Translations under genes and position numbers: made by a program
Assembly (NCBI RefSeq): GCF_964188315.1
Contig: NC_135656.1
Span: 123,566,001 to 123,630,000, forward strand
DNA length: 64,000 nucleotides
Direction of reading: 5' to 3'
Source of the DNA: Podarcis muralis
Lineage: Eukaryota
In this document: piece after piece, positions 1-64,000 of the stretch
Numbering within the stretch: position 1 is the stretch's first letter
How the letters are laid out: each line of letters starts with the position of its first letter
Notes under the pieces: model-generated
Told to the model about the DNA's origin: nothing
Databases searched by the model: none
The model's input: only the letters and a program-made list of their open reading frames with translations

Positions 1-2596
1 CCCAGTGTGAATTCGTTGATGTACAGTAAGTATTTCCCTATCCCTAAAGCTCTTTCCACACTCCATACATTTAAAAGGTTTCTCCCGTGTGTGAGTTCGT
101 AGATGTACAGTAAGGTGTGAACACTGCCTGAAGCTCTTTCCACACTTTATACATTTATATGGTTTTTCCCCTGTGTGAGTCCGTTGATGAATTCTAAGGC
201 TGCTACTATAAGCAAAACTTTTTCCACACGCCATGCATTTAAATGGTTTATCCCCTGTGTGAATTCGTTGATGTCTAGTGAAGTTTCCATTTTTACTGAA
301 GCTCTTTCCACTCTCCATGCATTTAAAGTGTTTCTCCCCTGTGTTAGTTTGTAGATGTGTGCTAAGGTGATCACTCATGCTGAAGTACTTTACAGATGGC
401 CCCTCAAAATTCTGATTGTCTTCTCCATCACCTGGTTTAAAGTGGGGGATAAAGAAATATTGTTGGGTATTCAAGGAAGAGAACCAGAGAACTTAACACA
501 CAGCAAGACCAATCAGCACCTTCTCTTAACTTAACACCTCCAGCATCCTTCCCTCTTCTATGTACTAAAGTTTTCGGAAAGGAAAGGAAATCTGAAAATA
601 ATTTCAAGAAGCCTTAGTATCCAGTTCTACCTTCAACTCGCATGTAACACTGAGCACCAAGAGAACCTTCTGTGCTGAGATGAGGCTCCAGATTTAGTTG
701 GACTCTAAGTACCCTCAACGCAAGCAAAGATGGCCAATGACCAGGGATGATGGGAGTTGTAGTACAGCAACCTCTGGAGGGACACATCTTCCCCCCTCCT
801 GTGAAAATGCTATGCCTCTGTATTCAGTTTTCTCCTTCCTCCATGATCTGTAATATCTCACTGATACATTCCAACCAACTGTACACATCGCCTAAACCTG
901 CACCAGGATGCTGGGAAAGATGGGCCCTCATTCTGATCCAAAAGGGCTCTTTTTATATTCCTACACACTGAAAGGAGACATAGAAATGACAGTCTCACAC
1001 AAATTGGAAGTATGTACCTCTCAATTGGTCCAGGACAACATCCCTGTATTTTTCTGTTCCAAGCGAGGAGGTGAGCTCAGACCTGGGTATCAGAGTCTCT
1101 GCTATGTGGAATAAGAAAATCAGAAGAGCTCTTTATGTCATATGTGACTGTAAAAACATTCAAAAATATTAATCTTGTGAACAAAGATAGCAAAGTATCT
1201 GGTGGCCCATTAAAAGTTGATAAACGACACTGACTAGCACACCTCATGCCACCATTATTACCCTGTGAGCCTCTTTGTAGTTTTTACATAGGTTTTGGGG
1301 GGAAATTCATACCACAATATCAGCTTACGAAGAGTTACCTACTGACAAAAGTACAGAGTTGCTATAAACTACAATCTTCAACATCAACTTCATTGGGCTG
1401 GTCATGTTGTTCGGATGCCTGATTATTGCCTTCAAAAGAAACCACTCTATTCCCAATTTAAGAATGGAAAGAGAAATAACAGAGGACAACAAAATAGGTT
1501 TCAAGATGCTCTCAAGGGAAATTTTTAAAAATGCAGTATAATCTCATAAAATTGGGAAACATTGGCCTGCAAGCACTCCCATTGGAGAATAAAGGTAAAG
1601 GTAAATGGACCCCTGACCATTAGGTCCAGTCGTGGCTGACTCTGGAGCTGCGGCACTCATCTCACTTTATTGGCTGAGGGAGCCGGCGTACAGCTTCCGG
1701 GTCATGTGACCAGCATGACTATAAGCCGCTTCTGGCAAACCAGAGCAGCACACGGAACGCCGTTTACCTTCCCGCCGGAGCGGTACCTATTTATCTACTT
1801 GCACTTTGACGTCCTTTCAAACTGCTAGGTTGGCAGGAGCAGGGACCGAGCAACGGGAGCTCACCCCGTTGAGGAGATTCGAACCGCCGACCATCTGATC
1901 AGCAAGTCCTAGGCTCTGTGGTTTAACCCACAGCGCCACCCGCCCTTTACCAAAGGTGTAAAGAACTTTGAAGAAACACAAACTCAGGCCAAAAGGGAGA
2001 AACAAGCTAAGAGGAAAGCATGTATGGCAAAACTTCAATGTGATTAATTCCTGACCAGAAACCTATGTCCCCACTGCGGAACGATGTGCGGATCCAGAAT
2101 TGGACTCACTTATGGACACACCATTAAGATCATGTTCATGGAAGACAATCTTACTCGGCTATGAGTGGTCACCAAAGAAGAAGACATGACATGAACAAAT
2201 GGCTCAAACAGGAGATTCACACCTTCAACATCTAACAGCCAGGAGGAATAAAAATCTGCCCTTACCCAGAGAGGCCACCATCTCATAATTCTCCTCCATG
2301 ACTTCCTTGTGCAGAGCTCTTTGGCCAGGATCCAGCAGAGCCCACTCCTCCTCTGTGAAAAACACAGCCACCTCCTCAAAGGTCAAGAGGGCCTGGAAGA
2401 AGAAGAAAACAACAACAGAGCTTCTCTTAGATCCTCATCATCCCCACTCAACACAGAGGGAGGCTGGGTGGTCCCATCTGTGCCTCTTCCCTCCTCCCGG
2501 CTCCCGTTGCTCTTTCCCTACCTGAGGAAGCTGCCTGGCTCCTCTTTTCACTCCACCTCTGAGAAGAGGCCGTTCAGAGGGGGTCTCGGAGGCCAT
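1..2596 (-). CDS. KRAB C2H2 zinc-finger gene A (3'-partial, runs off window). Exons 2596-2522, 2392-2266 (KRAB-A), 1101-1018 (KRAB-B-like), 431-<1 (finger exon)
   Basis: The 127-nt AG/GT-bounded exon encodes [42 protein letters not shown] (KRAB-A). Phases 0/1/1 join in frame. The last exon is open to the edge with TGEKP linkers and fingers such as [21 protein letters not shown]; its first finger lacks the second Cys (CMESG). All exons are conserved in the paralog. Confidence 0.9.
1360..2184 (+). mobile_element. RTE-clade LINE 3' remnant (interrupted by a Sauria SINE)
   Basis: Translates to [15 protein letters not shown] and a C-terminal [14 protein letters not shown] knuckle, with a gaagaaga tail. 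Paralogous piece at ~13610-13980. Confidence 0.7.
1591..1945 (-). mobile_element. Sauria SINE
   Basis: tRNA-derived head (GGGTGGCGCTGTGGGTTAAACCACAGAGCC...GGTTCGAATC) and an ACCTTT-type tail. Absent at the paralogous site ~13840. Confidence 0.9.
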
Positions 2597-2824
2597 TGCG
2601 CTGCCAGTGGAAAGGACGGAGGAGGAGGAGGTGTAAACTGGGCCACTTCTGGGACTCTCTCAGCTGTTGCCACAATGCACTTCAATGCAGGGAGCAGCTC
2701 TTTAAGGAGAACAATGCAGAAATTATTATTATTATTATTATTATTGATTTAATCTATATACCACCCTATTCCAGGAGTTCTATGGGCAGTTCACAGAAAA
2801 GCAGGTTTTTTTAGGGAGACATTT

Positions 2825-2854
2825 CTAATAATGATGATAATAATATTATTATTA

Positions 2855-2903
<49 letters not shown>

Positions 2904-5900
2904 TTATTATTTGTACCCCGCCCATCTGGGCGGCTTCCACAGAGACCAAAAATACACTAAAATGTCACACATTAAAAACTTCCCTGAACAGGGCTGCCTT
3001 AAGATGTCTTCTGAATGTCAGGTAGTTGTTTATCGCTTTGGCATCTGATGGCAGGGCATTTCATAGGGCAGGCGCCACTACCGAGAAGGCCCTCTGCCTG
3101 GTTGCCTGTGGCTTTGCTTCTCGCAGGGAGGGAACCGCCAGAAGGCCCTTGGTGCTGGACCTCAGCGTCCGCGCAGAACGATGGGGGTGGAGACGCTCCT
3201 TCAGGTATACAGGACCGAGGCCTTTTAAGGCTTTCAAGGTCAACACCAACACTTTGAATTGTGCTTGGAAACGTACTGGGAGCCAATGTAGGTCTTTCAA
3301 GACCGGTGTTATATAGTCTCGGCGGCCGCCCCCAGTCACCAGTCTAGCTGCCGCATTCTGGATTAGTTGTAGTTTCCAGGTCACCTTCAAAGGTATCCCC
3401 ATGTAGAGCGCATTGCAGTAGTACAAGCAGGAGATTACTAGAGCATGCACCACTCTGGAGAGACAGTCCGCGAGCAGGTAGGGTCTCAGCCTGCGTACCA
3501 GGTGGAGATGGTAGACAGCTGCCCTGGATACAGAATTGACCTGCACCTCCATGGACAGCTGTGAGTCCAAAATGACTCCCAGGCTGTGCTCCTGGTCCTT
3601 CAGGGGCACAGTTACCCCATTCAGGACCAGGGAGTCCTCCACACCAGCCCACCCCGTCCCCCCAAAACAGTACTTCTGTCTTGTCAGGATTCAACCTCAA
3701 TCCATTAGCCGCCATCCATCCTCCAACCGCCTCCAGGCACTCACATAGGACCTTCACTGGTTCTGATTTGAAAGAGAGGTAGAGCTGGGTATCATCTGCA
3801 TATTGATGGACACCCAGTCCAAACCCCTTGATGATCTCTCCCAGCAGCTTCATATAGATGTTAAAAAGCATGGGGGAGAGGACGGAACCCTGAGGCACCT
3901 CACAAGTGAGGGCCCAGGGGTCTGAACACTCATTCCCCCCCCCCACCACTTTCTGAACACGGCCCAGGAGGAAGAAGCGGAACCACTGTATGACAGTGCC
4001 CCCAGCTCCCAGCCCCTCTAGACGGTCCAGAAGGATGTTATGGTCGATTGTATCAAAGGCCGCTGAGAGATCCAGCAGAACTAGGAAACAGCTCTCACCT
4101 TTGTCCCTAGCTCGCCGGAGATCATCAACTAGCGCGACCAAGGCAGTTTCAGTCCCATGATGAGGCCTGAATCCTGATTGGAAGGGATCCAAATGGTCCG
4201 CATCCTCCAGGCATGCCTGGAGTTGTTCAGCAACCACTCGCTCAATCACCTTACCCAAGAATGGAAGATTTGAGACTGGGCGATAGTTGGCCATACTGGC
4301 TGGGTCTAAAGATGTTTTTTTTAAGAAGCGGTTTAATGATCGCCTCTTTCAGCGGATCTGGGAACTTTCCCTCACAGAGGGAAGCATTCACCACCCTGCA
4401 AAGCCCATCACCCAGCCCTTCCCGGCTTGCTTTTATTAGCCAGGATGGGCAAGGATCAAGGAGACAGGTGGTTCGTTTCACGCGTCCAAGCAGCCTGTCC
4501 ACATCCTCGAGGGTAACGGATTGAAATTGATTCCATGCAACTTGACCAGACAGGGCTCTAGCACTCTCCCGCCCCAGCCCTGCTCCCACGGTGGTGTCTA
4601 GCTCCTTCCGAATATGAGTGATTTTATCTGCAAAAAAACTTTGCAAAATCGTTGCAGGAGATCTTGGGGTCTTTACAAGGCCCCGGTGGTAAAGGTGGTT
4701 CCGTTAAATTGCGGACCACCTGAGTCTCCTGCTACTATTTTCTGCAGATGTAATAGAGGCGGTGAAGAAAGTCTTCTTCGCCGTCACTATCGCCACTTGG
4801 TAGGCTCGACATTGAGCTCTAACCTGTGTCCAGTCAGATTTGGAATGAGTTTTCTGGCACTGACGCTCTAGCCGTCTCAGCGATTGTTTCATTGCCCTCA
4901 GCGCCGAAGAAAACCACAGGGCTGTCTGGGCTCCATGCAATCGGAGAGGGCGCTTCGGAGCCAGACAGTTGATAGCCGTGGTTAACTCCGCATTCCAGCG
5001 GGCCACCAGGGAATCAGCTGAAAGGCCATCACCATGGGACAAAGCATGCCCTACCACTCTCTGGAAACCATTTGGACCCATTAAGTGGCGGGGACGGACC
5101 ATCCAAATTGGTCCCACCTCCCTGCAGAGGGGAAGGGTCGCAGAGAAGTCCAGTTGCACCAGGAGGTGATCTGACCATGGCACTTCTTTTGTTTCACTTT
5201 TACTTAGTGTCAGATCACCACATCACTAGAGGTGAACACCAGGTCTAAGGCATGTCCATGACTATGAGTTGGGCCAAACTTATTCAGGGACAGCCCCATG
5301 GAGGCCATGCTTTCCACGAAGTCCCGAGCGGCCCCCGGTAAGGGCATGTCGGCATGGTTGTTAAAAATCCCCTAGGACAACCAAACTACTGTAGGTGTCT
5401 CCAGGAGAACATCCGCCACGACCTGAAGCAGCTCGGACAAGGAATCCTTGGTGCAGTGGGGAGGTCGGTACACCAAAAGGAATCCTGTACTGCCTCTATT
5501 GCCCAACTTCCAGAACATGCACTCAGAGAACTGGGTCCTCCTAGTAGGACGCCTGATGCAAGCTAATGACTTCCTAAAAATCACTGCAACCCCCCCTCCC
5601 CACCCACATGACCTGGGTTGCTGTGCATAAGAGAAACCTGGTGGGCAAGCAGCGGCAAGGAGAGGCCCATCTGCTTTATCCAACCAGGTCTTTGTCACAC
5701 GTGCCAGGTCAAATCCTCCATCCACAATCAAGTCGTGGATGGCAGTGCTTTTATTCATCATTGCATTACACAGCAACACCTTCAGGTCATGTGGGTTTCC
5801 CCTGTTGATTCCAGTATCCATCCGGTCAAGGCCAGACCCGGAGGCAGGGATAGTCTTCAAACAACGACTAAACCTGCCTCCTCGGTAATGACATGGTCTG

Positions 5901-6197
5901 GTCTTAGCGTAACTCCTCCTCCTGCCCATGATCATAGAGATTGGATGTCCCAGTGCTCCCCCCCCCCCCCGTGGAACTTGTCCCAGCCATTGTGTTGGCT
6001 GGGGCCCCACTCCCAGGCAGCCCTGATCCCACCCCTTAAAAATAAAACACAAACTATACACAACCAATAAAACAACAAAAAACAAAAACAGAACAATTAT
6101 ACTAAAATTAATCCACAACCAAATATCCATAACACCAACCCACCCCCAACAAAGGAAAAAAAGGGGGGGGGAATTAAAATGCCACCGACTGCTTGAG
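2825..6197 (-). mobile_element. L2-clade LINE, near full length, frameshifted ORF2 (APE endonuclease + RT)
   Basis: ORF pieces 5372-6202 (GGGVAV, VYRPP), 4704-5183, 4251-4646, 3344-4294 (NYRPVSNLPFLGK, QSGFR, DLSAAFDT, YADD) and 3061-3642; (AAT)n tail at ~2830-2910. Empty site in the paralog near 14600. Confidence 0.92.
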
Positions 6198-6243
6198 GAC
6201 ATTTTAAAACACAGATAGCATACCTTTTACAAATTATAAATAT

Positions 6244-6691
6244 TGTAGCCTTATTAGACTTCACCGACTGGTGGGGTCTGCGTTGCTCCCGGGAGGGAGG
6301 AAGGAAATCAAATGACACCAAGGTTGATTCAGAGAAAGAGTTTATTCTGCTCTCCGGATAGCAGAAGGCACTTGCGTGGTCAGTCCACAGCAAGTCCAAA
6401 GAAATGAGACATTTCATGCAGTAAATATATCCTCCAGGCACCCTCCCCAGGAATCCAGCCACGTCAGCTTATACATCACAGATGTTCCTGCTCCAGTACT
6501 CTTAACCATAAAAGTGTTTTCCTCTTCCTGTACTCTTGACCATAAAAGGGTGTTCCTATTCCTGTTCCTATTCTCTTATCTCGGAGCAAGAGGTCACCAA
6601 CTCCTGGCGCCATTCCCGGACTAAGTCTGTGCGTCAGAGTGTGGCAAGGATGTAAAATAAGATAGACACTGGAACAGCCAAGGCTGCCACA
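6244..6691 (-). mobile_element. Putative solo LTR (ERV-like)
   Basis: TGT...ACA termini, tandem ~34-nt internal repeats (gtactcttRaccataaaag...), TATA-like motif then AATAAA on the minus strand. No TSD found. Confidence 0.5.
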
Positions 6692-8130
6692 GACTGATAA
6701 AGGAGAGCTCTTTGAGCACTTGTTTATACAGCTGGGTTTTTGGCTGAAGAGTTAGAGCATTTTAGAAATGCTCCCTTGGAGGAGAAAAAATGGGGATTTT
6801 GGGTCAGTTTCAAACTGACTGCACATAAACCCAGTCCTTCAATATCAATACTCATAAACTCATGCTCATAAATTCTAATTACAAAGGCAGGGAACTAGGA
6901 GGATGTAATTCTTTCTACAGGAACTTTATAATAGTAAGTTGCCTCAGTCTTTAGGGGACCTTCAGCTTCGGATTGTAAAGTTCTAGGATCAAATCCTAAA
7001 CTCTTAATGAAGCTTTGCAGAAAGCATTACGGTCCCAAGAGGAAATCAGGAGAAGCCTCTCTTTGGAAAGAAAAAGCATGAAAAACTGTTCTCCCTTCTC
7101 CTTTCCCCAAGTCCAGCTGGGGAGGGGGCATTTCTTTAATTCCTCCAGTCTTTGCCTTGAACATATTTAAAGGGCTTCTCAGACCTTGATCAGTTTCAAA
7201 TCCTGCCAACCATGGGCCCATTTCCCTTGCCAAGCAGGAGGAAAACTGACAGGTGCTTTTTCATGCTTCAGGAAATGAAAAATGCGCCTCTTCCCTCCAG
7301 TTTTGGGGCACAAAAGCAGCACAGCAACCCCTCCCCAACTGCACCCCCCAACATGGGAAACCCAACAAGGCTCTTTCCTTTGTGCCAAAGCAACCTCAGC
7401 CTGTCAGACTAGGATTTCTGAAAGGGGAGCTGGGGGGGGGCAGTGTTCCAGGCTGAGTGTGAAGAAATACATAAAAATGCGTTAGGAGGCTGGGTCTAAG
7501 ATGGGGGGGGGGCGTCACCTGGTGACTTTCATTGCATAGGTGCCAGCTCCCTGGGTCCCTGAGCACCCACCCATTTCCCCATGAAGGGGTCGGGCACCCA
7601 CAAATTTCGGTGCCTGGGCGATGCTCCCTGCATGGCACCCACACCCCCGGGGACCCACGGTCGTGGGGTGAAACTGGCACAACTGGTTCCCTGTTCCAAT
7701 CAGGCTGGGTGGGGGGGGGGAGCCCTTCTCTAGTTCGTCTCGGGAAGCAAAATGTCTCCCCCCCCCCCCGGGAGTCTGGTTGATCTCTCCGCTTCCAAGA
7801 GGATCCTGCAATGCAAACCTTGTTTGGGGGAGAGGACGCCCCTCCCTTCTGCAACCGATTGCACGTTGCCTCTCCTGGTTCCCAGAGGGAAAGGGGGGAG
7901 CCCTTCCTTGCTTTCATCCCCCCCCCACCTTCTTCCCTCCCCCCTGCCCTGTTTGTAGATTCATGGGGAGGAAATGCAAATTCTTCTCCCTCCCTGCACC
8001 CCAAATCACACCCCCCCCTCGAAATGTTGCACCTTTCCCCTCCTCCTTCGCAGGCCTCCTTCTCTTCCGGGGATGTGCATTGGGACCCCACCCCTCCAAC
8101 ATTAACTCTACTCCCCCCCCCGCCCTGCTC

Positions 8131-8142
8131 CGTCACTTCCTG
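8131..8142 (-). promoter_or_regulatory. ETS/half-CRE composite motif (CAGGAAGTGACG) in the GC-rich putative promoter of ZNF gene A
   Basis: The motif sits in a GC-rich block with many poly-C/G runs upstream of the gene and is conserved exactly in the paralog at 17897-17908. The TSS was not determined. Confidence 0.45.
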
Positions 8143-8859
8143 CCTCTCTAGGAAGCGAGTTTGTTCACCCAGGGTGACCCCCCTCCCTGCAAGCAGAGAC
8201 CTAGGAATGTAGTGGGAAGGGACTCCCCCCCCCCCCCCATGCTTTGGATGCAGGAGGTCCCAGGTGCAATCCTGGCAGGCAAAGAGACCCTGTTGGCATC
8301 CGTCTGTCTCGGGAGGCGATGGAGGAGGGGGCCTTTGGGGGTGAAGTCCAACTGTGGGCAGCTTGCAGCACCTGCAAATGCAAATGTCATGGGCAAATGC
8401 TCAATGCCAGCAGAGAGAGGAGCAGATCCAGATGAACTCTGCTTTCAGCCTCCTATACTGCCTGCTCTTTCTACAGATTTCTGAAACATGGGCCAGTTAT
8501 GGGGGGAAGATTCCTCTCTCCACAGGGAAATGACTCTCCTGAAACCACTGGCAATGACCACATTTCCCTGCGCCACCTTCCCTCCCCATGTTGGTTGTTC
8601 CCCTCAGCACCTCCTTTATTCCAGCTGCCACCAGGGATTTTATGCACTTTGCTGTTAATGTAGCCATGAATATGAAGGGAAGGTAAAACAATGAATTTAT
8701 AAAATATAAACAACGTAGGATTTATAAAATATAAACAACGTAGGATATTTTAAGGATTACTTTCCAGTCTTTTGTGTTTTCGTTGTTCCTTTATTGCAAC
8801 TATAAAAATGTGATTTATGCTGCTGTTATAATAATAATAATAATAATATTAATATTTAT

Positions 8860-8863
8860 TAAA

Positions 8864-8896
<33 letters not shown>

Positions 8897-9186
8897 TATA
8901 CCCCGCCCATCTGGCTGGGTCCCCCCAGCCACTCTGGGCGGCTTCCAACAAAACACTAAAATACAATAACCTATTAAACATTAAAAGCTTCCCTAAACAG
9001 GGCTGCCTTTAGATGTCTTCTAAAAGTTTGGTAGTTATTTTTCTCTTTGACAACTGGTGGCAGGGCGTTCCACAGGGCAGGCGCCACTACCGAGAAGGCC
9101 CTCTGCCTGGTTTCCTGTAACTTGGCTTCTCGCAGCGAGGGAACCACCAGAAGGCCCTCGGCACTGGACCTCAGTGTCCTGGCAGA
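8860..9186 (-). mobile_element. L2 3' remnant with (AAT)n tail
   Basis: Matches the 3' end of the 2825-6197 element. Confidence 0.8.
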
Positions 9187-9423
9187 AACTGGGAGTTGGA
9201 CTAGAAGACCTTGGACTCCCTTTCAACTCCAGAGTTCTAGGATTCCAGAGCCAACCCTGCTTCCTAAACACCATTGTTGTGCTCTACTTTCCCCAACTCT
9301 TGATTCCCAATTCTCTCTGCCAAAGACCAAATATCAGTGGATTCTCAGCCCATGTTCACACTCAATGAGTCCTCGAGAGTCACATTCTGCACATCCCTAA
9401 CAGTACATTGCATCTTTCATATA

Positions 9424-9649
9424 CAATGGTACCTGAGGTTAAGTACTTAATTCGTTCTGGAGGCCCGTTCTTAACCTGAAACTGTTCTTAACCTGAAGCG
9501 CCACTTTAGCTAATGGGGCCTCCTGCTGCCGCCATGCCACCGGAGCCCGATTTCTGTTCTCATCCTGAAGCAAAGTTCTTAACCTGAAGTACTATTTCTG
9601 GGTTAGCAGAGTCTGTAACCTGAAGCATATGTAACCAGAGGCACCACTG
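9424..9649. mobile_element. Tc1/mariner (Tigger-like) MITE
   Basis: CAGTGGTACCTCGGGTTA-type TIRs flanked by TA. Same family at 42704, 60547 and (partial) 18826. Confidence 0.85.
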
Positions 9650-9849
9650 TATGAGACATTACCTTCATTGCCTTAATACATGTATGTACAACTTTCCATA
9701 CAGACATCAGAAAATCAAAATTACTCCATGCATTTACAATTGATATTTCCTTATATGAGTTTGCTGATATGAGGGACAAAGTGAACTCTGCGGGGAAAAC
9801 ATGACATCCTCCATAAAACTAAATGGGTTCTCCCCCGTAACACTATGTA

Positions 9850-10515
9850 TGTGCTTATTAAGAACTTCATTATAACTGAAATACTTTCCACACTCCATTT
9901 AAACAGTTGCTTCTCTGTGAGATCTTTGATGTCTTCTAAGAGTTCCATTTCCATTGAAGCCCTTTCCACACTCTATACATTTAAATGGTTTCTCCCCTGT
10001 ATTAGTTCGTTGATGTCTTTTAAGAGCTCCATTCCGATTAAAGCACTTCCCACAATTCATACATTTAAATGGTTTTTTTCCCTTTGTGAGTTCGTTGATG
10101 TGTAGTAAGGCTTGCACTCTGACTTAAGCTCTTTCCACATACCATACATCTAAATCAGGCATGTCCAAAGTCGGATTATTCCGGCCCCTGTGGCAGTTTA
10201 TTTCCTGGGGTAAAATCCTAAAAAACCCTCAAAAACCTTGGGGGGAAATCCCGCCAAAAGCTCAACAACTTCAATCCTAAAAAAACAACTTTGGTCAGCC
10301 CCCACGCATATTCACTTCTTCAAATCTGGCCCTCATTGAAAAAAGTTTGGACACCCCCGATCTAAACGGTTTCTCCCCTGTGTGAATTTGTTGATGTATG
10401 GCAAGTCTCCAATTTTTACTGAAGCTCTTCCCACTCCATACATCTAAATGGTTTTCCCTGTGTGAATTCATTGATATTAGATAAGTCTTCCATTTTTACT
10501 GAAGCTCTTTCAGCA
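9850..10515 (-). pseudogene. Decayed zinc-finger repeats downstream of the gene B stop codon (3' UTR)
   Basis: Finger/linker-like sequence continues past the TAG (e.g. ORF 9899..10117 [40 protein letters not shown]) with stops and frameshifts, and is interrupted by a hAT MITE. Confidence 0.85.
10156..10359. mobile_element. hAT (Charlie-like) MITE inside decayed fingers
   Basis: Imperfect TIR CAGGCATGTCCAAA / TTTGGACACCCCCG; 8-bp TSD atctaaat/atctaaac. Confidence 0.8.
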
Positions 10516-13500
10516 CTACATACATTTAAAGGGCTTCTCCACTGTGTGAGATCGCTGGTGTCTTCTAAGAGTTCTACTATCACTTAAACCCTTCCCACAA
10601 TCCATACATTTAAATGGCTTCTCTCCTGTATGAGTTCGTTGATGTGTTGCAAGAGCTCCACTCTGACTGAAACCCTTCCCACAAATACATTTAAATGGTT
10701 TACTCCCAGTGTGACTTTGTTGGTGCACAGTGAGTCTTCCACTACAAATGAAGCTCTTTCCACACTCCAAACATTTATATGGTTTCTCCCCTGTATGAGT
10801 TCGTTGATGTAGAGTAAGACTTCCACTGGCACTGAAGCACTTTCCACAAACCGTACATTTGTATGGTTTCTCACCTGTGTGAGTTCGTTGGTGTCTAGTA
10901 AGTGTTCCATTGTGACTGAAACTCTGTCCACACTCTAAACATTTAAAGGGTTTCTCCCCTGTGTGAGTTCGTAGATGTATGGTCAGTTTTGAAGCTTCAC
11001 TGAAGTTCTTTCCACACTCAATACATTTAAATGGTTTCTCCCCTGTATGAGTTCGTTGATGTGTTGCAAGAGCTCCACTATGACTGAAACCCTTCCCACA
11101 CATACATTTAAATGATTTCTCCCCGGTGTGACTTTGTTGGTGTAGAGTGAGTTTGCCACTACGAATGAAGCTCTTTCCACACTCCAAACATTTATATGGT
11201 TTCTCCCCTGTGTGAGTCCGCTGATGATTTCTAAGCCCTCCACTCTCAGTGAAACTCTTTCCACAATCCATACATTTAAAGGGCTTCTCCCCTGTGTGAA
11301 TTCGTTGATGTATAGTAAGTTTTCCACTCTCACTGAAGCTCTTTCCGCACTCCATACATTTAAAAGGTTTCTCCCCTGTGTGAGTTCGTAGATGTATAGT
11401 AAGGTGTGAACATTGTCTGAAGCTCTTTCCACACTCCATACATCTAAATGGTTTGTTCCCTGTGTGAATTTGTTTATGTACAGTAAGGTTTCCATTTTTA
11501 CTGAAGCTCTTTCCGCACTCCATGCATTTAAAGGGTTTCTCTCCTGTGTTAGTTTGTAGATGGATGCTAAGGTGTTCACTCACACTTAAGTACTTTGCAG
11601 ATGGCCCTTCAATATTCTGATTGCCTCCTCCATCACCTGGTTTAAAGTGGGAGATAAGAAAATATTGCTAAGTATTTAAGGAAGAAGATCAAACCTATCC
11701 ATTCTTAAGGAAATCAGCCCTGAGTGCTCACTGGAAGGACAGATCGTGAAGCTGAGGCTCCAATACTTTGGCCACCTCATGAGAAGAGAAGACTCCCTGG
11801 AAAAGACCCTGATGTTGGGAAAGATTGATGGCACAAGGAGAAGGGGACGACAGAGGACGAGATGGTTGGACAGTGTTCTTGAAGCTACAAACATGAGTTT
11901 GACCAAACTGCGGGAGGCAGTGGAAGACAAGTATGCCTCGGACACGACTAAACAACTAAACAACAACAACAATTTAAGGAAATGAACAAGAGAACTTAAC
12001 ACACAGCAAGACCAACCAGCACCTTCTCTTATTTTAACACTTCCAGCATCCCTCCCTCTTCTATGTACTAAAGTTTCAGGAAAGGAAAGGAAATCTGAAA
12101 ATAGCCTGAAGAACCCTTAGTATCCAGTTCTACCTTCAACTCCCATGTAGCACCGAACACCAAGAAAACCCTTCTATATACAGGTGAGGCATCTATGGCC
12201 CATTCTTCATCTCCCCCCCCCCCCCAAGTGAAAATGCTTGTGTCTGTATTGGGTTTTCTCCTTCCTCCCTGATCTGTAATATCTGGCTGATACATTCCAA
12301 CCCACTGTACACATCACCTAAACCTGCACCAGGATTCTGGAAAAGATGGGCCCTTGTTCTGATCCAAAAGGGCTCTTTTTATATTCCTACACACTGAAAG
12401 GAGACATACAAAGGTACAGCCTCACAGCAAAGTGGAAGTATGTACCTCTGAATTGGTCCAGGACAACATTCCTGTATTTTTCTGTTCCAAGCGAGGAAGT
12501 GAGCTCAGACTTGAGTATCAGAGTCTCTGCTATGTGGAATAAGTAAAGCAGAATCGTTGTTTATGTCATATGTGACTGTAAAAGTATCCAAAATAACCAT
12601 CTTTTGAAGCAGAGACAGTAAAGTATCTGGTGGCCCATTAAAAGCTAATAAATGACGTCGACCAAAAAACCTCTTTGTAGATTTTACAGAGGTTTTTGTG
12701 GGGAATTCATACCACAATATCAGCTTATTTAGAGTTTCCTACAGACAAAACTAGGGATGCGGGTGGCGCTGTGGGTTAAGGCCTCAGCGCCTAGGACTTG
12801 CCGATCGAAAGTTCGGCGGTTCGAATCCCCGCGGCGGGGTGCGCTCCCATCGTTCGGTCCCAGCGCCTGCCAACCTAGCAGTTCGAAAGCACCTTCAGGT
12901 GCAAGTAGATAAATAGGGACCGCTTACCAGCGGGAAGGTAAACGGCGTTCCGTGCGCTGCTCTGGTTCGTCAGATGCAGCTTGTCACCCTGGCCACGTGA
13001 CCCGGAAGTGTCTGCGGACAGCGCTGGCTCCCGGCCTATAGAGTGAGATGAGCGCACAACCCTAGAGTCTGGCAAGACTGGCCCGTATGGGCAGGGGTAC
13101 CTTTACCTTTTTACAGACAAAACTACAGTGCTGTCAGGATTTACTATGCTCCTCTCATACCAAGAAGCAGCAAGCTGGCAGGTTTATTACTCTTAGATTT
13201 ATTGAGTATTTACACAGTAGCTTCAGTCCGAGCCCTCCCAGCTCAGTCCCAATGAGACAGTTGGAACCACTGGATGACACTGTTGATGCCAGCAGGATAT
13301 CCTCCACCGGTTGACCCACCTCCTGTTGGGCTGCTGTTGCGCCTCTACTCTACTCTTCCGCCTACTCCGAGGAGACTAGAGGACAGCCTGCCCCTCCTGC
13401 GCCGAATCTAACAGCGGCAGTTCCTCTGAAGCAGGCTCTGTCTGCCCTGTGCTGTCTAGGGAATTTATAGCCTGCATTCCAGGATGGGAGAGACTTCCAT

Positions 13501-14387
13501 CACTCTTAGTGTGAGCAAGATTCAAGCCTCTACCCTCCTTAGCCTGCCCCGCATTCTTCCCTGGAGTGCACGCAGTCACTCTGGGAAGGGAGGTCCCTGA
13601 CAAGTATTGCTATACACTACAATCTTCAACATCAACTTCATTGGACTGGTCATGTTGTTCAGATGCCTGATTATTGTCTTCCAAAGCAACTATTCTATTG
13701 CCAACTTAAGAATGGAAATTGATAAACTGGTGGATAACAAAAGAGGTTCCAAGAGGGTCTCAAGGCAAATCTAAAAAAAAAAGCAGTATAAGAACAGAAA
13801 ATGGGGAAACACTGGCCAGCAAGTGCTCCAATTGGAAAATAACCTTTACCAAAGGCGTCATGGAAGGATGTGTGGATCCAGAATTGGACTCCACAGTCAC
13901 TTACGGACACACTGTTAAGATCATGTTCATGGAAGACAATCTTATTCGGCTACAAGGGGTCACCAAAGAGGAAGACACGGCATGAATAAATGGCTCAAAC
14001 AGCAGATTCACAACTTCAACGTCTAACAGCCAAGAGGGGGGAAAATGTGCCCTTACCTAGAGAGGCCACCATCTCATAATTCTCCTCCATGACTTCCTTG
14101 TGCAGAGCTCTTTGGCCTGGATCCAGCAGAGCCCACTCCTCCTCCGTGAAAAACACAGCCACCTCCTCAAAGGTCAAGAGGGCCTGGAAGAAGAGGAGGA
14201 AGAAGACAGAGCTTCTCTTAGATCCCCATCATCCCCACTCAACACAGAGGGAGGCTGGGTGGTCCCATCTGTGCCTCTTCCCTCCTCCCTGCTCCCGTTG
14301 CTCTTTCCCTACCTGAGGAAGCTGCCTGGCTCCTCTTTCCACTCCACCTCTGAGAAGAGGCCGTTCAGAGGGGGTCTCGGAGGCCAT
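10516..14387 (-). CDS. KRAB C2H2 zinc-finger gene B, 12 fingers. Exons 14387-14313, 14183-14057 (KRAB-A), 12529-12446 (KRAB-B-like), 11636-10516
   Basis: Same exon sizes (75/127/84 nt) and splice sites as gene A, and an identical KRAB-A protein. ORF 10516..11583 holds 12 tandem C2H2 fingers with TGEKP linkers. Acceptor ccag|GTGAT at 11636 is in frame. Confidence 0.92.
11684..11972 (+). mobile_element. Bov-B (RTE) 3' fragment
   Basis: [25 protein letters not shown]; (CAA)n tail; 9-bp TSD tttaaggaa; empty site in gene A (~475). Confidence 0.92.
12754..13111 (+). mobile_element. Sauria SINE (second subfamily)
   Basis: Full head-to-tail SINE with a perfect 14-bp TSD tacagacaaaacta (12740-12753 / 13112-13125). 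Confidence 0.93.
13132..13602 (-). mobile_element. Solo LTR
   Basis: TGTCAGG...CCTGACA inverted termini; TATAAA (~13465) then AATAAA (~13200) on the minus strand; degenerate TSD agtgc/agtat; absent in the paralog. Confidence 0.75.
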
Positions 14388-14654
14388 TGTGTTGGCAGTG
14401 GAAAAGACGGAGGAGGAGGAGGCGTAAACTGGGCCACTTCTGGGACTCCTCAGCTGTTGCCACGATGTCCATCAATGCAGGGAATAGCTCTGAAAAATGC
14501 AGAAATTATTATTATTATTGACTGAATTTATGTACCGCCCTAGACTAAGAGGTCTGAGAGTGGTTCATAGAAAGGCAGATTTAATTAGGATGGAAGACAT
14601 TTACAAATAGCATACCTTTTACAAATTACAAATACCAACACTAATAAATGAATA

Positions 14655-14886
14655 CAGTGGTGCCTCGCAAGACGAAATTAATCCGTTCCGCGAGTCTCTT
14701 CGTCTTGCGAAGCACGCCTATTAACGGCTTAGCGGCTTTAAGAAAAAGGAAACAAACTCGCAAGAACCCCTATGGGAAGCAAGCCCATAGGGAAATTCGT
14801 CTTGCGGAACAACTCAAAAAACGGAAAACCCTTTCGTCTAGCGAGTTTTTCGTCTTGCGAGGCATTCGTCTTGCGGGGCACCACTG
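14655..14886. mobile_element. Tc1/mariner MITE (CAGTGGTGCC(T/C)CGCAAGACG TIR family)
   Basis: Long TIRs and TA TSD. Same family at 30848-31300. Confidence 0.88.
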
Positions 14887-15150
14887 TACTCATAAATTCT
14901 AATTACAAATGCAAACTAGAAACACATATTATGAAAAATATATGAAATAGTTAGTGAAAGAAATGCACCATGTACCCCAAATTTGGGATTGTTAACAATT
15001 TTCATTGATTAAAATGCTGATTGGAGATATCAGGAACTCATCCTCTATGTTTCAATAGCTGTTCAGAAACTCATTGCTCAAAACTGGAACACTTGAGATT
15101 TTCACAGCTGAAACAGAAAGTATTGAATCTTGGAGCAAGTATTTGTGTAC

Positions 15151-15191
<41 letters not shown>

Positions 15192-15691
15192 CTAAAGAAA
15201 AGGAAGCAGGGACCAGCTCTCCTGTGTGTCCCTTCCAGGGAGTGCAAGGCAGGGAAGTGGAAGAATGTAATCCTTTCTACAGACTCTTGATAATACAATA
15301 AAAATGCCTCAGTCTTTAGGGGACATTCAGCTTCGGATTCTAAAGTTCTAGTATCAAATCCCAAACTCTTAAAGAAGCTTCGCAGAAAGCATTATGGTCA
15401 GTACCTCTGCAGACCTCACTGTTCCTTTCCCCCAAACAGCCACCCAGGAAACCAGTTTCTGACGCTTTGATACATTTAGAATGAAGAAAATGAGGGAAAC
15501 TCCTAAATTATGGGCAGAATTTGCAGTCAGAAGAAAAGCAGTGTCTGGAGGGCACCAGGGTGAAGAAGCTCCATCCAAAGGGAGCAGATGGAAATATTTA
15601 GAGCACTCTATGCGCTAACATGGATTGTAGTTTAGGGGACAGAAATAGGAAGTTCAGTGGCTTCTGGCTCCCTAGTCCTTCCTCTTAGGAA

Positions 15692-15741
<50 letters not shown>

Positions 15742-16590
15742 TTTATCTTCCCTACACTGTGAGGAAGGACAGGAGGAGAAATAATCAGGGGGTCCAAACT
15801 GGGCACAGGGCATCCGTCCTGAGCATGGGGATGGGAGACAGGGTCTCCCTGGTGTAAGCCCAGCACCCGAACTGCAGGGTGGGGAACCTCAGACCCAAGG
15901 GCTAAATTGGCCCTCAAGTCACCTCTCTCTCTCTCTCTGGCCCTCAGGAATTTCTCCAGTGCCACACCCTCTTTCCAACGCTTCCCAGCTGCCTCTTGGG
16001 GGGCTTTTGATTGGCTGGAAAATATCCCTGGAAGGCAGGCAGCTCCTGGACAAAGCTCAGAGTCAGCCCCATAGCCCCACCAACTCTGTCCTCTGCCCCG
16101 CCTATCAATGGAAAGTGGCCCCTGGAAGGCTGCTCAGGAGCGAATGAGGCCCTCAGGCTGGATAATGGTCTCCACCCCTGTGCCAAACATGGAACAGGCT
16201 GTCATCCTGGCCCACCTTGCAGGTTTCTGGTGTGAGCATTGCCCAGGTGGTGGGCTTTAGAAGACCTATAGTGTTAGAAGACCCTCCTGGCAACCTGGAT
16301 GGGGACGAGGCCAGGCAGGAGTGAGGCTGGCAGGACCGGCAGAGAAAGTCCCTCAGCACCTCCGCGCTGGGCCAATCCTGCAAGGCAGGCCAGATCTCCC
16401 ACCCCTGGGAGCTTTGATTCTCCTTCCCGACAAAGTCCCAAGAGGATATCTGGAGAAGCCTCTTTTTGGAAAGAAGGAGCATCAAAAACTCATTCCCCCC
16501 CCCCCCCAGTCCAGCTGGGGAGGGGGCATTTCTTTAATTCCTCCAATCTTTGCCTTGAAGCTTTCTAAAGGGCTCCTAAGACCTTGATCT

Positions 16591-16947
16591 GGGACGCGGG
16601 TGGCGCTGTGGGTTAAACCACAGAGCCTAGGACTTGTCGATCAGAAGGTCGGCGGTTCAAATCCCCGCAACGGAGTGAGCTCCCGTTGCTCGGTCCCTGG
16701 TCCTGCCAACCTAGCAGTTCAAAAGCACGTCAAAGTGCAAGTAGATAAATAGGTACCGCTCCAGTGGGAAGGTAAACGGTGTTTCCGTGTGCTGCTCTGG
16801 TTCACCAGAAGCAGCTTAGTCACGCTGGCCACATGACCCGGAAGCTGTACACCGGCTCCCTCAGCCAGTAAAGCGAGATAAGCGCCGCAACCCCAGAGTC
16901 GGTCATGACTGGACCTAATGGTCAGGGGTCCCTTTACCTTTACCTTT
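16591..16947 (+). mobile_element. Sauria SINE
   Basis: Full length, flanked by accttgat repeats. Empty site in the paralog at ~7185. Confidence 0.92.
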
Positions 16948-17896
16948 AATACCTTGATTAGATTTAAATCCTGTCATCCATGGGCCCATTTCCCTTGCCA
17001 AGCAGGAGGAAAACTGATGAGGTGCTTTTTCAAGCATCAGGAAATGGAAAATGTGCCTCATTCCTATAGTTTTGGGGCACAACAGTAGCACATCAAACCC
17101 TCCCAACATGAGAAACCCAACAAAGCGACCTCAGCCGGCCAGACTAGGCTTTCTGAAAGGGGAGCTGGGGGGCCTCCCCCTTCCTTCTCACATCACTTTC
17201 TTACTAAGGAAGCTCCGGAGGCCGATTTCCCTAGACATTGTCCTCTTCTCACACACACCCCAACTCGAAATCTCCTCCCTCTCTCCCAACCCAGAGGTGA
17301 CTCTGTTCTCCAGCTCTGGGGATAAAAAAGTCACACTCAACCCGCCCCCCCCCCCCCCATGTAAGGCGGTCTCCCATGCACCAAGGCAGACTCCCTCCCA
17401 CCCTCCATATCTCCCACCCCCATACAGGGATGCCAACTTGAACAAAATATTGGGGGCAGTCCTCTCAAATATCTTGGGGGGGGGTTAAGACCCCCTCGGG
17501 CCCCTATGAGTTGGCTCCTATGCTTTCATGATCCCAACTGAGGCAGGGGGCGGCAGATTAGGATTCTGGGGTTCATCCTGCAATGCAAACCTTGTTTGGG
17601 GGAGAGGTGCCCCCCTCCTTGCAGTCAATTGTAGATTACCTCTCCCGGTTCCTAGAGGGAAAGGGGGAGCCCTTCCTTGCTTTCACGCCCCCCCCCCAGC
17701 CTCCCTTCCTCCCTGCTGCCCTGTTTGTAGATTCAGGTGGAATAAAAGCAAATTCGTCTCCCTCCCTGCACCCCAAATCACCCCCTTCCCGAAATGTTGC
17801 ACCTTTCCCCTCCTCCTTTGCAGGCCTCCTTCTCTTCCCGGGATGTGCATGGAGACCCCACCCCTCCAACATTGCCTCTACCCCCCCACCCTCCTC

Positions 17897-17908
17897 CGTC
17901 ACTTCCTG
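17897..17908 (-). promoter_or_regulatory. ETS/half-CRE composite motif in the putative promoter of ZNF gene B
   Basis: CAGGAAGTGACG on the minus strand, conserved between the two duplicate units. Confidence 0.45.
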
Positions 17909-18479
17909 CCTCTCTAGGACCCAGGGGGGGAGGGGGGAGGGACAGGACATTGCCCCCTCCCCCTCCCTGCAAGCAGATTCCTATAAATGTAGTGGGAAGG
18001 AATTCCTCCCCCCCCCCCCATGGAGCCCAGTCTCCCGCATCCTTTTTCTGACCATGCCTGCCCCCCCCCCACGCTGTTAGAAAGGTAGCTGTATAAATGT
18101 TTTGCTTGTAAATAGAGCATGTTTTGTTTATATTTTTTATTTATAAATCCGCTGTGTTACCGGAAATTGGAAGGGGGTTGAGAGACCTCGCTCCCCCGCC
18201 CGCCCCCCCGCACACACTATGAGGCAAAGACAAATATAACAGTTCACTGATAAATGTATCTATGTACTGGCTCCCTCGGCCAATAAAGCAAGATGAGCAC
18301 CGCAACCCCAGAGTCGGCCACGACTGGACCTAATGGTCAGGGGTACCTAAGGCAGTTGCAAGTGCCCACCCCTCTCCCTACTGCTGCTTATGGCTAAAAG
18401 CAGAGTGCCCCTTTCCTGTCCCTCCCCACCGCAGTTGCCTTCCAGGGCAGCCTTTGGTGCAAGCTGCCATGCGGTGGCA

Positions 18480-18968
18480 GGAGGGATATTATTTATACTC
18501 CTGTTTCCCCAGCCACTCTGGGCAGCTCCCAACAGAATATTAAAAACACAATAAAACATCAAACATTAAAAACGTCCCTAAGCAGGGGTGCCTTCTAAAA
18601 GTCAGGTAGTTGTTTATTTCCTTGACATCTGGTGGGAGGGCGTTCCACAGGGCGGGCACCACCACCGAGAAGGCCATCTGCCTGGTTCCCTGTAACTTGG
18701 CTTCTCGCAGTGAGGGAACCGCCAGAAGGCCCTTGGAGCTGGACCTCAGTGCCTGGCAGAGCAATGGGGGTGGAGTTGCTCCTTCAGGTCAACTGGGCCG
18801 AGGCCGTTTAGGGCTTGCAAGGTCTTGCTGCTGCTGCTGCGCTGCTGGCACACGATTTCCATTCTCATCCTGGGGCAAAGTTCTCAACTCGAGGTAACTC
18901 TTCCAGGTTAGCGGAGTTTGTAACCTGAGGCATTTGTAACCTGAGGTGTTTGTAACTAGAGGTACCAC

Positions 18969-18970
<2 letters not shown>
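18480..18970. mobile_element. L2 3' remnant (minus) fused to a partial Tigger-like MITE
   Basis: L2 tail similarity at 18480-~18815; MITE right half with ggtaccacta terminus at ~18826-18970. Confidence 0.7.
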
Positions 18971-19010
<40 letters not shown>

Positions 19011-19018
19011 CGCGCGCG
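18971..19018. repeat. (TG)n-(CG)n alternating purine-pyrimidine tract (Z-DNA prone)
   Basis: Directly visible. Confidence 0.9.
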
Positions 19019-19074
19019 CTCACCAACACCACGCCTTTGGGTAGTGCATCAAAATTAAAATAATTGAAACTGAA

Positions 19075-19350
19075 ATACTTTATTGTCACTTGTACAACTT
19101 GTATACAGTGAGATTACATGAGCAACCCCCACTCAGCTCTCTTAGTCTTAATTCCCCTCGTTTACTGACGCACACCCACCAAACCCGAAAGTCAGTTGCC
19201 CTGTTCTTATCTTTTCATTCAGCAGCCTAACAGCCCACGGATAGAAGCTGTTCTTTACCCTGTTGGTGCGACTAATCATGCTTCTAGATCTTCTGCCTGA
19301 GGGCAGGAGATCAAAAAAGTGCCAGCCAGAGTGCGCAGGAACTCAATATT
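19075..19350 (-). mobile_element. Rex1/Babar LINE 3' remnant
   Basis: The minus frame reads HFFDLLPSGRRSRSMISRTNRVKNSFYPWAVRLLN, the characteristic Rex/Babar C-terminus. Confidence 0.75.
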
Positions 19351-19493
19351 TCTCTCTCTTTAGAAATCAGGGTTGGTTTCCAATATGTGCATGTTGTAGA
19401 AAGTGTTTTTTTAAATGCTAGCCGTGCCTATGAAGGATTGTTCCTGCGTTTCCTAAGGAGAAGACAGGACCATAGAATTGTAACATTGGAAGG

Positions 19494-19693
19494 GCACGGA
19501 AACGCCGTTTAGCTTCCCGCCAGAGCGGTACCTATTGATCTACTTGCACTTTGACATGCTTTCGAATTGCTAGATTGGAAGGAGCAGGGACTGAGCAACA
19601 GGAGCTCACCCCGTCGTGGAGATTCGAACCGCCGACCTTCTGATTGGCAAGTCCTAGGCTCTGTGGCTTAACCCACAGCACCACCCACGTCCC
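19494..19693 (-). mobile_element. Sauria SINE 5' half
   Basis: tRNA-like head, 3'-truncated. Confidence 0.85.
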
Positions 19694-19719
19694 GTAGATG
19701 GTGGTTAGCAAGTGTTTTA

Positions 19720-21370
19720 TCTGGAGATAGTGTCATTGGGCATTTGTAGGTAATCTGTATTTGTCTCTTAAGATGGAATATGTATAAAATTCATCCTCTT
19801 CATTTATCCACTGGTCGAACGTTAATATACCCAAATTCATCCACCTCTTCCATACGACCATTTATTTCCCAATTTTTAAAGACGGGTTTCCCCATAAAGT
19901 CATTTTGTCGTGGGAGAAAATGTCAAATATGTATTTTTTTGACATTTGGTGTCATATCGTTCAAACTGATGTTATTGTTTCAATAGCATCTTGAGAATTA
20001 ATGTATATAGACCCAAGTGCTGCCCGTCTTTCTAAAGGTGCTACTTAAGAATATTCCAACGTAGCCCAATTTGGACAGTTGTTTTCAGTTATGGGTCTTC
20101 AGAATTGTGTACCTGACAGAAAATATGCTTGATGATACAATTCTAAGTCTGGGATCCCAAATCCTCCTTCTTTTATCAGTATTTGCAATTTTTGCATAGA
20201 TATTCTTGGAACCGAAGAGCCCCAAAGGTATTTTCTGAACAAAGATTCAATTTTGAGAAAGTATTTGCTCAGTATGTGAATTGGAATTCCTCTTAAGATC
20301 TAAACTAGTCTAGGTATTATGTTGAATTTAAGAGCATTGACTTTCCCCCACAGAGTCAGGTTCAATGACTCCTACCTGTCGATGTCTATTGATACCTCGT
20401 GATATATTTTGTTGATGTTTAATGACACAAGTCTCATGGCATTAATATATATAGGTATTTAATGTTGTCTTTGCAAATTTGAAATTTGTATTGTTTAAAC
20501 GGTTGAACCAAAAAGTTATTTCCTATTAACATCAACTCAATTTGGACCAGTTTATAGTGTATCCAGATATATTACCCAAAAATCTATATTTTGCATTAAT
20601 TTTGGAACAGTACTGTGAGATTTCGTGATAAACAGAAGAATATCATCTGCAAACATTACCAATTTGTTTTCAAGTGAGTTATTAATTACACCAAAGATTT
20701 CCTTATGCTGTCTAATAGTACATGCCAGGGGCTCCAAACAGATATTAAAAAGCAAAGGCAAAAGTGGGCAGCATTGCCTAGTACCTCTGGATAATGTGAA
20801 AGGTGCAGAGATTATGCTGTTTGTCTTAACACTAGATGTAGGGAAGCAATATAATATGTTTATCCATTTTATAAAGTCTAATGGTGTTATGTACTGTGTT
20901 GAAGAGGATCCAAATTGCAGCAGTCGGATTGGTCGTAGAACAATAGGATTCAGAATGCAGCAGTCTGGTTGGTCCGCAGGAGCCACCCAGTGCAACTCCA
21001 GGTGGAAGTGAATCCGCAACCTGATTGGCCTACAGTAGAATCCCGGAATTAGCCAATCACGTGGGGGCCCTAGTATAAATAATGTATATAAAGCAGACAT
21101 TTCAGGGGAACTTCCATTCCTCACTACTATGAGCTGAATAAAGAGCATGAAATCCACACTCGACTCCGAGTTTATTTCAAATGGGAAATCAATTTTTTGT
21201 AGTACTTTTTCTATATATAGTTTGTGGACCTTATCAAAAGCTTTTTCTGCATCTAGAGATATTATAGCTAAAGAGTCACTGTTCCTGTTTAAATATATCA
21301 AATCCACTACCAGCCTGATGTTATCTGCAGCTTGTCTCGTCTTTATAAAGTTTCTTTGTTAATCCTAACG
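19720..21370 (-). mobile_element. L1-clade LINE RT remnant
   Basis: ISLDAEKAFD, RGTRQxCPL, FADDILLF and downstream GGFGIP motifs; interrupted by a solo LTR. Confidence 0.82.
20885..21179 (+). mobile_element. Small solo LTR (295 bp) inside L1
   Basis: TG...CA termini, perfect 5-bp TSD aatgg, multiple CCAAT boxes, TATA, AATAAA. Confidence 0.85.
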
Positions 21371-21428
21371 AAATTTCAGATGCCCCCCCCCTGTTGGGGG
21401 CATTGGACATTTTTTTTCAGAAAACTGT

Positions 21429-22253
21429 TGTCAGAGCTGCCCTAGGTCCCAGCTCACAAAGGACCCACGCCAGTTCGTTGTTATATAAAACAGTCTTTAT
21501 TGAAGCTCAGTTCCGCTTTCACAGCCACAGCGCGCAGCTCTACGTCTCAAACTCTAGACCGCCGAAGCTCCGTCTGAATCTCCTCCCCCCAGACACCAGT
21601 TTAAGACTCTAGCCTTGCTCCACCTCTTCCGTTGCTCTCTTCTCCTCTGGGCCCGCCTGTCCCCTGGGGTCTCGCCTCTCCTAGACTCTTCTGACACTGA
21701 GTCTCCTGAGTCCTCCCCCTCCCTCCGGCGGGCTTTAGGACCTGGTTCCCAATCTGGGTTTCCTGCTGTGCCGCGCGCCTGTACATTCGAACTTGGCGCG
21801 CGCGCCCAGCCAGCCACCTTCCTCCTGACCGTTACACTGCTCCTGTCACTGCTTCCCCCTTCGGGGAGGCTAGCTGCACCTGACTCTCCCTCCGTTCCCT
21901 CACTCTGCGATGGAGGCGTGGCCACTCCTGACTCATCTTCTCTCCCTGCTGGAGGAGAAGCTGGCCCTGATACATGTGACTCTTCCCCCTCACTACGCTC
22001 TGGTGGAGGAGCTGGTCCTGCTCTCCCGCTGCTGCTTTGGGAGTCCCCGCTGGTCCCTTGCTTCTGGTGTGTCCCCCCTGGGACCCCCCTTGCCCTGGCC
22101 ATCGGTGCCCCCCTCTGGGAATCTTCTGATTCGCTGGAGAGACTCATGGAATCTCTCGGGCCACTTTCATACTCCCCTACGCTGCCCTCAGATTCTTCCC
22201 CTTCGCTCTCCATCTCCTCTCTCCCCTGTGCCTCTGCTCCTGAGCCCCTGACA
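21429..22253 (-). mobile_element. Solo LTR (825 bp) with an open U3 reading frame
   Basis: TGTCAG...CTGACA termini, perfect 5-bp TSD actgt, AATAAA at 21496-21501 (minus). ORF 21554..22324 spans most of it. Confidence 0.85.
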
Positions 22254-23120
22254 ACTGTCTTTGTAAGTTTCTGCATGTGAGATGAAACTCTGGCTGTGAA
22301 GCTGGATTGTTTGCACAGGTACAAAGATAAGACACTGATGCTGGTCCAACCACACTTGCTGCCAGTTAGCTTCCAGACCCAAGTCCTGGCTTTGACCTAT
22401 GAAGCCTTAAAAGGCCGAGGCCCACAATATCTCAGGGCCACCTTTCAGTTTGATCCAACCTCAGGGCTCTTCTGATGTCAATCAGGTTTTGCCAAAGTCA
22501 CATTTACCCTTGATGATCTATGGCAGCCTGTTGAGTAAACATGTTTTCTCCTGCTCTGCACCTGCTCCTACAAAGTTTCAGGGGAGATATTTCTTCCCTT
22601 AGCAATCATCAGAATCACAGTGATCTATTTTTATTCTTTCCTGAGTCCAACTAGCTCCCACCCCACTGCTTGAATATTGCCTTTGCAAGCAGTAAGACAT
22701 TGCCATTAAGGGCAGCAGGAAGATTTTTATTCCACTGTGCCTGAAAGGTTGGGTGTATAAAATATATATTGTGCCACAAAATCCTGGGGGCCAAGACACA
22801 GAGCAGGTGAAGTCAGAAGGTACATCTGTGTGATGCTGCCTTCTAGATCAGTAATTTAGGCCGACTGGCTTTCCAGGAAGGGAACATCCTCAGCTTTGCC
22901 TGGAACAGGGAGCAGAGATTGCACCCTCTCACCTTCTTGGTGCAGAATAGATGCTCCACTTCTGAACCATCACCCTTCAGCTCTGAGACCAGAGCTGGAC
23001 ACCTCCCTGTTTTTGTCAATTCATTGCAATCTCTGATTTGCAAGAATTTAGGGCTTATTGTGAACAGCAGCTAGTGTTTGGTGGAACAGCTACAAGGAAA
23101 GCGTAGCAGGTAGATCCAGA

Positions 23121-26100
23121 ATGATAACACTTCTTCTGTTCCTGCCTCTTGCAACCAACGGTATGCAGCAGAGGACAAAATGCCCACTGAATCCAATCAA
23201 GGAACAAGTTTTGGCTGCAAATTTTTACCGGCTAGCAGACTACCTCATTAGTGGAGTCATATATCCAATATTCTTTCATGAACAATCTCCTTTCACCTTT
23301 TCCAGCACCCCTGTCAGCAGACTTGAGACGTAAGAAATGATGCATTGATGTAGTTCTGCTTCCTGTCTACTCTCCATTTCCCCTAATGCACTTGTTTCCT
23401 GATAAACTTGAAAATGTTAATTACATTACATTTCATTAATTTGTTTAAAGAGTTCTTTGTGTCTGTTCAATTAGTGAAAAACCATGTTTCAAAGTGTTTT
23501 ATAATGAATTTTAAATAATTAGTAGTAGTTTTGACATGTACTGCTCTCCAAAGCATGACTTGTTTTCTAAAGGGTAGGAAATGTTGTGGGATGTGTTTGA
23601 GTTGCAAGTTATTTGTAATAAATAAAATGTGAACACAATTCTTTTCCCCATGCACAACATATTCCATGCAACTTCAAATTATAAATGTCGACTTTGCTTC
23701 CCTCCACCCTCCTCCCTTGCAAAACTTCTGCAGACACAGGTACAGGTAGACCTCTGTCTCACTTTGTTCTATCTCCTGGCCCCTTTTCCAAGTCACTTTG
23801 ATTAATACAAAAAAGAATGTGAGGATGACTGTGTGACACACTTTTTTTGCAGCTGGGTGGATAAGAAGAACTCACACGTTATTTCCTTCTCCCTTGCTCT
23901 TCGGGATATTAATCACAACCCCAGCCTCTTACCCAACATCACCCTGGGCAACAGCATCTATGATACCTGTTCTGAGGGAAGACTGACTTCTGACTCCATG
24001 ACAGACCTGCTTGCTGGTGGGAAAATCAACATTCCAAACTACAGCTGTGGGAAGCAGAAAAGGCTGCTAGCTGTTCTTGAAAAGAGTGAATTTGACATCT
24101 CCACACACATTGCAAGCATATTGGGCATCTACAAGATCCCACAGGTAATCAATGGGTCCAAGTGAAACACACCTGGCAATATTAGCCACCTAGTTGTTGT
24201 TGTTGTTGTTCCTGCTGCTGCTGCCATCTGTCTGTCTTGAAAGACGATGGTGTGAGCCTCTGGGATGAAGTCAAACCACTGTGTAAGTAGTATCAAAGTG
24301 ACCTTCACAGTGCACAAGCCTAGGCAGTGGGTACGGAGGTCCTGGGCTGCCCGGACGACAAGACCTCCCTCTCAGCCTCACTGCTGTGGTCCAAAGGAAA
24401 GCAGAGCAATGCATTTGGCACAAGCTTGGCTGCAGGAGTTGCTGCAAACAAAGCACCACTCAGCGGACTTAGGATTTGTGCACTGTTTACTCCTTAGCCT
24501 TTCCCAGATGTTGGAGGGTATCCAGGGTTATTGCAATTGAGGATAGCCAGGCCCCTTCCTGCTATCTTTCTAGGGCTTACTCGAAACTTTTCTTTTATTG
24601 CAGCAGGCATTTTCATTTAAGTTTGGTTATAGTGTTTTACCTTTTTGATTGTTTTTTAAAGAATCCTTTTTAACTGGCAAGAGAATTTTGCCATTAATTG
24701 GTATAAGGATTGCTTGATTTTTTTAAAAAATATTGTTTTACTTCCCAAAAAACGGTGAGGTTTGCACTAAATCTGTCAGCATCCTTCACATAGACTTCAC
24801 ATAGTATCGGGTCTTAATGCTGAAATACAAGCCATCAATCTCTTTCCCTTTCCTCACCAGCTCAGTTATGGCTTTGCTCTTTCTGATAAATTCCAGTCCC
24901 CCTTTGTCTACCGGATGGTCCCAAACCAAGAAACGCAGTACCAGGGGATGGTCCAACTCCTCCTGCATTTCAGGTGGACGTGGGTCGGCCTCTTTGCTCC
25001 AGACAATGACAATGGAGAAAGGTTCTTGAGTACCTTGACACCTCTGATGAACAAAGGGGAAATTTGTGTTGCCTTCACACAAAGAGTACAACGAGAAACT
25101 TGGCTATGGATACCCCATGAAGCACCTGCCCTGTGGAGACAAGTCAATGTATTTGTTTACTTTGCAGACTCTCAAAGTGGACTTTACATAATCATAGAGG
25201 TACAGTCCTTGCTTGAAAGGATACAGACTGAGGGGAAAGTCTGGATAACCACACTTCTTCAGAACAAAATGTTGTTATGTGATATTGATTGCTTCCAGTA
25301 TGCTCATGGCTCTTTGTCCTTTGTAGTGAAGACCAAAAAAAGGATGAGAAAGGACTATTATGGGCCAATGTCCTTGGCTAGTCAATGGTATTCAGAAGAA
25401 GCATTTGATTGTTCATATTCCAAGCATGCCTTGTCTGTGAGGGGTATGACCAAATGCAGAGAGAAGGATAATGTGAAGATGCTGCCCCAGGAAGAGATTG
25501 AAAGAATCCAGTCCCAAGACAGCTATGTGAATTACCTGAGTATCCAAACTGTGGCTCAAGCTTTAAATGTTGCATATTCATCCTGGTCAAAGAGGATGTT
25601 GATTGTGGGTGGAGGCAGCTTGGATCTTCAAAAGCTACAGCCATGGCAGGTAAGTCCTTTTCCTCTTGCAAACTGGAATTTGTTGACCCTGCTCTGGAAT
25701 CACCATGATAACATCATCAGAATCGGTCTTGAATTGAGTCAGAACATTGGTTGGTATTGTCTACATTGACTGATTGGCCATTGACATTGTTTTCACCTGC
25801 TTACAGAAATCCATCAGAATTTCTACTACCCAGGTTCCCAGGGGAAGGGAATTCTACACGAGTTACAGGTGGAGCACAACAGAAATGGCCCATTAGTGTA
25901 TGGGAAGTCAAGATCACAGATTCAGTGCAACGTTCCTGCAGACAGAAGTATCATCCAATCATTTGCAGGCAGCAACTCATAGAGATAGAAGTGGAGCTTG
26001 CTGGACCAATGCTCTGATTCAACAGTTATCTACTTCTTAGCAGCCTCCTACACTGCATAGTTTGGGAATCCACAAAAGGTCTAAACTTGTAGAATCTAGA

Positions 26101-28642
26101 TCTAATATGAATATTAGGAATTATTTTTTACAAAATGTAACAAAAACACTAGGATTAGACACTACCATATTACACTGTCATTAGACAGCAATAGTCTTGA
26201 ATGCTTTTGTCTTCCAATTATAACCACACTTCTGCGTTATATGAAGGGCTCTGAAGACAGTTCAGAAACTTCAGAAGATGCAGACTTCGACCATCATGTT
26301 CTTCACTGGGACAACACTGTCTGAATATATTACACCTCGTCCAACCACACTGGCTGCCAATAAGTTTCCAGACCCAATTAAAAGTCCAACTTTGACCTAT
26401 AAAGCCTTAAATGACTGAGGACCAGGTCTAGCCCACAGATTCAGGCTATATTCCTGCAGACAAAAGTATCATCCAATGATTTGGAGGCAGCAACTTATAG
26501 ACTGAAAGGCAGCACCACATAGAGAAAGATGTGGAGCTCGTTGGACCAATGCTCTGATTCAACAGTTACCTACTTCTTAGCAGCCTCTTACACTGCACAG
26601 TTTGGGAATCCGCAAAAGGTCTAAACATGTAGAATCTAGATCTAATATATGGTTACCAGATGTCCCTGTTTCCCCGGGACACTCCCCAGATTTATAAATA
26701 TGTCCCCGGACAAAATCCGTCCCAGGAATGTCCCTGGATTTCATTTAATGTTCCTAGATTTATATTTTAAGTGTTGTAGATTTATTAGTAGGAAATGAAT
26801 GTTGCATGATTGGTTCAATGGCACAAGACACATCATATGGGGACTTCTGGCCAGGCAAAATGGCGGGCACCATGGCAGCGAGCGGCTCCTGAAGCCAGCC
26901 AGTGCCAACTGCCCTACCATGCTGGCTCCAGGCTGCTGATACTGCAGCTGCCGCTGCCACTGCTGAGGGGGAACAGGATGCCTGGTGTGTCAACTGGGGG
27001 AACTGCTGACCCCCCCCCCACGACCCAAATCGAGATGGGAGTGAGAGCACCCGTCCACGCGGTCGACTGCCCAGTGGTGCTCCAGGGCCAGGAAAACCCC
27101 GGAGCCGACGTAGGGAGAAGGAGGAGAGGAGAAGGAGAAGGAAGAGAGAGAAAGAGGAAGGAGAAAGAAGAGGGGAGCCCCGACTTTGTCGCACCGCTGC
27201 CGCCGCTGAGGAGAAGAGATAGGAGAGCACTGGGAGGGCAAGGACACGTGGCTGAGCCCAGGCCTGATCTGAGCCTACTCCACGGTGGCTAGTGCTCCAA
27301 GAGTGCAGGCTGGGGCACAGAGGAAGGCTGCGTGACAGAGGAGACCACAGAAGAGAGGATATTACTTCTTAATTATTATTTTTAAATAACCTTTTTAATA
27401 ACTTTTTTCTCTTTTCAAAAAAAACCTGTCCCCGGATTCTTTGAAAAAAAATCTGGTAACCTTAATCTAATATGAATATTAGGAATTACTTTTTACAAAA
27501 TGTAACAAAAACACTTAGGATTAGATACTACCATATTAAACTGTCATTAGCAATACTCTTGAAAGCTTTTGTCTTCCAGTTAAAATCACACTTCTGCATT
27601 ATACATAGGGCTGCCTCTGAAGACAATTTAGAATCTTCAGAAGATTCAGACTTCGACCATCATGTTGTTCACTGGGACAACACTGTTGGAGCATATTACA
27701 CCGATCCTGGTCCAACCACATTGGCTGCCAATAATTTTCCAGACCCAAGTCAAATTCGAACTTTGGCAGACAGCAGTCTTAAACACTCTTCAGAAACTGG
27801 GCCTTGCTTCTCAAACCCTCATAACTATGGGCCTGGGCCAAGCTAGATCTGTGGTTCGGCAAAGAATCATGGACACAGACAGACAATAGGACTTTACAAG
27901 GGTCCCCATTTATAAAATCATAGAAAACAGGAGATACGTAGCCGCTCCAGCAACATATCTCTATTTCCTCGCATCCAGAAATGCAAGAAGGGCTTTCACT
28001 CTTGCTAGAAGCTTGGCCTTGCCCTCACCGGTTCTGGAAGGCTCCTATAGAAGAGTCCCATATGCACAGAGACTTTGCACCTGCCCATTAGGGGAAATAG
28101 GAAGCCCTGAACATATATTTTTAGATGTCCTTTTTATGCTGAGATTGACACCATTGATCCTTTGCTGAAGAGGCTCGCTGATCTTTCAGACAAGTCTAAA
28201 CCTAATTTTCTCCTCTTAGGCAAAGATCATAAGACGACCTGGCTGGTAGCCAGATTCTGCGCCCAGATTTGTAGGCACAGATCATCCTCTAGAACAGCCT
28301 TTCTCAACCTGTGGGTCCCCAGATGTTGTTGAACTACAACTCCCATAACCCCTAGCTAGCAAGGCCAGAGCTCAGGGATGATAGGAGTTGTAGTCCAACA
28401 ACATCTGCTGACCCACAGGTTGAGAACCGCTGCTCTAGAATAAAATAACTTACTAGCGAAAAGCTGGAGTCACCCTTTGGGGCTCCTCAGGGTCAATTTT
28501 TATGGTAGCCCAAATCTCAGTTGTACAGGTGTATGTATATATCTCAATTTTAACTTATGAACTATTGCTGCAATCTGCTCTAATTGTATATTTTATCTTT
28601 ATGAACGCCGTTTTTATTGTGTTATGCGAGCTGGTCTTTGAC

Positions 28643-28699
<57 letters not shown>

Positions 28700-31600
28700 T
28701 TTTATTTATATCCCGCCCTCCCCAGCCGAAGCCGGGCTCAGGGCGGCTAACAACAATAAAACAGTACCAAAGTACAGCATAAACAACATTCTAAAATCAT
28801 TCATTATAAAAATTAATTAATTAATTCAAGCCACTGGCAACCATTGGGCCAGAGCTCCGCCAGAGCTCCACGAAGATTGCTGAGGGAGGGAGTCAGGCTG
28901 TGCCCTGGCCAAAGGCCTGGTGGAACATCTCTGTCTTGCAGGCCCTGCGGAAAGATGTCAAGTCCCGCAGGGCCCTGGTCTCTTGTGACAGAGTGTTCCA
29001 CCAGATCGGAGCCACAGCCGAAAAAGCCCTGGCTCTAGTTGAGGCCAGCCTAACTTCTCTGTGGCCTGGGACCTTCAAGATGTTTTTATTTGAAGACCGT
29101 AATAAATTATATATCTATCAAAGTCCAACTTTGACCTATAAAGCCTTAAATGGCTGAGGACCAAAATACCTTAAGGACCATCTCTCAGACCCTGATTTCA
29201 TAATCTGAGACCCTGCTGCAGTGGTTCCCATTTTATCCCTCCAAATCAACCTTTCCTAATATATGTAATAAATGTTGATTTTCGTCACCCCCAAAATTTT
29301 TGAAGTTGATTGAGGGTGTCTTATAATCTAGAACAGTCAGATGGTTCCAAATGAGAGATACAGTGGTTCTTATTTAGAGAAGATTAGGATGCAGAGGGAA
29401 CATGAAACCATGTTACATAATTCAGCCCTGCTCACTCATTGCTGGATTTCCCCCTGTCATTCTAGTTTCATCGTTTCTTGAAAGAAGTCCAGTTCTACTC
29501 TAATACTTCAGCTGATGGACAGTACCTGGATAAGAATGGGGCACTGGCCATTGACTTCGATATTGTGAATTGGGTGCTGTTTCCTAATAACTCTCATGAT
29601 AGAGTGAAAATTGGGAGAATAGAGAGACTAGAGTCCTCAAATCTGAAGTTCACCATTAACCCAGAAGCAATTGTGTGGCCCAAGCTATTTAAGAAGGTAG
29701 GAAAAATTGGATCTGTCATTTTATTAACTATGACATCTGCTATGCTCTAATAACATTTTGAATAGTACATATGAGGCTTTGATTGCAAACTTGTGGGCAC
29801 TTCTCTGGAGCTAAGTCCCACTGAGTTTAATGGACCCTGCTCTTGAGGAAACCTGTATAAAATTTCAATGTAAATAGGAGACTTTCCAAACACATTTCCC
29901 CAACTTGGTGCCCTCCAAATATTGTGGACTACAACACCCATGCACTCCAGCCAGCATTGTGCAAAGATATTAGAGGAGCAACAGCTTGAGTAAGGCTGGA
30001 GTATAGCAAGGTATTCCACATTTGTTTGTGCATAGAGACATGCCACACAAGCAAACTGGACACCAAATTAGGTGGTCTTTGGAAGCAACACCAATGACTC
30101 CGTTGGCAGATGTGATGGCAACAGATGGACGGCTTGTTTTATTGCTGATCTTCGTATGATGGTTTATGCCATGCTCCCGTTTGTTGTTAACTGTTATCCT
30201 AGTATTGCAATTTGTAATACTATTGTGCCTTAGAAAATTGAGATTTCAATATAAGGCAGTGGGGGTGGGAAAGAAGAAGCACCGAAAAGGTGTCTCTGCC
30301 ATGCAGCTCTGCAAAAAAACACAGAAAATGTAACTGCCCAAAATATTGTCTGGGGTCACCTGAGGTTATCGGAAGCAAATATCTCCTCTCCGAGATCCTT
30401 CCAAAATTCTATTAGCTGTGTCCAAAGACATAAATATACCTATCACTTTCTCCTTCATGATCAATTTTCTCTTCATGCCTAGACGGTGCCTCGATCAAGA
30501 TGCACAGAAAGCTGTCTCCCTGGATATTCCAGAAAAGTTCAGGAAGGGAAGCCGCCCTGCTGCTATGATTGTTCTCTCTGCTCAGAAGGGACCATCTCCA
30601 CTCAGGAAGGTAGGAGAGGAACTCAGAGAAAATGGCCTTTGATGGGAGGATGGGGCAAATATTTGAGTCGGTCCAACCAAGATGTTAGTAATGGCCAGCT
30701 CTGTCACCTGTCAGGTGGGCACCATTGGCATTCTAAGAGAACAATGGAGGCATTCATTATGAGTTCTGGCACTGTCAGGCATGGACAGTCCTCCGCTCCC
30801 TTTGGTAATTTTACAGACAAGAATTAATGAGCAGTTTATATTTTATACAGTGGTGCCCCGCAAGACAAATGCCTCGCAAGACGGAAAACCCGCTAGACGA
30901 AAGGGTTTTCCGTTTTGGAGGTGCTTCGCAAAACGAATTTCCTATGGGCTTGCTTCGCAAGACGAAAATGTCTTGCGAGTTCCTGCAGGGTTCCCCCCCC
31001 TTTTCCCAAGCCGCTAAGCCGCTTATCAGCTGATCCGCTAAGCCGCTTATCAGCTGATCCGCTAAGCCGCTTAACAGCTGATCCGCTAAGCCGCTAAGCC
31101 GCTTAACAGCTGATCACTAAGCCGCTTATCAGCTGATCCGCTAAGCCGCTAAGCTGCTTATCAGCTGATCCGCTAAGCCCGCTAAGCCGCTAATAGCGCT
31201 AAGCCGCTAAGCCGCTAATGGGCTTGCTTCGCAAGACGAAAAAACCGCAAGACGAAGAGACTCGCGGAACGGATTCTTTTCGTCTTGCGAGGCACCACTG
31301 TACTCTTTTTATTCAGTCATCTGGTTGCAAGCAAAGATCCACATCCCTCCACAAGGAGAGCAGTTGGCTACTCTAAATCCTCCCCCTTCTAAACATCCCC
31401 CCCACGACATCCTGGCACCAACGGGAAGTTCCTCCTCCTCTCATCATCCTTTGGTCTCTAACACAGATGGACCTCCTAGTTTGTCGGGGGGGAGGGTCCC
31501 CCACACACTATTATGACGACCTTGCTGGCTGTTCCCTCCCTTCTGTTCTCTTTCCATTATCTCTGGTCCTAAGAGATCTGCATTGGCTCCCAGTACGTTT

Positions 31601-31985
31601 CCGAGCACAATTCAAAGTGTTGGTGCTGACCTTGAAAGCCCTAAAAGGCCTTGATCCAGTATACCTGAAGGAGCGTCTCCACCTCCATTGTTCTGCCCGG
31701 ACACTGAGGTCCAGCGCTGAGGGCTTTCTGGAATTTCCCTTATTGTGAGAAGTGAGGTTACAGGAAACCAGACAGAGGGCCTTCTTGGTAGTGGCGCCCT
31801 CCCTGTGGAACGCCCTCCCATCAGATGTGAAGGAAATAAGCAGCTATCTTATTTTTAAAAGACACCTGAAGGCAGCCCTGTTTAGGGAAGTTTTTAATAT
31901 TTAATGATGTATTGTTTTTAACACTCGATTGGGAGCCACCCAGAGTGCCTAGGGAAACTCAGCCAGATGGGTGGGGTATAAATAA

Positions 31986-32042
<57 letters not shown>

Positions 32043-33974
32043 TTGTAGCTAGGTAACTCTTGTCTAATCTGCTCGGTGTCTGTGTCTCTCCCTCTTCAGA
32101 GAGGAGCTGAATGAAATGCCCTCTTCAAGGAGGGTTCACCTTTTGCCAGCCTGTAATGGTCAGGGGTCCCTTTACCTTTTTAATGTCCCCACAGCACCAG
32201 GAAACTTAATATGCCCATCTGCTGAGACTTGTAGAATTTTTCAGGATTTAATTATGGTAGCTCCTCTACAGAATTTTGTCTTATGGTTTCGACTTCTACT
32301 ACATCACCTGTACAGTTTTACTGATGGATAGGTGGAACGTCTTCCAAATCTATCCATTAATAAAAAGCAACTCATAAGAAAAATCGAGGATATAAGAAAG
32401 GCCTTGTTGCATAGAAAGAACAGCCCTTCCACCCCCACGTGATCTCCAGCAACTAGTATTCAAAGGAAGTCAAAGGTCACTTCCAATGTTGCTGGGAGTA
32501 CATGTCAGGTAATCTTCTCCTGGGGAATATCTTGATGAGTGAGAGGAATGTCGGCAAGAGAGCCAAGGTGTATTGGGTTCACCAAACCTGTCACTTCCGG
32601 AGGGTTGTTGTTCTGCCATGGAGTCAGTAAGCACTAGGGCCAGAGAGACCACCTGACAATTTCTGAGAGATCTCCAGCAGTTCAGGAATGGAGGCAGTGC
32701 CGTACAATGATACTCCTCCGAGTTCCTTGGAGGAATCATAGAATTTTAATGCAATACGTGATTTTACAAATTATTATTCTAGCTTCGATATATTATAAAG
32801 TTGGGGCTTAACACATCTGCTTCTCAATATTCAAACATGACAAGAAGCTGCCTTGATACTGAGTCAGCCTATTGCTCCATTTAACCCACAGTTGTCTAAT
32901 CGAGGAGTCCATAATTATTTCTGGCCTTGGCACTAGATATTAATTTTTCGAGGTGAATAATAGGAAAAATGGGTGCTGCTGCCAAAATGTCTATCACCAA
33001 ATGCAATAGTGATGTCAGCAAATTTCAGGTGTGCAACTGAAATTAGGATACTGAACTGTGTTTTCCTCTATGCAGATGCTGATGAATGCACCAAATGTCC
33101 GGAAGATCAGCATCCAAATGAGGATAGACAACAATGTGTCCCCAAATTATTGACCTTCCTGACCTATGAAGAATGTTTGGGGATCCTCCTGGCTTCCCTT
33201 GCCCTCCTCTTATCCTTAACCACAGGCTTTGTCTTAGGAATCTTCCTTAAATACAAAGAAACTCCAATAGTCAAAGCCAACAACAGGGACCTCTCCTACA
33301 TCCTCCTCATCTCTCTACTGCTCTCCTTTTTGTCCTCCTTCCTCTTTATCGGGAATCCAAGGAAAGTGACCTGCCTTCTCCGTCAAACAGCCTTCTGCAT
33401 CATCTTCTCAGTTGCTGTCTCTTCCGTCTTGGCAAAAACCATCACTGTAGTTCTGGCCTTCCTGGCCACTAAGCCAGGGAACAAGGTGAGGAAATGGCTG
33501 GGGAAGAGTTTGGCCCACTCCATTGTCATTTCCTGCTCCAGTGTCCAAGTTCTCATCTGCACCATCTGGCTGGGGATCTCTCCTCCATTCCCAGACTTTG
33601 ACCTCAGCTCCCAGCTTGGAGAGATCATTGTCCAATGCAATGAAGGCTCTGTTGCCATGCTTTACAGTTCCCTTGGCTACATGGGCTTCCTGGCTGCCAT
33701 CTGCTTCGTGGTGGCTTTCCTAGCCAGGAAGCTGCCTGGGGCCTTCAACGAAGCCAAGCTGATCACCTTCAGCATGCTGGTCTTCTGCAGTGTTTGGGTG
33801 TCCTTTGTGCCCACCTACCTGAGCACCAAGGGGAAATTCATGGTAGCTGTGCAGATCTTCTCTATCTTGGTCTCCAGTGCTGGGCTCCTGGGCTGCATCT
33901 TCATTCCCAAATGCTACATTATTATATTGAGGCCTGATTTGAATACAAAGGAGCACCTGACAAGAAAAAACTAA
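23121..33974 (+). CDS. Vomeronasal type-2 receptor (V2R) copy 1, 848 aa. Exons 23121-23329, 23853-24144, 24861-25649, 29466-29696, 30483-30609, 33076-33974
   Basis: Six exons (209/292/789/231/127/899 nt) with canonical GT-AG and compatible phases sum to 2547 nt. Signal peptide; [14 protein letters not shown] and RWTWVGL Venus-flytrap motifs; Cys-rich CCYDC domain; 7TM with [26 protein letters not shown] and [12 protein letters not shown]. Confidence 0.93.
26648..27464. mobile_element. Non-autonomous hAT (Tip100-like) element
   Basis: TIR TA(T/A)GGTTACCAGAT, perfect 8-bp TSD atctaata; empty site in the local duplicate at ~26100. Confidence 0.85.
27850..28700 (+). mobile_element. RTE-X-like LINE 3' remnant with (TAA)n tail
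   Basis: [22 protein letters not shown] and [17 protein letters not shown]-type C-terminus. Confidence 0.6.
28295..28432. mobile_element. hAT-Charlie MITE
   Basis: Palindromic actacaactccca core, TIRs, perfect TSD ctctagaa (NTCTAGAN consensus). Confidence 0.9.
28700..29100 (-). mobile_element. L2 3' remnant (second subfamily)
   Basis: [16 protein letters not shown]...[16 protein letters not shown]; the same tail occurs at 52641-52877. Confidence 0.8.
30848..31300. mobile_element. Tc1/mariner MITE with an internal GCTAAGCC/CAGCTGATCC minisatellite
   Basis: TIRs plus TA TSD; tandem ~24-nt units at ~31010-31220. Confidence 0.88.
31565..32042 (+). mobile_element. L2 3' remnant with (ATT)n tail
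   Basis: [25 protein letters not shown] motif. Confidence 0.85.
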
Positions 33975-33985
33975 ACATGGCATTT

Positions 33986-34575
33986 CATAGAATCATAGAA
34001 TCATAGAGTTGGAATAGACCACAAGGGCCATCGAGTCCAACCACCTGCCAAGCAGGAAACGTTTGATCCTTGTTGTTGTTGTTGTTTAGTCGTTTAGTCG
34101 TGTCCGACTCTTCGTGACCCCCTGGACCAGAGCACGCCAGGCACCTCTGTCCTCCACTACCTCCTGCAGTTTGGTCAAACTCATGCTGGTAACCTCGAAA
34201 ACACTATCCAACCATCTCGTCCTCTGTCGCCCCCTTCTCCTTGTGCCCTCCATCTTTCCCAGCATCAGTGTCTTTTCCAGGGAGTCTTCTCTTCTCATGA
34301 GGTGGCCAAAGTACTGGAGCCTCAGCTTCAGGATCTGTCCTTCCAGTGAGCACTCAGGGCTGATTTCCTTAAGAATGGATGCGTTTGATCTTCTTGCAGT
34401 CCATGGGACTCTCAAGAGTCTTCTCCAGCACCATAATTCAAAAGCATCAACTCTTCGGCGATCAGCCTTCTTTATGGTCCAGCTCTCACTTCCATACATC
34501 ACTACTGGGAAAACCATGGCTTTAACTATATGGACCTTTGTTGGCAAGGTGACGTCTCTACTTCTCAAGATGCTG
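33986..34575 (-). mobile_element. CR1 tail (33986-34060) plus Bov-B 3' fragment (34071-34575) just after the V2R-1 stop
   Basis: (ATTCTATG)n CR1 tail; Bov-B ORF 34086..34568 and (CAA)n tail. Both are absent after the V2R-2 stop. Confidence 0.88.
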
Positions 34576-34990
34576 TAGTTCTAGGGATATCATAAAATTG
34601 TACAGTTGGAAGTCCCAGCCAGAATCTCAACTGGAGTAAAACTGCTCATGACCCATAGCAGGATTCCATAAGTTGCTTAAGACGTTGCAAACTGAATTGT
34701 TAAAGTACCAAATGAAATTAGCTAAATTAGGGGGGAAATGATATTAAACTAGCTACATAAGAGATATTGGTAAAAGATCCTATGGGAATCTAATAATAAC
34801 AATAAGAATAATTTATTATTTATTTCTCAAGCCACTCTGGGTGGACTGCAGCACATATCAAAACATAAAACACCAAAAATTAAAAACTTCCTGATACAGG
34901 GTTGCCTTCAGATGTCTTCTAAAAGTTATGTTGTTCTTTATCTTCTTGACATCTTGGAGGGGGGGTGCCACTACTGAGAAGGCTCTCTCG

Positions 34991-35210
34991 GTAGACTAGT
35001 AATCTGGTGAACCGGGTTCGCTTCCCCACTCCTCCGCAAGCAGCTGCTGGGTGACCTTGGGCTAGTAACACTTCTCTGAAGTCTCTCAGCCCCACTCACC
35101 TCACAGAGTGTTTGTTGTGGGGGAGGAAGGGAAAGGAGAATGTTAGCCGCTTTGAGACTCCTTTGGGTAGTGATAAAGCGGGATATCAAATCCAAACTCT
35201 TCTCTTCTTC
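34991..35210 (+). mobile_element. 5'-truncated SINE with CORE-like block and L2-type tail, inserted in an L2 remnant
   Basis: ctgctgggtgaccttgggc core and an agccgctttgag...aaagcgggatat tail. Paralogous copy at 54471-54690. Confidence 0.65.
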
Positions 35211-36852
35211 TCTGCCCTGGTTCCCTGTAACTTCACTTGTTGCAGTGAGGAAACCAGCAAAAGGCCCTCAAAGAGGGACCTCAGTGTCCAGGCAGAATAA
35301 TTGGGTGTAGACGTTCCTTCAGGTATACATGGCAGAGGCCAGTTAGGGCTTTAAAGGTCAGCACCAACACTTTGAATTGTGCTCATAAACATACTGAGAG
35401 CCTCTGAAGATCCTTTAGGACCGATGCTATACAGTCTTGGTGGCTACTCCCAGTCAACTAGTCTAGCTGCCACATTGTGGATTAGTTGTAGTTTCCGAGT
35501 CACCTTCAAGGGTAGCCCCATGTAAAGCACATTGTAGTAGTCCAAGCGGAAAATAACCAGGGCTTGAACCCCTCTGGGGAGACTGTGGGCAGTTAGGGTC
35601 TCAGCCAGTATCTTAAAAAGTTCATACACATTTACATCTAGTTTATGAGAAGAGAGATGATATTGGTAGATGATTCTTGCTGAGGATGAAAAATGCAAGA
35701 CTAGGAGAAAACTTAGAATATGGAAGGACATGACTGAAGTTTTGGTTTTGGACTGGACATGGACATTGATTTTACATAGATAAGAGACGAATGGTCTCAG
35801 GAAAATTAAAGTTGTCAGACTTGTAGATAAAGAGAACTTGGCTAAAGTTTTGTGCCATCTACAGGGTATCGTAATGCATGTGATAATGGCCTCATGTAGG
35901 CATTTTCTGTGACTACAATATAGACCCAAATTCTGGTGCTAAGAATAAATTTCTCATGTGGGCCTGTGCTCAGAGGAATCCTGGGCCTTAGTTCTGAATT
36001 ACGCATTGGGAGAGTGCTGCAGAAATCAGCTCCAGTGTGCTTTCAGGCAACCTTGGGTATCTCTTTGGCTGCTCTGAGAACAGGATACTGGACTACATTA
36101 GCCTCATCCATCCTAACACAGGTGCAAGGCACATGTGATGTTCTTATGATGCCCCTCCCCATAGTCATCAATTTGCACCAGGCTCTGGTTGAGCTAGAAG
36201 CTTGGGCTTCCACTTAAAAGCAAAGTAGACCCTGAAAGTCAAATAGTACTAGCAGGGGCAGAGTTGAGAATGTCAACTTAACTGACAGCTCCCAGTTTTG
36301 CTTGCTTGACCCACTCGCTTTATCCAGCAGCACAGATGATAATGGATGGGGTCCAAAAGGGACGCCCAATGCCCAGAATGAAGAAATGGCACCTAGTGGT
36401 CAGCAGCAGAGCAAGCAGCTTAATGCAGAGCCAAACAGCAATAAGAGAAGAGAAGAGAAAATGGCTCTCTCCTCCCTTTAAAGGACTAGGGTGGTAAAGG
36501 TATGGATATTTACAATAGGTGGTCATGTATCCAAGGAACGTGAAATAGATCCAAGACCAAGTTACTTGGTCAGATACACAAAAATAAGACACAACATGTT
36601 CACACCTGATGAAAACCTATTACCTCAGCACAAAGGAGGAAGAATGGTGGGCAGATTAGGATGGTCCAATATTAGAGATGTCAGATCATCTTACTGCGTC
36701 AGCAATGTGTGATATCACAAGTGCACATGACGTCACCAGTCACCCATAAGGTTGGGTGGAAATCGGCGTGCCTGACTTTGAACTCCCCTTTGGGATTTTT
36801 ATGTTGTGAGCTGCCCTGGGATCTTTGGATGAAAGATGGAATACAAACGTAA

Positions 36853-37797
36853 TGTCAGGAACATGGCTCACCCGAGTGCAGGGGAAGAGTGAGACTCAGA
36901 AATTAAGCTAAGTGAGAGAGGGAACGACTCTGGAGATGAGAGCTGGTTGACAGAGCCGAGAAGGGGCAGTTTGACACCCCCACTTCCCTAAGAAGACACT
37001 GTTAGCTCTCAACAAACAGGAGAGTTAGGAGGCAGCCAGAGCGTTGCTAGGCAATCAGCAGATAAGCAGTGAACTGAGAGTGTGTTGGGTGGAAGTAGAG
37101 AGGTGGAAAGCCAGCCTCTCAGTCCCTGTTCTAGGAGACTGGATAAGGTCAGAGGACAACGGAAGGGCAAGAGGGGAAGGGCAGAAATTTGGCGTCCTTC
37201 CTGCTGTGAAAGAGGCGGAGACTCAGACTGACCAACTATCTGTTGGGATATGAATACTACGCAGCTGAGAACAAGCAGTTCGATGTTTACATCACATTAT
37301 GGCCCTGACCGTGGGACAGGAAGTTCCAGGGATTTCTCAGGCATTTGTTCTTTGTGTAACATGAGACCTTCCTGTTGCTTGTGTGAAGGAAGTCTCAGTG
37401 AGTTGCTTGGAGAAGACTGAGCGAGCAGACATATTTTTGTACAGTTGTACAGTCAGAAATAAACTAGAGATGTAATAGACTTTCTGACTATCTTCTTTCT
37501 CCTGCTGCTATGCAAGAGCAAAGGGGGTGTGCACCTTTCACACAGGGAGGTGCCGCCTATCAAGATCTTCCTGGACTGCTGGGATGCCAACCAGGGTAGG
37601 TCACCGGCAAACAAGCCCCAGTAGCCTGGGAGAGGGGCCAGCCTCTCCCAAGGGGGCTAGTTTTTCAACACTATCGTCATTGTGAGCAGGCTAGAAGCCG
37701 TTCTCTGGATGTGTTTTTTGTAAATAAACATAACATAAAACTGCCAAAGTGTCATTACTTCTTACCAGGGCTTGCTTGCCTGCCTGAGAACATTACA
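36853..37797 (+). mobile_element. Solo LTR (945 bp) with a decayed U3 reading frame
   Basis: TGTCAGG...TTACA termini, TSD cgtaa/cataa, AATAAA motifs; absent at the paralogous site ~56655. Confidence 0.78.
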
Positions 37798-38210
37798 CAT
37801 AATAAATAGCAACAACAACTTGGATGTGTAAGCTGGGTGGGCCTCATCAAACTCTTCTGGAGTTTAGGTTCAAAGGCCGGAATGTTGCTGCATGTTCCTT
37901 TACAATAATATCTCTAGCACTTGAAATATATTTGTTGGGCTGGAGAGACAGATAGGGGATGTTGATGGTGTATGAACCATGCCCAGGGGCACCACTGACT
38001 GAGCTGGCAGAGGTGGTCTCTGGCATGGTTTTGGAGGACCATAGCCATGCAGAACTTGCCATTGGGCCCGGTTGGTACAAATCCTGGACTTACTCAAATG
38101 GGCACACGCTTGAATTCAACATTGGGTTCTGCAATGCACTCTCTCTGGGTTTTTTATTGAAAGATTTAGTACATTTGTTGGTTTTTTGAAATTCATTGTG
38201 TAGACCTATT

Positions 38211-38775
38211 TCATAGAATCATCGATTCTTACAGATGGAAGGGACCCAAGGGTCATCTAGTCCAACCTCCAGCAATGTAGGAATGTCAGCTAAAGCATCC
38301 AGGACAGATGACCCTCCGACCTCTGCTTAAAAACCTGCAGGGAAGGAGAGCCCACAACCTCCTGAGGGAGACTGTTCCATGGTCTAACAGCTCTTACTGT
38401 TAGAAGGTTTTTCCGTACGTCTAGTGGGAATCTCCTTTCCTACAACTTGAAGCCTTTGGTTTGAGTCCTACCTTCCAGGAGAAAACAAGCTTGCTCCATC
38501 CTCCATATGACAGCCCTACAGATATTTGACGATAGCTATCCTATCTCCTCCCAGTCTCCTCTTTCCCAGGCTAGACATACCTAGGTCCTTCAACCATTCC
38601 TCATAAGCAGGCACGCCCCCAACTTGGCCCTCCAGATGTTTTGGGACTACAATTCCCATCATCCCTGGGCACTGGTCCTGTTAGCTAGGGATGATGGGAG
38701 TTGTAGTCCAAGAACATCTGGAGGGCTGAGTTGGGGGGGGGCTGCTCATAAGGCTTGGCTTCTAGACCCTTGATC
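38211..38775 (-). mobile_element. CR1 3' remnant carrying a hAT MITE (38608-38744, TSD ctcataag)
   Basis: CR1 tail. The paralogous CR1 at ~57117-57700 has the empty ctcataag site. Confidence 0.8.
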
Positions 38776-39667
38776 ATCCTAGCTGACCTCCTCCTGCCAT
38801 TGAGTAAATTGATATGTTCTGCTCCTCTGTTGGAGGTTGGAAAATAGCATGTAGGGAAAGTTCTGCTCTCATCTCCAGCTTGTGGGCTTCCCTTTGGGTC
38901 ACCTGGTTGGCCATTGTGAGAACAGGATGCTGGACTTTGGGGGCCTTTGGCCTGATTCAACCTCAGGGCTCTTCTGATGTCAATCATGTTCTGCCCAACT
39001 CACCTTTACCCTTGATGATCCGTGGCACCCCATTGAGTAAACATGTTTTCTCCTGCTCTGCACCTGCTCCTATCAAGTTTCAGGGGAGATCTTTCTTCCC
39101 TTTACAATCATCAGAATCACAGTGAGCTATTTTTATTCTTTCCTGAGTCCAAGTAGCCCCCACCCCACCACTTGAATATTGCCTTTGGGACCAATAAGGT
39201 GAATATCACAATTAAGGACAGTAGGAAGATTTTTATTCCACTGTGCCTGAAAGGTTGGGTGTATAAAATATATATTGTGCCACAAAATCCTGGGGGCCAG
39301 ATATAGAGCAGGTTAAGTGAAAAGGTACATCTGTGTGATGCTGCATTCTAGATCAGAAATTTTGACTGACTGGCTTTCCAGGAAGGGGACATCCTCAGCC
39401 CTGCCTGGAACAGGGAGCAGAGATTGCACCCTCTCACCTTCTTGGTGCAGAATAGATTTCTCCACCTCTGAACCATCACCCTATAGCTCTGAGACCAGAG
39501 TTGGACACCTCCCTGTATTTGTCAATTCTCTGCAATCTCTGATTTGCTAGAATTTGCGGCTTATTAAGACGAGCAGCTAGTGTTGGGTGGAACAGCTACA
39601 AGGAAAGCATAGCAGGTAGATCCAGAATGATAACAGTAAAAAGGAAAGCTTAGCAGGTAGACCCAGA

Positions 39668-39904
39668 ATGATAACACTGCTTGTGTTCCTGTCTCTTGCA
39701 ACCAATGGGATGCAGCAGAGGGAAAAATGCCCACTTAATCCGATCAAGGAGCAAATGTTGGCAGTAAATTTTTACCGGCTAGCAGACTACCTCATTAGTG
39801 GATTCGCATCTCCAAGATTCTTTAACGATCAACCTCCTTTCACCTTTTTCAGCACCCCTGTCAGCAAACTTGAGTCGTAAGTAGTAGTAGTAGTAGTAGT
39901 AGTA

Positions 39905-39951
<47 letters not shown>

Positions 39952-42900
39952 TTATTATTTATACCCCGCCCATCTGGCTGGGCCTCCCCAGCCACTCTGG
40001 GCGGCTTCCATAAAAACCACAACCACAAAAACCATGTTGTTCTGCGTCCTACCTGCTCTCCATTTCCCGTGCTACACTTGTTTTCTGATAAACTTGAAAA
40101 TGTTCATTTCATTTCATTAATTTAAAGCTATGTTTCAAAGCTTTTCATAATGAATTTTAAATAATTAGTAGTAGTTTTGACATGTATTGCTCTCCAAAGC
40201 ATGACTTGTTTTCTAAAGGGTAGGAAATGTTGTGGGATGTGTTTGAGTTGCAAGTTATTTGTAATAAATAAAATGTGAACACAATTCTTTTCCCCATGCA
40301 CAACATATTCTATGCAACTTCAAATTTTAAATGTTGACTTTGCTTCCCTCCACCCTCCTCCCTTGCAAAACTTCTGCAGACACACGTACAGGTAGACCTC
40401 TGTCTCACTTTGTTCTACCTCCTGGCCCCTTTTCCAAGTCACTTTGATTAATACAAAAAAGAATGTGAGGATGACTGTGTGACACACTTTTTTTTGCAGC
40501 TGGGTGGATAAGAAGAACTCACACGTTATTTCCTTCTCCCTTGCTGTTCGGGATATTAATCATAACCCCAGCATCTTACCCAACATTACACTGGGCTACA
40601 GCATCTATGATACCTGTTCTGAGGGACGACTGACTTCTGACTCCATGACAGACCTGCTTGCTGGTGGGAAAATCAATATTCCAAACTACAGCTGTGGGAA
40701 GCAGAAAAGGCTGCTAGCTGTTCTTGAAAAGAGTAGATTTGATGTCTCCACACACATTGCAAGCATATTGGGCATCTACAAGATCCCACAGGTAATCAAT
40801 GGGTCCAAGTGAAACACACCTGGCAATATTAGCCACCTGGTTGTTGTTGTTGGCATCTGTCTGTCTTGAAAGACGATGGCGTGAGCCTCTGGGACGAAGT
40901 CAAACCACTGTGTTAGCACTATCAAAGTGATGTCCACAGTGCACAAGCCTAGGCAGTCGGTACGGAGGTCCAGGGCTGCCCAGATGACAAGACCTCCCTC
41001 TCAGGCTCACTGCTGTGGTCCAAAGGAAAGCAGAGCAATGCATTTGGCACAAGCTTGGCTGCAGGAGTTGCTGGAAGGAGGCAAACAAAGCACCACTCAG
41101 CTGACTTAGGATTTGTGCAGGGTTTACTCCTTAGCCTTTTATTCTCCCAGATGTTGGAGGGTATCCAGGGTTATGGAACTCCCTTGCAGTTGAGGACAGA
41201 CAGGCCCCTTTCCTACTGTCTTTCTAGGGTCTATGCAAACTTTACCTTTTTTCTTTTCTTTCCCCCCTTCCCTTCCCTTCCCTTTCTTTACAACAGGCAT
41301 TTTAATTGAAGTTTTATTATACAGTTTTACCATCTTGATTTTTTTACTGAATCTTTTTTAAGTGCATAGAGAATTTTGCCATTACTCAGTATAATAATTG
41401 CTTGTTATACTCACAAAACGGTGAGGTTTGCATTAAATCTGTCAGCATATTTCATATAGAAGTATCCCACCTTAATCCTTAAGCTATCAATCTCTTTCCC
41501 TTTCTTCACCAGCTCAGTTATGGCTTTGCTCTTTCTGATAAATTCCAGTCCCCCTTTGTCTACCGGATGGTCCCAAACCAAGAAACGCAGTACCAAGGGA
41601 TGGTCCAACTCCTCCTGCATTTCAGGTGGACATGGGTCGGCCTCTTTGCTCCAGACAATGACAGTGGAGAAAGGTTCCTGAGTACCTTGACACCTCTAAT
41701 GAACAAAAGGGAAATTTGTGTTGCCTTCACACAAAGAGTACTACGAGAAACATGGCTATGGATACCCCAAGAACCACCTGCCCTGTGGAGACAAGTCAAT
41801 GTATTTGTTTACTTTGCAGACTCTCAAAGTGGACTTTACATAATCATAGAGGTACAGTCCTTACTGGAAAGGATACAAACTGGGGGGAAAGTCTGGATAA
41901 CCACAGTTCCTTCAAACAAAATGTTGTTATGTGATATTGACTGCTTCCAGTATGCTCATGGCTCTTTGTCTTTTGTAATGAAGACCAAAAAAAGGATGAA
42001 GAAGGACTACTATGGGCCAATGTCCTTGGCTAGTCAACAGTATTCAGAAGAAGCATTTCATTGTTCATATTCCAAGCATGCCTTGTCTGTGAGGGGTATG
42101 ATCAAATGCAGAGAGAAGGATAATGTGAAGATGCTCCCCCAGGAAGAGATTGAAAGAATCCAGTCCCAAGACAGCTATGTGAACTACTTGAGTATCCAAG
42201 CTGTGGCTCAGGCCTTAAATGCTGCATATTCATCCTGGTCAAAGAGGATGTTGATTGTGGGTGGAGGCAGTTTGGATCTTCAAAAGCTACAGCCATGGCA
42301 GGTAAGTCCTTTTCCTTTTACAAACTAGAATTCATTGTCCCTGCTCCGGAATCACCATGATAGGATCATCTGAATCTGTCTTGCACTGTGTCAGAACACT
42401 GGTTAGTACTGTCTACATTGACTGACTGGCCGTTGACATTGTTTTCACCTGCTGGCAGAAGTCCATCAGAGTTTGTCCCATCCAGGTTCCCAGTTGAAAG
42501 GAATTCTACACTAGTTACAGGTGGAGCACAACAGAAACGACCCATTGGTGTATGGGAAGTCAAGATCACAGATACAGTGCTATATTCCTGCTGACAGAAG
42601 TATCATCCAATAATTTGCAGGCAGAGACGGCAAAACATAGAAAGAGATGTGGAACTCATTGGACCAATGCGCTGATTCAACTTAGCAGCCTCTAACATGA
42701 ATACAGTGGTACCTCGGGTTAAGTACTTTATTCGTTCCGGAGGTCCTTTCTTAACCTGAAGCGGTTCTTAACCTGAAGCACCACTTTAGCTAATGGGGCC
42801 TCCCGCTGCTGCTGCACCGCCGAAGCATGATTTCTGTTCTCATCCTGAAGCAAGGTTCTTAACCCGAGGTACTATTTCTGGGTTAGCGGAGTCTGTAACC

Positions 42901-45900
42901 TGAAGCGTATGTAACCTGAAGCATATGTAACCTGAGGTACCACCGTATTGGGGATGACTTTTTACAAAATGTAATAAACACTCTAGGACTAGACACTGCC
43001 ATATTAGACTATCATTAGACAGCAATACACTTGTAAGCTTTTTGAGGTCCCAGGGGAGTCATGTTGCTCACTGGGACAACACTGTTTGAGCATATTACAC
43101 TGATCCTGGTCCAACTACAACCACACTTTCTGCCAGTTAGTTTCCAGACCCAATTCAAAGTCCTTGTTTTGACCTATAAAGCCTTAAACAGTTGAGGACC
43201 ACAATACCTCAAGGACCACCTCTCTCCATATAAACCTACCCAGACCCTGAGGTCATCATCTGAGACCCTTCTTTGCATGCCTCCTCCTCAAGAGCTCCAG
43301 AGGGTGGCAACACAAGAGCGGGCTTTCTCTGCAGTGGCTCCCCATTCGTGGAATGTTTTCCTCAGGGAAGTGTGGCTGGCACCTTCACTGTTCAGCTTTA
43401 GGTGCCATGCAAAACTATTCCTCTTTATCCTGGCGTTTATCTGATTAACATCCTATACCCGCTTTCCATGTGCTTTTTGTGAGGGGTTGGGGAGGGTTGT
43501 TATTCGTTTGTGGGGTGGGTGTGTTCTTTTTATCTTGTAGTTTGTATCTTTATATTGTGTTCTTATGTTGTGAACCACTTCTGTCCCAACTGGACAGATG
43601 AAGGATCTCTGTTTTTAACTCCTCTCGTGAACAAGCTTCATCTCCCAATCCAGCCTTGGATAGTGTCCCTTTTTTTGCAGGATTCTGATTGTTGGATTAC
43701 CGAGATGACAGCTAACTTCCTGCTCAGTGTGATGAAGAGGAAAGCGGCACTAACTTCTTCTTTAACACCACAGCTGCAGTCGATACGCCGCACAATCGAA
43801 CGAAGTTCCAAGTAGCCTTATTGTACAAGGACAATGGAGCTAGGATAAATCTGAGGAGCTGAAGGACCATTTAACGATCCTCCTCCAGCCTCAGCAGTTT
43901 TTTTTGTCTTTTTGTTTTTGTACTATCTGTCACTCGATGTTTTAAATCCCCTGTCGCTTTTGTTATTCCCTTTTCTTTCTTTTTCTTTAAGTATTCGCCC
44001 AGGACGATATCTACCTTTACCTCCCCACCCCCATTTTATGTTGTTATTTCTATGTATATCATGCTATGGCCACACGGCTAATGCAATAAAATCTATTGAA
44101 AGTTGTGAACCACCATTATATCTGTACCATGAGGGTCACCTAGTCCAACCCCCTGCGATGCAAGGATCTTTTGCACAACATAGGGCTTAAACTCATGACC
44201 ATCAGATTAAGAGTCTCAAGGTCTACCGACTGATCTATCCCTCCAAATCAACATTTTCTGATGCTGATTTTGGCCATCCCAAAAATTATGAAGCAGATTG
44301 AGGGTGTCTAATAATCTAGTACGGTCAGATGATTCCAAATGAGAGATACAGTGGTTCTTATTCAGAGAAGATTAGGATGCAGGGAGAACATGAAACCATG
44401 TTACCTAATTCAGCCCTGCTCACTCATTGCTGGATTTCCCCCTGTCATTCTAGCTTCATCATTTATTGAAAGAAGTCCATTCATGGAATGTTCTCCTTAT
44501 GGAAGTTCGGCTGGCACCTTCACTATACAGCTTTTGGTGCCATGCAAAACTGTTCCTCTTCAACACGGCCCTTATCTGATTAACATCCTATACTCCTTTT
44601 AAATGTGTTTGTGTAAGGGGTTGGGGGAATGTTGTTATTTGTTTGTGGGGTGGGTGTGGGTGTTTTATCATGTATTTGTGATATTATAGTCTTATATTCC
44701 CTATATATCCGTATATGATGGTCTACCGACTGATCTGTCCCTTCAAATCAAGCTTTCTAATTCAGCCCTGTGTACTCATTGCTGGATTTCCCCCTGTCAT
44801 TCTAGTTTCATCATTTCTTGAAAGAAGTCCAGTTCTACTCTAATACTTCAGCCGATGGGCAGTACTTGGATGAGAATGGGGCACTGGCCATTGACTTTGA
44901 TATAGTGAATTGGGTGCTGTTTCCTAATAACTCTCATGATAGAGTGAAAATTGGGCGAATAGAGGGACAAAAGTCCTCAAATCTGAAGTTCACCATTAAC
45001 CCAGAAGCAATTGTGTGGCCCAAGCAATTTAAGAAGGTAGGAAAAATTGGAACTGTCATTTTATTAACTATGACTCTAATAACTCTTTTTATGCTCTAAT
45101 AACATTTTGAATAGTACATATGAGGCTTTGACTGCAATCTTTTTTTAAAAAATTGGTTTTCACATATTGCATTACAATACAGATGTTCCAAAGCCAACAC
45201 CATTTCCTCCCCATCCCTCCATACATTTACATTTTTATTTCCTCAATCCATCATATTACTCTTTTCTCCTTCCTCCCACTTCCCTCCGCCCCCACTCGAT
45301 TTCCTCCACATTATAGGGAAAGGAGAATTTTGAGACTCCTTCGGGTAGTGATAAAGCGGCATATCAAATCCAAACTCTTCTATACCATTTACAAAAACCT
45401 TGTATTCTACAATCTTCTCAAATCATCTATATATTATTATTATCTTTCCTTACTAATTTTTCTTCCATCCAGTACTTCACATTTTAATCTAGGCATATTA
45501 GCGTATCTTTTTTTGAGCAATATTTTGCCATATATTCATCAAAACATTTCCACTCCTTTTTAAATTTTTGATTCAACTGATTTCTTATTATAGCAGTTAA
45601 TTTTGTCAAAATTAAATATTCATTTAGTTTACAAATCCATTCCTGCTTTGTGGGCATAGTTTGTGACTTCCACCTAGCAGTAATCACTATTCTAGCAGCT
45701 GTTCTTGCAATGGTAGAGGTAAAAACAAAAACACACATAAACAAGAGGAATTAATGAAAGAAACCACCAAAAAAATTACAATGCGAAAACAAAGATATAA
45801 GGAAAGGACAATACATAATGAATGCAGAAATGATAGAGATGAAAAAAGTTCAAGAAGATACAATGGATAAAATAGCTATTTTAGAAATGTATCAAAGGGA

Positions 45901-48900
45901 GCTAATTCTGAGGTTTAGATGTGTCCCAGAAACACAAGGTGAGGACATCATGAATAAATTGACAAAGGAAATAGCGAAATGGCTTCGAGTGAGAGAAGAA
46001 GACCTGATATTGGATACTGACAAAATTTTCAGGATGAAACCAGATGCTAAAAGACCATTTAAGGGGCCAGGGGATTGCCTAGTTTTCCTCAATTTGAGGT
46101 TGCTGAAAGATAAGATCTTACAAAAAAGAATGACAATAGATGGACATAATATATTAATATACAAAGAAATTCCTAAATGAATTCTTAAAAAATGAAATAA
46201 TTACAAGATATTGACAGATGTGCTGAAATCTAAAGGAATTATGTTCAATTGACTTCAATCTTGTTGGTGCTTCTCTGGAGCTAGGTCCATTGAGTTCAAT
46301 GAAACCTGCTCTTGAGTAAACATGTATAAAATTTCAAAGTAAATAGGAAACATTCCAAACACATTTCCCCAACTTGGTGCCCTCCAAATATTGTGCACTA
46401 CAACACCCATGCACCCCAACTAGCATTGTGGAAAGATATCTGAGGGGCACCAGGTTGGGTATAGCTGGAGTATAGTAAGGTATTCCACATCTGTTTGGGC
46501 ATAGAGACATGCCACACAAGCAAACTGGGCATCAAATTCTGCACTAGGTGCAGACTTTGAAAGCAACACCAATGTTTCCATTGGCAGATGTCATGGCAAC
46601 AAATGGAGGACTTGTTTTATTGCTGATGTTCATATGATGGTTTATGCCATGCTCCTGTTTCTTGTTAACTGTTATCTGCAATACAGCAATACTATTGTAG
46701 CATAGAAATGTGAGATGAGCAGAAACACACACACACACACGCACCCAAATTATCTTCCATGCAACTCTGCAAAAAATAAAGAGAAACGTAACTGTCCCAA
46801 AATAGGGCCTGGTATCAACTTCGGTCTTTATCCAAAGGCACAAATTCACCTATCACTTTCTCCTTAGTGCTCAGTTTTCTGTTCATGCCTAGATGGTGCC
46901 TCGTTCAAGATGCACAGAAAGTTGTCTCCCTGGATATTCCAGAAAAGTTCAGGAAGGGAAGCCACCCTGCTGCTATGATTGCGCTCCCTGCTCAGAAGGA
47001 ACCATCTCCACTCAGGAAGGTAGGAGAGGATCTCAGGGGAAATGGCCTTTGATGGGAGGATGGGGCAAATATTTGAGCCAGTCCAAATAAAATGTTAATA
47101 ACCATAATTAACAAGCAGTTTATATTTTATAGTCTCTCTGCATTCTTTGTTCTCTAATATGGACAGACCTCCTAGTTTGTGGCGAGAGAGGGTGCCCCCC
47201 CACTCTCTTATGACGTCCTTGCTGGCTATTCCCTCCCTTCTGTTTCTCTTTCCATTATCTCGTAGCTAGGTAACTCTTGTGTAATCTGATCAGTGTCTGT
47301 GTCTCTCCCACTTCAGAGAGGAGCTGATCTGCCTGAGAATGCATTCCCCAATCCTCTGATTCAGACCATTCCCTGACAGGCACCTCTTTTTCTAGAAAAT
47401 AGAACCGGAAATGTCACCCCATGAATGAAATGTGCTCTTCAGGAGGGTCACCTATTGCCAGCCAGTAATGTCCCCACAGCACCAGGGATTTTTTCGGTCC
47501 ATGTAAAATTTAATTTGCCCATCTTCAGAGACGTGTAGAATTTTTCAGGATTTAATTATGGCAGTTCCCCTATGGAATTTTATGTTATGGTTTTTATAAT
47601 GTTGTTTTCCCATGCATCATATTGGTTTCCAGTACATCACCCATTTAGTTTTACTGATGGATAGGTGGAACATCTTCAAAATTTATCCATTAATAAAAAG
47701 TAACTCATAAGAAAAATCGAGGATATAAGAAAAGTATTGCTGCATAGAAAGAACAGCCCTCCCACCCCATGTGATCTCCAGCAACTAGTATTCAAAGGCA
47801 TTCAAAGGTCACTTTCAATGTTGTAGGGAGTATATGGCAGTGAATCTGGTCCTCGGGAATATCTTGATGAGGGGAAAGTGGGCAGGATAAATAGGATGTA
47901 ATGGTTACAGATAGGTAGCCGTGTTGGTCTGCCATAGTCAAAACAAAAAAAATTCCTTCCAGTAGCACCTTAAAGACCAACTAAGTTAGTTCTTGGTATG
48001 AGCTTTCGTGTGCATGCACACTTGAAGAAGCGTATCTGAAGAAGTGTGCATGCACACGAAAGCTCATACCAAGAACTAACTTAGTTGGTCTTTAAGGTGC
48101 TACTGGAAGGAATTTTTTTTGTTTTGAGGATGTAATGGGTTCACCAAACCTGTGGCCTCAGGACGGTTGTTGTCCTGCCATGGAGTCAGTCGGCACTAGG
48201 GCCAGAGAGACCAGCTGACAATTTCTGAGAGGTCCCCAGAAGTTCAGGAATGGAGGCAGTGCCGCACAATTATACTCCTCTGAGTTCCTTGGAGGAATAA
48301 AGCAATATGTGATTTAGAAACAACAGCAACAACATGATTTATTATTTCTACCCCGCCCATCTGGCTGGGCCTCCCCAGCCACTCTGGGCGGCTTCCAAGA
48401 GAAGGTTAAATATACATTAAAACATCTGTTATTAAAAACTTCCCTAAACAGAGAATAATTGTAGCTTCAATATATTCTAAAATAAGTTGAGTCTTAACCC
48501 ATATGCTTCACAATAATCAAACATCACAAGAAACTGCCATTATACTGAGTCAACCTATTGATTCATTTAACCCAAGGTTGCATAATCCAGCGGTCCAGAA
48601 TTTTTTCTGGCCTTTGCACTAGATTTCCCAGGTGAAAAATAGCAGCTGGGTGCTGCCGCCAACCTGTCACTCACCAAATGCAATAGTGATGCCAGCTTTA
48701 AAGCCTTGATTGCCAGCACTTCAAAGTACAGTGTGGGCCTTTTTGAAAATCCTGTGCAAGCAGCTCGACAGCATGCAGACTACTGTAGGTTTGTGACGGA
48801 TGTTAGGATACTGAACTGTGTTTTCCTCTCTGCAGATGCAGATAAATGCACCAAATGTCCAGAAGATCAGCATCCAAATGAGGATAGACATCAATGTGTC

Positions 48901-49734
48901 CCCAAAATATTTACCTTCCTGTCCTATGAAGAATGTTTGGGGAGCCTCCTGGCTTCCCTTGCCCTCCTCTTATCCTTAACCACAGGTTTTGTGTTAGGAA
49001 TCTTCACTAAATATAAAGAAACTCCCATAGTCAAAGCCAACAACAGGGACCTCTCCTACATCCTCCTCATGTCTCTACTGCTCTCCTTTTTGTCCTCCTT
49101 CCTCTTCATTGGAAAGCCAAGGAACGTGACCTGCCTTCTCAGACAAACAGCCTTCTGCATCATCTTCTCAGTTGCTGTCTCTTCTGTCTTGGCAAAAACC
49201 ATCACTGTAGTGCTGGCCTTCCTGGCCACTAAGCCAGGGAACAAGGTGAGGAAATGGCTGGGGAAGAGTTTGGCCCACTCCATTGTCATTTCCTGCTCCA
49301 GTGTCCAACTTGTCATCTGCACCATCTGGCTGGGGATCTCTCCTCCATTCCCAGACTTTGACCTGAGCTCTCAACTTGGAGAGATCATTGTCCAATGCAA
49401 TGAAGGCTCTGTTGCCATGTTTTATGGTTCTCTTGGCTACATGGGCTTCCTGGCTGCCATCTGCTTCACAGTGGCTTTCTTAGCAAGGAATCTGCCTGGG
49501 GCATTCAATGAGGCCAAGCTGATCACCTTCAGCATGCTGGTCTTCTGCAGTGTTTGGGTGTCCTTTGTGCCCACCTACCTGAGCACAAAGGGAAAATTCA
49601 TGGTAGCCGTTCAGATCTTCTCCATTTTGGCCTCCACTGCTGGGCTCCTGGGTTGCATCTTCATTCCCAAATGCTACATTATTATATTGAGGCCTGATCT
49701 GAACACAAAGGAGCACCTGACAACAAAAAACTAA
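39668..49734 (+). CDS. V2R copy 2, 848 aa. Exons 39668-39876, 40500-40791, 41513-42301, 44806-45036, 46893-47019, 48836-49734
   Basis: Exon lengths and phases identical to copy 1. All exons open, with the same class C GPCR motifs. Confidence 0.93.
42704..42945. mobile_element. Tigger-like MITE
   Basis: TIRs plus TA TSD. Confidence 0.88.
43579..44101 (+). mobile_element. 5'-truncated RTE-X-like LINE
   Basis: 12-bp TSD gttgtgaaccac; CPNW...[18 protein letters not shown]-terminus; terminal AATAAA. Confidence 0.6.
45141..46248. mobile_element. L1 insertion with an inverted 5' segment (ORF2 end on minus, ORF1 piece on plus)
   Basis: ORF 45484..45744 (-) L1 ORF2 C-terminus; ORF 45818..46180 (+) L1 ORF1-like; 13-bp TSD ttgact(g/t)caatct; empty site in V2R-1 at ~29780. 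Confidence 0.75.
47905..48126. mobile_element. Penelope-like element inverted terminal-repeat remnant
   Basis: Perfect 85-bp inverted repeat (47939-48023 / 48042-48126), 12-bp TSD aggatgtaatgg; absent in the V2R-1 intron. Confidence 0.75.
48032..48069 (+). ncRNA. Minimal type-I hammerhead ribozyme motif
   Basis: GUAU-CUGAAGA-A-GUGUG(CAUG)CACAC-GAAA-GCUC/AUAC: conserved core, stem I, stem II, palindromic AGCU helix III. Confidence 0.7.
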
Positions 49735-49946
49735 GCATGGCATTTGATCCTTAGCTCTACAGATATCATAAAATTGTACAGCTGAAAGCCCCAGCCAGAA
49801 TCTCAACTGGAGTTAAACTGTTCATGACCCATAGCAGGATTCCATAAGCTGCTTAAGAAGTTGCAAACGGAATTGCTAAAGTACAAAAAGAACTTAGCTG
49901 AATTAGGAAGGTACTGACTACGTAAGGGATATAGGTAAAAGGTCTT

Positions 49947-52900
49947 TGTTGTTGTTTAGTCGTTTAGTCGTGTCCGACTCTTCGTGACCCCATGGACCAG
50001 AGCACGCCAGGCACCTCTGTCCTCCACTACCTCCCGCAGTTTGGTCAAACTCATGCTGGTAACCTCGAAAACACTATCCAACCATCTCGTCCTCTGTTGC
50101 CCCCTTCTCCTTGTGCCCTCCATCTTTCCCAGCATCAGTGTCTTCTCCAGGGAGTCTTCTCTTCTCATGAGGTGGCCAAAGTACTGGAGCCTCAGCTTCA
50201 CGATCTGTCCTTCCAGTGAGCACTCAGGGCTGATTTCCTTAAGAATGGATGCGTTTGATCTTCTTGCAGTCCATGGGACTCTCAAGAGTCTTCTCCAGCA
50301 CCATAATTCAAAAGCATCAATTCTTCGGCGATCAGCCTTCTTTATGGTCCAGCTCTCACTTCCATACATCACTACTGGGAAAACCATGGCTTTAACTATA
50401 CGGACCTTTGTTGGCAAGGTGACGTCTCTACTTCTCAAGATGCTGTCTAGGCCTGTCATTGCCCTTCTCCCAAGAAGCAGGTGTCTTTTAATTTCGTGGC
50501 TGCTGTCACCATCTGCAGTGATCATGGAGCCCAAGAAAGTAAAATCTCTCACTGCCTCCATTTCTTCCCCTTCTATTTGCCAGGAGGTGATGGGACCAGT
50601 GGCCATGATCTTCATTTTTTTGATGTTGAGCTTCAGACCATATTTTGCGCTCTCCTCTTTCACCCTCATTAAAAGGTTCTTCCTCCTCACTTTCTGCCAT
50701 CAAGGTTGTGTCATCTGCATAACTGAGGTTGTTGATATTTCTTCCGGCAATCTTAATTCCAGTTTGGGATTCATCCAGCCCAGCCCTTCGCATGATGTAT
50801 TCTGCATATAAGTTAAATAGGCAGGGAGACAATATACAGCCTTGTCGTACTCCTTTCCCAATTTTGAACCAATCAGTTGTTCCATATCCAGTTCTAACTG
50901 TAGCTTCTTGTCCCACATAGAGATTTCTCAGGAGACAGATGAGGTGATCAGGCACTCCCATTTCTTTAAGAACTTGCCATAGTTTGCTGTGGTCGACACA
51001 CTCAAAGGCTTTTGCATAGTCAATGAAGCAGAAGTAGATGTCTTTCTGGAACTCTCTAGCTTTCTCCATAATCCAGCGCATGTTTGCAATTTGGTCTCTG
51101 GTTCCTCTGCCTCTTCTAAATCCAGCTTGCACTTCTGGGAGTTCTCGATCCGCATACTGCTTGAGCCTTCCTTGTAGAATTTTAAGCATAACCTTGCTAG
51201 CGTGTGAAATGAGTCCAATTGTGTGGTAGTTGGAGCATTCTTTGGCACTGCCCTTCTTTGGGATTGGGATGTAGACTGATCTTCTCCAATCCTCTGGCCA
51301 CTGCTGAGTTTTCCAAATTTGCTGGCATATTGAGTGTAGCACCTTAACAGCATCATCTTTTAAAATTTTAAATAGTTCAGCTGGAATACCATCACTTCCA
51401 CTGGCCTTGTTATTTGCAGTGCTTTCTAAGGCCCATTTGACTTCACTTTCCAGGATGTCTGGCTCAAGGTCAGCAACCACACTACCTGGGGTGTATGAGA
51501 CATCCATATCTTTCTGGTATAATTCCTCTGTGTATTCTTGCCACCTCTTCTTGATGTCTTCTGCTTCTGTTAGGTCCTTACCACTTTTGTCCTTTATTAT
51601 GGTAATCTTTGTACGAAATGTTCCTTTCATATCGCCAATTTTCTTGAACAGATCTCTGGTTCTTCCCATTCTGTTGTTTTCCTCTATTTGTTTGCATTGC
51701 TCGTTTAAGAAGGCCTTCTTGTCTCTCGTTGCTATTCTTTGGAAATCTGCATTCAATTTCCTGTATCTTTCACTATCTCCCTTGCATTTTGCTTGCCTTC
51801 TCTCCCCCGCTATTTGTAAGGCCTCATTGGACAGCCACTTTGCTTTCTTGCATTTCCTTTTCATTGGGATGGTTTTCGTTGCTGCCTCCTGTACAATGTT
51901 ACGAGCCTCCATCCATAGTTCTTCAGGCACTCTGACCACCAAATCTAAATCCTTAAACCTGTTCCTCACTTCCACTGTGTATTCATAAGGGATTTGACTT
52001 AGATTGTATCTTACCGGCCCAGTGGTTTTTCCTACTTTCTTCAGTTTAAGCTTGAATTTTGCTATAAGAAGCTGATGATCTGAGCCACAGTCAGCTCCAG
52101 GTCTTGTTTTTGCTGACTTGTATAGAGCGTCTCCATCTTTGGCTGCAGAGAATATAATCAATCTGATTTTGATGCTGCTCATCTGGTGATGTTGATGTGT
52201 AGAGTCGTCTCTTGTGTTGTTGGAAAAGCGTGTTTGTGATGACCAGCTTGTTCTCTTGACAGAACTCTATTAGCCTTTGCCCTGCTTCGTTTTGAACTCC
52301 AAGGCCAAACTTGCCAGTTGTTCCTTTTATCTCTTGATTCCCTACTTTAGCATTCCAATCCCCTATAATGAGAAGAACACCCTTCTTTGGTGTCATTTCT
52401 ATAAGGTGTTGTAAGTCTTCATAGAATTGGTCAATTTCAGTTTCTTCAGCACCAGTGGTTGGTGCATAAACTTGGATTACTGTGATGTTAAAAGGTCTGC
52501 CTTGGATTCGTATCGAGATCATTCTATCATTTTTCAGATTGCATCCCAGTATAGCTTTCGCCACTCTTTTGTTGACTATGAGGGCCACTCCCATTTCTTT
52601 TACGGGTCAGCACCAGTAGTTGGTGCATAAACTTGGATTACAGAGCTGTTCCACCAGGCCTTTGGTCAGGGCACAGCCTGACCCCCTCCTCTGGCAATCG
52701 GCAATCTGCACAGAATTTTGCTTGATGGTTGCCATTAATTTGATTTTAATTTGATTTAATTAATTTTATAATGAATGTTTTTAGAATGTCGGACTATTTT
52801 GATTGTTGTTAGCCGCCCTGAGCCCAGCTTCGGCTGGGGAGGGCAGGATATAAATAAAATTTATTATTTATTATTATGTTAAAAGGTCTGCCTTGGATTC

Positions 52901-53553
52901 GTATCGAGATCATTCTATCATTTTTGAGATTGCATCCTAGTACAGCTTTCGCCACTCTTTTGTTGACTATGAGGGCCACTCCATTTCTTTTACGGGTTTC
53001 TTGCCCACAGTAGTAGATGTGATGGTCATCCAAACTGAATTTGCCCATTCCCCTCCATTTTAGTTCACTGATGCCCAGGATGTCAATATTTATTCTTGCC
53101 ATCTCATTTTTGACCACCTCCAACTTACCCAGGTTCATGGTTCTTACATTCCAGGTTCCTATGCAATATTTTTCTTTACAGCATTGGACTTTCCTTTCGC
53201 TTCCAGGCATATCCGCAACTGAGCGTCCTTTCGGCTTTGGCCCAGCCGCTTCATCAGCTCTGGATCAAATTGTACTTGCCCTCCGCTCTTCCCCAGTAGC
53301 ATGTTGGACGCCTTCCGACCTGAGGGGCTCATCTTCCAGCGTCATAACTTTTATATGCCTGTTGTCTTTGTCCATGCAGTTTTCTTGGCAGGGATACTGG
53401 AGTGGCTTGCCGGTTCCTCCTCCAGGTGGATCACGTTTGGTCAAAACTCTCCACTATGACCTGTTCATCTTGTGTGCCCTGCTCGGCGTAGTTCATAGCT
53501 TCTCTGAGTTCTTCAAGCCCCTTCGCCACGGCAAGGCAGTGATCCATGAAGGG
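49947..53553 (-). mobile_element. Full-length Bov-B LINE (frameshifted)
   Basis: 5' UTR, EN (IGTWNVRT, GDWNAKVG), RT (FIDYAKAF, VRQGCILSP, YADD) and (CAA)n tail; 13-bp TSD ggtaaaaggtctt; empty site at ~34770. Confidence 0.95.
52641..52877 (+). mobile_element. L2 3' tail nested in Bov-B
   Basis: Matches the 28700-28920 L2 tail. Confidence 0.82.
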
Positions 53554-56500
53554 GGTAAAAGGTCTTATGGGAATAATAATAATAACAACAACAACAATAA
53601 CAATATATTTATTTATTTATTTCTCCACCCATTCTGGGTGGCTTACAGCACATTTTGAAATATAAGAAAAATTAAACATTAAAAACTTCCCGATACAGGT
53701 CTGCCTGATACAGGGCTGTCTTCTAAAAGTGATGTAGGTCTTTATATCCTTGTCATGTGAAGGGGGGAGGTTCCACAGGGAGGGCGCCACAACCCAGAAG
53801 GTTTTCTGCCTGGTTCCCTGTTACTTCTCACAGTGAGGGAACCACCAGAAGGCCCTCAGTATTCAGGCATTGCAATGGGGGTGGAGATGCTACTTCAGAT
53901 ATACAGCGCCCAGGCTGTTTAGGGCTTTAAAGGTTAGCACCAAAACTTTGAATTGTGCTCAGAAATGTACTGGGAGCAAGTGAAAATACTTTAGCACCTA
54001 TGTTATATTGTCTCGGCGGCCACTCCCAATCACCACATTGTGGATTAGTTGTAATTTTTGAGTCAACTTCAAGGGTTTCCCACGTAAGTCACATTGTAGT
54101 AGTCCAAGCAGGAGATAACCAGGGTATCCATAGCAGGATTTCATAAGCTGCTTAAGACGTTGCAAACTGAATTGTTAAAGTACAAAATGAAATTAGCTAA
54201 ATTAGGGGGGGAAATGATATTAAACTAGCTACATAAGAGATATTGGTAAAAGATCCTATGGGAATCTAATAATAAGAATAAGAATATTTTATTATTTATT
54301 TCTCCAGCCACTCTGGGTGGATTACAGCACATATCAAAACATAATAAAACACCAAACATTAAAAACTTCCCAATACAGGGTTGCCTTCAGATGTATTCTA
54401 AAAGTTATGTTGTTCTTTATCTTCTTGACATCTTGGGGTGAGGGGTGCCACTACCAAGAAGGCTCTCTCTGTAGATTCATAATCTGGGGAACCGGGTTCA
54501 CATCTCCGCTCCTCCACATGCAGCTGCTGGGTGACCTTGGGCTAGTAACACTTCTCTGAAGTCTATCAGCCCCACTCACCTCACAGAGTGTTTGTTGTGA
54601 GGGAGGAAGGGAAAGGAGAATGTTAGCCGCTTTGAGACTCCTTTGGGTAGTGATAAAGCGGGATATCAAATCCAAACTCTTCTCTTCTTCTCTGCCCTGG
54701 TTCCCTGTAACTTCACTTGTTGCAGTGAGGGAACCAGCAAAAGGCCCTCAAAGGGGGACCTCAGTGTCCAGGCAGAATGATTGGGTGTAGACGTTCCTTC
54801 AGGTACACATGGCAGAGGCCAGTTAGGGCTTTAAAGGTCAGCACCAACACTTTGAATTGTGCTCATAAACATACTGAGAGCCTCTGAAGATCCTTTAGGA
54901 CCGATGCTATATGGTCTCGGCGGCCACTCCCAGTCAACTAGTCTTGCTGCCGCATTGTGGATTAGTTGTAGTTTCCGAGTCACCTTCAAGGGTAGCCGCA
55001 TGCAAAGCACATTGTAGTAGTCCAAGCAGAAAATAACCAGGGCTTGAACCCCTATGGGGAGACTGTGGGCAGTTAGGGTCTCAGCCAGTATCTTGACTGA
55101 AATTTTGGTTTTGGACTGGAGCATGGACATTGATTTTAGATCGTCAGAAAAGAGATGAGTAGTCTCAGGAAAATTAAAGTTGTCAGACTTGTAGATAAAG
55201 AGAACTTTGTAAAGTTTTGTGCCATCTACAGAGTATCGTAATGCATGTGATAATGGCCTCATGTAGGCATTTTCTATTTTCTATGCTAACAATTTCAAAG
55301 TATAGAACCAAGTGTTTTTAGGTCAGGTGATCGTCTGCTCTTCAGAAATAGCTGCACCTGGGCAGAATCCGTCTCTCTGGAAATACCTTTGCTGCTTTGC
55401 ATGTGTCAATTTATATTGATCTCTCGTGCTGTTTCCTTCAGATTTCTTCCCTGTATTACAGACTCTGAACCTCGAAGTAAAATCTCCTTTTATGACATGA
55501 TTTCTGGTGTCTTCCTTTATGGCCTTAATAACTGACAAGCCCCTCACCCATCTAGAATCTGCGCAATTGCTGACCTGCAGTCTGCAGCCTGCAGTCAGAC
55601 ATCTCAGTTTGATTAATCCTAAACCATCAGAGGGGTGACCCTAAATGAAAATCCTGCACAACAACAAAAAAGGCCTTTTCCACCCTAAGGCTGCTTCAGT
55701 AAAGAGAAATTGATGGGGATTAGGAGTGTAACATTGTGTTACAACCATATAAACCCAAATTCTGGTGCTAAAAATAAATTCCTGATGTGAGCATGTGCTC
55801 AGAGGTATCCTGGGCCTTAGTTCTGAATTACGCATTGGGAGAGTGCTGCAGAAATCAGCTCCAGTGTGCTTACAGGCATCCTTGGGGTATCTGTTTGGCT
55901 GCTGTGAGAACAGGATGCTGGATTACATTAGCCTCATTCATCCCAACACAGGTGCAGGGCTCATCTGATGCCCCTCCCCATAGTCATTATTTTGCGCTAG
56001 GCTCTGGTTGAGCTAGAAGCTTGGGCTTCTAGTTAAAAGCAAATTAGTCCCTGAGATTCTAATTGCGCTAGTAAGGGCAGAGCTGAGAATTTCATCTTAA
56101 CTGGCAGCTCCCATTTTGGGTTGCTTGGCCCACCCGCTTTATCCAGCAGCACAGATGATAATGGATGGGGTCCAAAAGGGATGCCCAATGCCCAGAATGA
56201 AGAAATGGCACCTAGTGGTCAGCAGCAGAACAAGCAGTTTAATGCAGAGCCAAACAGCAATGGCTCTCTCCTCCCTTTAAAGGACCAGGGTGTTTACCAT
56301 ATGAATGTTTACAATAGGTGGTCAATTTTCCAAGGAATGTGAAATGGATCCAAGTCCTGGTTACTGGTCAGATACACAAAAACAAGAGATGGCATGTTCA
56401 CACCTGATGAAAATCCATTACCTCAGGACAAAGGAGGAAGAATGTGGGCAGATTAGGATGGTCCAACAGTGAAGATGTCAGACCCTCCTGCTTGAGGAGA

Positions 56501-57116
56501 TGATGTGTGATATCACAAGCACACGTGACGTCGCCAGTGTGCAGTAGGCTCCCATAATGTCGGGTGGTACTCGGCATACCTGATTTTGAACTCCCCTTTG
56601 GGATTTGTATGTTGCGAGCTGCCCTGGGATCTTTGGATGAAAGACAGTATACAAACCACAACAACGTGTATGTGTAAGCTGGGTAGACCTCATCGAATTC
56701 ATTGGGATACTGGATAAAAGCTTCAATGGGGCTTCAAAGGGCTGGATGTTGCTGCAATTGTCCATGGAAGCATTATTTCCTTTACAAAAAATTCTCTAGT
56801 TCTTGGAATGTATTTGTTGGGCTGGAGAGAAATATAGGGGATGCTGATGGTGTATTAACTACGCTATTGCCCAGTGGCACCACAGACTGAGATGGCAGAG
56901 GTGGTCTCTGGCACGGTTTTGGAGGACCATAGTTATGCAGAATTTGCCATTGGGGCCACTTGGGACTTAATGGCTTCCATGACAATCATTGGACTTACTC
57001 AAATGGGTGCACACCTGAATTCAAGATTGGGTTGCTGCAATGCACTTTCTCTGGGTCTTTTATTGAGAGATTCAGTGCTTTTGTTTGTTTTTGAAATTCA
57101 TTGTGTAGGCCTATTT

Positions 57117-57700
57117 CATAGAATCATAGAATCTTTGAGTTGGAAGTGATCCAAGGGTTATTTAGTTCAACCCCCTGCATTGCAGGAATGTCAGCTAAAG
57201 CATCCAGGGCAGATGACCCTCCGACCTCTGCTTAAAACCTCCAGGGAAGGAGAGCCCACAGCCTCCTGAGGGAGACCTTTCCACTGTCAAACAGCTCTTA
57301 CTGTCAGAAAGTTTTTCCTTATGTCTAGTTGGAATCTTGTTTCCTGCAACTTGTTTCCTGCAACTGTTCCATGGTCTAACAGCTCTTACTGTTAGAAGGT
57401 TTTTCTGTGTGTCTAGTGGGAATCTCCTTTCCTACAACTTGAAGCCATTGGTTCAAGTCCTACCTTCCAGGAGAAAACAAGCTTGCTCAAAATTAACGAA
57501 TTGTATAAATATGAAAAGCATAATTTTTTTGAGAAAAAAAACAAGCTTGCTTCGTCCTCCATGTGACAGCCCTTCAGATATTTGAAGATGGCTATCCTAT
57601 CTCCTCACAGTCTCCTCTCTCCCAGGCCAGACATACACAGCTCCTTCAACCGTTCCTCATAAGGCTTGGTTTCTAGACCCTGGATAGTTGACCTGCTCTT
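57117..57700 (-). mobile_element. CR1 3' remnant
   Basis: (ATTCTATG)n tail; paralog of 38211-38775. Confidence 0.78.
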
Positions 57701-58503
57701 GCAATTGAGTCAATTGATACGTTATCACTCCTATGGAGGTAGGAAAATAGCATGTAGGGAAAGTTCTGCTCTCATCTCCAGCTTGTGGGCTTCCCTTTGG
57801 GTCACCTGGTTGGCCATTGTGAGAACAGGATGCTGGACTTTGTGGGCCTTTGGCCTGATCCAACCTTAGGGCTTTTCTGATGTCAATCATGTTCTGCCAA
57901 ATTCACCTTGATGATCAGTGGCACCCTATTGAGTAAACATGTTTTCTTCTGCTCTGCACCTGCTCCCATCAAGTTTCAGGGGAGATCTTTCTTCCCTTAA
58001 CAATAATCAGAATCACAGTGATCAATTTTTATTCTTTCCTGAGTCCAAGTAGCCCTCACCCCACCTGTTGAATATTGCCTTTGGGTTCAATAAGGTAAAT
58101 ATCGTAATTAAGGGCAGCAGGAAGATTTTTATCCCACTGTGCCTAAAAGGCTGGATGTATAAGATACATATTGTGCCAAAAAAATCCTGGGGGCCAAGAC
58201 ACAGAGCAGGTGAAGTGGGAAGGTACATCTGTGTGATGCTGCCTTCTAGATCAGAAATTTTGACTGACGTCCTCAGCCTTGCCTGGAACAGGGAGTAGAG
58301 ATTGCACCCTCTCACCTTCTTGGTGCTAAATACATGCTCCACCTCTGAACCATCACCCTTCAGCTCTGAGACCGGAGCTGGACACCTCCCTGCATTTGTC
58401 AATTCACCGCAATCTCTGATTTGCAATAATTTGGGGCTCACTGCAAACAGCAGCTAGTGTTTGGTGGAACAGCTACAAGGAAAGCATAGTAGGTAGACCC
58501 AGA

Positions 58504-61500
58504 ATGATAATACTACTTGTGTTCCTGCCTCTTGCAACCAATGGGTTGCAGCTGAGGGCAAAATGCCCACTGAACACGATCAAGGAGCGAACGTTGGCTT
58601 CAAATTTTTACCAGCTAGCAGACCACCTCATTAGTGGAGTCACATCTCAAAGATTCTTTAATGAGCAACATCCATTCACCTTCTCCAGCACTCCTGTCAG
58701 CAGACTTAATTCGTAAGTAATGATGCATTTCTGTATTTCTGCTTCCTATCTACTCTCCCTTTCCCATAATACACTTGTTTTCTGATACCTTTGAAAAAAT
58801 TCCTTTTGTTTCATTCCTTAATTTATTTAAAGTGTTCTATATGTCTGTTCAGTTGGGGGAAAGCCATTTTTCAAAGCATTTTATAATGTATTTTATGTAA
58901 TTAGTAGTAGTAGTTTTGCCATGTACTGCTCTCCAAAGCATAACTTGTTTTCTAAAAGGTTGGAAGTCTTGCGGGATGTTTTTGAGTTGCAGGTTTTTTT
59001 GTAGTAAATAAAATGGGAACACAATTCTTTTCCCATGCACAACAAAATCTATGCAACTGCAAATTGTAAATGTCAACTGTCATTTGCAATGCAGCCTGGG
59101 GGTCAATGTGGCTCAAGGGACTTTTGGTAGGTCACCAGAAATGAGGCTGATTTGTGTTCTGATCTTCCCTCCATACTCCCCCCTTGCAAAAATACTGTAG
59201 ACACAGGTACAGCAGACCTCTGTCTCACTTTGCTCTAGCTCTTGGTCTATTTTCCTAGTTGCTTTGATTAATACAAAAAAGAATGTGAGGCTGACTGTGT
59301 GACACACTTTTTTCACAGCTGGGTGGATAAGAAGAACTCACACGTTATTTCCTTCTCCCTTGCTGTTCGGGATATTAATCATAACCCCAGTCTCTTGCGC
59401 AACATCACCCTGGGCTACAGCATCTATGATACCTTTTGTGAGGGAAGACTGACTTCTGACTCCATGACAGACCTGCTTGCTGGTGGGAAAATCAATATTC
59501 CAAACTACCACTGTGGGAAACAGAAAAGGCTGCTAGCTGTTCTTGAAAAGAGTGAATTTGATATCTCCACACACATTGCAAACATGTTGGGTATCTACAA
59601 GATCCCACAGGTAATCAATGGGTCCAAGTGAAACACTCCTGGCAATATTAGCCACTTGTTGTTGTTGTTGGCATCTGTGTGTCTTGAACGACAATGGAAT
59701 GAGCCTCTGGGATGAAGTCAAACCACTGTTTTAGCAACATCAAAGTCACCTCCACAGTCCACAAGCCTGGGCAGTGGGTACGAAGGTCCTGGCCTACCCA
59801 GATGACAAGACCTCCCTCTCAGCTTCACTGCTGTGGTCCAAAGGAAAGCAGAGCAATACAGTTGGCACAAGCTTGGCTGCAGGAGTTGCTGGAAGGAGGC
59901 AAACAAAGCACCACTCAGCTGACTTAGGATTTGTGCAGGGTTTACTCCTTAGACTTTTCTTCTTCCACATGTTGGAGGATATGAAGGGTGATGGAACTCC
60001 CTTGCAGTTGAGGACAGACAGGACCCTTTCCAATGTCTTTCTAGGGCCTACATTTTGTCCCTTTTTCTTTTTTAATTGCCAAGCAAGCAGTTTTCCTGGT
60101 TTATTTGCGAATTCAAAATTTTTCTGCCTTAACATTTTAATCTTCCATTCAATTTCGTGGTTCACCAACATCGAGAATTGTGTCTGTCACATTTTTATAT
60201 TCTGTTTTATTGGTTTTTTTCCAGGTTTTTTATTCAATTCTTTTTCATTTCTAATCAGTTCTTCCAAAATATCTTTCTTTTTACCTTCTCTAACTTTTTG
60301 GGGGTATGCACTTTGCTGAAATAAAAAATCCTCTCATCACTACTTTACTTGTATCCCAGACCGTATTAAGTTCTATCTCTTGATTCAGATTTCATTCAAA
60401 ATAGTCTTTCAGAATATTTTCTCCTTTTTGCAAAGTTAATTGGTTATCTATAAGACCTTCATTTAACCTGCACCTAAATGTGGAGTTTTCTTCTCCTTTC
60501 AATTCCAGTAACACTGGATTATGGTCTGAGAGTGTCCTTGGTTGTACAGTGGTACCTCGGGTTACATACACTTCAGGTTACATACACTTCAGGTTACAGG
60601 CTCTGCTAACCCAGAAATAGTACCTTGGATTAAGAACTTTGTTTCAGGATGAGAACAGAAATCGTGCTCCAGCGGCGCAGCGGCAGCAGGAGGCCCCATT
60701 AGCTAAAGTGGTGCTTCAGGTTAAGAACAGTTTCAGGTTAAGAACGGACCTCCGGAATGAATTAAGTACTTAACCCAAGGTACCACTATATTTCTATTCT
60801 TTTTGTTCTGTGTTAGTTCATTTCATGTCCATATTGAATCACTTCTTCCAGCAGATTCATTTGGTTCTGAAAAATGAATATATTCTCTTTGAAATAGATG
60901 TCTAAATCTTCAGACATCAATCAATTTTAGGTTCTCCACCATACTGAAAAAAAATTACAGGTAGCGTTCCTTCTTTTGAGTCCGTTTTTCTTATTGTCCT
61001 GTCCATTTCTAAAGAGACTGCTCCATTTAAATCACCTATTAATATAATCTTTTGATCCATAAACTCAAACAATTTTTCTTCCAATTCTTAAAAAAAATCT
61101 TTTTTGTCATTTGGCGCATAAAATATATAAATAAAATAGAAAAGATGAATCTGAAATTTTTAACTTGGAATGTTAATGGACTAAACAATAAATTAAAAGG
61201 GAATAAAATTGAACATGTATTACAAAAAGAGAATTTGGACATAATATGCTTGCAAGAAACACATGTAGCAAGAAAACATAGAAGAGTCTTGATAAATAAA
61301 TGATTGGGGATGGACTTTATAACATCAGATAAAACAAAAAAAAAAGAGGTGTGGTAATTTATGCTAAAAATAGATATAACCTGAAACAGTTATTTAAAGA
61401 TGAGAATGGAAGGATGATAGCAACAGAGATAACTTTACAAGGCAAATTTTTTGTGTGATAATTGGACTATATAATTAAAAAGGTCTAATTAAGGGTCTTG

Positions 61501-64000
61501 TTTATCTTCTTAATTTTCGTCCTCTTTTTCTGCCGGATCTGTTTCTCCTTCTGTACCTACTGCTTCAGGCTTTCCTCCTCAAAGTTCTTTTTTGTATTTT
61601 CTCCAGAACTTCTCCACATCTTGTACATTTTTACATCTTTGCTTTTCCCATTTATATGTAAACAAGACACCTTCGGGGAACTCCCATCTATATGGAATTG
61701 TGTTGTTTTTCAATACTTTAGTCAAAGATATATAATTACTCCTTTTCTTCAGCAATCTCATCAGGAATTCTTTAAGAATTATAGTGTTCTTTTCATCAAT
61801 TGTAAGTCTTTTTTGGTAGTTCAGCTGTAATACTCTATCTTTAACCATTCATGAATTGAAAATCACCAGGCAATTGTTGAATGGTCACTGTAAAATGTGA
61901 AGGTTCATTATTGTTTCACAAGTTGTGTATGTCTTTAAGGGCCAGGGCAAATAACAAGACCCAGTCTTACAGCTGTGAAACATAGCAGGTGCTGCTAGGG
62001 TGTGTTAATTAAGCTGTGTCAGCATTTGAGCATAGTATATAAGGAGCAGCAACTAGCTCCCTCATTACCCTGGGGGATGGGTTGGTGGTTGGGTCTGGTT
62101 TGTTGTTATCTTTAGTGTAAAAGGAGTTTTTGTTTTTGTTATTAAAACCTTGTTAAAGTTATTTTTGAGTTCCTTGTCATGCGTGGTCTCCCCAGCAAGT
62201 TCTCTGCAGAGCTACTAACCTGCAAATAGCCAACAGCAATCCCCTCGTAGTTTGTTTGTTTTTGCAAAACTTTATTTTACCCTAAAGGCTTTGTCAATCA
62301 ATTGACCCAATCCTTCTCCTTCTACCCCCAACCAGCTAGCCAATCCTGCTATAATTTTCTCTTATGTTTTCCTCTGCCTCCTCAGGGATCCTCCTGAGGT
62401 GTAGAGTTAGTTCCTCCTGCTGCATTTCCAGAATTGCAATTGAGTCCCATGTTGCTCCCTGTGTCACTAATTCCATCGTTTCCTCTCTTATTTTTTCTGT
62501 TCTCTTTTCTGTTCTTTCTTCTGATTGAGTCTTTTTTGTTGTTTCCTCTAAACCCTGTGCTTTTTTACTCAACTCTTGCATGGATTTTTCCCAGTCTGAT
62601 GTTTTTGTTGTAAATTATTTAATCTATCCCATTAAGCCCTCCACAGTTTTGATGTTTTGTTCTATTTTCCCAGACATTTTCTCCAATATATCTATTCTCT
62701 CTTAAGTCTTTTTTCCCAATCCATTAAGATATCTGCAATAACTACCTTAGGTTCTGTCTCTAGGGTGGATACACTACTTGTCTGTGTGGTAGTTGTAGCT
62801 CCAGCCTCCAACTGTGGCTTCTTTGATGCCCTATTTCCAAAATTGTAAAATTTATTCATATGTCCTACTTTCATTTCTCCCAAAACTACTATATTTCCCA
62901 CCCTCAAATATTACTTCCACTCTCCCTTAAAAGGTATGGTGAGAGAAAGAACAAAAAAACGAAGAAAAAAATTTCCCCTCCTGTAATTGCCTCTTTTTGC
63001 CACTAGGTATCCTTTCTTTTCCTCTCTCCTCCTCACCCCTTCCTACCTTCCACTTCCAACTCCTCTTTGTTTTCCCTTTGGATTCCATTTCAACTTGTTT
63101 AGTCTGCTTGATGTTTCCTGCTGATAAGGTGAGCTCTCAAAGCAAAGTCATCTTTTTAAAATAAATCTCTGCTTCTCTACCACTCCTTGCGCCATTGCAT
63201 TTTATAATCCACAAAAGGCAGTGGGGGGGGGGGATTGATGAAAAAAGGGGAAAGACCAGTTCCAGGAATGAGAATAACCATCCATGTCCCCCCTCCCTAG
63301 CAAGATAATCGGTAAAAGAATTACTTAATTTTTAAAAAATTGTTTTATTTCCAAAATCTCTTTCCATTTCCTCAATAGCTCAGTTATGGGTTCGTTCTTT
63401 TGGATAAATTCCAGTCCCCTTTTGTCTACCAAATGCTGCCAAACCAAGAAACGCAGTACCAGGGGATGGTCCAACTCCTCCTGCATTTCAGGTGGACGTG
63501 GGTGGGCCTCTTTGCTCCAGACAATGAAAGTGGTGAAAGGTTCGTGAGTACCTTAACACATCTGCTGAACAAAAGGGAAATTTGTGTTGCCTTCACACAA
63601 AGAGTACTACGAAAAACTTGGCTATGGATACCCCATGAAGCACCTGCCATGTGGAGACAAGTCAATGTATTTGTTTACTTTGCAGACTCTCAAAGTGGAC
63701 TTTACACAATCATAGAGGTACAGTCCTTACTTGAAAGGATACAGACTGAGGGGAAAGTCTGGATAACCACAGTTCTTCAGAACAAAATGTTGTTACGTGA
63801 TATTGATTGCCTCCAGTATGCCCATGGCTCTTTGTCCTTTGTAATGAAAACCAAAAAAAGGATGAAGAAGGACTACTATGGGCCAATGTCCTTGACTAGT
63901 CAACGGTATTCGGGAGAAGCATTTGACTGTTCCTATTCAAAGCATCCCCTGTCTGTGAGGGGTATGACCAAATGCAGAGAGAAGGATAATGTGAAGATGC
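58504..64000 (+). CDS. V2R copy 3 (3'-partial). Exons 58504-58712, 59319-59610, 63379->64000
   Basis: Exons of 209 and 292 nt match the paralogs. Exon 3 (aatag|CTCAGTTATGGG) was translated by eye and is open to the window edge ([44 protein letters not shown]...). Confidence 0.9.
60547..60788. mobile_element. Tigger-like MITE in L1
   Basis: TIRs plus TA TSD. Confidence 0.85.
61875..62235 (+). mobile_element. Solo LTR (361 bp) in L1 ORF1
   Basis: TGTTG...CAACA termini, perfect 5-bp TSD gcaat, TATATAA then ATTAAA. Confidence 0.85.

What the first reader, a model, noticed from the sequence alone, without database searches (positions are those of the whole stretch)
21429..22253. Solo LTR with an intact ~230-codon U3 ORF sharing a C-terminal motif with two other, dissimilar LTRs: candidate LTR-encoded accessory protein family
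Seen: the TSD-flanked LTR is open from its second base (T|GTC AGG) to 21554. It encodes an acidic Ser/Gly/Glu-rich region followed by ETPGDRRAQRRREQRKRWSKARVLNWCLGGGDSDGASAV*. The LTRs at 36853 and 13132 show no obvious nucleotide similarity, yet end their U3 frames with related motifs (SPxSRR..QR..W..C..GGDSD*). Established: U3-overlapping ORFs exist in retroviruses (MMTV sag, lentiviral nef). Inference: these squamate LTR elements may encode an acidic/basic, probably disordered and nucleic-acid-binding protein in U3. Caveat: purine-rich strands are stop-poor, and the opposite strand is also open (221 aa).
Basis: partly seen in the sequence, partly recalled or inferred. Interest (0 to 1): 0.8.

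Follow-up and report, generated by a model that had tools for sequence, protein, structure and literature searches.

The report
Integrase tail encoded inside lizard LTRs
The open frame in this lizard jumping-gene end repeat is real and under protein-level selection, and in related full-length elements it continues the integrase gene without a break, so it is most likely a floppy integrase tail that would help steer the element to the nucleus or chromatin rather than a separate accessory gene.

Summary
21429-22253 is a young solo LTR of a Tf1/sushi-type Ty3/Gypsy chromovirus; its minus-strand U3 frame is open for 232 codons. It is coding: against a sister family dN/dS is 0.25 (CI 0.16-0.37) and all indels are multiples of three. 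It is not a stand-alone gene: in sister family B pol reads in frame through the polypurine tract into this frame (19 of 28 junctions), as in four Podarcis Pol records and in a distant family E (18 of 28; RT-RH 55% identical). Best reading: an acidic, likely disordered integrase tail with a basic end, probably for nuclear import or chromatin tethering (inferred), paralleling the LTR-encoded CR motif of plant centromeric chromoviruses. Open: in this LTR's own subfamily only 1 of 17 junctions is in frame. An HMGN-like RRSxRL occurs in families E and F, not here.

The parts
21429..22253 (-). Solo LTR (family A, 232-codon subfamily) of a Ty3/Gypsy chromovirus
   Evidence: TG..CA, TIR, TSD; 40 best genome matches all 98-100%; two-LTR copies carry gag-PR-RT-RH-IN
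21424..21428 (+). Target-site duplication ACTGT
22254..22258 (+). Target-site duplication ACTGT
21554..22252 (-). U3 open frame, 232 codons plus TAG: the LTR-encoded part of the Pol/integrase tail; no upstream start or promoter in a solo LTR
21623..21658 (-). Basic block RRAQRRREQRKR before the conserved W-S..L.WC; candidate nuclear-localisation or chromatin anchor (inferred)
   Evidence: 8 of 12 residues K/R; invariant columns in alignment A3
21600..21606 (-). TATA-like TCTTAAA inside the codons for VLN, about 30 nt before the likely transcript start (function inferred)
21565..21575 (-). 11-nt sequence complementary to the primer-binding site of full elements: likely RNA 5' end (U3/R border) for self-priming; lies in the last codons of the frame
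   Evidence: 11-nt match in 8 of 9 two-LTR elements (8 nt in the ninth), with a compensatory change in family B
21496..21501 (-). Polyadenylation signal AATAAA
21558..22280 (+). Antisense open frame (240 codons), explained as the shadow of the sense frame
   Evidence: dN/dS 0.32-0.35 versus 0.24-0.26 sense; sense frame has none of the codon pairs that make a stop in this register
36853..37797 (+). Older solo LTR (family C) with a decayed U3 tail frame, interrupted by a 430-bp insertion at 37241-37670
   Evidence: a 3' LTR relative has its chromodomain in the U3 frame
13132..13602 (-). Older solo LTR (family D) with a decayed U3 tail frame homologous to family C's
   Evidence: one relative has a chromodomain upstream, across a frameshift

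Best explanation
This is a solo LTR of a Tf1/sushi-type Gypsy chromovirus whose U3 region is the last part of the pol gene: in intact relatives the frame runs from integrase and chromodomain through the polypurine tract into the 3' LTR, so the 232 codons are most likely an acidic, probably disordered integrase tail with a basic end that would act in nuclear import or chromatin tethering. Shown: element type, frame continuity in families B and E and in database Pol records, purifying selection between families. Inferred: that the tail stays on integrase in the particle, that it is disordered, and its targeting role (by analogy to plant CRM CR motifs and other integrase C-termini; family A/B has lost its chromodomain's aromatic residues and has the longest tail). 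The solo LTR in the window is a passive copy: its promoter lies at the far end of the frame, so it would not express it. Odds by step: coding 0.97; Pol-fused in the lineage 0.85; targeting or import role 0.45.
For: Pol in frame with U3 in 3 of 3 two-LTR B elements, two with 1348 open codons; 19 of 28 parsed B junctions; 7 of 19 in the 216-codon A subfamily; 4 of 4 longer database hits are Podarcis muralis Pol proteins ending in this tail, plus one unnamed relative. Family E, 54-57% identical in RT-RH, runs 335-352 nt into its 3' LTR in 6 of 6 elements and reaches its end motif in 18 of 28 loci. A family C 3' LTR has its chromodomain in the U3 frame with no ATG at the junction. dN/dS window versus B 0.25 (CI 0.16-0.37), differences by codon position 26/28/65, p 5e-6; dS 0.57 matches pol (0.51-0.68); chromodomain region 0.21, linker 0.40; R-U5 control shows no significant frame signal. 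Strongest constraint is in the first 60 codons (0.07), far from the promoter. [quoted passage not shown]
Against: In the window's own subfamily only 1 of 17 parsed junctions is in frame, and that copy is 92% identical with a broken U3 frame; 0 of 7 two-LTR A elements are in frame. Changes specific to this subfamily are 4 synonymous and 6 replacement, not a significant excess (p 0.18). An in-frame ATG in good context sits at the PPT/LTR edge in all A/B-type sequences seen. No protein-level evidence of expression. No Pfam match, no relative outside Podarcis or unnamed read assemblies. The HMGN-like motif is absent from A/B. Selection on the E tail is only weakly supported (p 0.04-0.08).
Confidence: 0.7

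Rival explanations
1. The tail is real in the lineage but is a recently disconnected relic in this LTR's own subfamily, which spreads with a short integrase or with proteins supplied by sister families. This is compatible with the best explanation and concerns only the 232-codon subfamily.
For: 1 of 17 junctions in frame; subfamily-specific changes 4 synonymous, 6 replacement, p 0.18.
Against: Junction G-runs also vary in families B and E (9 of 28 and 10 of 28 out of frame), several different patterns occur in A, four of the copies are one duplicated insertion, the query was itself an out-of-frame copy, and assembly error in G-runs was not excluded. The point estimate for the subfamily branch is still 0.45.
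Confidence: 0.3
2. The U3 frame is (also) a separate small protein, like nef or sag, started at the ATG on the PPT/LTR edge by re-initiation, frameshift or a subgenomic RNA.
For: In-frame ATG with G at -3 and +4 at the junction; families E and F have an in-frame ATG within the first four LTR codons; it would explain a kept frame in out-of-frame A copies; a GT donor-like sequence follows the 5' LTR.
Against: That donor-like sequence is the self-priming site; no splice joint in 4 runs laid on A or 3 on E, though internal depth was only about 0-12; sampled C and D junctions have no ATG; fusion to Pol is the majority state in B and E.
Confidence: 0.12
3. The antisense frame is the selected one.
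For: Open 240 codons, stop-free in both A and B, dN/dS about 0.33; most LTR reads were likely antisense if the libraries are of the usual stranded kind.
Against: Higher dN/dS than the sense frame and in the register that shares third positions; openness follows from the sense codon usage; reads run on into host flanks; only the sense frame continues pol.
Confidence: 0.03
4. No protein: a purine-rich promoter that is stop-poor by composition.
For: Shuffled U3 reaches 188 open codons in 5% of trials; the last 14 codons overlap promoter and self-priming signals.
Against: Frame-specific dN/dS 0.25 with other sense frames at 1.0-1.5; indels of 3, 3, 6, 63 and 48 nt; same register from TG in families A-F.
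Confidence: 0.02

Closest known systems
Plant CRM group A centromeric chromoviruses (CR motif)
   Same: Chromovirus whose pol frame crosses the PPT into the 3' LTR so that the LTR encodes the integrase C-terminus, a putative targeting domain (PMC3059260, PMC3605345; passages read).
   Different: There the LTR-encoded motif replaces the chromodomain and priming uses tRNA-Met; here a chromodomain (degenerate in A/B, canonical in E) precedes a 111-232-codon acidic/basic tail, priming looks self-primed, and the host is a vertebrate. Sequence likeness to the CR motif and centromeric location were not tested.
Tf1/sushi-group Ty3/Gypsy chromoviruses (Metaviridae)
   Same: gag-PR-RT-RH-IN order, Tf2-type SH3, chromodomain, PBS complementary to the LTR, TG..CA ends, 5-bp TSD.
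   Different: Most of U3 is coding. I found no description of this for vertebrate members in the searchable papers; the primary survey (Butler et al. 2001) was seen only as a reference.
Lentiviral nef / MMTV sag (recalled, no call)
   Same: A protein-coding frame overlapping U3.
   Different: Those are separate genes of enveloped retroviruses on their own mRNAs; this frame is fused to Pol in intact relatives and the element has no env.
HMGN / Dsup / Dot5 acidic-patch motif (RRSARLSA; PMC12487698, PMC13347269, passages read)
   Same: Family E tail carries RRSARL and family F RRSKRL near the C-terminus.
   Different: Absent from the window's family A/B and from the C and D copies tested; six-residue match only, binding untested.
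UniRef 'Gypsy retrotransposon integrase-like protein 1', Podarcis muralis
   Same: Automatic gene models already contain this tail fused to Pol.
   Different: The names say nothing about the tail or its place in the LTR.

Membership tests
Tf1/sushi chromovirus | gag-PR-RT-RH-IN order, no env | tested here: met
   Pfam on a two-LTR copy (protease hit weak, E 0.007); pol frame runs up to the 3' LTR leaving no env
Tf1/sushi chromovirus | Chromodomain at integrase C-terminus | tested here: met
   Degenerate in A/B: missed by Pfam but aligns to family E's canonical one (E 2e-14) and to HP1 structures (E 0.003); aromatic positions changed
Tf1/sushi chromovirus | Self-priming: PBS complementary to RNA 5' end | tested here: met
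   Sequence only: 11-nt match in 8 of 9 elements with a compensatory change; mechanism from PMC4600332; RNA start not mapped
Tf1/sushi chromovirus | RT phylogeny within the vertebrate clade | not tested
   Only an identity matrix was made
CRM group A | pol frame extends into the 3' LTR | tested here: met
CRM group A | CR motif in place of a chromodomain; tRNA-Met priming | tested here: not met
   A chromodomain precedes the tail and the PBS matches the LTR; CR-motif sequence itself not compared
CRM group A | Centromeric location | not tested
   Centromeres not mapped; searches return only top-scoring copies
nef/sag-like U3 accessory gene | Separate from the upstream gene | tested here: not met
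   Fused in B, E and database Pol proteins; out of frame in 16 of 17 junctions of the window's subfamily
nef/sag-like U3 accessory gene | Own spliced or internally promoted mRNA | tested here: inconclusive
   No joint seen, but coverage of the internal region was very low and 6-12% of each raw-read run was read
HMGN-like acidic-patch motif | RRSxR[LIV] core | tested here: not met
   0 of 5 A/B, 0 of 3 C, 0 of 3 D tails; present in 3 of 3 F and 2 of 2 E tails
HMGN-like acidic-patch motif | Nucleosome binding through the H2A/H2B acidic patch | not testable with these tools

The most novel reading that the evidence does not exclude
Lizard chromoviruses, in lineages as distant as 55% RT identity, have turned U3 into the coding sequence of a second integrase targeting module: an acidic disordered arm ending in an arginine anchor for the nucleosome acidic patch (an HMGN mimic in families E and F), which in the window's lineage took over after the chromodomain lost its methyl-lysine cage, a vertebrate counterpart of the plant CR motif, with a slippery G-run at the PPT switching the tail on and off.
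Probability: 0.25. Interest if true: 0.78.

Novelty: new variant of a known kind. Interest (0 to 1): 0.5.

Why it matters
LTRs are treated as non-coding; here most of U3 evolves as protein, which changes how these abundant repeats should be dated, classified and annotated, and explains spurious 'hypothetical proteins' in Podarcis annotations. If the tail targets chromatin, it gives vertebrate retrotransposons a testable integration-targeting module analogous to the poorly understood plant CR motif, and families E and F offer a direct test of an HMGN-like motif in a mobile element.

Tried and rejected
Pfam on the tails of A, C and D: no family. Rfam on 21300-22400: nothing. ESM Atlas on stored homologues of the A/B and E tails: no usable hit. 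AlphaFold2 on chromodomain+linker+tail with 7 sequences: mean pLDDT 42, even the chromodomain unfolded, so it says nothing on disorder. Complex prediction with H2A/H2B was not available, and contig context for the unnamed protein hits could not be looked up. Profile search of 1.84 billion representatives with pooled C-terminal blocks: 4 hits, all A/B- or C-like. Region search with the E chromodomain and tail: 8 hits, full-tail matches only in Podarcis; a frog Pol record continues about 100 residues past a similar G-rich junction without the acidic/basic pattern, not followed up. Run search listed no holder on record as RNA; raw RNA runs of the same species label were laid instead. Splice-donor idea after the 5' LTR: rejected as unsupported. 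Codon-position tests among old C and F copies are flat, as expected for decay after insertion; one D pair shows a third-position excess (11/16/30, p 0.006, one of 55 pairs, not significant after correction). Pattern search for PPT-LTR junctions of C/D: 5 distinct places, 1 with a chromodomain upstream. Earlier findings of this scan: nothing relevant.

Full report
Observation. The element at 21429-22253 has TG..CA ends, a 6-bp terminal inverted repeat and a 5-bp TSD. On the minus strand the frame from its second base is open for 232 codons to the TAG at 21554-21556; 45 of 5000 dinucleotide shuffles of U3 give a sense frame that long. The first 180 residues hold 31 D/E, 20 K/R and 37 S/T; the last 52 hold 12 K/R. 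The family is young and abundant: the 40 scored matches are 98-100% identical, from 3417 first-look candidates. Of 30 fetched copies 23 are TSD-flanked and 26 of the 29 others keep the 232-codon frame.

Element type. A two-LTR copy holds gag (capsid, zinc knuckle), a weak protease hit, RT, RNase H, integrase and a Tf2-type SH3 domain, then a degenerate chromodomain (35% identity to a canonical one, E 2e-14; HP1 structures E 0.003) whose aromatic positions are changed. The sequence after the 5' LTR is complementary for 11 nt to the LTR itself in 8 of 9 elements, with a compensatory change in family B, as in Tf1-type self-priming (PMC4600332, passages). That places the likely RNA start at window 21575, inside the last codons of the frame, with a TATA-like box at 21600-21606. 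So 'L.WC..GGDSD' is partly DNA signal. Named homologues are all Podarcis, so the host is likely a lacertid lizard.

The frame is coding. Natural copies were compared pairwise. Window versus family B: 206 codons, dS 0.57, dN 0.14, ratio 0.25 (bootstrap CI 0.16-0.37), differences at codon positions 26/28/65 (p 5e-6), indels 3, 3, 6 and 63 nt; versus the 216-codon subfamily 0.30 with one 48-nt indel. The other sense frames give 1.0-1.5. Controls from the same families: RT 0.05, RNase H 0.07, integrase 0.09, chromodomain region 0.21, linker 0.40; R-U5 shows no significant signal in any of three frames. The first 60 codons are most constrained (0.07), so promoter overlap does not explain the signal. 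The antisense frame (0.32-0.35 against B) is in the register sharing third positions, and the sense frame lacks every codon pair that would close it.

It is the end of pol. In 3 of 3 two-LTR family B elements pol is in frame with U3, two with 1348 open codons before the LTR. Of 30 B junction loci 28 parsed: 19 in frame, 9 not; the difference lies in the length of G-runs at the polypurine tract. All 4 longer database hits are Podarcis muralis Pol models with the tail fused, as is an unnamed, more distant relative. A chromodomain search of the genome found family E, only 54-57% identical to A/B over RT-RNase H: its frame runs 335-352 nt into the 3' LTR in 6 of 6 elements, in the same register from TG, stopping before the TATA-like box, and 18 of 28 retrotransposon loci read to the end motif (2 of the 30 loci were host genes). 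Selection on the E tail is only suggestive (p 0.04-0.08).

Against this for the window's own subfamily. None of 7 two-LTR A elements is in frame. Of 50 loci examined 36 parsed: 1 of 17 closest to the window's subfamily is in frame (92% identical, broken U3) versus 7 of 19 in the 216-codon subfamily. Some are duplicates of one insertion, the query was an out-of-frame copy, and assembly error was not excluded. Subfamily-specific codon changes are 4 synonymous and 6 replacement (p 0.18), versus 7 and 1 for the 216 subfamily and 24 and 24 for B. An in-frame ATG sits on the PPT/LTR edge in A/B. So a relic tail, or separate translation, stays possible for this subfamily.

The other two LTRs. 36853-37797 (family C, copies 79-87% identical) and 13132-13602 (family D) are older; several copies are open in the same register. 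One C-type 3' LTR has its chromodomain in the U3 frame, with premature stops and no ATG; one D-type has a chromodomain upstream across a frameshift. A D tail finds C copies genome-wide (best E 1.6e-4) and further families. C and D tails, and D and F tails, score each other above all 300 shuffles (C on F: 1-2 of 300), but none scores A or E above shuffles; in the C-terminal block test against 500 DNA shuffles A is reached by 133-368 (single families) or 19-22 (pooled). The shared feature across A, C/D/F and E is architecture and register, not a demonstrable common motif.

RNA. Laid on an A element without its repeated part, two bulk and one single-cell run gave 796, 1375 and 205 reads, nearly all on the LTR and running on into host flanks; internal depth was about 0-12 and no joint linked the 5' LTR to the PPT region. 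On an E element 159, 137 and 58 reads lay thinly, internal bulk reads almost all in one direction, with no such joint. This is weak evidence: 6-12% of each raw-read run was read and tissues are unknown.

Mechanism. Shown: coding constraint and fusion to Pol in relatives. Inferred: after polyprotein processing (general knowledge of Ty3/Gypsy) the tail stays on integrase as an acidic, serine-rich, probably disordered arm with conserved basic islands (alignment A3) that serve nuclear import or chromatin tethering. The structure prediction was uninformative. RRSARL in E and RRSKRL in F match the HMGN/Dsup/Dot5 acidic-patch core (PMC12487698 and PMC13347269, passages); A/B lack it.

Known and new. 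Plant CRM group A chromoviruses encode their CR motif in the 3' LTR (PMC3059260, passages; PMC3605345, passages), so the arrangement has a precedent. Nine searches (listings and abstract starts only) showed no description of a long selected U3 tail in vertebrate chromoviruses; PMC3601003 on LTR structure has no occurrence of 'ORF' or 'open reading frame' (passages). Butler 2001, Gorinsek 2004 and Gao 2008 were seen only as references, repeat-library entries were not searchable, and no supplements were read; any of these may note the extension. nef and sag are recalled, not looked up. Verdict: real feature, new variant of a known kind, interest 0.5.

Noticed in passing
window 37241-37670: A separate 430-bp TG..CA element with TSD CTATC and an AATAAA, nested in the family C LTR; no long frame. 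Probably a solo LTR of another family.
   Followed up: partly
window 24771-25769, 32964-33974, 41483-42328, 48643-49734 and repeats near 63350: Tandemly duplicated units with exons that look like vomeronasal type-2 (class C GPCR) receptor genes, recognised from the translation; the unit near 56650 lacks the family C LTR.
   Followed up: no
window 1-470 and 10370-11670: C2H2 zinc-finger arrays with 84-bp period.
   Followed up: no
window 49956-53264 (-), 3061-6226 (-), 20552-21358 (-): LINE remnants of several kinds; the first looks like a nearly whole RTE/Bov-B-type element by its translation (label recalled).
   Followed up: no
G000 contig C20: Copies are over-represented on this 30-Mb contig (about 2% of the genome): by my count 24 of 150 family A hits and 19 of 150 chromodomain hits; many full elements also lie near contig ends. 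Perhaps a W chromosome (guess).
   Followed up: no
L268-L286: Further LTR families (F and G) with 113-119-codon U3 frames in the same register, F carrying ESPRSRRRSKRL; no internal region was found for them.
   Followed up: partly
L031 5437-5500 (-): gag and pol overlap in different frames near a G-GGA-AAC heptamer, the PEG10-type -1 frameshift site (label recalled); many family E copies instead have one 1560-1580-codon frame.
   Followed up: no
P0046 (frog Pol record): Continues about 100 residues past a G-rich junction after its chromodomain; may be the same read-through into the LTR in an amphibian.
   Followed up: no

What the first reader, a model, noticed from the sequence alone, without database searches (positions are those of the whole stretch)
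36854..37231. Second LTR: same start frame, broken only by three point stops, ending SPCSRRLDKVRGQRK...W..CCERGGDSD*
Seen: translating from LTR base 2 (GTC AGG AAC ATG...) gives 126 codons with no frameshift and three stops (36890 TGA, 36989 TAA, 37070 TGA). Both TGAs, and the TGT in SPCSRR, are explicable as CpG decay of CGA/CGT. The frame register relative to the LTR edge and the terminal GGDSD match the 21429 LTR. Inference: independent support for an ancestral U3-encoded protein.
Basis: partly seen in the sequence, partly recalled or inferred. Interest (0 to 1): 0.72.

Follow-up and report, generated by a model that had tools for sequence, protein, structure and literature searches.

The report
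Retrotransposon Pol tail in lizard LTR
The broken reading frame lies in a leftover end-repeat of a lizard retrotransposon and is probably the decayed tail of the element's main polyprotein running on into the repeat, an arrangement known from plant elements, not a separate gene.

Summary
36853-37797 is a solo LTR (5-bp target duplication, LTR-free paralogue at 56019-57304). Three stops in 125 codons is chance-level (P 0.12-0.15). The alignment with the 21429 ORF is not significant (BLASTP E 0.93). The CpG explanation fails at the third stop.

The real explanation comes from outside. The 21429 ORF is the C-terminal tail of Ty3/Gypsy Pol (96% over 124 aa to a Podarcis Pol). Two Podarcis Pol groups run in frame from LTR base 2 for 100-218 residues, acidic then basic. 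The 36853 frame shares that register, the charge polarity (P about 0.008), the end motif and the LTR layout, and most laid family copies lack its third stop. No Pol of its own family was found, profile searches are not significant, and indels in sister copies leave its register unproven.

Verdict: probably (0.65) a decayed Pol tail of a related family, not a standalone U3 protein. Pol extension into the 3' LTR is known in plant chromoviruses; such long lizard tails did not turn up in my literature searches.

The parts
36853..37797 (+). Solo LTR, 945 bp, TGTCAGG...CATTACA, member of a multi-copy family
   Evidence: family records begin at 36853 and end at 37797; LTR-free paralogue
36848..36852 (+). 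Left target-site duplication copy (5 bp)
   Evidence: one mismatch to the right copy
37798..37802 (+). Right target-site duplication copy (5 bp)
36854..37231 (+). Broken frame from LTR base 2, 125 codons plus stop, broken at 36890, 36989 and 37070; acidic first 85 residues (net -8), basic last 40 (net +6); likely decayed Pol tail
37214..37228 (+). 15-nt motif (GGDSD codons, contains TCAGA) shared with 21572-21586(-); protein motif or transcription-start element, unresolved
   Evidence: pattern derived from these two sites, so circular
37235..37670 (+). About 440-bp block that several family contigs lack (shorter LTR subfamily); contains an extra AATAAA at 37458
   Evidence: joints 37234-37240 to 37670-37722 in X1 and X15
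37723..37728 (+). Likely polyadenylation signal, 74 nt from the LTR end (72 nt in the 21429 LTR)
21429..22253 (-). Partner solo LTR, 825 bp, perfect 5-bp target duplication; a different family at DNA level
21554..22252 (-). Open 232-codon frame from LTR base 2, equal to the C-terminal tail of Gypsy Pol
   Evidence: (P 0.002-0.005; codon periodicity P 0.004)
36795..36847 (.). High-copy short repeat whose A-rich tail received the insertion
   Evidence: depth and loose ends
56019..57304 (+). Paralogous duplicate of both flanks, contiguous and without the LTR (empty site)
   Evidence: 83% and 79% identity to the two flanks

Best explanation
The region is U3 of a solo LTR left by recombination of a lizard Ty3/Gypsy element of the Tf1/sushi (Amn-san) type. 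In such elements the pol frame does not stop after the integrase chromodomain region. It crosses the polypurine tract and continues from LTR base 2 through U3, adding a disordered acidic-then-basic tail to integrase. This is shown at the level of predicted proteins for two Podarcis groups and for the 21429 LTR; it is inferred for the 36853 family. The tail is translated only from the 3' LTR of a full-length RNA (established LTR biology). A solo LTR cannot make it, so this copy decays neutrally. The most likely role of the tail is a flexible linker ending in an Arg/Lys cluster for nuclear import or chromatin tethering (inference by analogy with Ty1 integrase and plant CRM elements).
For: The 21429 ORF hits four long proteins at 50-56% identity (E down to 5.8e-43); three are named Podarcis Gypsy Pols and all show the in-frame junction. 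Its own family Pol P0157 is 96% identical over 124 aa. Of 77 proteins examined, 39 show the junction; 14 of 20 group A tails (209-218 aa) and 14 of 19 group B tails (100-115 aa) run to a common end. Group A tails stay open at 54-86% identity. For the 36853 frame: charge polarity 0.24 (group A 0.15-0.26, group B 0.29-0.44; its other two frames 0.03 and -0.07), P 0.008-0.009 against DNA shuffles, 0.46% of 12726 genomic windows. It scores 81 and 76 against P0011 and P0005, above all 4962 decoys, and the 13 top scores in a six-frame comparison are all this frame. The third stop is absent from most laid family depth, and the 12 indel rows shown all lie outside the frame. The AATAAA-to-end distance is 74 against 72 nt, and the ends fit the Sushi motif of PMC3601003 Table 3. 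The AlphaFold model of the 21429 tail is unstructured except two short helices in the basic end (pLDDT 48.5).
Against: No Pol of the 36853 family was found: 0 of 277 candidates, none among 121 fetched proteins. Group A profile HMM gives E 16 (0.27 without bias correction), and group B does not rank the frame in its top 22 of 1704 chunks. Without the last five residues the scores fall to 40-54 and 19-215 of 4962 decoys match them. Against P0003, P0035 and the 21429 ORF, 20, 2 and 8 decoys reach the full score. P0011 and P0005 were picked as top scorers. The stop count is uninformative. 6 of 8 listed sister pieces are out of register with this copy, and 13 of 25 indel rows and 208 of 248 substitution rows were not shown. 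The Pol sequences are gene predictions, not observed proteins. No function of the tail is tested.
Confidence: 0.65

Rival explanations
1. The 36853 U3 was never coding. A purine-rich U3 gives few stops, the first codons come from the integrase-recognition end, and GGDSD is the translation of a DNA element at the transcription start (initiator or self-primer of Tf1/sushi elements).
For: Stop count at chance level. HMMs not significant. The similarity rests largely on the last five residues. In the 21429 LTR a TTAAA word lies about 29 nt upstream of the A of TCAGA, which is TATA-initiator spacing. Sister pieces are often out of register.
Against: The charge polarity is specific to this frame and survives local-composition shuffles. 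The third stop is copy-specific. Both differences in the 15-nt motif are synonymous (only two sites). No TATA-like word lies at that distance in the 36853 LTR. The motif can be both cis element and coding.
Confidence: 0.27
2. U3 encodes a standalone accessory protein with its own start (ATG at codon 4), like retroviral U3 genes (MMTV sag, lentiviral nef; recalled).
For: An ATG at codon 4 of the frame; the 21429 ORF is significantly open.
Against: The 21429 ORF is continuous with Pol in its own family. The first Met is not conserved: positions 10, 25, 36 or 140 in group A, and absent from 8 of 12 distinct group B tails. U3 lies upstream of the LTR's own start site (established). No shorter standalone family was seen: 4 hits among 1.84 billion representatives, all Pol-tail fragments.
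Confidence: 0.06
3. This copy has been co-opted by the host as a gene or short-ORF transcript in the vomeronasal receptor cluster.
For: The insertion is old and shared by two species labels: near-identical contigs span both junctions in X1 and X15.
Against: Three stops; the longest ATG-initiated stretch in the frame is 9 codons. In two partly read RNA runs no read was 99% alike and 1 of 173 reached 95%.
Confidence: 0.02

Closest known systems
Podarcis Ty3/Gypsy Pol proteins in UniRef (P0001, P0011, P0035, P0150, P0157; group B P0039, P0133)
   Same: Pol enters the LTR at base 2 and ends near an S-[DE] motif after a basic cluster; the 21429 LTR belongs to group A.
   Different: The 36853 frame is shorter than group A (125 against 209-232 aa), not alignable by HMM, broken, and its own Pol is not in the sets searched.
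Plant CRM group A and Reina (Bingo) chromoviruses (PMC3059260, PMC3605345; passages read)
   Same: The gag-pol frame extends into the 3' LTR; in CRM group A the LTR-encoded part carries the putative targeting domain (CR motif).
   Different: Plant, tRNA-primed clades. The lizard tails follow a chromodomain-position region and are low-complexity. No similarity to the CR motif was tested.
Tf1/sushi (Amn-san) vertebrate chromoviruses (PMC3601003, bioRxiv 2022.12.06.519325, PMC4131045; passages read)
   Same: Terminal motifs, AATAAA close to the LTR end, Pol order RT-RH-IN with SH3_Tf2-1, Chromo hit in group B.
   Different: PMC3601003 describes Sushi U3 as T-rich; these U3s are T-poor (12% and 17%), as expected for a coding purine-rich tail.
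Ty1 integrase C-terminal module (PMC8487063 abstract and opening; PMC10050235 passages)
   Same: Long disordered linker ending in NLS and targeting segment: a functional analogy only.
   Different: Copia superfamily, not LTR-encoded; no homology claimed.

Membership tests
Solo LTR | TG...CA ends with a target-site duplication | tested here: met
   5-bp duplication, one mismatch
Solo LTR | Empty-site counterpart and multi-copy family with the same ends | tested here: met
Solo LTR | Polyadenylation signal near the 3' end | tested here: met
   AATAAA at 37723, 74 nt from the end
Tf1/sushi (Amn-san) chromovirus | Terminal motifs TGTYANR / CNTNACA | tested here: met
   36853 LTR fits both ends (the 21429 LTR fits only the 5' one). 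Weak discriminator: the rGmr1 3' motif is one base away
Tf1/sushi (Amn-san) chromovirus | Pol with PR-RT-RH-IN order and C-terminal chromodomain | tested here: inconclusive
   No internal sequence for the 36853 family. For relatives: order met; Pfam Chromo hit in P0133 and P0121, none in P0001 or P0157
Tf1/sushi (Amn-san) chromovirus | Self-priming primer-binding site | not testable with these tools
   Needs a full-length element; no genome held
Pol tail read into the 3' LTR | Frame continuous with Pol across the polypurine tract | tested here: inconclusive
   Met for the 21429 family; no Pol found for the 36853 family
Pol tail read into the 3' LTR | Homology to known tails | tested here: inconclusive
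   Beats all decoys for 2 of 5 references; HMM not significant
Retroviral U3 accessory gene (sag/nef type; recalled) | Own conserved start, separate from pol | tested here: not met
Plant CRM CR motif | Sequence similarity to the CR motif | not tested
   No CR sequences were fetched; no Pfam hit for either frame

The most novel reading that the evidence does not exclude
Lizard Tf1/sushi retrotransposons have repeatedly turned U3 into coding sequence for a 100-230-residue integrase tail whose basic W/C-containing end is a nuclear-import or chromatin-targeting module. This would be a vertebrate parallel to the LTR-encoded CR motif of plant centromeric elements. The group with the longest tail has lost the Pfam chromodomain signature, though that region is still 88-95% conserved among its subfamilies. 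The 36853 LTR would mark a third such family.
Probability: 0.25. Interest if true: 0.5.

Novelty: new variant of a known kind. Interest (0 to 1): 0.27.

Why it matters
If the tail is functional, U3 in these elements is under double constraint as promoter and as integrase coding sequence, and vertebrate Gypsy elements may carry an unstudied targeting or import module. For annotation it explains long open frames in lizard solo LTRs, which look like orphan genes but are Pol remnants. The copy at 36853 itself is a dead insertion.

Tried and rejected
No whole genome is held for the window. No Pfam family for either frame. No Rfam match at 36500-38200. No long protein matches the 36853 frame. ESM Atlas gave no usable hit for the P0001 tail or the last 52 codons, which shows neither absence nor novelty. 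No match in JGI metagenome or viral contigs. No RNA holder listed. Four look-ups of earlier findings returned nothing. The sigma-70 scan is irrelevant to a eukaryote and was disregarded. My motif-based count of tail lengths in non-squamate Pols found only 12 of 81 proteins and was not used. Butler et al. 2001 is not held. Rejected: the low stop count as evidence; CpG decay as the common cause of the stops; the shared VR start as protein evidence; a standalone U3 gene.

Full report
Setting. The window is eukaryotic: zinc-finger arrays, vomeronasal-receptor-like exons and LINE fragments, read by eye from the ORF list. The best protein hits are from Podarcis lizards, so a lacertid origin is inferred. 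No whole genome is held.

The element. 36853-37797 starts TGTCAGG, ends CATTACA and is flanked by a 5-bp duplication with one mismatch. A paralogous duplicate of both flanks at 56019-57304 is contiguous and lacks the insert. Family contigs begin at 36853 and end at 37797. It is a solo LTR. Listed sister pieces differ from it by 13.6% on average (11 pieces). Near-identical contigs span both junctions in runs of two species labels, so the insertion is old. The partner at 21429-22253 (minus strand) is a solo LTR with a perfect duplication. The two do not align significantly as DNA (P 0.32), so they are different families.

The observation. The translation and the three stops are correct, but the inferences drawn from them are weak. 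Shuffles give P 0.12-0.15 for three or fewer stops in a fixed frame, and the next frame has as few. Modelled decay of an open frame predicts 0.7-2.6 stops, giving a likelihood ratio of 0.3-2.1 against never-coding DNA. 'No frameshift' needs a homologue. In one search, 6 of 8 listed sister pieces within the frame have non-triplet net offsets, while two are gap-free over 37043-37221 and 37131-37234. All 12 indel rows shown lie downstream of the frame; 13 were hidden. The other two stops were not among the 40 of 248 rows shown. The alignment with the 21429 ORF gives BLASTP E 0.93, P 0.10 against residue shuffles and P 0.007 against shuffled DNA.

What the 21429 ORF is. It is open beyond chance (P 0.002-0.005) with codon periodicity (P 0.004). 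A search of longer proteins found 4 hits among 7797 candidates: three Podarcis Gypsy Pols and one unnamed fragment, in all of which the ORF is the C-terminus, in frame after integrase. P0157 is its own family (96% over 124 aa). Among 77 proteins examined, 39 show the Pol-LTR junction. In group A, 14 of 20 run 209-218 residues to a common end; in group B, 14 of 19 run 100-115 residues. The others are truncated or shifted. Between group A subfamilies the tail is 54-86% identical against 89-93% for RT, so it diverges fast yet stays open, which suggests selection for an open frame (inference; these are gene predictions). A snake Pol (P0121) appears to run on in the same way for about 55 residues (junction read by eye). 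The first Met is not conserved, so this is not a separate gene.

Is the 36853 frame such a tail? For: the same register; net charge -8 then +6, a polarity within the group A range, absent from its other frames, with P about 0.008 against three kinds of shuffle. It scores above all 4962 decoys for 2 of 5 references, and the third stop is copy-specific. Many contigs lack about 440 bp right after the frame's stop; that shorter form has the same layout as the 21429 LTR, and the AATAAA lies 74 against 72 nt from the end. Against: no Pol of this family was found, profile HMMs are not significant, and the similarity leans on the last five residues. That motif may be a transcription-start element, since a TATA-like word precedes it at the right distance in the 21429 LTR, though not here. 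I put the Pol-tail origin at 0.65 and a never-coding U3 at 0.27.

Mechanism. Shown: the in-frame junction in predicted Pols of two groups, and lack of predicted structure except two short helices in the basic end (low confidence, 7 sequences). From established LTR biology: only the 3' LTR U3 is in the element RNA, so a solo LTR cannot express the tail. Inferred: a flexible linker with a basic end for nuclear import or chromatin tethering, by analogy with Ty1 integrase (PMC8487063 abstract and opening; PMC10050235 passages). CK2 phosphorylation of Ty1 integrase (PMC9673352, abstract only) is a possible parallel for the acidic Ser-rich part and is untested. Two partly read RNA runs (12% and 6%) gave 173 reads, none 99% alike.

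Known and new. Extension of gag-pol into the 3' LTR is described for plant CRM and Reina chromoviruses (PMC3605345 passages; PMC3059260 passages), where CRM group A encodes its putative targeting motif in the LTR. The LTR ends fit the Sushi motif (PMC3601003 passages); Tf1/sushi and Amn-san are described (passages). Seven searches (listings, plus the passages cited) showed no description of long LTR-encoded Pol tails in squamates. Subscription journals, Repbase, Dfam, Butler et al. 2001 (nothing seen) and all supplements were not seen and could hold one. The retroviral sag and nef comparisons are recalled.

Verdict. A dead solo LTR whose U3 probably preserves a decayed Pol tail. How the two upstream stops and the register behave across the family remains open. 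Interest 0.27; new variant of a known kind.

Noticed in passing
window 37235-37670: About 440-bp block right after the frame's stop, with its own AATAAA, present in some family copies and absent in others: two LTR length classes.
   Followed up: partly
window 56019-57304 against 36200-38400: Segmental duplicate without the LTR; the insertion postdates the duplication or was confined to one copy.
   Followed up: yes
window 36795-36847: Very high-copy short repeat with an A-rich tail, represented in RNA reads; the LTR inserted into its tail. Family not identified.
   Followed up: no
P0001, P0157 against P0133: Group A Pols have no Pfam Chromo hit although the region is 88-95% conserved among them; group B has a clear hit. 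Group A also has a 139-152-residue linker before the LTR, against 74 in group B.
   Followed up: partly
P0121, P0076: A king cobra and a newt Gypsy Pol also seem to continue past a GG-D/S junction into LTR-like sequence; read by eye only.
   Followed up: no
window 22500-25800, 32900-34000, 39000-42300, 48600-49700, 57900-59700: Tandemly duplicated vomeronasal type-2 receptor-like exons, at least three paralogues (family label recalled from the translations).
   Followed up: no
window 1-470 and 9900-11670: C2H2 zinc-finger arrays with 84-bp period.
   Followed up: no
window 49956-53264 (-): Long RTE/Bov-B-like LINE reading frames in few pieces, with shorter copies at 11680 and 34086 (label recalled).
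   Followed up: no
window 47933-48132: 91-bp inverted repeat arms, 98% complementary, 18 nt apart.
   Followed up: no

What the first reader, a model, noticed from the sequence alone, without database searches (positions are those of the whole stretch)
47905..48126. Hammerhead ribozyme in a Penelope-like inverted repeat, sense to the V2R-2 pre-mRNA (intron 5)
Seen: CUGAAGA and GAAA cores, stem II GUGUG/CACAC, 4-bp stem I GUAU/AUAC, palindromic AGCU helix III, and predicted cleavage after C48065. It lies inside a perfect 85-bp inverted repeat with a 12-bp TSD, and the insertion is absent from V2R-1. Established: Penelope-like element terminal repeats carry minimal hammerheads that need dimerisation. 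Inference: in the V2R pre-mRNA the antisense arm would lock the ribozyme in a long dsRNA hairpin (a possible ADAR substrate), so this is a paralog-specific RNA structure that could affect splicing or stability.
Basis: partly seen in the sequence, partly recalled or inferred. Interest (0 to 1): 0.7.

Follow-up and report, generated by a model that had tools for sequence, protein, structure and literature searches.

The report
Penelope-type hairpin insert with buried hammerhead
A young 222-base retroelement fragment that landed head-to-head in the last intron of a vomeronasal receptor gene carries a genuine minimal hammerhead ribozyme motif, but the motif is locked inside a perfect hairpin and the insert is one ordinary copy of a very abundant, already described kind of element.

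Summary
Window 47905-48126 is a 222-bp insertion with a perfect 12-bp target-site duplication. It consists of two inverted partial copies of one element, identical at 85 of 85 bases. The paralogous V2R-1 intron has the unoccupied site. It lies in intron 5 of V2R-2, and its plus arm is sense to the gene.

The plus arm carries every feature published for minimal hammerheads of Penelope-like elements (PLEs), with a predicted cut after C48065. A descriptor of those features hits once in the window and never in 200 shuffles. Rfam hammerhead models give no match, even at E up to 10.

One arm is 34 nt longer than the other. This matches the optional PLE "tail", and PLE protein is known to prime on both target strands.

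Forcing the ribozyme helices costs about 45 kcal/mol against the -162 kcal/mol hairpin, so the ribozyme is almost certainly inert here. Two RNA runs show no V2R-2 reads. Transcripts of the family show no ends at the cut site. They do show an A-to-G pattern that fits the published hyper-editing of lizard Penelope elements.

The scan has noted this element family many times on other DNA of this genome. Verdict: ordinary, low interest.

The parts
47893..47904 (.). Left copy of the 12-bp target-site duplication AGGATGTAATGG
   Evidence: the single homologous copy in V2R-1 is at 32565-32576
47905..47938 (-). 34-nt 'tail': an extra 3'-terminal stretch present only on the minus-strand arm. It contains an AC-rich stem-loop (sense ...GGCAGACCAACACGGCUACC...)
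   Evidence: alignment of the two arms; fold; matches the optional 30-40 bp PLE tail between two RT start sites (PMC11167929); family copies end here (table 7, loose ends before 47904)
47939..48023 (-). Minus-strand arm: element copy truncated at its 5' end inside the hammerhead. It keeps stem II, GAAA and the cut site but lacks CUGAAGA
   Evidence: 85/85 identical to the plus arm
48024..48031 (.). 8-nt junction filler GAAGAAGC between the arms; with T48023 it repeats TGAAGAAG of 48037-48044
   Evidence: (D3); microhomology or template switching is inferred, not shown
48032..48126 (+). Plus-strand arm: element copy from the family's usual 5' boundary (G48032) to the tail-less 3' end
   Evidence: recurrent boundary at 48032; family ends at 48125/6
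48032..48069 (+). Minimal type-I hammerhead motif: helix I 48032-35/48066-69, core CUGAAGA 48036-42, unpaired A48043, helix II 48044-48/48053-57 with loop CAUG, GAAA 48058-61, palindromic GC 48062-63, U16.1 C17 48064-65. Predicted cut between 48065 and 48066
   Evidence: features as listed in PMC4209133; no Rfam match
48127..48138 (.). Right copy of the target-site duplication
47020..48835 (+). Intron 5 of V2R-2, the host of the insert (context)
32565..32576 (+). Unoccupied homologous site in intron 5 of the paralog V2R-1

Best explanation
This is a single, recent, dead-on-arrival insertion of a short non-coding fragment of a Penelope-like retroelement (PLE). The PLE protein cut both strands of the target 12 bp apart, which gives the target-site duplication. 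Reverse transcription then started on both DNA ends from the same RNA region, once at the outer start site (arm with the 34-nt tail) and once at the inner start site (arm without it). The two cDNAs ran toward the hammerhead and were joined head to head through an 8-nt filler. The plus arm kept the whole minimal hammerhead; the other arm lost the CUGA box. In V2R-2 pre-mRNA the insert would fold into a perfect duplex of 85 bp or more, which sequesters the ribozyme. The motif has no helix III of its own and no second hammerhead in cis. No self-cleavage is therefore expected, and the only likely RNA-level consequence is promiscuous A-to-I editing of the intronic hairpin. Shown: the anatomy, the empty site, the thermodynamics, the family abundance and the family termini. 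Inferred: the two-ended priming mechanism, the inertness of the ribozyme, and editing at this locus.
For: TSD, arms and empty site. [quoted passage not shown] The Anolis Poseidon_Ac hammerhead has the same layout with a different sequence. The 34-nt difference between arms equals the PLE 'tail' between two RT initiation sites; PAc protein cleaves and extends both strands, and RT starts about 85-92 nt downstream of the cut site, against 61 and 95 nt here (PMC11167929). Family-level termini lie at 47905, 48125/6 and 48032, junction points in other inverted copies vary, and word depth is about 10^4-10^5 times that of the flanks. Hairpin -162.3 kcal/mol (z -24); hammerhead alone -7.9 (z -0.46); enforcing it costs 44.8 kcal/mol. 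Only one hammerhead motif is in the 64-kb window. No pile-up of read ends at 48065/66 (table 6), as also reported for Anolis PAc. Arms 85/85 and TSD 12/12 identical, against 80-92% identity of the paralogous introns, so the insertion is much younger than the gene duplication.
Against: No PLE ORF (GIY-YIG plus RT) is in the window; the RT ORFs present belong to APE-type LINEs. The PLE link therefore rests on motif type, tail signature and literature, not on an adjacent autonomous element. Rfam hammerhead models do not match. No other copies could be fetched, so covariation in helix II was not tested. The target is not AT-rich (51% A+T), unlike the preference reported for PAc. Identity of the arms could partly reflect gene conversion within the palindrome.
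Confidence: 0.85

Rival explanations
1. The hammerhead is active in the V2R-2 pre-mRNA, either through trans-dimerisation with other family transcripts or assisted by PLE protein, and cuts intron 5, lowering V2R-2 output relative to V2R-1.
For: The core is intact. Family transcripts of both strands are present in cells. The Anolis PAc hammerhead cleaves only with protein help.
Against: There is a 45 kcal/mol penalty against the hairpin. The left arm is transcribed first, so the duplex can form as the ribozyme emerges. Min-HHRs have low activity even as dimers. No read ends at the cut site appear in family transcripts or in Anolis. Cleavage within an intron need not reduce mRNA.
Confidence: 0.03
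2. The intronic hairpin acts as a dsRNA signal (ADAR hyper-editing, or Dicer processing into small RNAs) that measurably alters V2R-2 splicing, nuclear retention or expression.
For: There is a perfect duplex of 85 bp or more. Lizard Penelope elements are massively hyper-edited (PMC5625713). A strand-specific, RNA-only A>G pattern is seen at 47970, 47971, 47982, 48004 and 48005, none of them with a 5' G neighbour. Rfam microRNA models score the hairpin, though below their thresholds.
Against: Editing of an intronic hairpin far from the splice sites (885 and 709 nt) usually has no effect on the mRNA. The A>G reads come from other copies, and this locus has no reads on its unique flanks. Some of the variant letters exist in a few genomic copies (table 3). 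The microRNA hits are generic matches to any long hairpin, 35-50 bits below the gathering scores.
Confidence: 0.07
3. It is a MITE or foldback DNA transposon with terminal inverted repeats, and the hammerhead-like string is incidental.
For: Long perfect inverted repeat with a target-site duplication.
Against: The termini are asymmetric: 34 extra bases on one side only. A 12-bp TSD is atypical for DNA transposons (general knowledge). Other copies of the family occur as single arms, with variable inner junctions and fixed outer ends, as expected from 5' truncation of cDNA (tables 5 and 7). The descriptor hit is not expected by chance (0 in 200 shuffles), and all four non-descriptor features of PLE min-HHRs are present.
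Confidence: 0.03

Closest known systems
Minimal hammerhead ribozymes (min-HHR) of metazoan Penelope-like elements (Cervera & De la Pena 2014, PMC4209133)
   Same: CUGANGA, GAAA and UH boxes; one unpaired nucleotide between A9 and 10.1; G10.1-C11.1; palindromic 15.2/16.2 (AGCU) and no helix III loop; short 4-bp helix I with no loop 1. They occur mostly as dispersed single motifs or as pairs on opposite strands 100-700 bp apart.
   Different: Helix II is 5 bp with a 4-nt loop, against the 6-8 bp emphasised in the paper. The two arms here are only 18 nt apart, and one of them has lost the catalytic box.
Poseidon_Ac (PAc) of Anolis carolinensis (PMC11167929)
   Same: The hammerhead has the same layout (extra nucleotide after A9, palindromic dinucleotide, C17). 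RT initiation sites lie some 60-95 nt downstream of the cut site. There is an optional 30-40 bp tail, and both target strands are cut and extended.
   Different: No recognisable sequence identity to the PAc consensus in the hammerhead or downstream of it, judged by eye. In PAc the ORF starts in stem II and continues downstream; here all three frames close within 60 nt, so this unit is non-coding.
Non-LTR retrozymes (tandem hammerhead repeats giving circular RNAs; PMC7229834 and bioRxiv 10.64898/2026.07.22.740005)
   Same: Short non-autonomous hammerhead-bearing derivatives of PLE terminal regions, found in reptiles.
   Different: Retrozymes are direct tandem repeats with a hammerhead in every unit. 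This is an inverted pair with a single complete hammerhead, so no unit-length RNA can be excised or circularised.
Inverted Alu/SINE pairs as ADAR substrates; hyper-edited Penelope elements in lizard (Porath et al. 2017, PMC5625713)
   Same: An intronic inverted repeat forming long dsRNA. Penelope is the most heavily edited repeat class reported in the lizard.
   Different: Here both arms come from one insertion event and form a perfect hairpin. Editing of this copy was not observed because the gene is silent in the runs available.

Membership tests
Hammerhead ribozyme (Rfam covariance models) | Match to a hammerhead covariance model | tested here: not met
   No hammerhead family is listed at E up to 10, either in 47000-49000 or in the isolated 48024-48080 segment. 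These models include a helix III that this motif lacks.
Hammerhead ribozyme (general) | Conserved core C3 U4 G5 A6 N7 G8 A9, G12 A13 A14, A15.1/U16.1, H17 | tested here: met
   48036-42 CUGAAGA, 48058-61 GAAA, U48064, C48065
Hammerhead ribozyme (general) | Three helices around the core within one molecule | tested here: not met
   Helix III would be A-U and G-C with no loop, which cannot form in cis. It can form only as AGCU:AGCU between two molecules.
Hammerhead ribozyme (general) | Self-cleavage after H17 | not testable with these tools
   Indirect only: no pile-up of RNA read ends at 48065/66 among family reads (table 6).
PLE minimal hammerhead (PMC4209133) | [quoted passage not shown] | tested here: met
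   A48043 (descriptor hit with bulge = 1)
PLE minimal hammerhead (PMC4209133) | G10.1-C11.1 pair closing helix II | tested here: met
   G48044-C48057
PLE minimal hammerhead (PMC4209133) | Palindromic 15.2-16.2 with no or tiny loop 3 | tested here: met
   G48062 C48063 within AGCU
PLE minimal hammerhead (PMC4209133) | Family-wide covariation in helices I and II | not testable with these tools
   Only one copy is in the window. Scans of the metagenome and viral collections gave chance matches only.
Penelope-like element insertion | Optional 30-40 bp 3' tail from two RT start sites | tested here: met
   A 34-nt difference between the arms; family ends at both sites (table 7); definition
Penelope-like element insertion | RT plus GIY-YIG endonuclease ORF | tested here: not met
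   None in this copy or in the window. The RT ORFs present carry Exo_endo_phos, so they are LINEs. The copy is a non-autonomous fragment.
Penelope-like element insertion | AT-rich target / ATT cleavage motif | tested here: inconclusive
   The target is 51% A+T. An ATT is present on the bottom strand inside the TSD (CCATTAC), but that is weak evidence.
Non-LTR retrozyme | Direct tandem repeats, each with a hammerhead | tested here: not met
   The arms are inverted and there is one complete hammerhead.
microRNA precursor (mir-559, MIR1222 and others) | Score at or above the Rfam gathering threshold | tested here: not met
   Best hit 60.6 bits against a threshold of 95; both strands hit equally, as for any perfect hairpin.

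The most novel reading that the evidence does not exclude
The perfect hairpin in V2R-2 intron 5, once transcribed in vomeronasal neurons, is hyper-edited or diced, and this changes V2R-2 output relative to its insert-free paralog V2R-1. That would make a young Penelope fragment a cis-modifier of receptor expression.
Probability: 0.04. Interest if true: 0.4.

Novelty: new member of a known kind. Interest (0 to 1): 0.15.

Why it matters
It matters little on its own. It is one more copy of an abundant PLE-derived unit whose hammerhead type, tail signature, inverted arrangement and editing have all been published. Its use is as a clean worked example. The paralog supplies the empty site, and the two arms record both RT start sites in a single event. 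The copy also shows how head-to-head integration silences the ribozyme it carries. Similar hits elsewhere in this genome can be triaged the same way.

Tried and rejected
1. Rfam scans at a permissive E-value, on 2 kb and on the isolated 57-nt motif, gave no hammerhead and only sub-threshold microRNA hairpin hits, which I rejected as generic.
2. Pattern scans of metagenome contigs and viral contigs for relatives gave 32 loci. All are chance matches, with no helix II and no downstream similarity, so no covariation test or covariance model was possible.
4. RNAcofold of two motif copies gave a minimum-energy dimer (-32.8 kcal/mol) that pairs the 14-nt palindromic stem II between molecules. The classical double hammerhead scores only -13.3. 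Nearest-neighbour energies do not model the core, so this counts only as a caution, not as evidence.
5. I looked for a PLE ORF in the window and found none; the RT ORFs belong to APE-type LINEs.
6. On polymorphism, DNA contigs of runs X1 and X2 run from the unique left flank 24-26 nt into the insert, at the same depth as the flank (table 8). That is short of the tool's 31-letter rule, so presence in both samples is likely but not proven. No empty-allele joint was among the rows shown.
7. MITE reading: rejected because of the asymmetric termini.

Full report
**Observation**

The stretch 47905-48126 is a 222-bp insertion bracketed by a perfect 12-bp direct repeat, AGGATGTAATGG, at 47893-47904 and 48127-48138. 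Inside it, 47939-48023 and 48042-48126 are complementary at 85 of 85 positions.

The paralogous intron of the upstream V2R gene aligns on both sides of the insert at 88-90% identity. It holds one copy of the target, AAGGTGTATTGG at 32565-32576, and nothing in between. This is a classical empty site.

**Gene context**

Two tandem V2R genes lie on the plus strand. V2R-2 has these parts:
- an ANF_receptor exon at 41567-42328;
- an NCD3G exon at 46893-47019, followed by a GT donor;
- a 7tm_3 exon from 48836, after a CTGCAG acceptor, to the stop at 49734.

The insert is therefore in intron 5. It lies 885 nt from the donor and 709 nt from the acceptor, and its plus arm is sense to the gene.

**The ribozyme motif**

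On the plus strand the sequence reads GUAU-CUGAAGA-A-GUGUG(CAUG)CACAC-GAAA-GC-UC|AUAC (48032-48069). This is the full hammerhead core, with the cut predicted after C48065.

Cervera and De la Pena list four features that recur in PLE minimal hammerheads and were not part of their search descriptor. All four are present:
- a nucleotide between A9 and 10.1 (A48043);
- a G10.1-C11.1 pair;
- a palindromic 15.2/16.2 dinucleotide (AGCU), with no helix III loop;
- a short helix I.

My own descriptor of these features finds this one site in 64 kb on both strands, and none in 200 dinucleotide shuffles.

Rfam's hammerhead models do not match at E up to 10, either in a 2-kb scan or on the isolated motif. 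Those models include a helix III, which this class lacks by design. The negative result therefore lowers the claim 'member of an Rfam hammerhead family' but not the claim 'PLE minimal hammerhead'.

The minus-strand arm has UUCUUCA where CUGAAGA should be, so there is only one ribozyme motif.

**What the insert is**

The two arms are copies of one template and differ at both ends.
- The minus arm runs 34 nt further at its outer (3') end (47905-47938).
- The plus arm runs 10 nt further at its inner (5') end.
- An 8-nt filler (48024-48031) joins them.

Work on the Anolis element Poseidon_Ac showed three relevant things. The PLE protein cleaves and extends both target strands. Reverse transcription starts internally at two adjacent sites downstream of the hammerhead. 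The 30-40 bp between those sites is the optional 'tail' of genomic copies.

The present insert fits that scheme as one event in which each target strand primed a cDNA, one from each start site, 61 and 95 nt downstream of the cut site.

The Poseidon_Ac consensus has a hammerhead of the same layout but a different sequence, and its ORF continues downstream. Here all frames close within 60 nt, so this unit is non-coding.

No PLE ORF is in the window. The RT ORFs present carry an APE endonuclease, so they belong to LINEs.

**Family-level evidence from reads**

In two DNA runs, the summed word depth over the insert is about 10^4 to 10^5 times that of the unique flanks. This is a rough guide and not a copy number.

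Loose ends with unrelated flanks pile up at three places: 47904/5 (tail end), 48125/6 (tail-less end), and just before 48032. Many other inverted copies join variable left-arm positions to 48032.

Fixed outer ends with variable inner junctions are what 5'-truncated cDNA produces, not cut-and-paste transposition. I therefore reject the MITE reading.

The sharp 5' boundary at G48032, four bases before the CUGA box, is unexplained.

**How it behaves as RNA**

- The insert folds into a near-perfect hairpin of -162.3 kcal/mol (z = -24).
- The hammerhead segment alone folds at -7.9 kcal/mol, no better than shuffles.
- Enforcing helices I and II within the insert costs 44.8 kcal/mol.

The complementary arm is transcribed first. 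The motif needs a partner for helix III, and no second hammerhead exists in the window.

Published min-HHRs cleave poorly even as dimers, and the Anolis one cleaves only with protein help. I conclude that the ribozyme is inert in this context. This is an inference.

**Expression**

Two bulk RNA runs of the same species gave no reads on the unique parts of intron 5 or on exons 5 and 6. V2R-2 is silent in those samples, whose tissue is not known to me, and nothing can be said about this locus.

Reads from other copies cover the insert on both strands. No position shows an excess of read ends, including 48065/66 (table 6). This agrees with the Anolis report that no reads begin or end at the cut site.

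Five T>C differences (47970, 47971, 47982, 48004, 48005) occur in 2-46% of reads whose first mate lies on the plus strand. They do not occur on the other strand, and are nearly or wholly absent from the DNA contigs. The first three sites reach 8-46%; 48004 and 48005 reach 2% in X23 and 23% in X24.

In a reverse-stranded library these are A>G changes on element-sense RNA. None of the five sites has a 5' G neighbour. This is what ADAR editing looks like.

Porath et al. reported Penelope as the massively hyper-edited repeat of the lizard, with over 40,000 sites. Expressed variant copies cannot be excluded as the source of the differences.

**Age**

The arms are 85/85 identical and the target-site duplication 12/12, against 80-92% identity between the paralogous introns. 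The insertion is therefore much younger than the gene duplication, unless the palindrome homogenises itself.

Contigs of both DNA runs run from the left flank 24-26 nt into the insert at flank-like depth (table 8). This suggests, but does not prove, that both samples carry the insert.

**Comparison and verdict**

The element works like, and by every feature I could test is, a minimal hammerhead on a PLE-derived fragment.
- It is not a retrozyme: there are no tandem units.
- It is not a microRNA precursor: scores are far below threshold.
- It is not a foldback DNA transposon.

Earlier notes of this scan describe the same kind of head-to-head Penelope fragments at many other places in this genome, including another V2R intron. 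I reached the same reading independently from the anatomy, the folds, the reads and the papers.

Nothing points to an effect on V2R-2. The finding is real but ordinary.

Noticed in passing
window 48032 (family-wide): About 98% of the family's genomic word depth stops exactly at G48032, four bases upstream of the CUGA box. The abundant unit therefore begins with the intact hammerhead rather than at its cut site. RNA reads that run past this point share one upstream consensus. What sets this boundary is unexplained.
   Followed up: partly
window 47970, 47971, 47982, 48004, 48005: RNA-only, strand-specific T>C differences (A>G on element-sense RNA) in family reads of runs X23 and X24. They fit the published hyper-editing of lizard Penelope elements but cannot be tied to this locus.
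   Followed up: partly
window 48338-48469: A second very-high-copy repeat in the same intron, with core ACCCCGCCCATCTGGCTGGG...CCCCAGCCACTCTGGGCGGCTTCC. An 80% identical copy lies inverted in the V2R-1 intron at 31878-31985. It is not a tRNA gene.
   Followed up: no
window 50506-53210 (-) and 3344-4294 (-): LINE remnants. A 558-aa RVT_1 ORF, with Exo_endo_phos ORFs upstream of it, lies directly after the V2R-2 stop codon. A second RVT_1 ORF lies near the window start.
   Followed up: partly
window 10516-11583 (-): An open 355-aa C2H2 zinc-finger ORF with about 12 fingers, upstream of the V2R pair.
   Followed up: no
window 48146-48307: The DNA contigs of run X1 leave a hole on the unique right flank of the insert (depth 0-2.5, against about 14 elsewhere). 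The tool warns that a filter removes some records, so I drew no conclusion.
   Followed up: no
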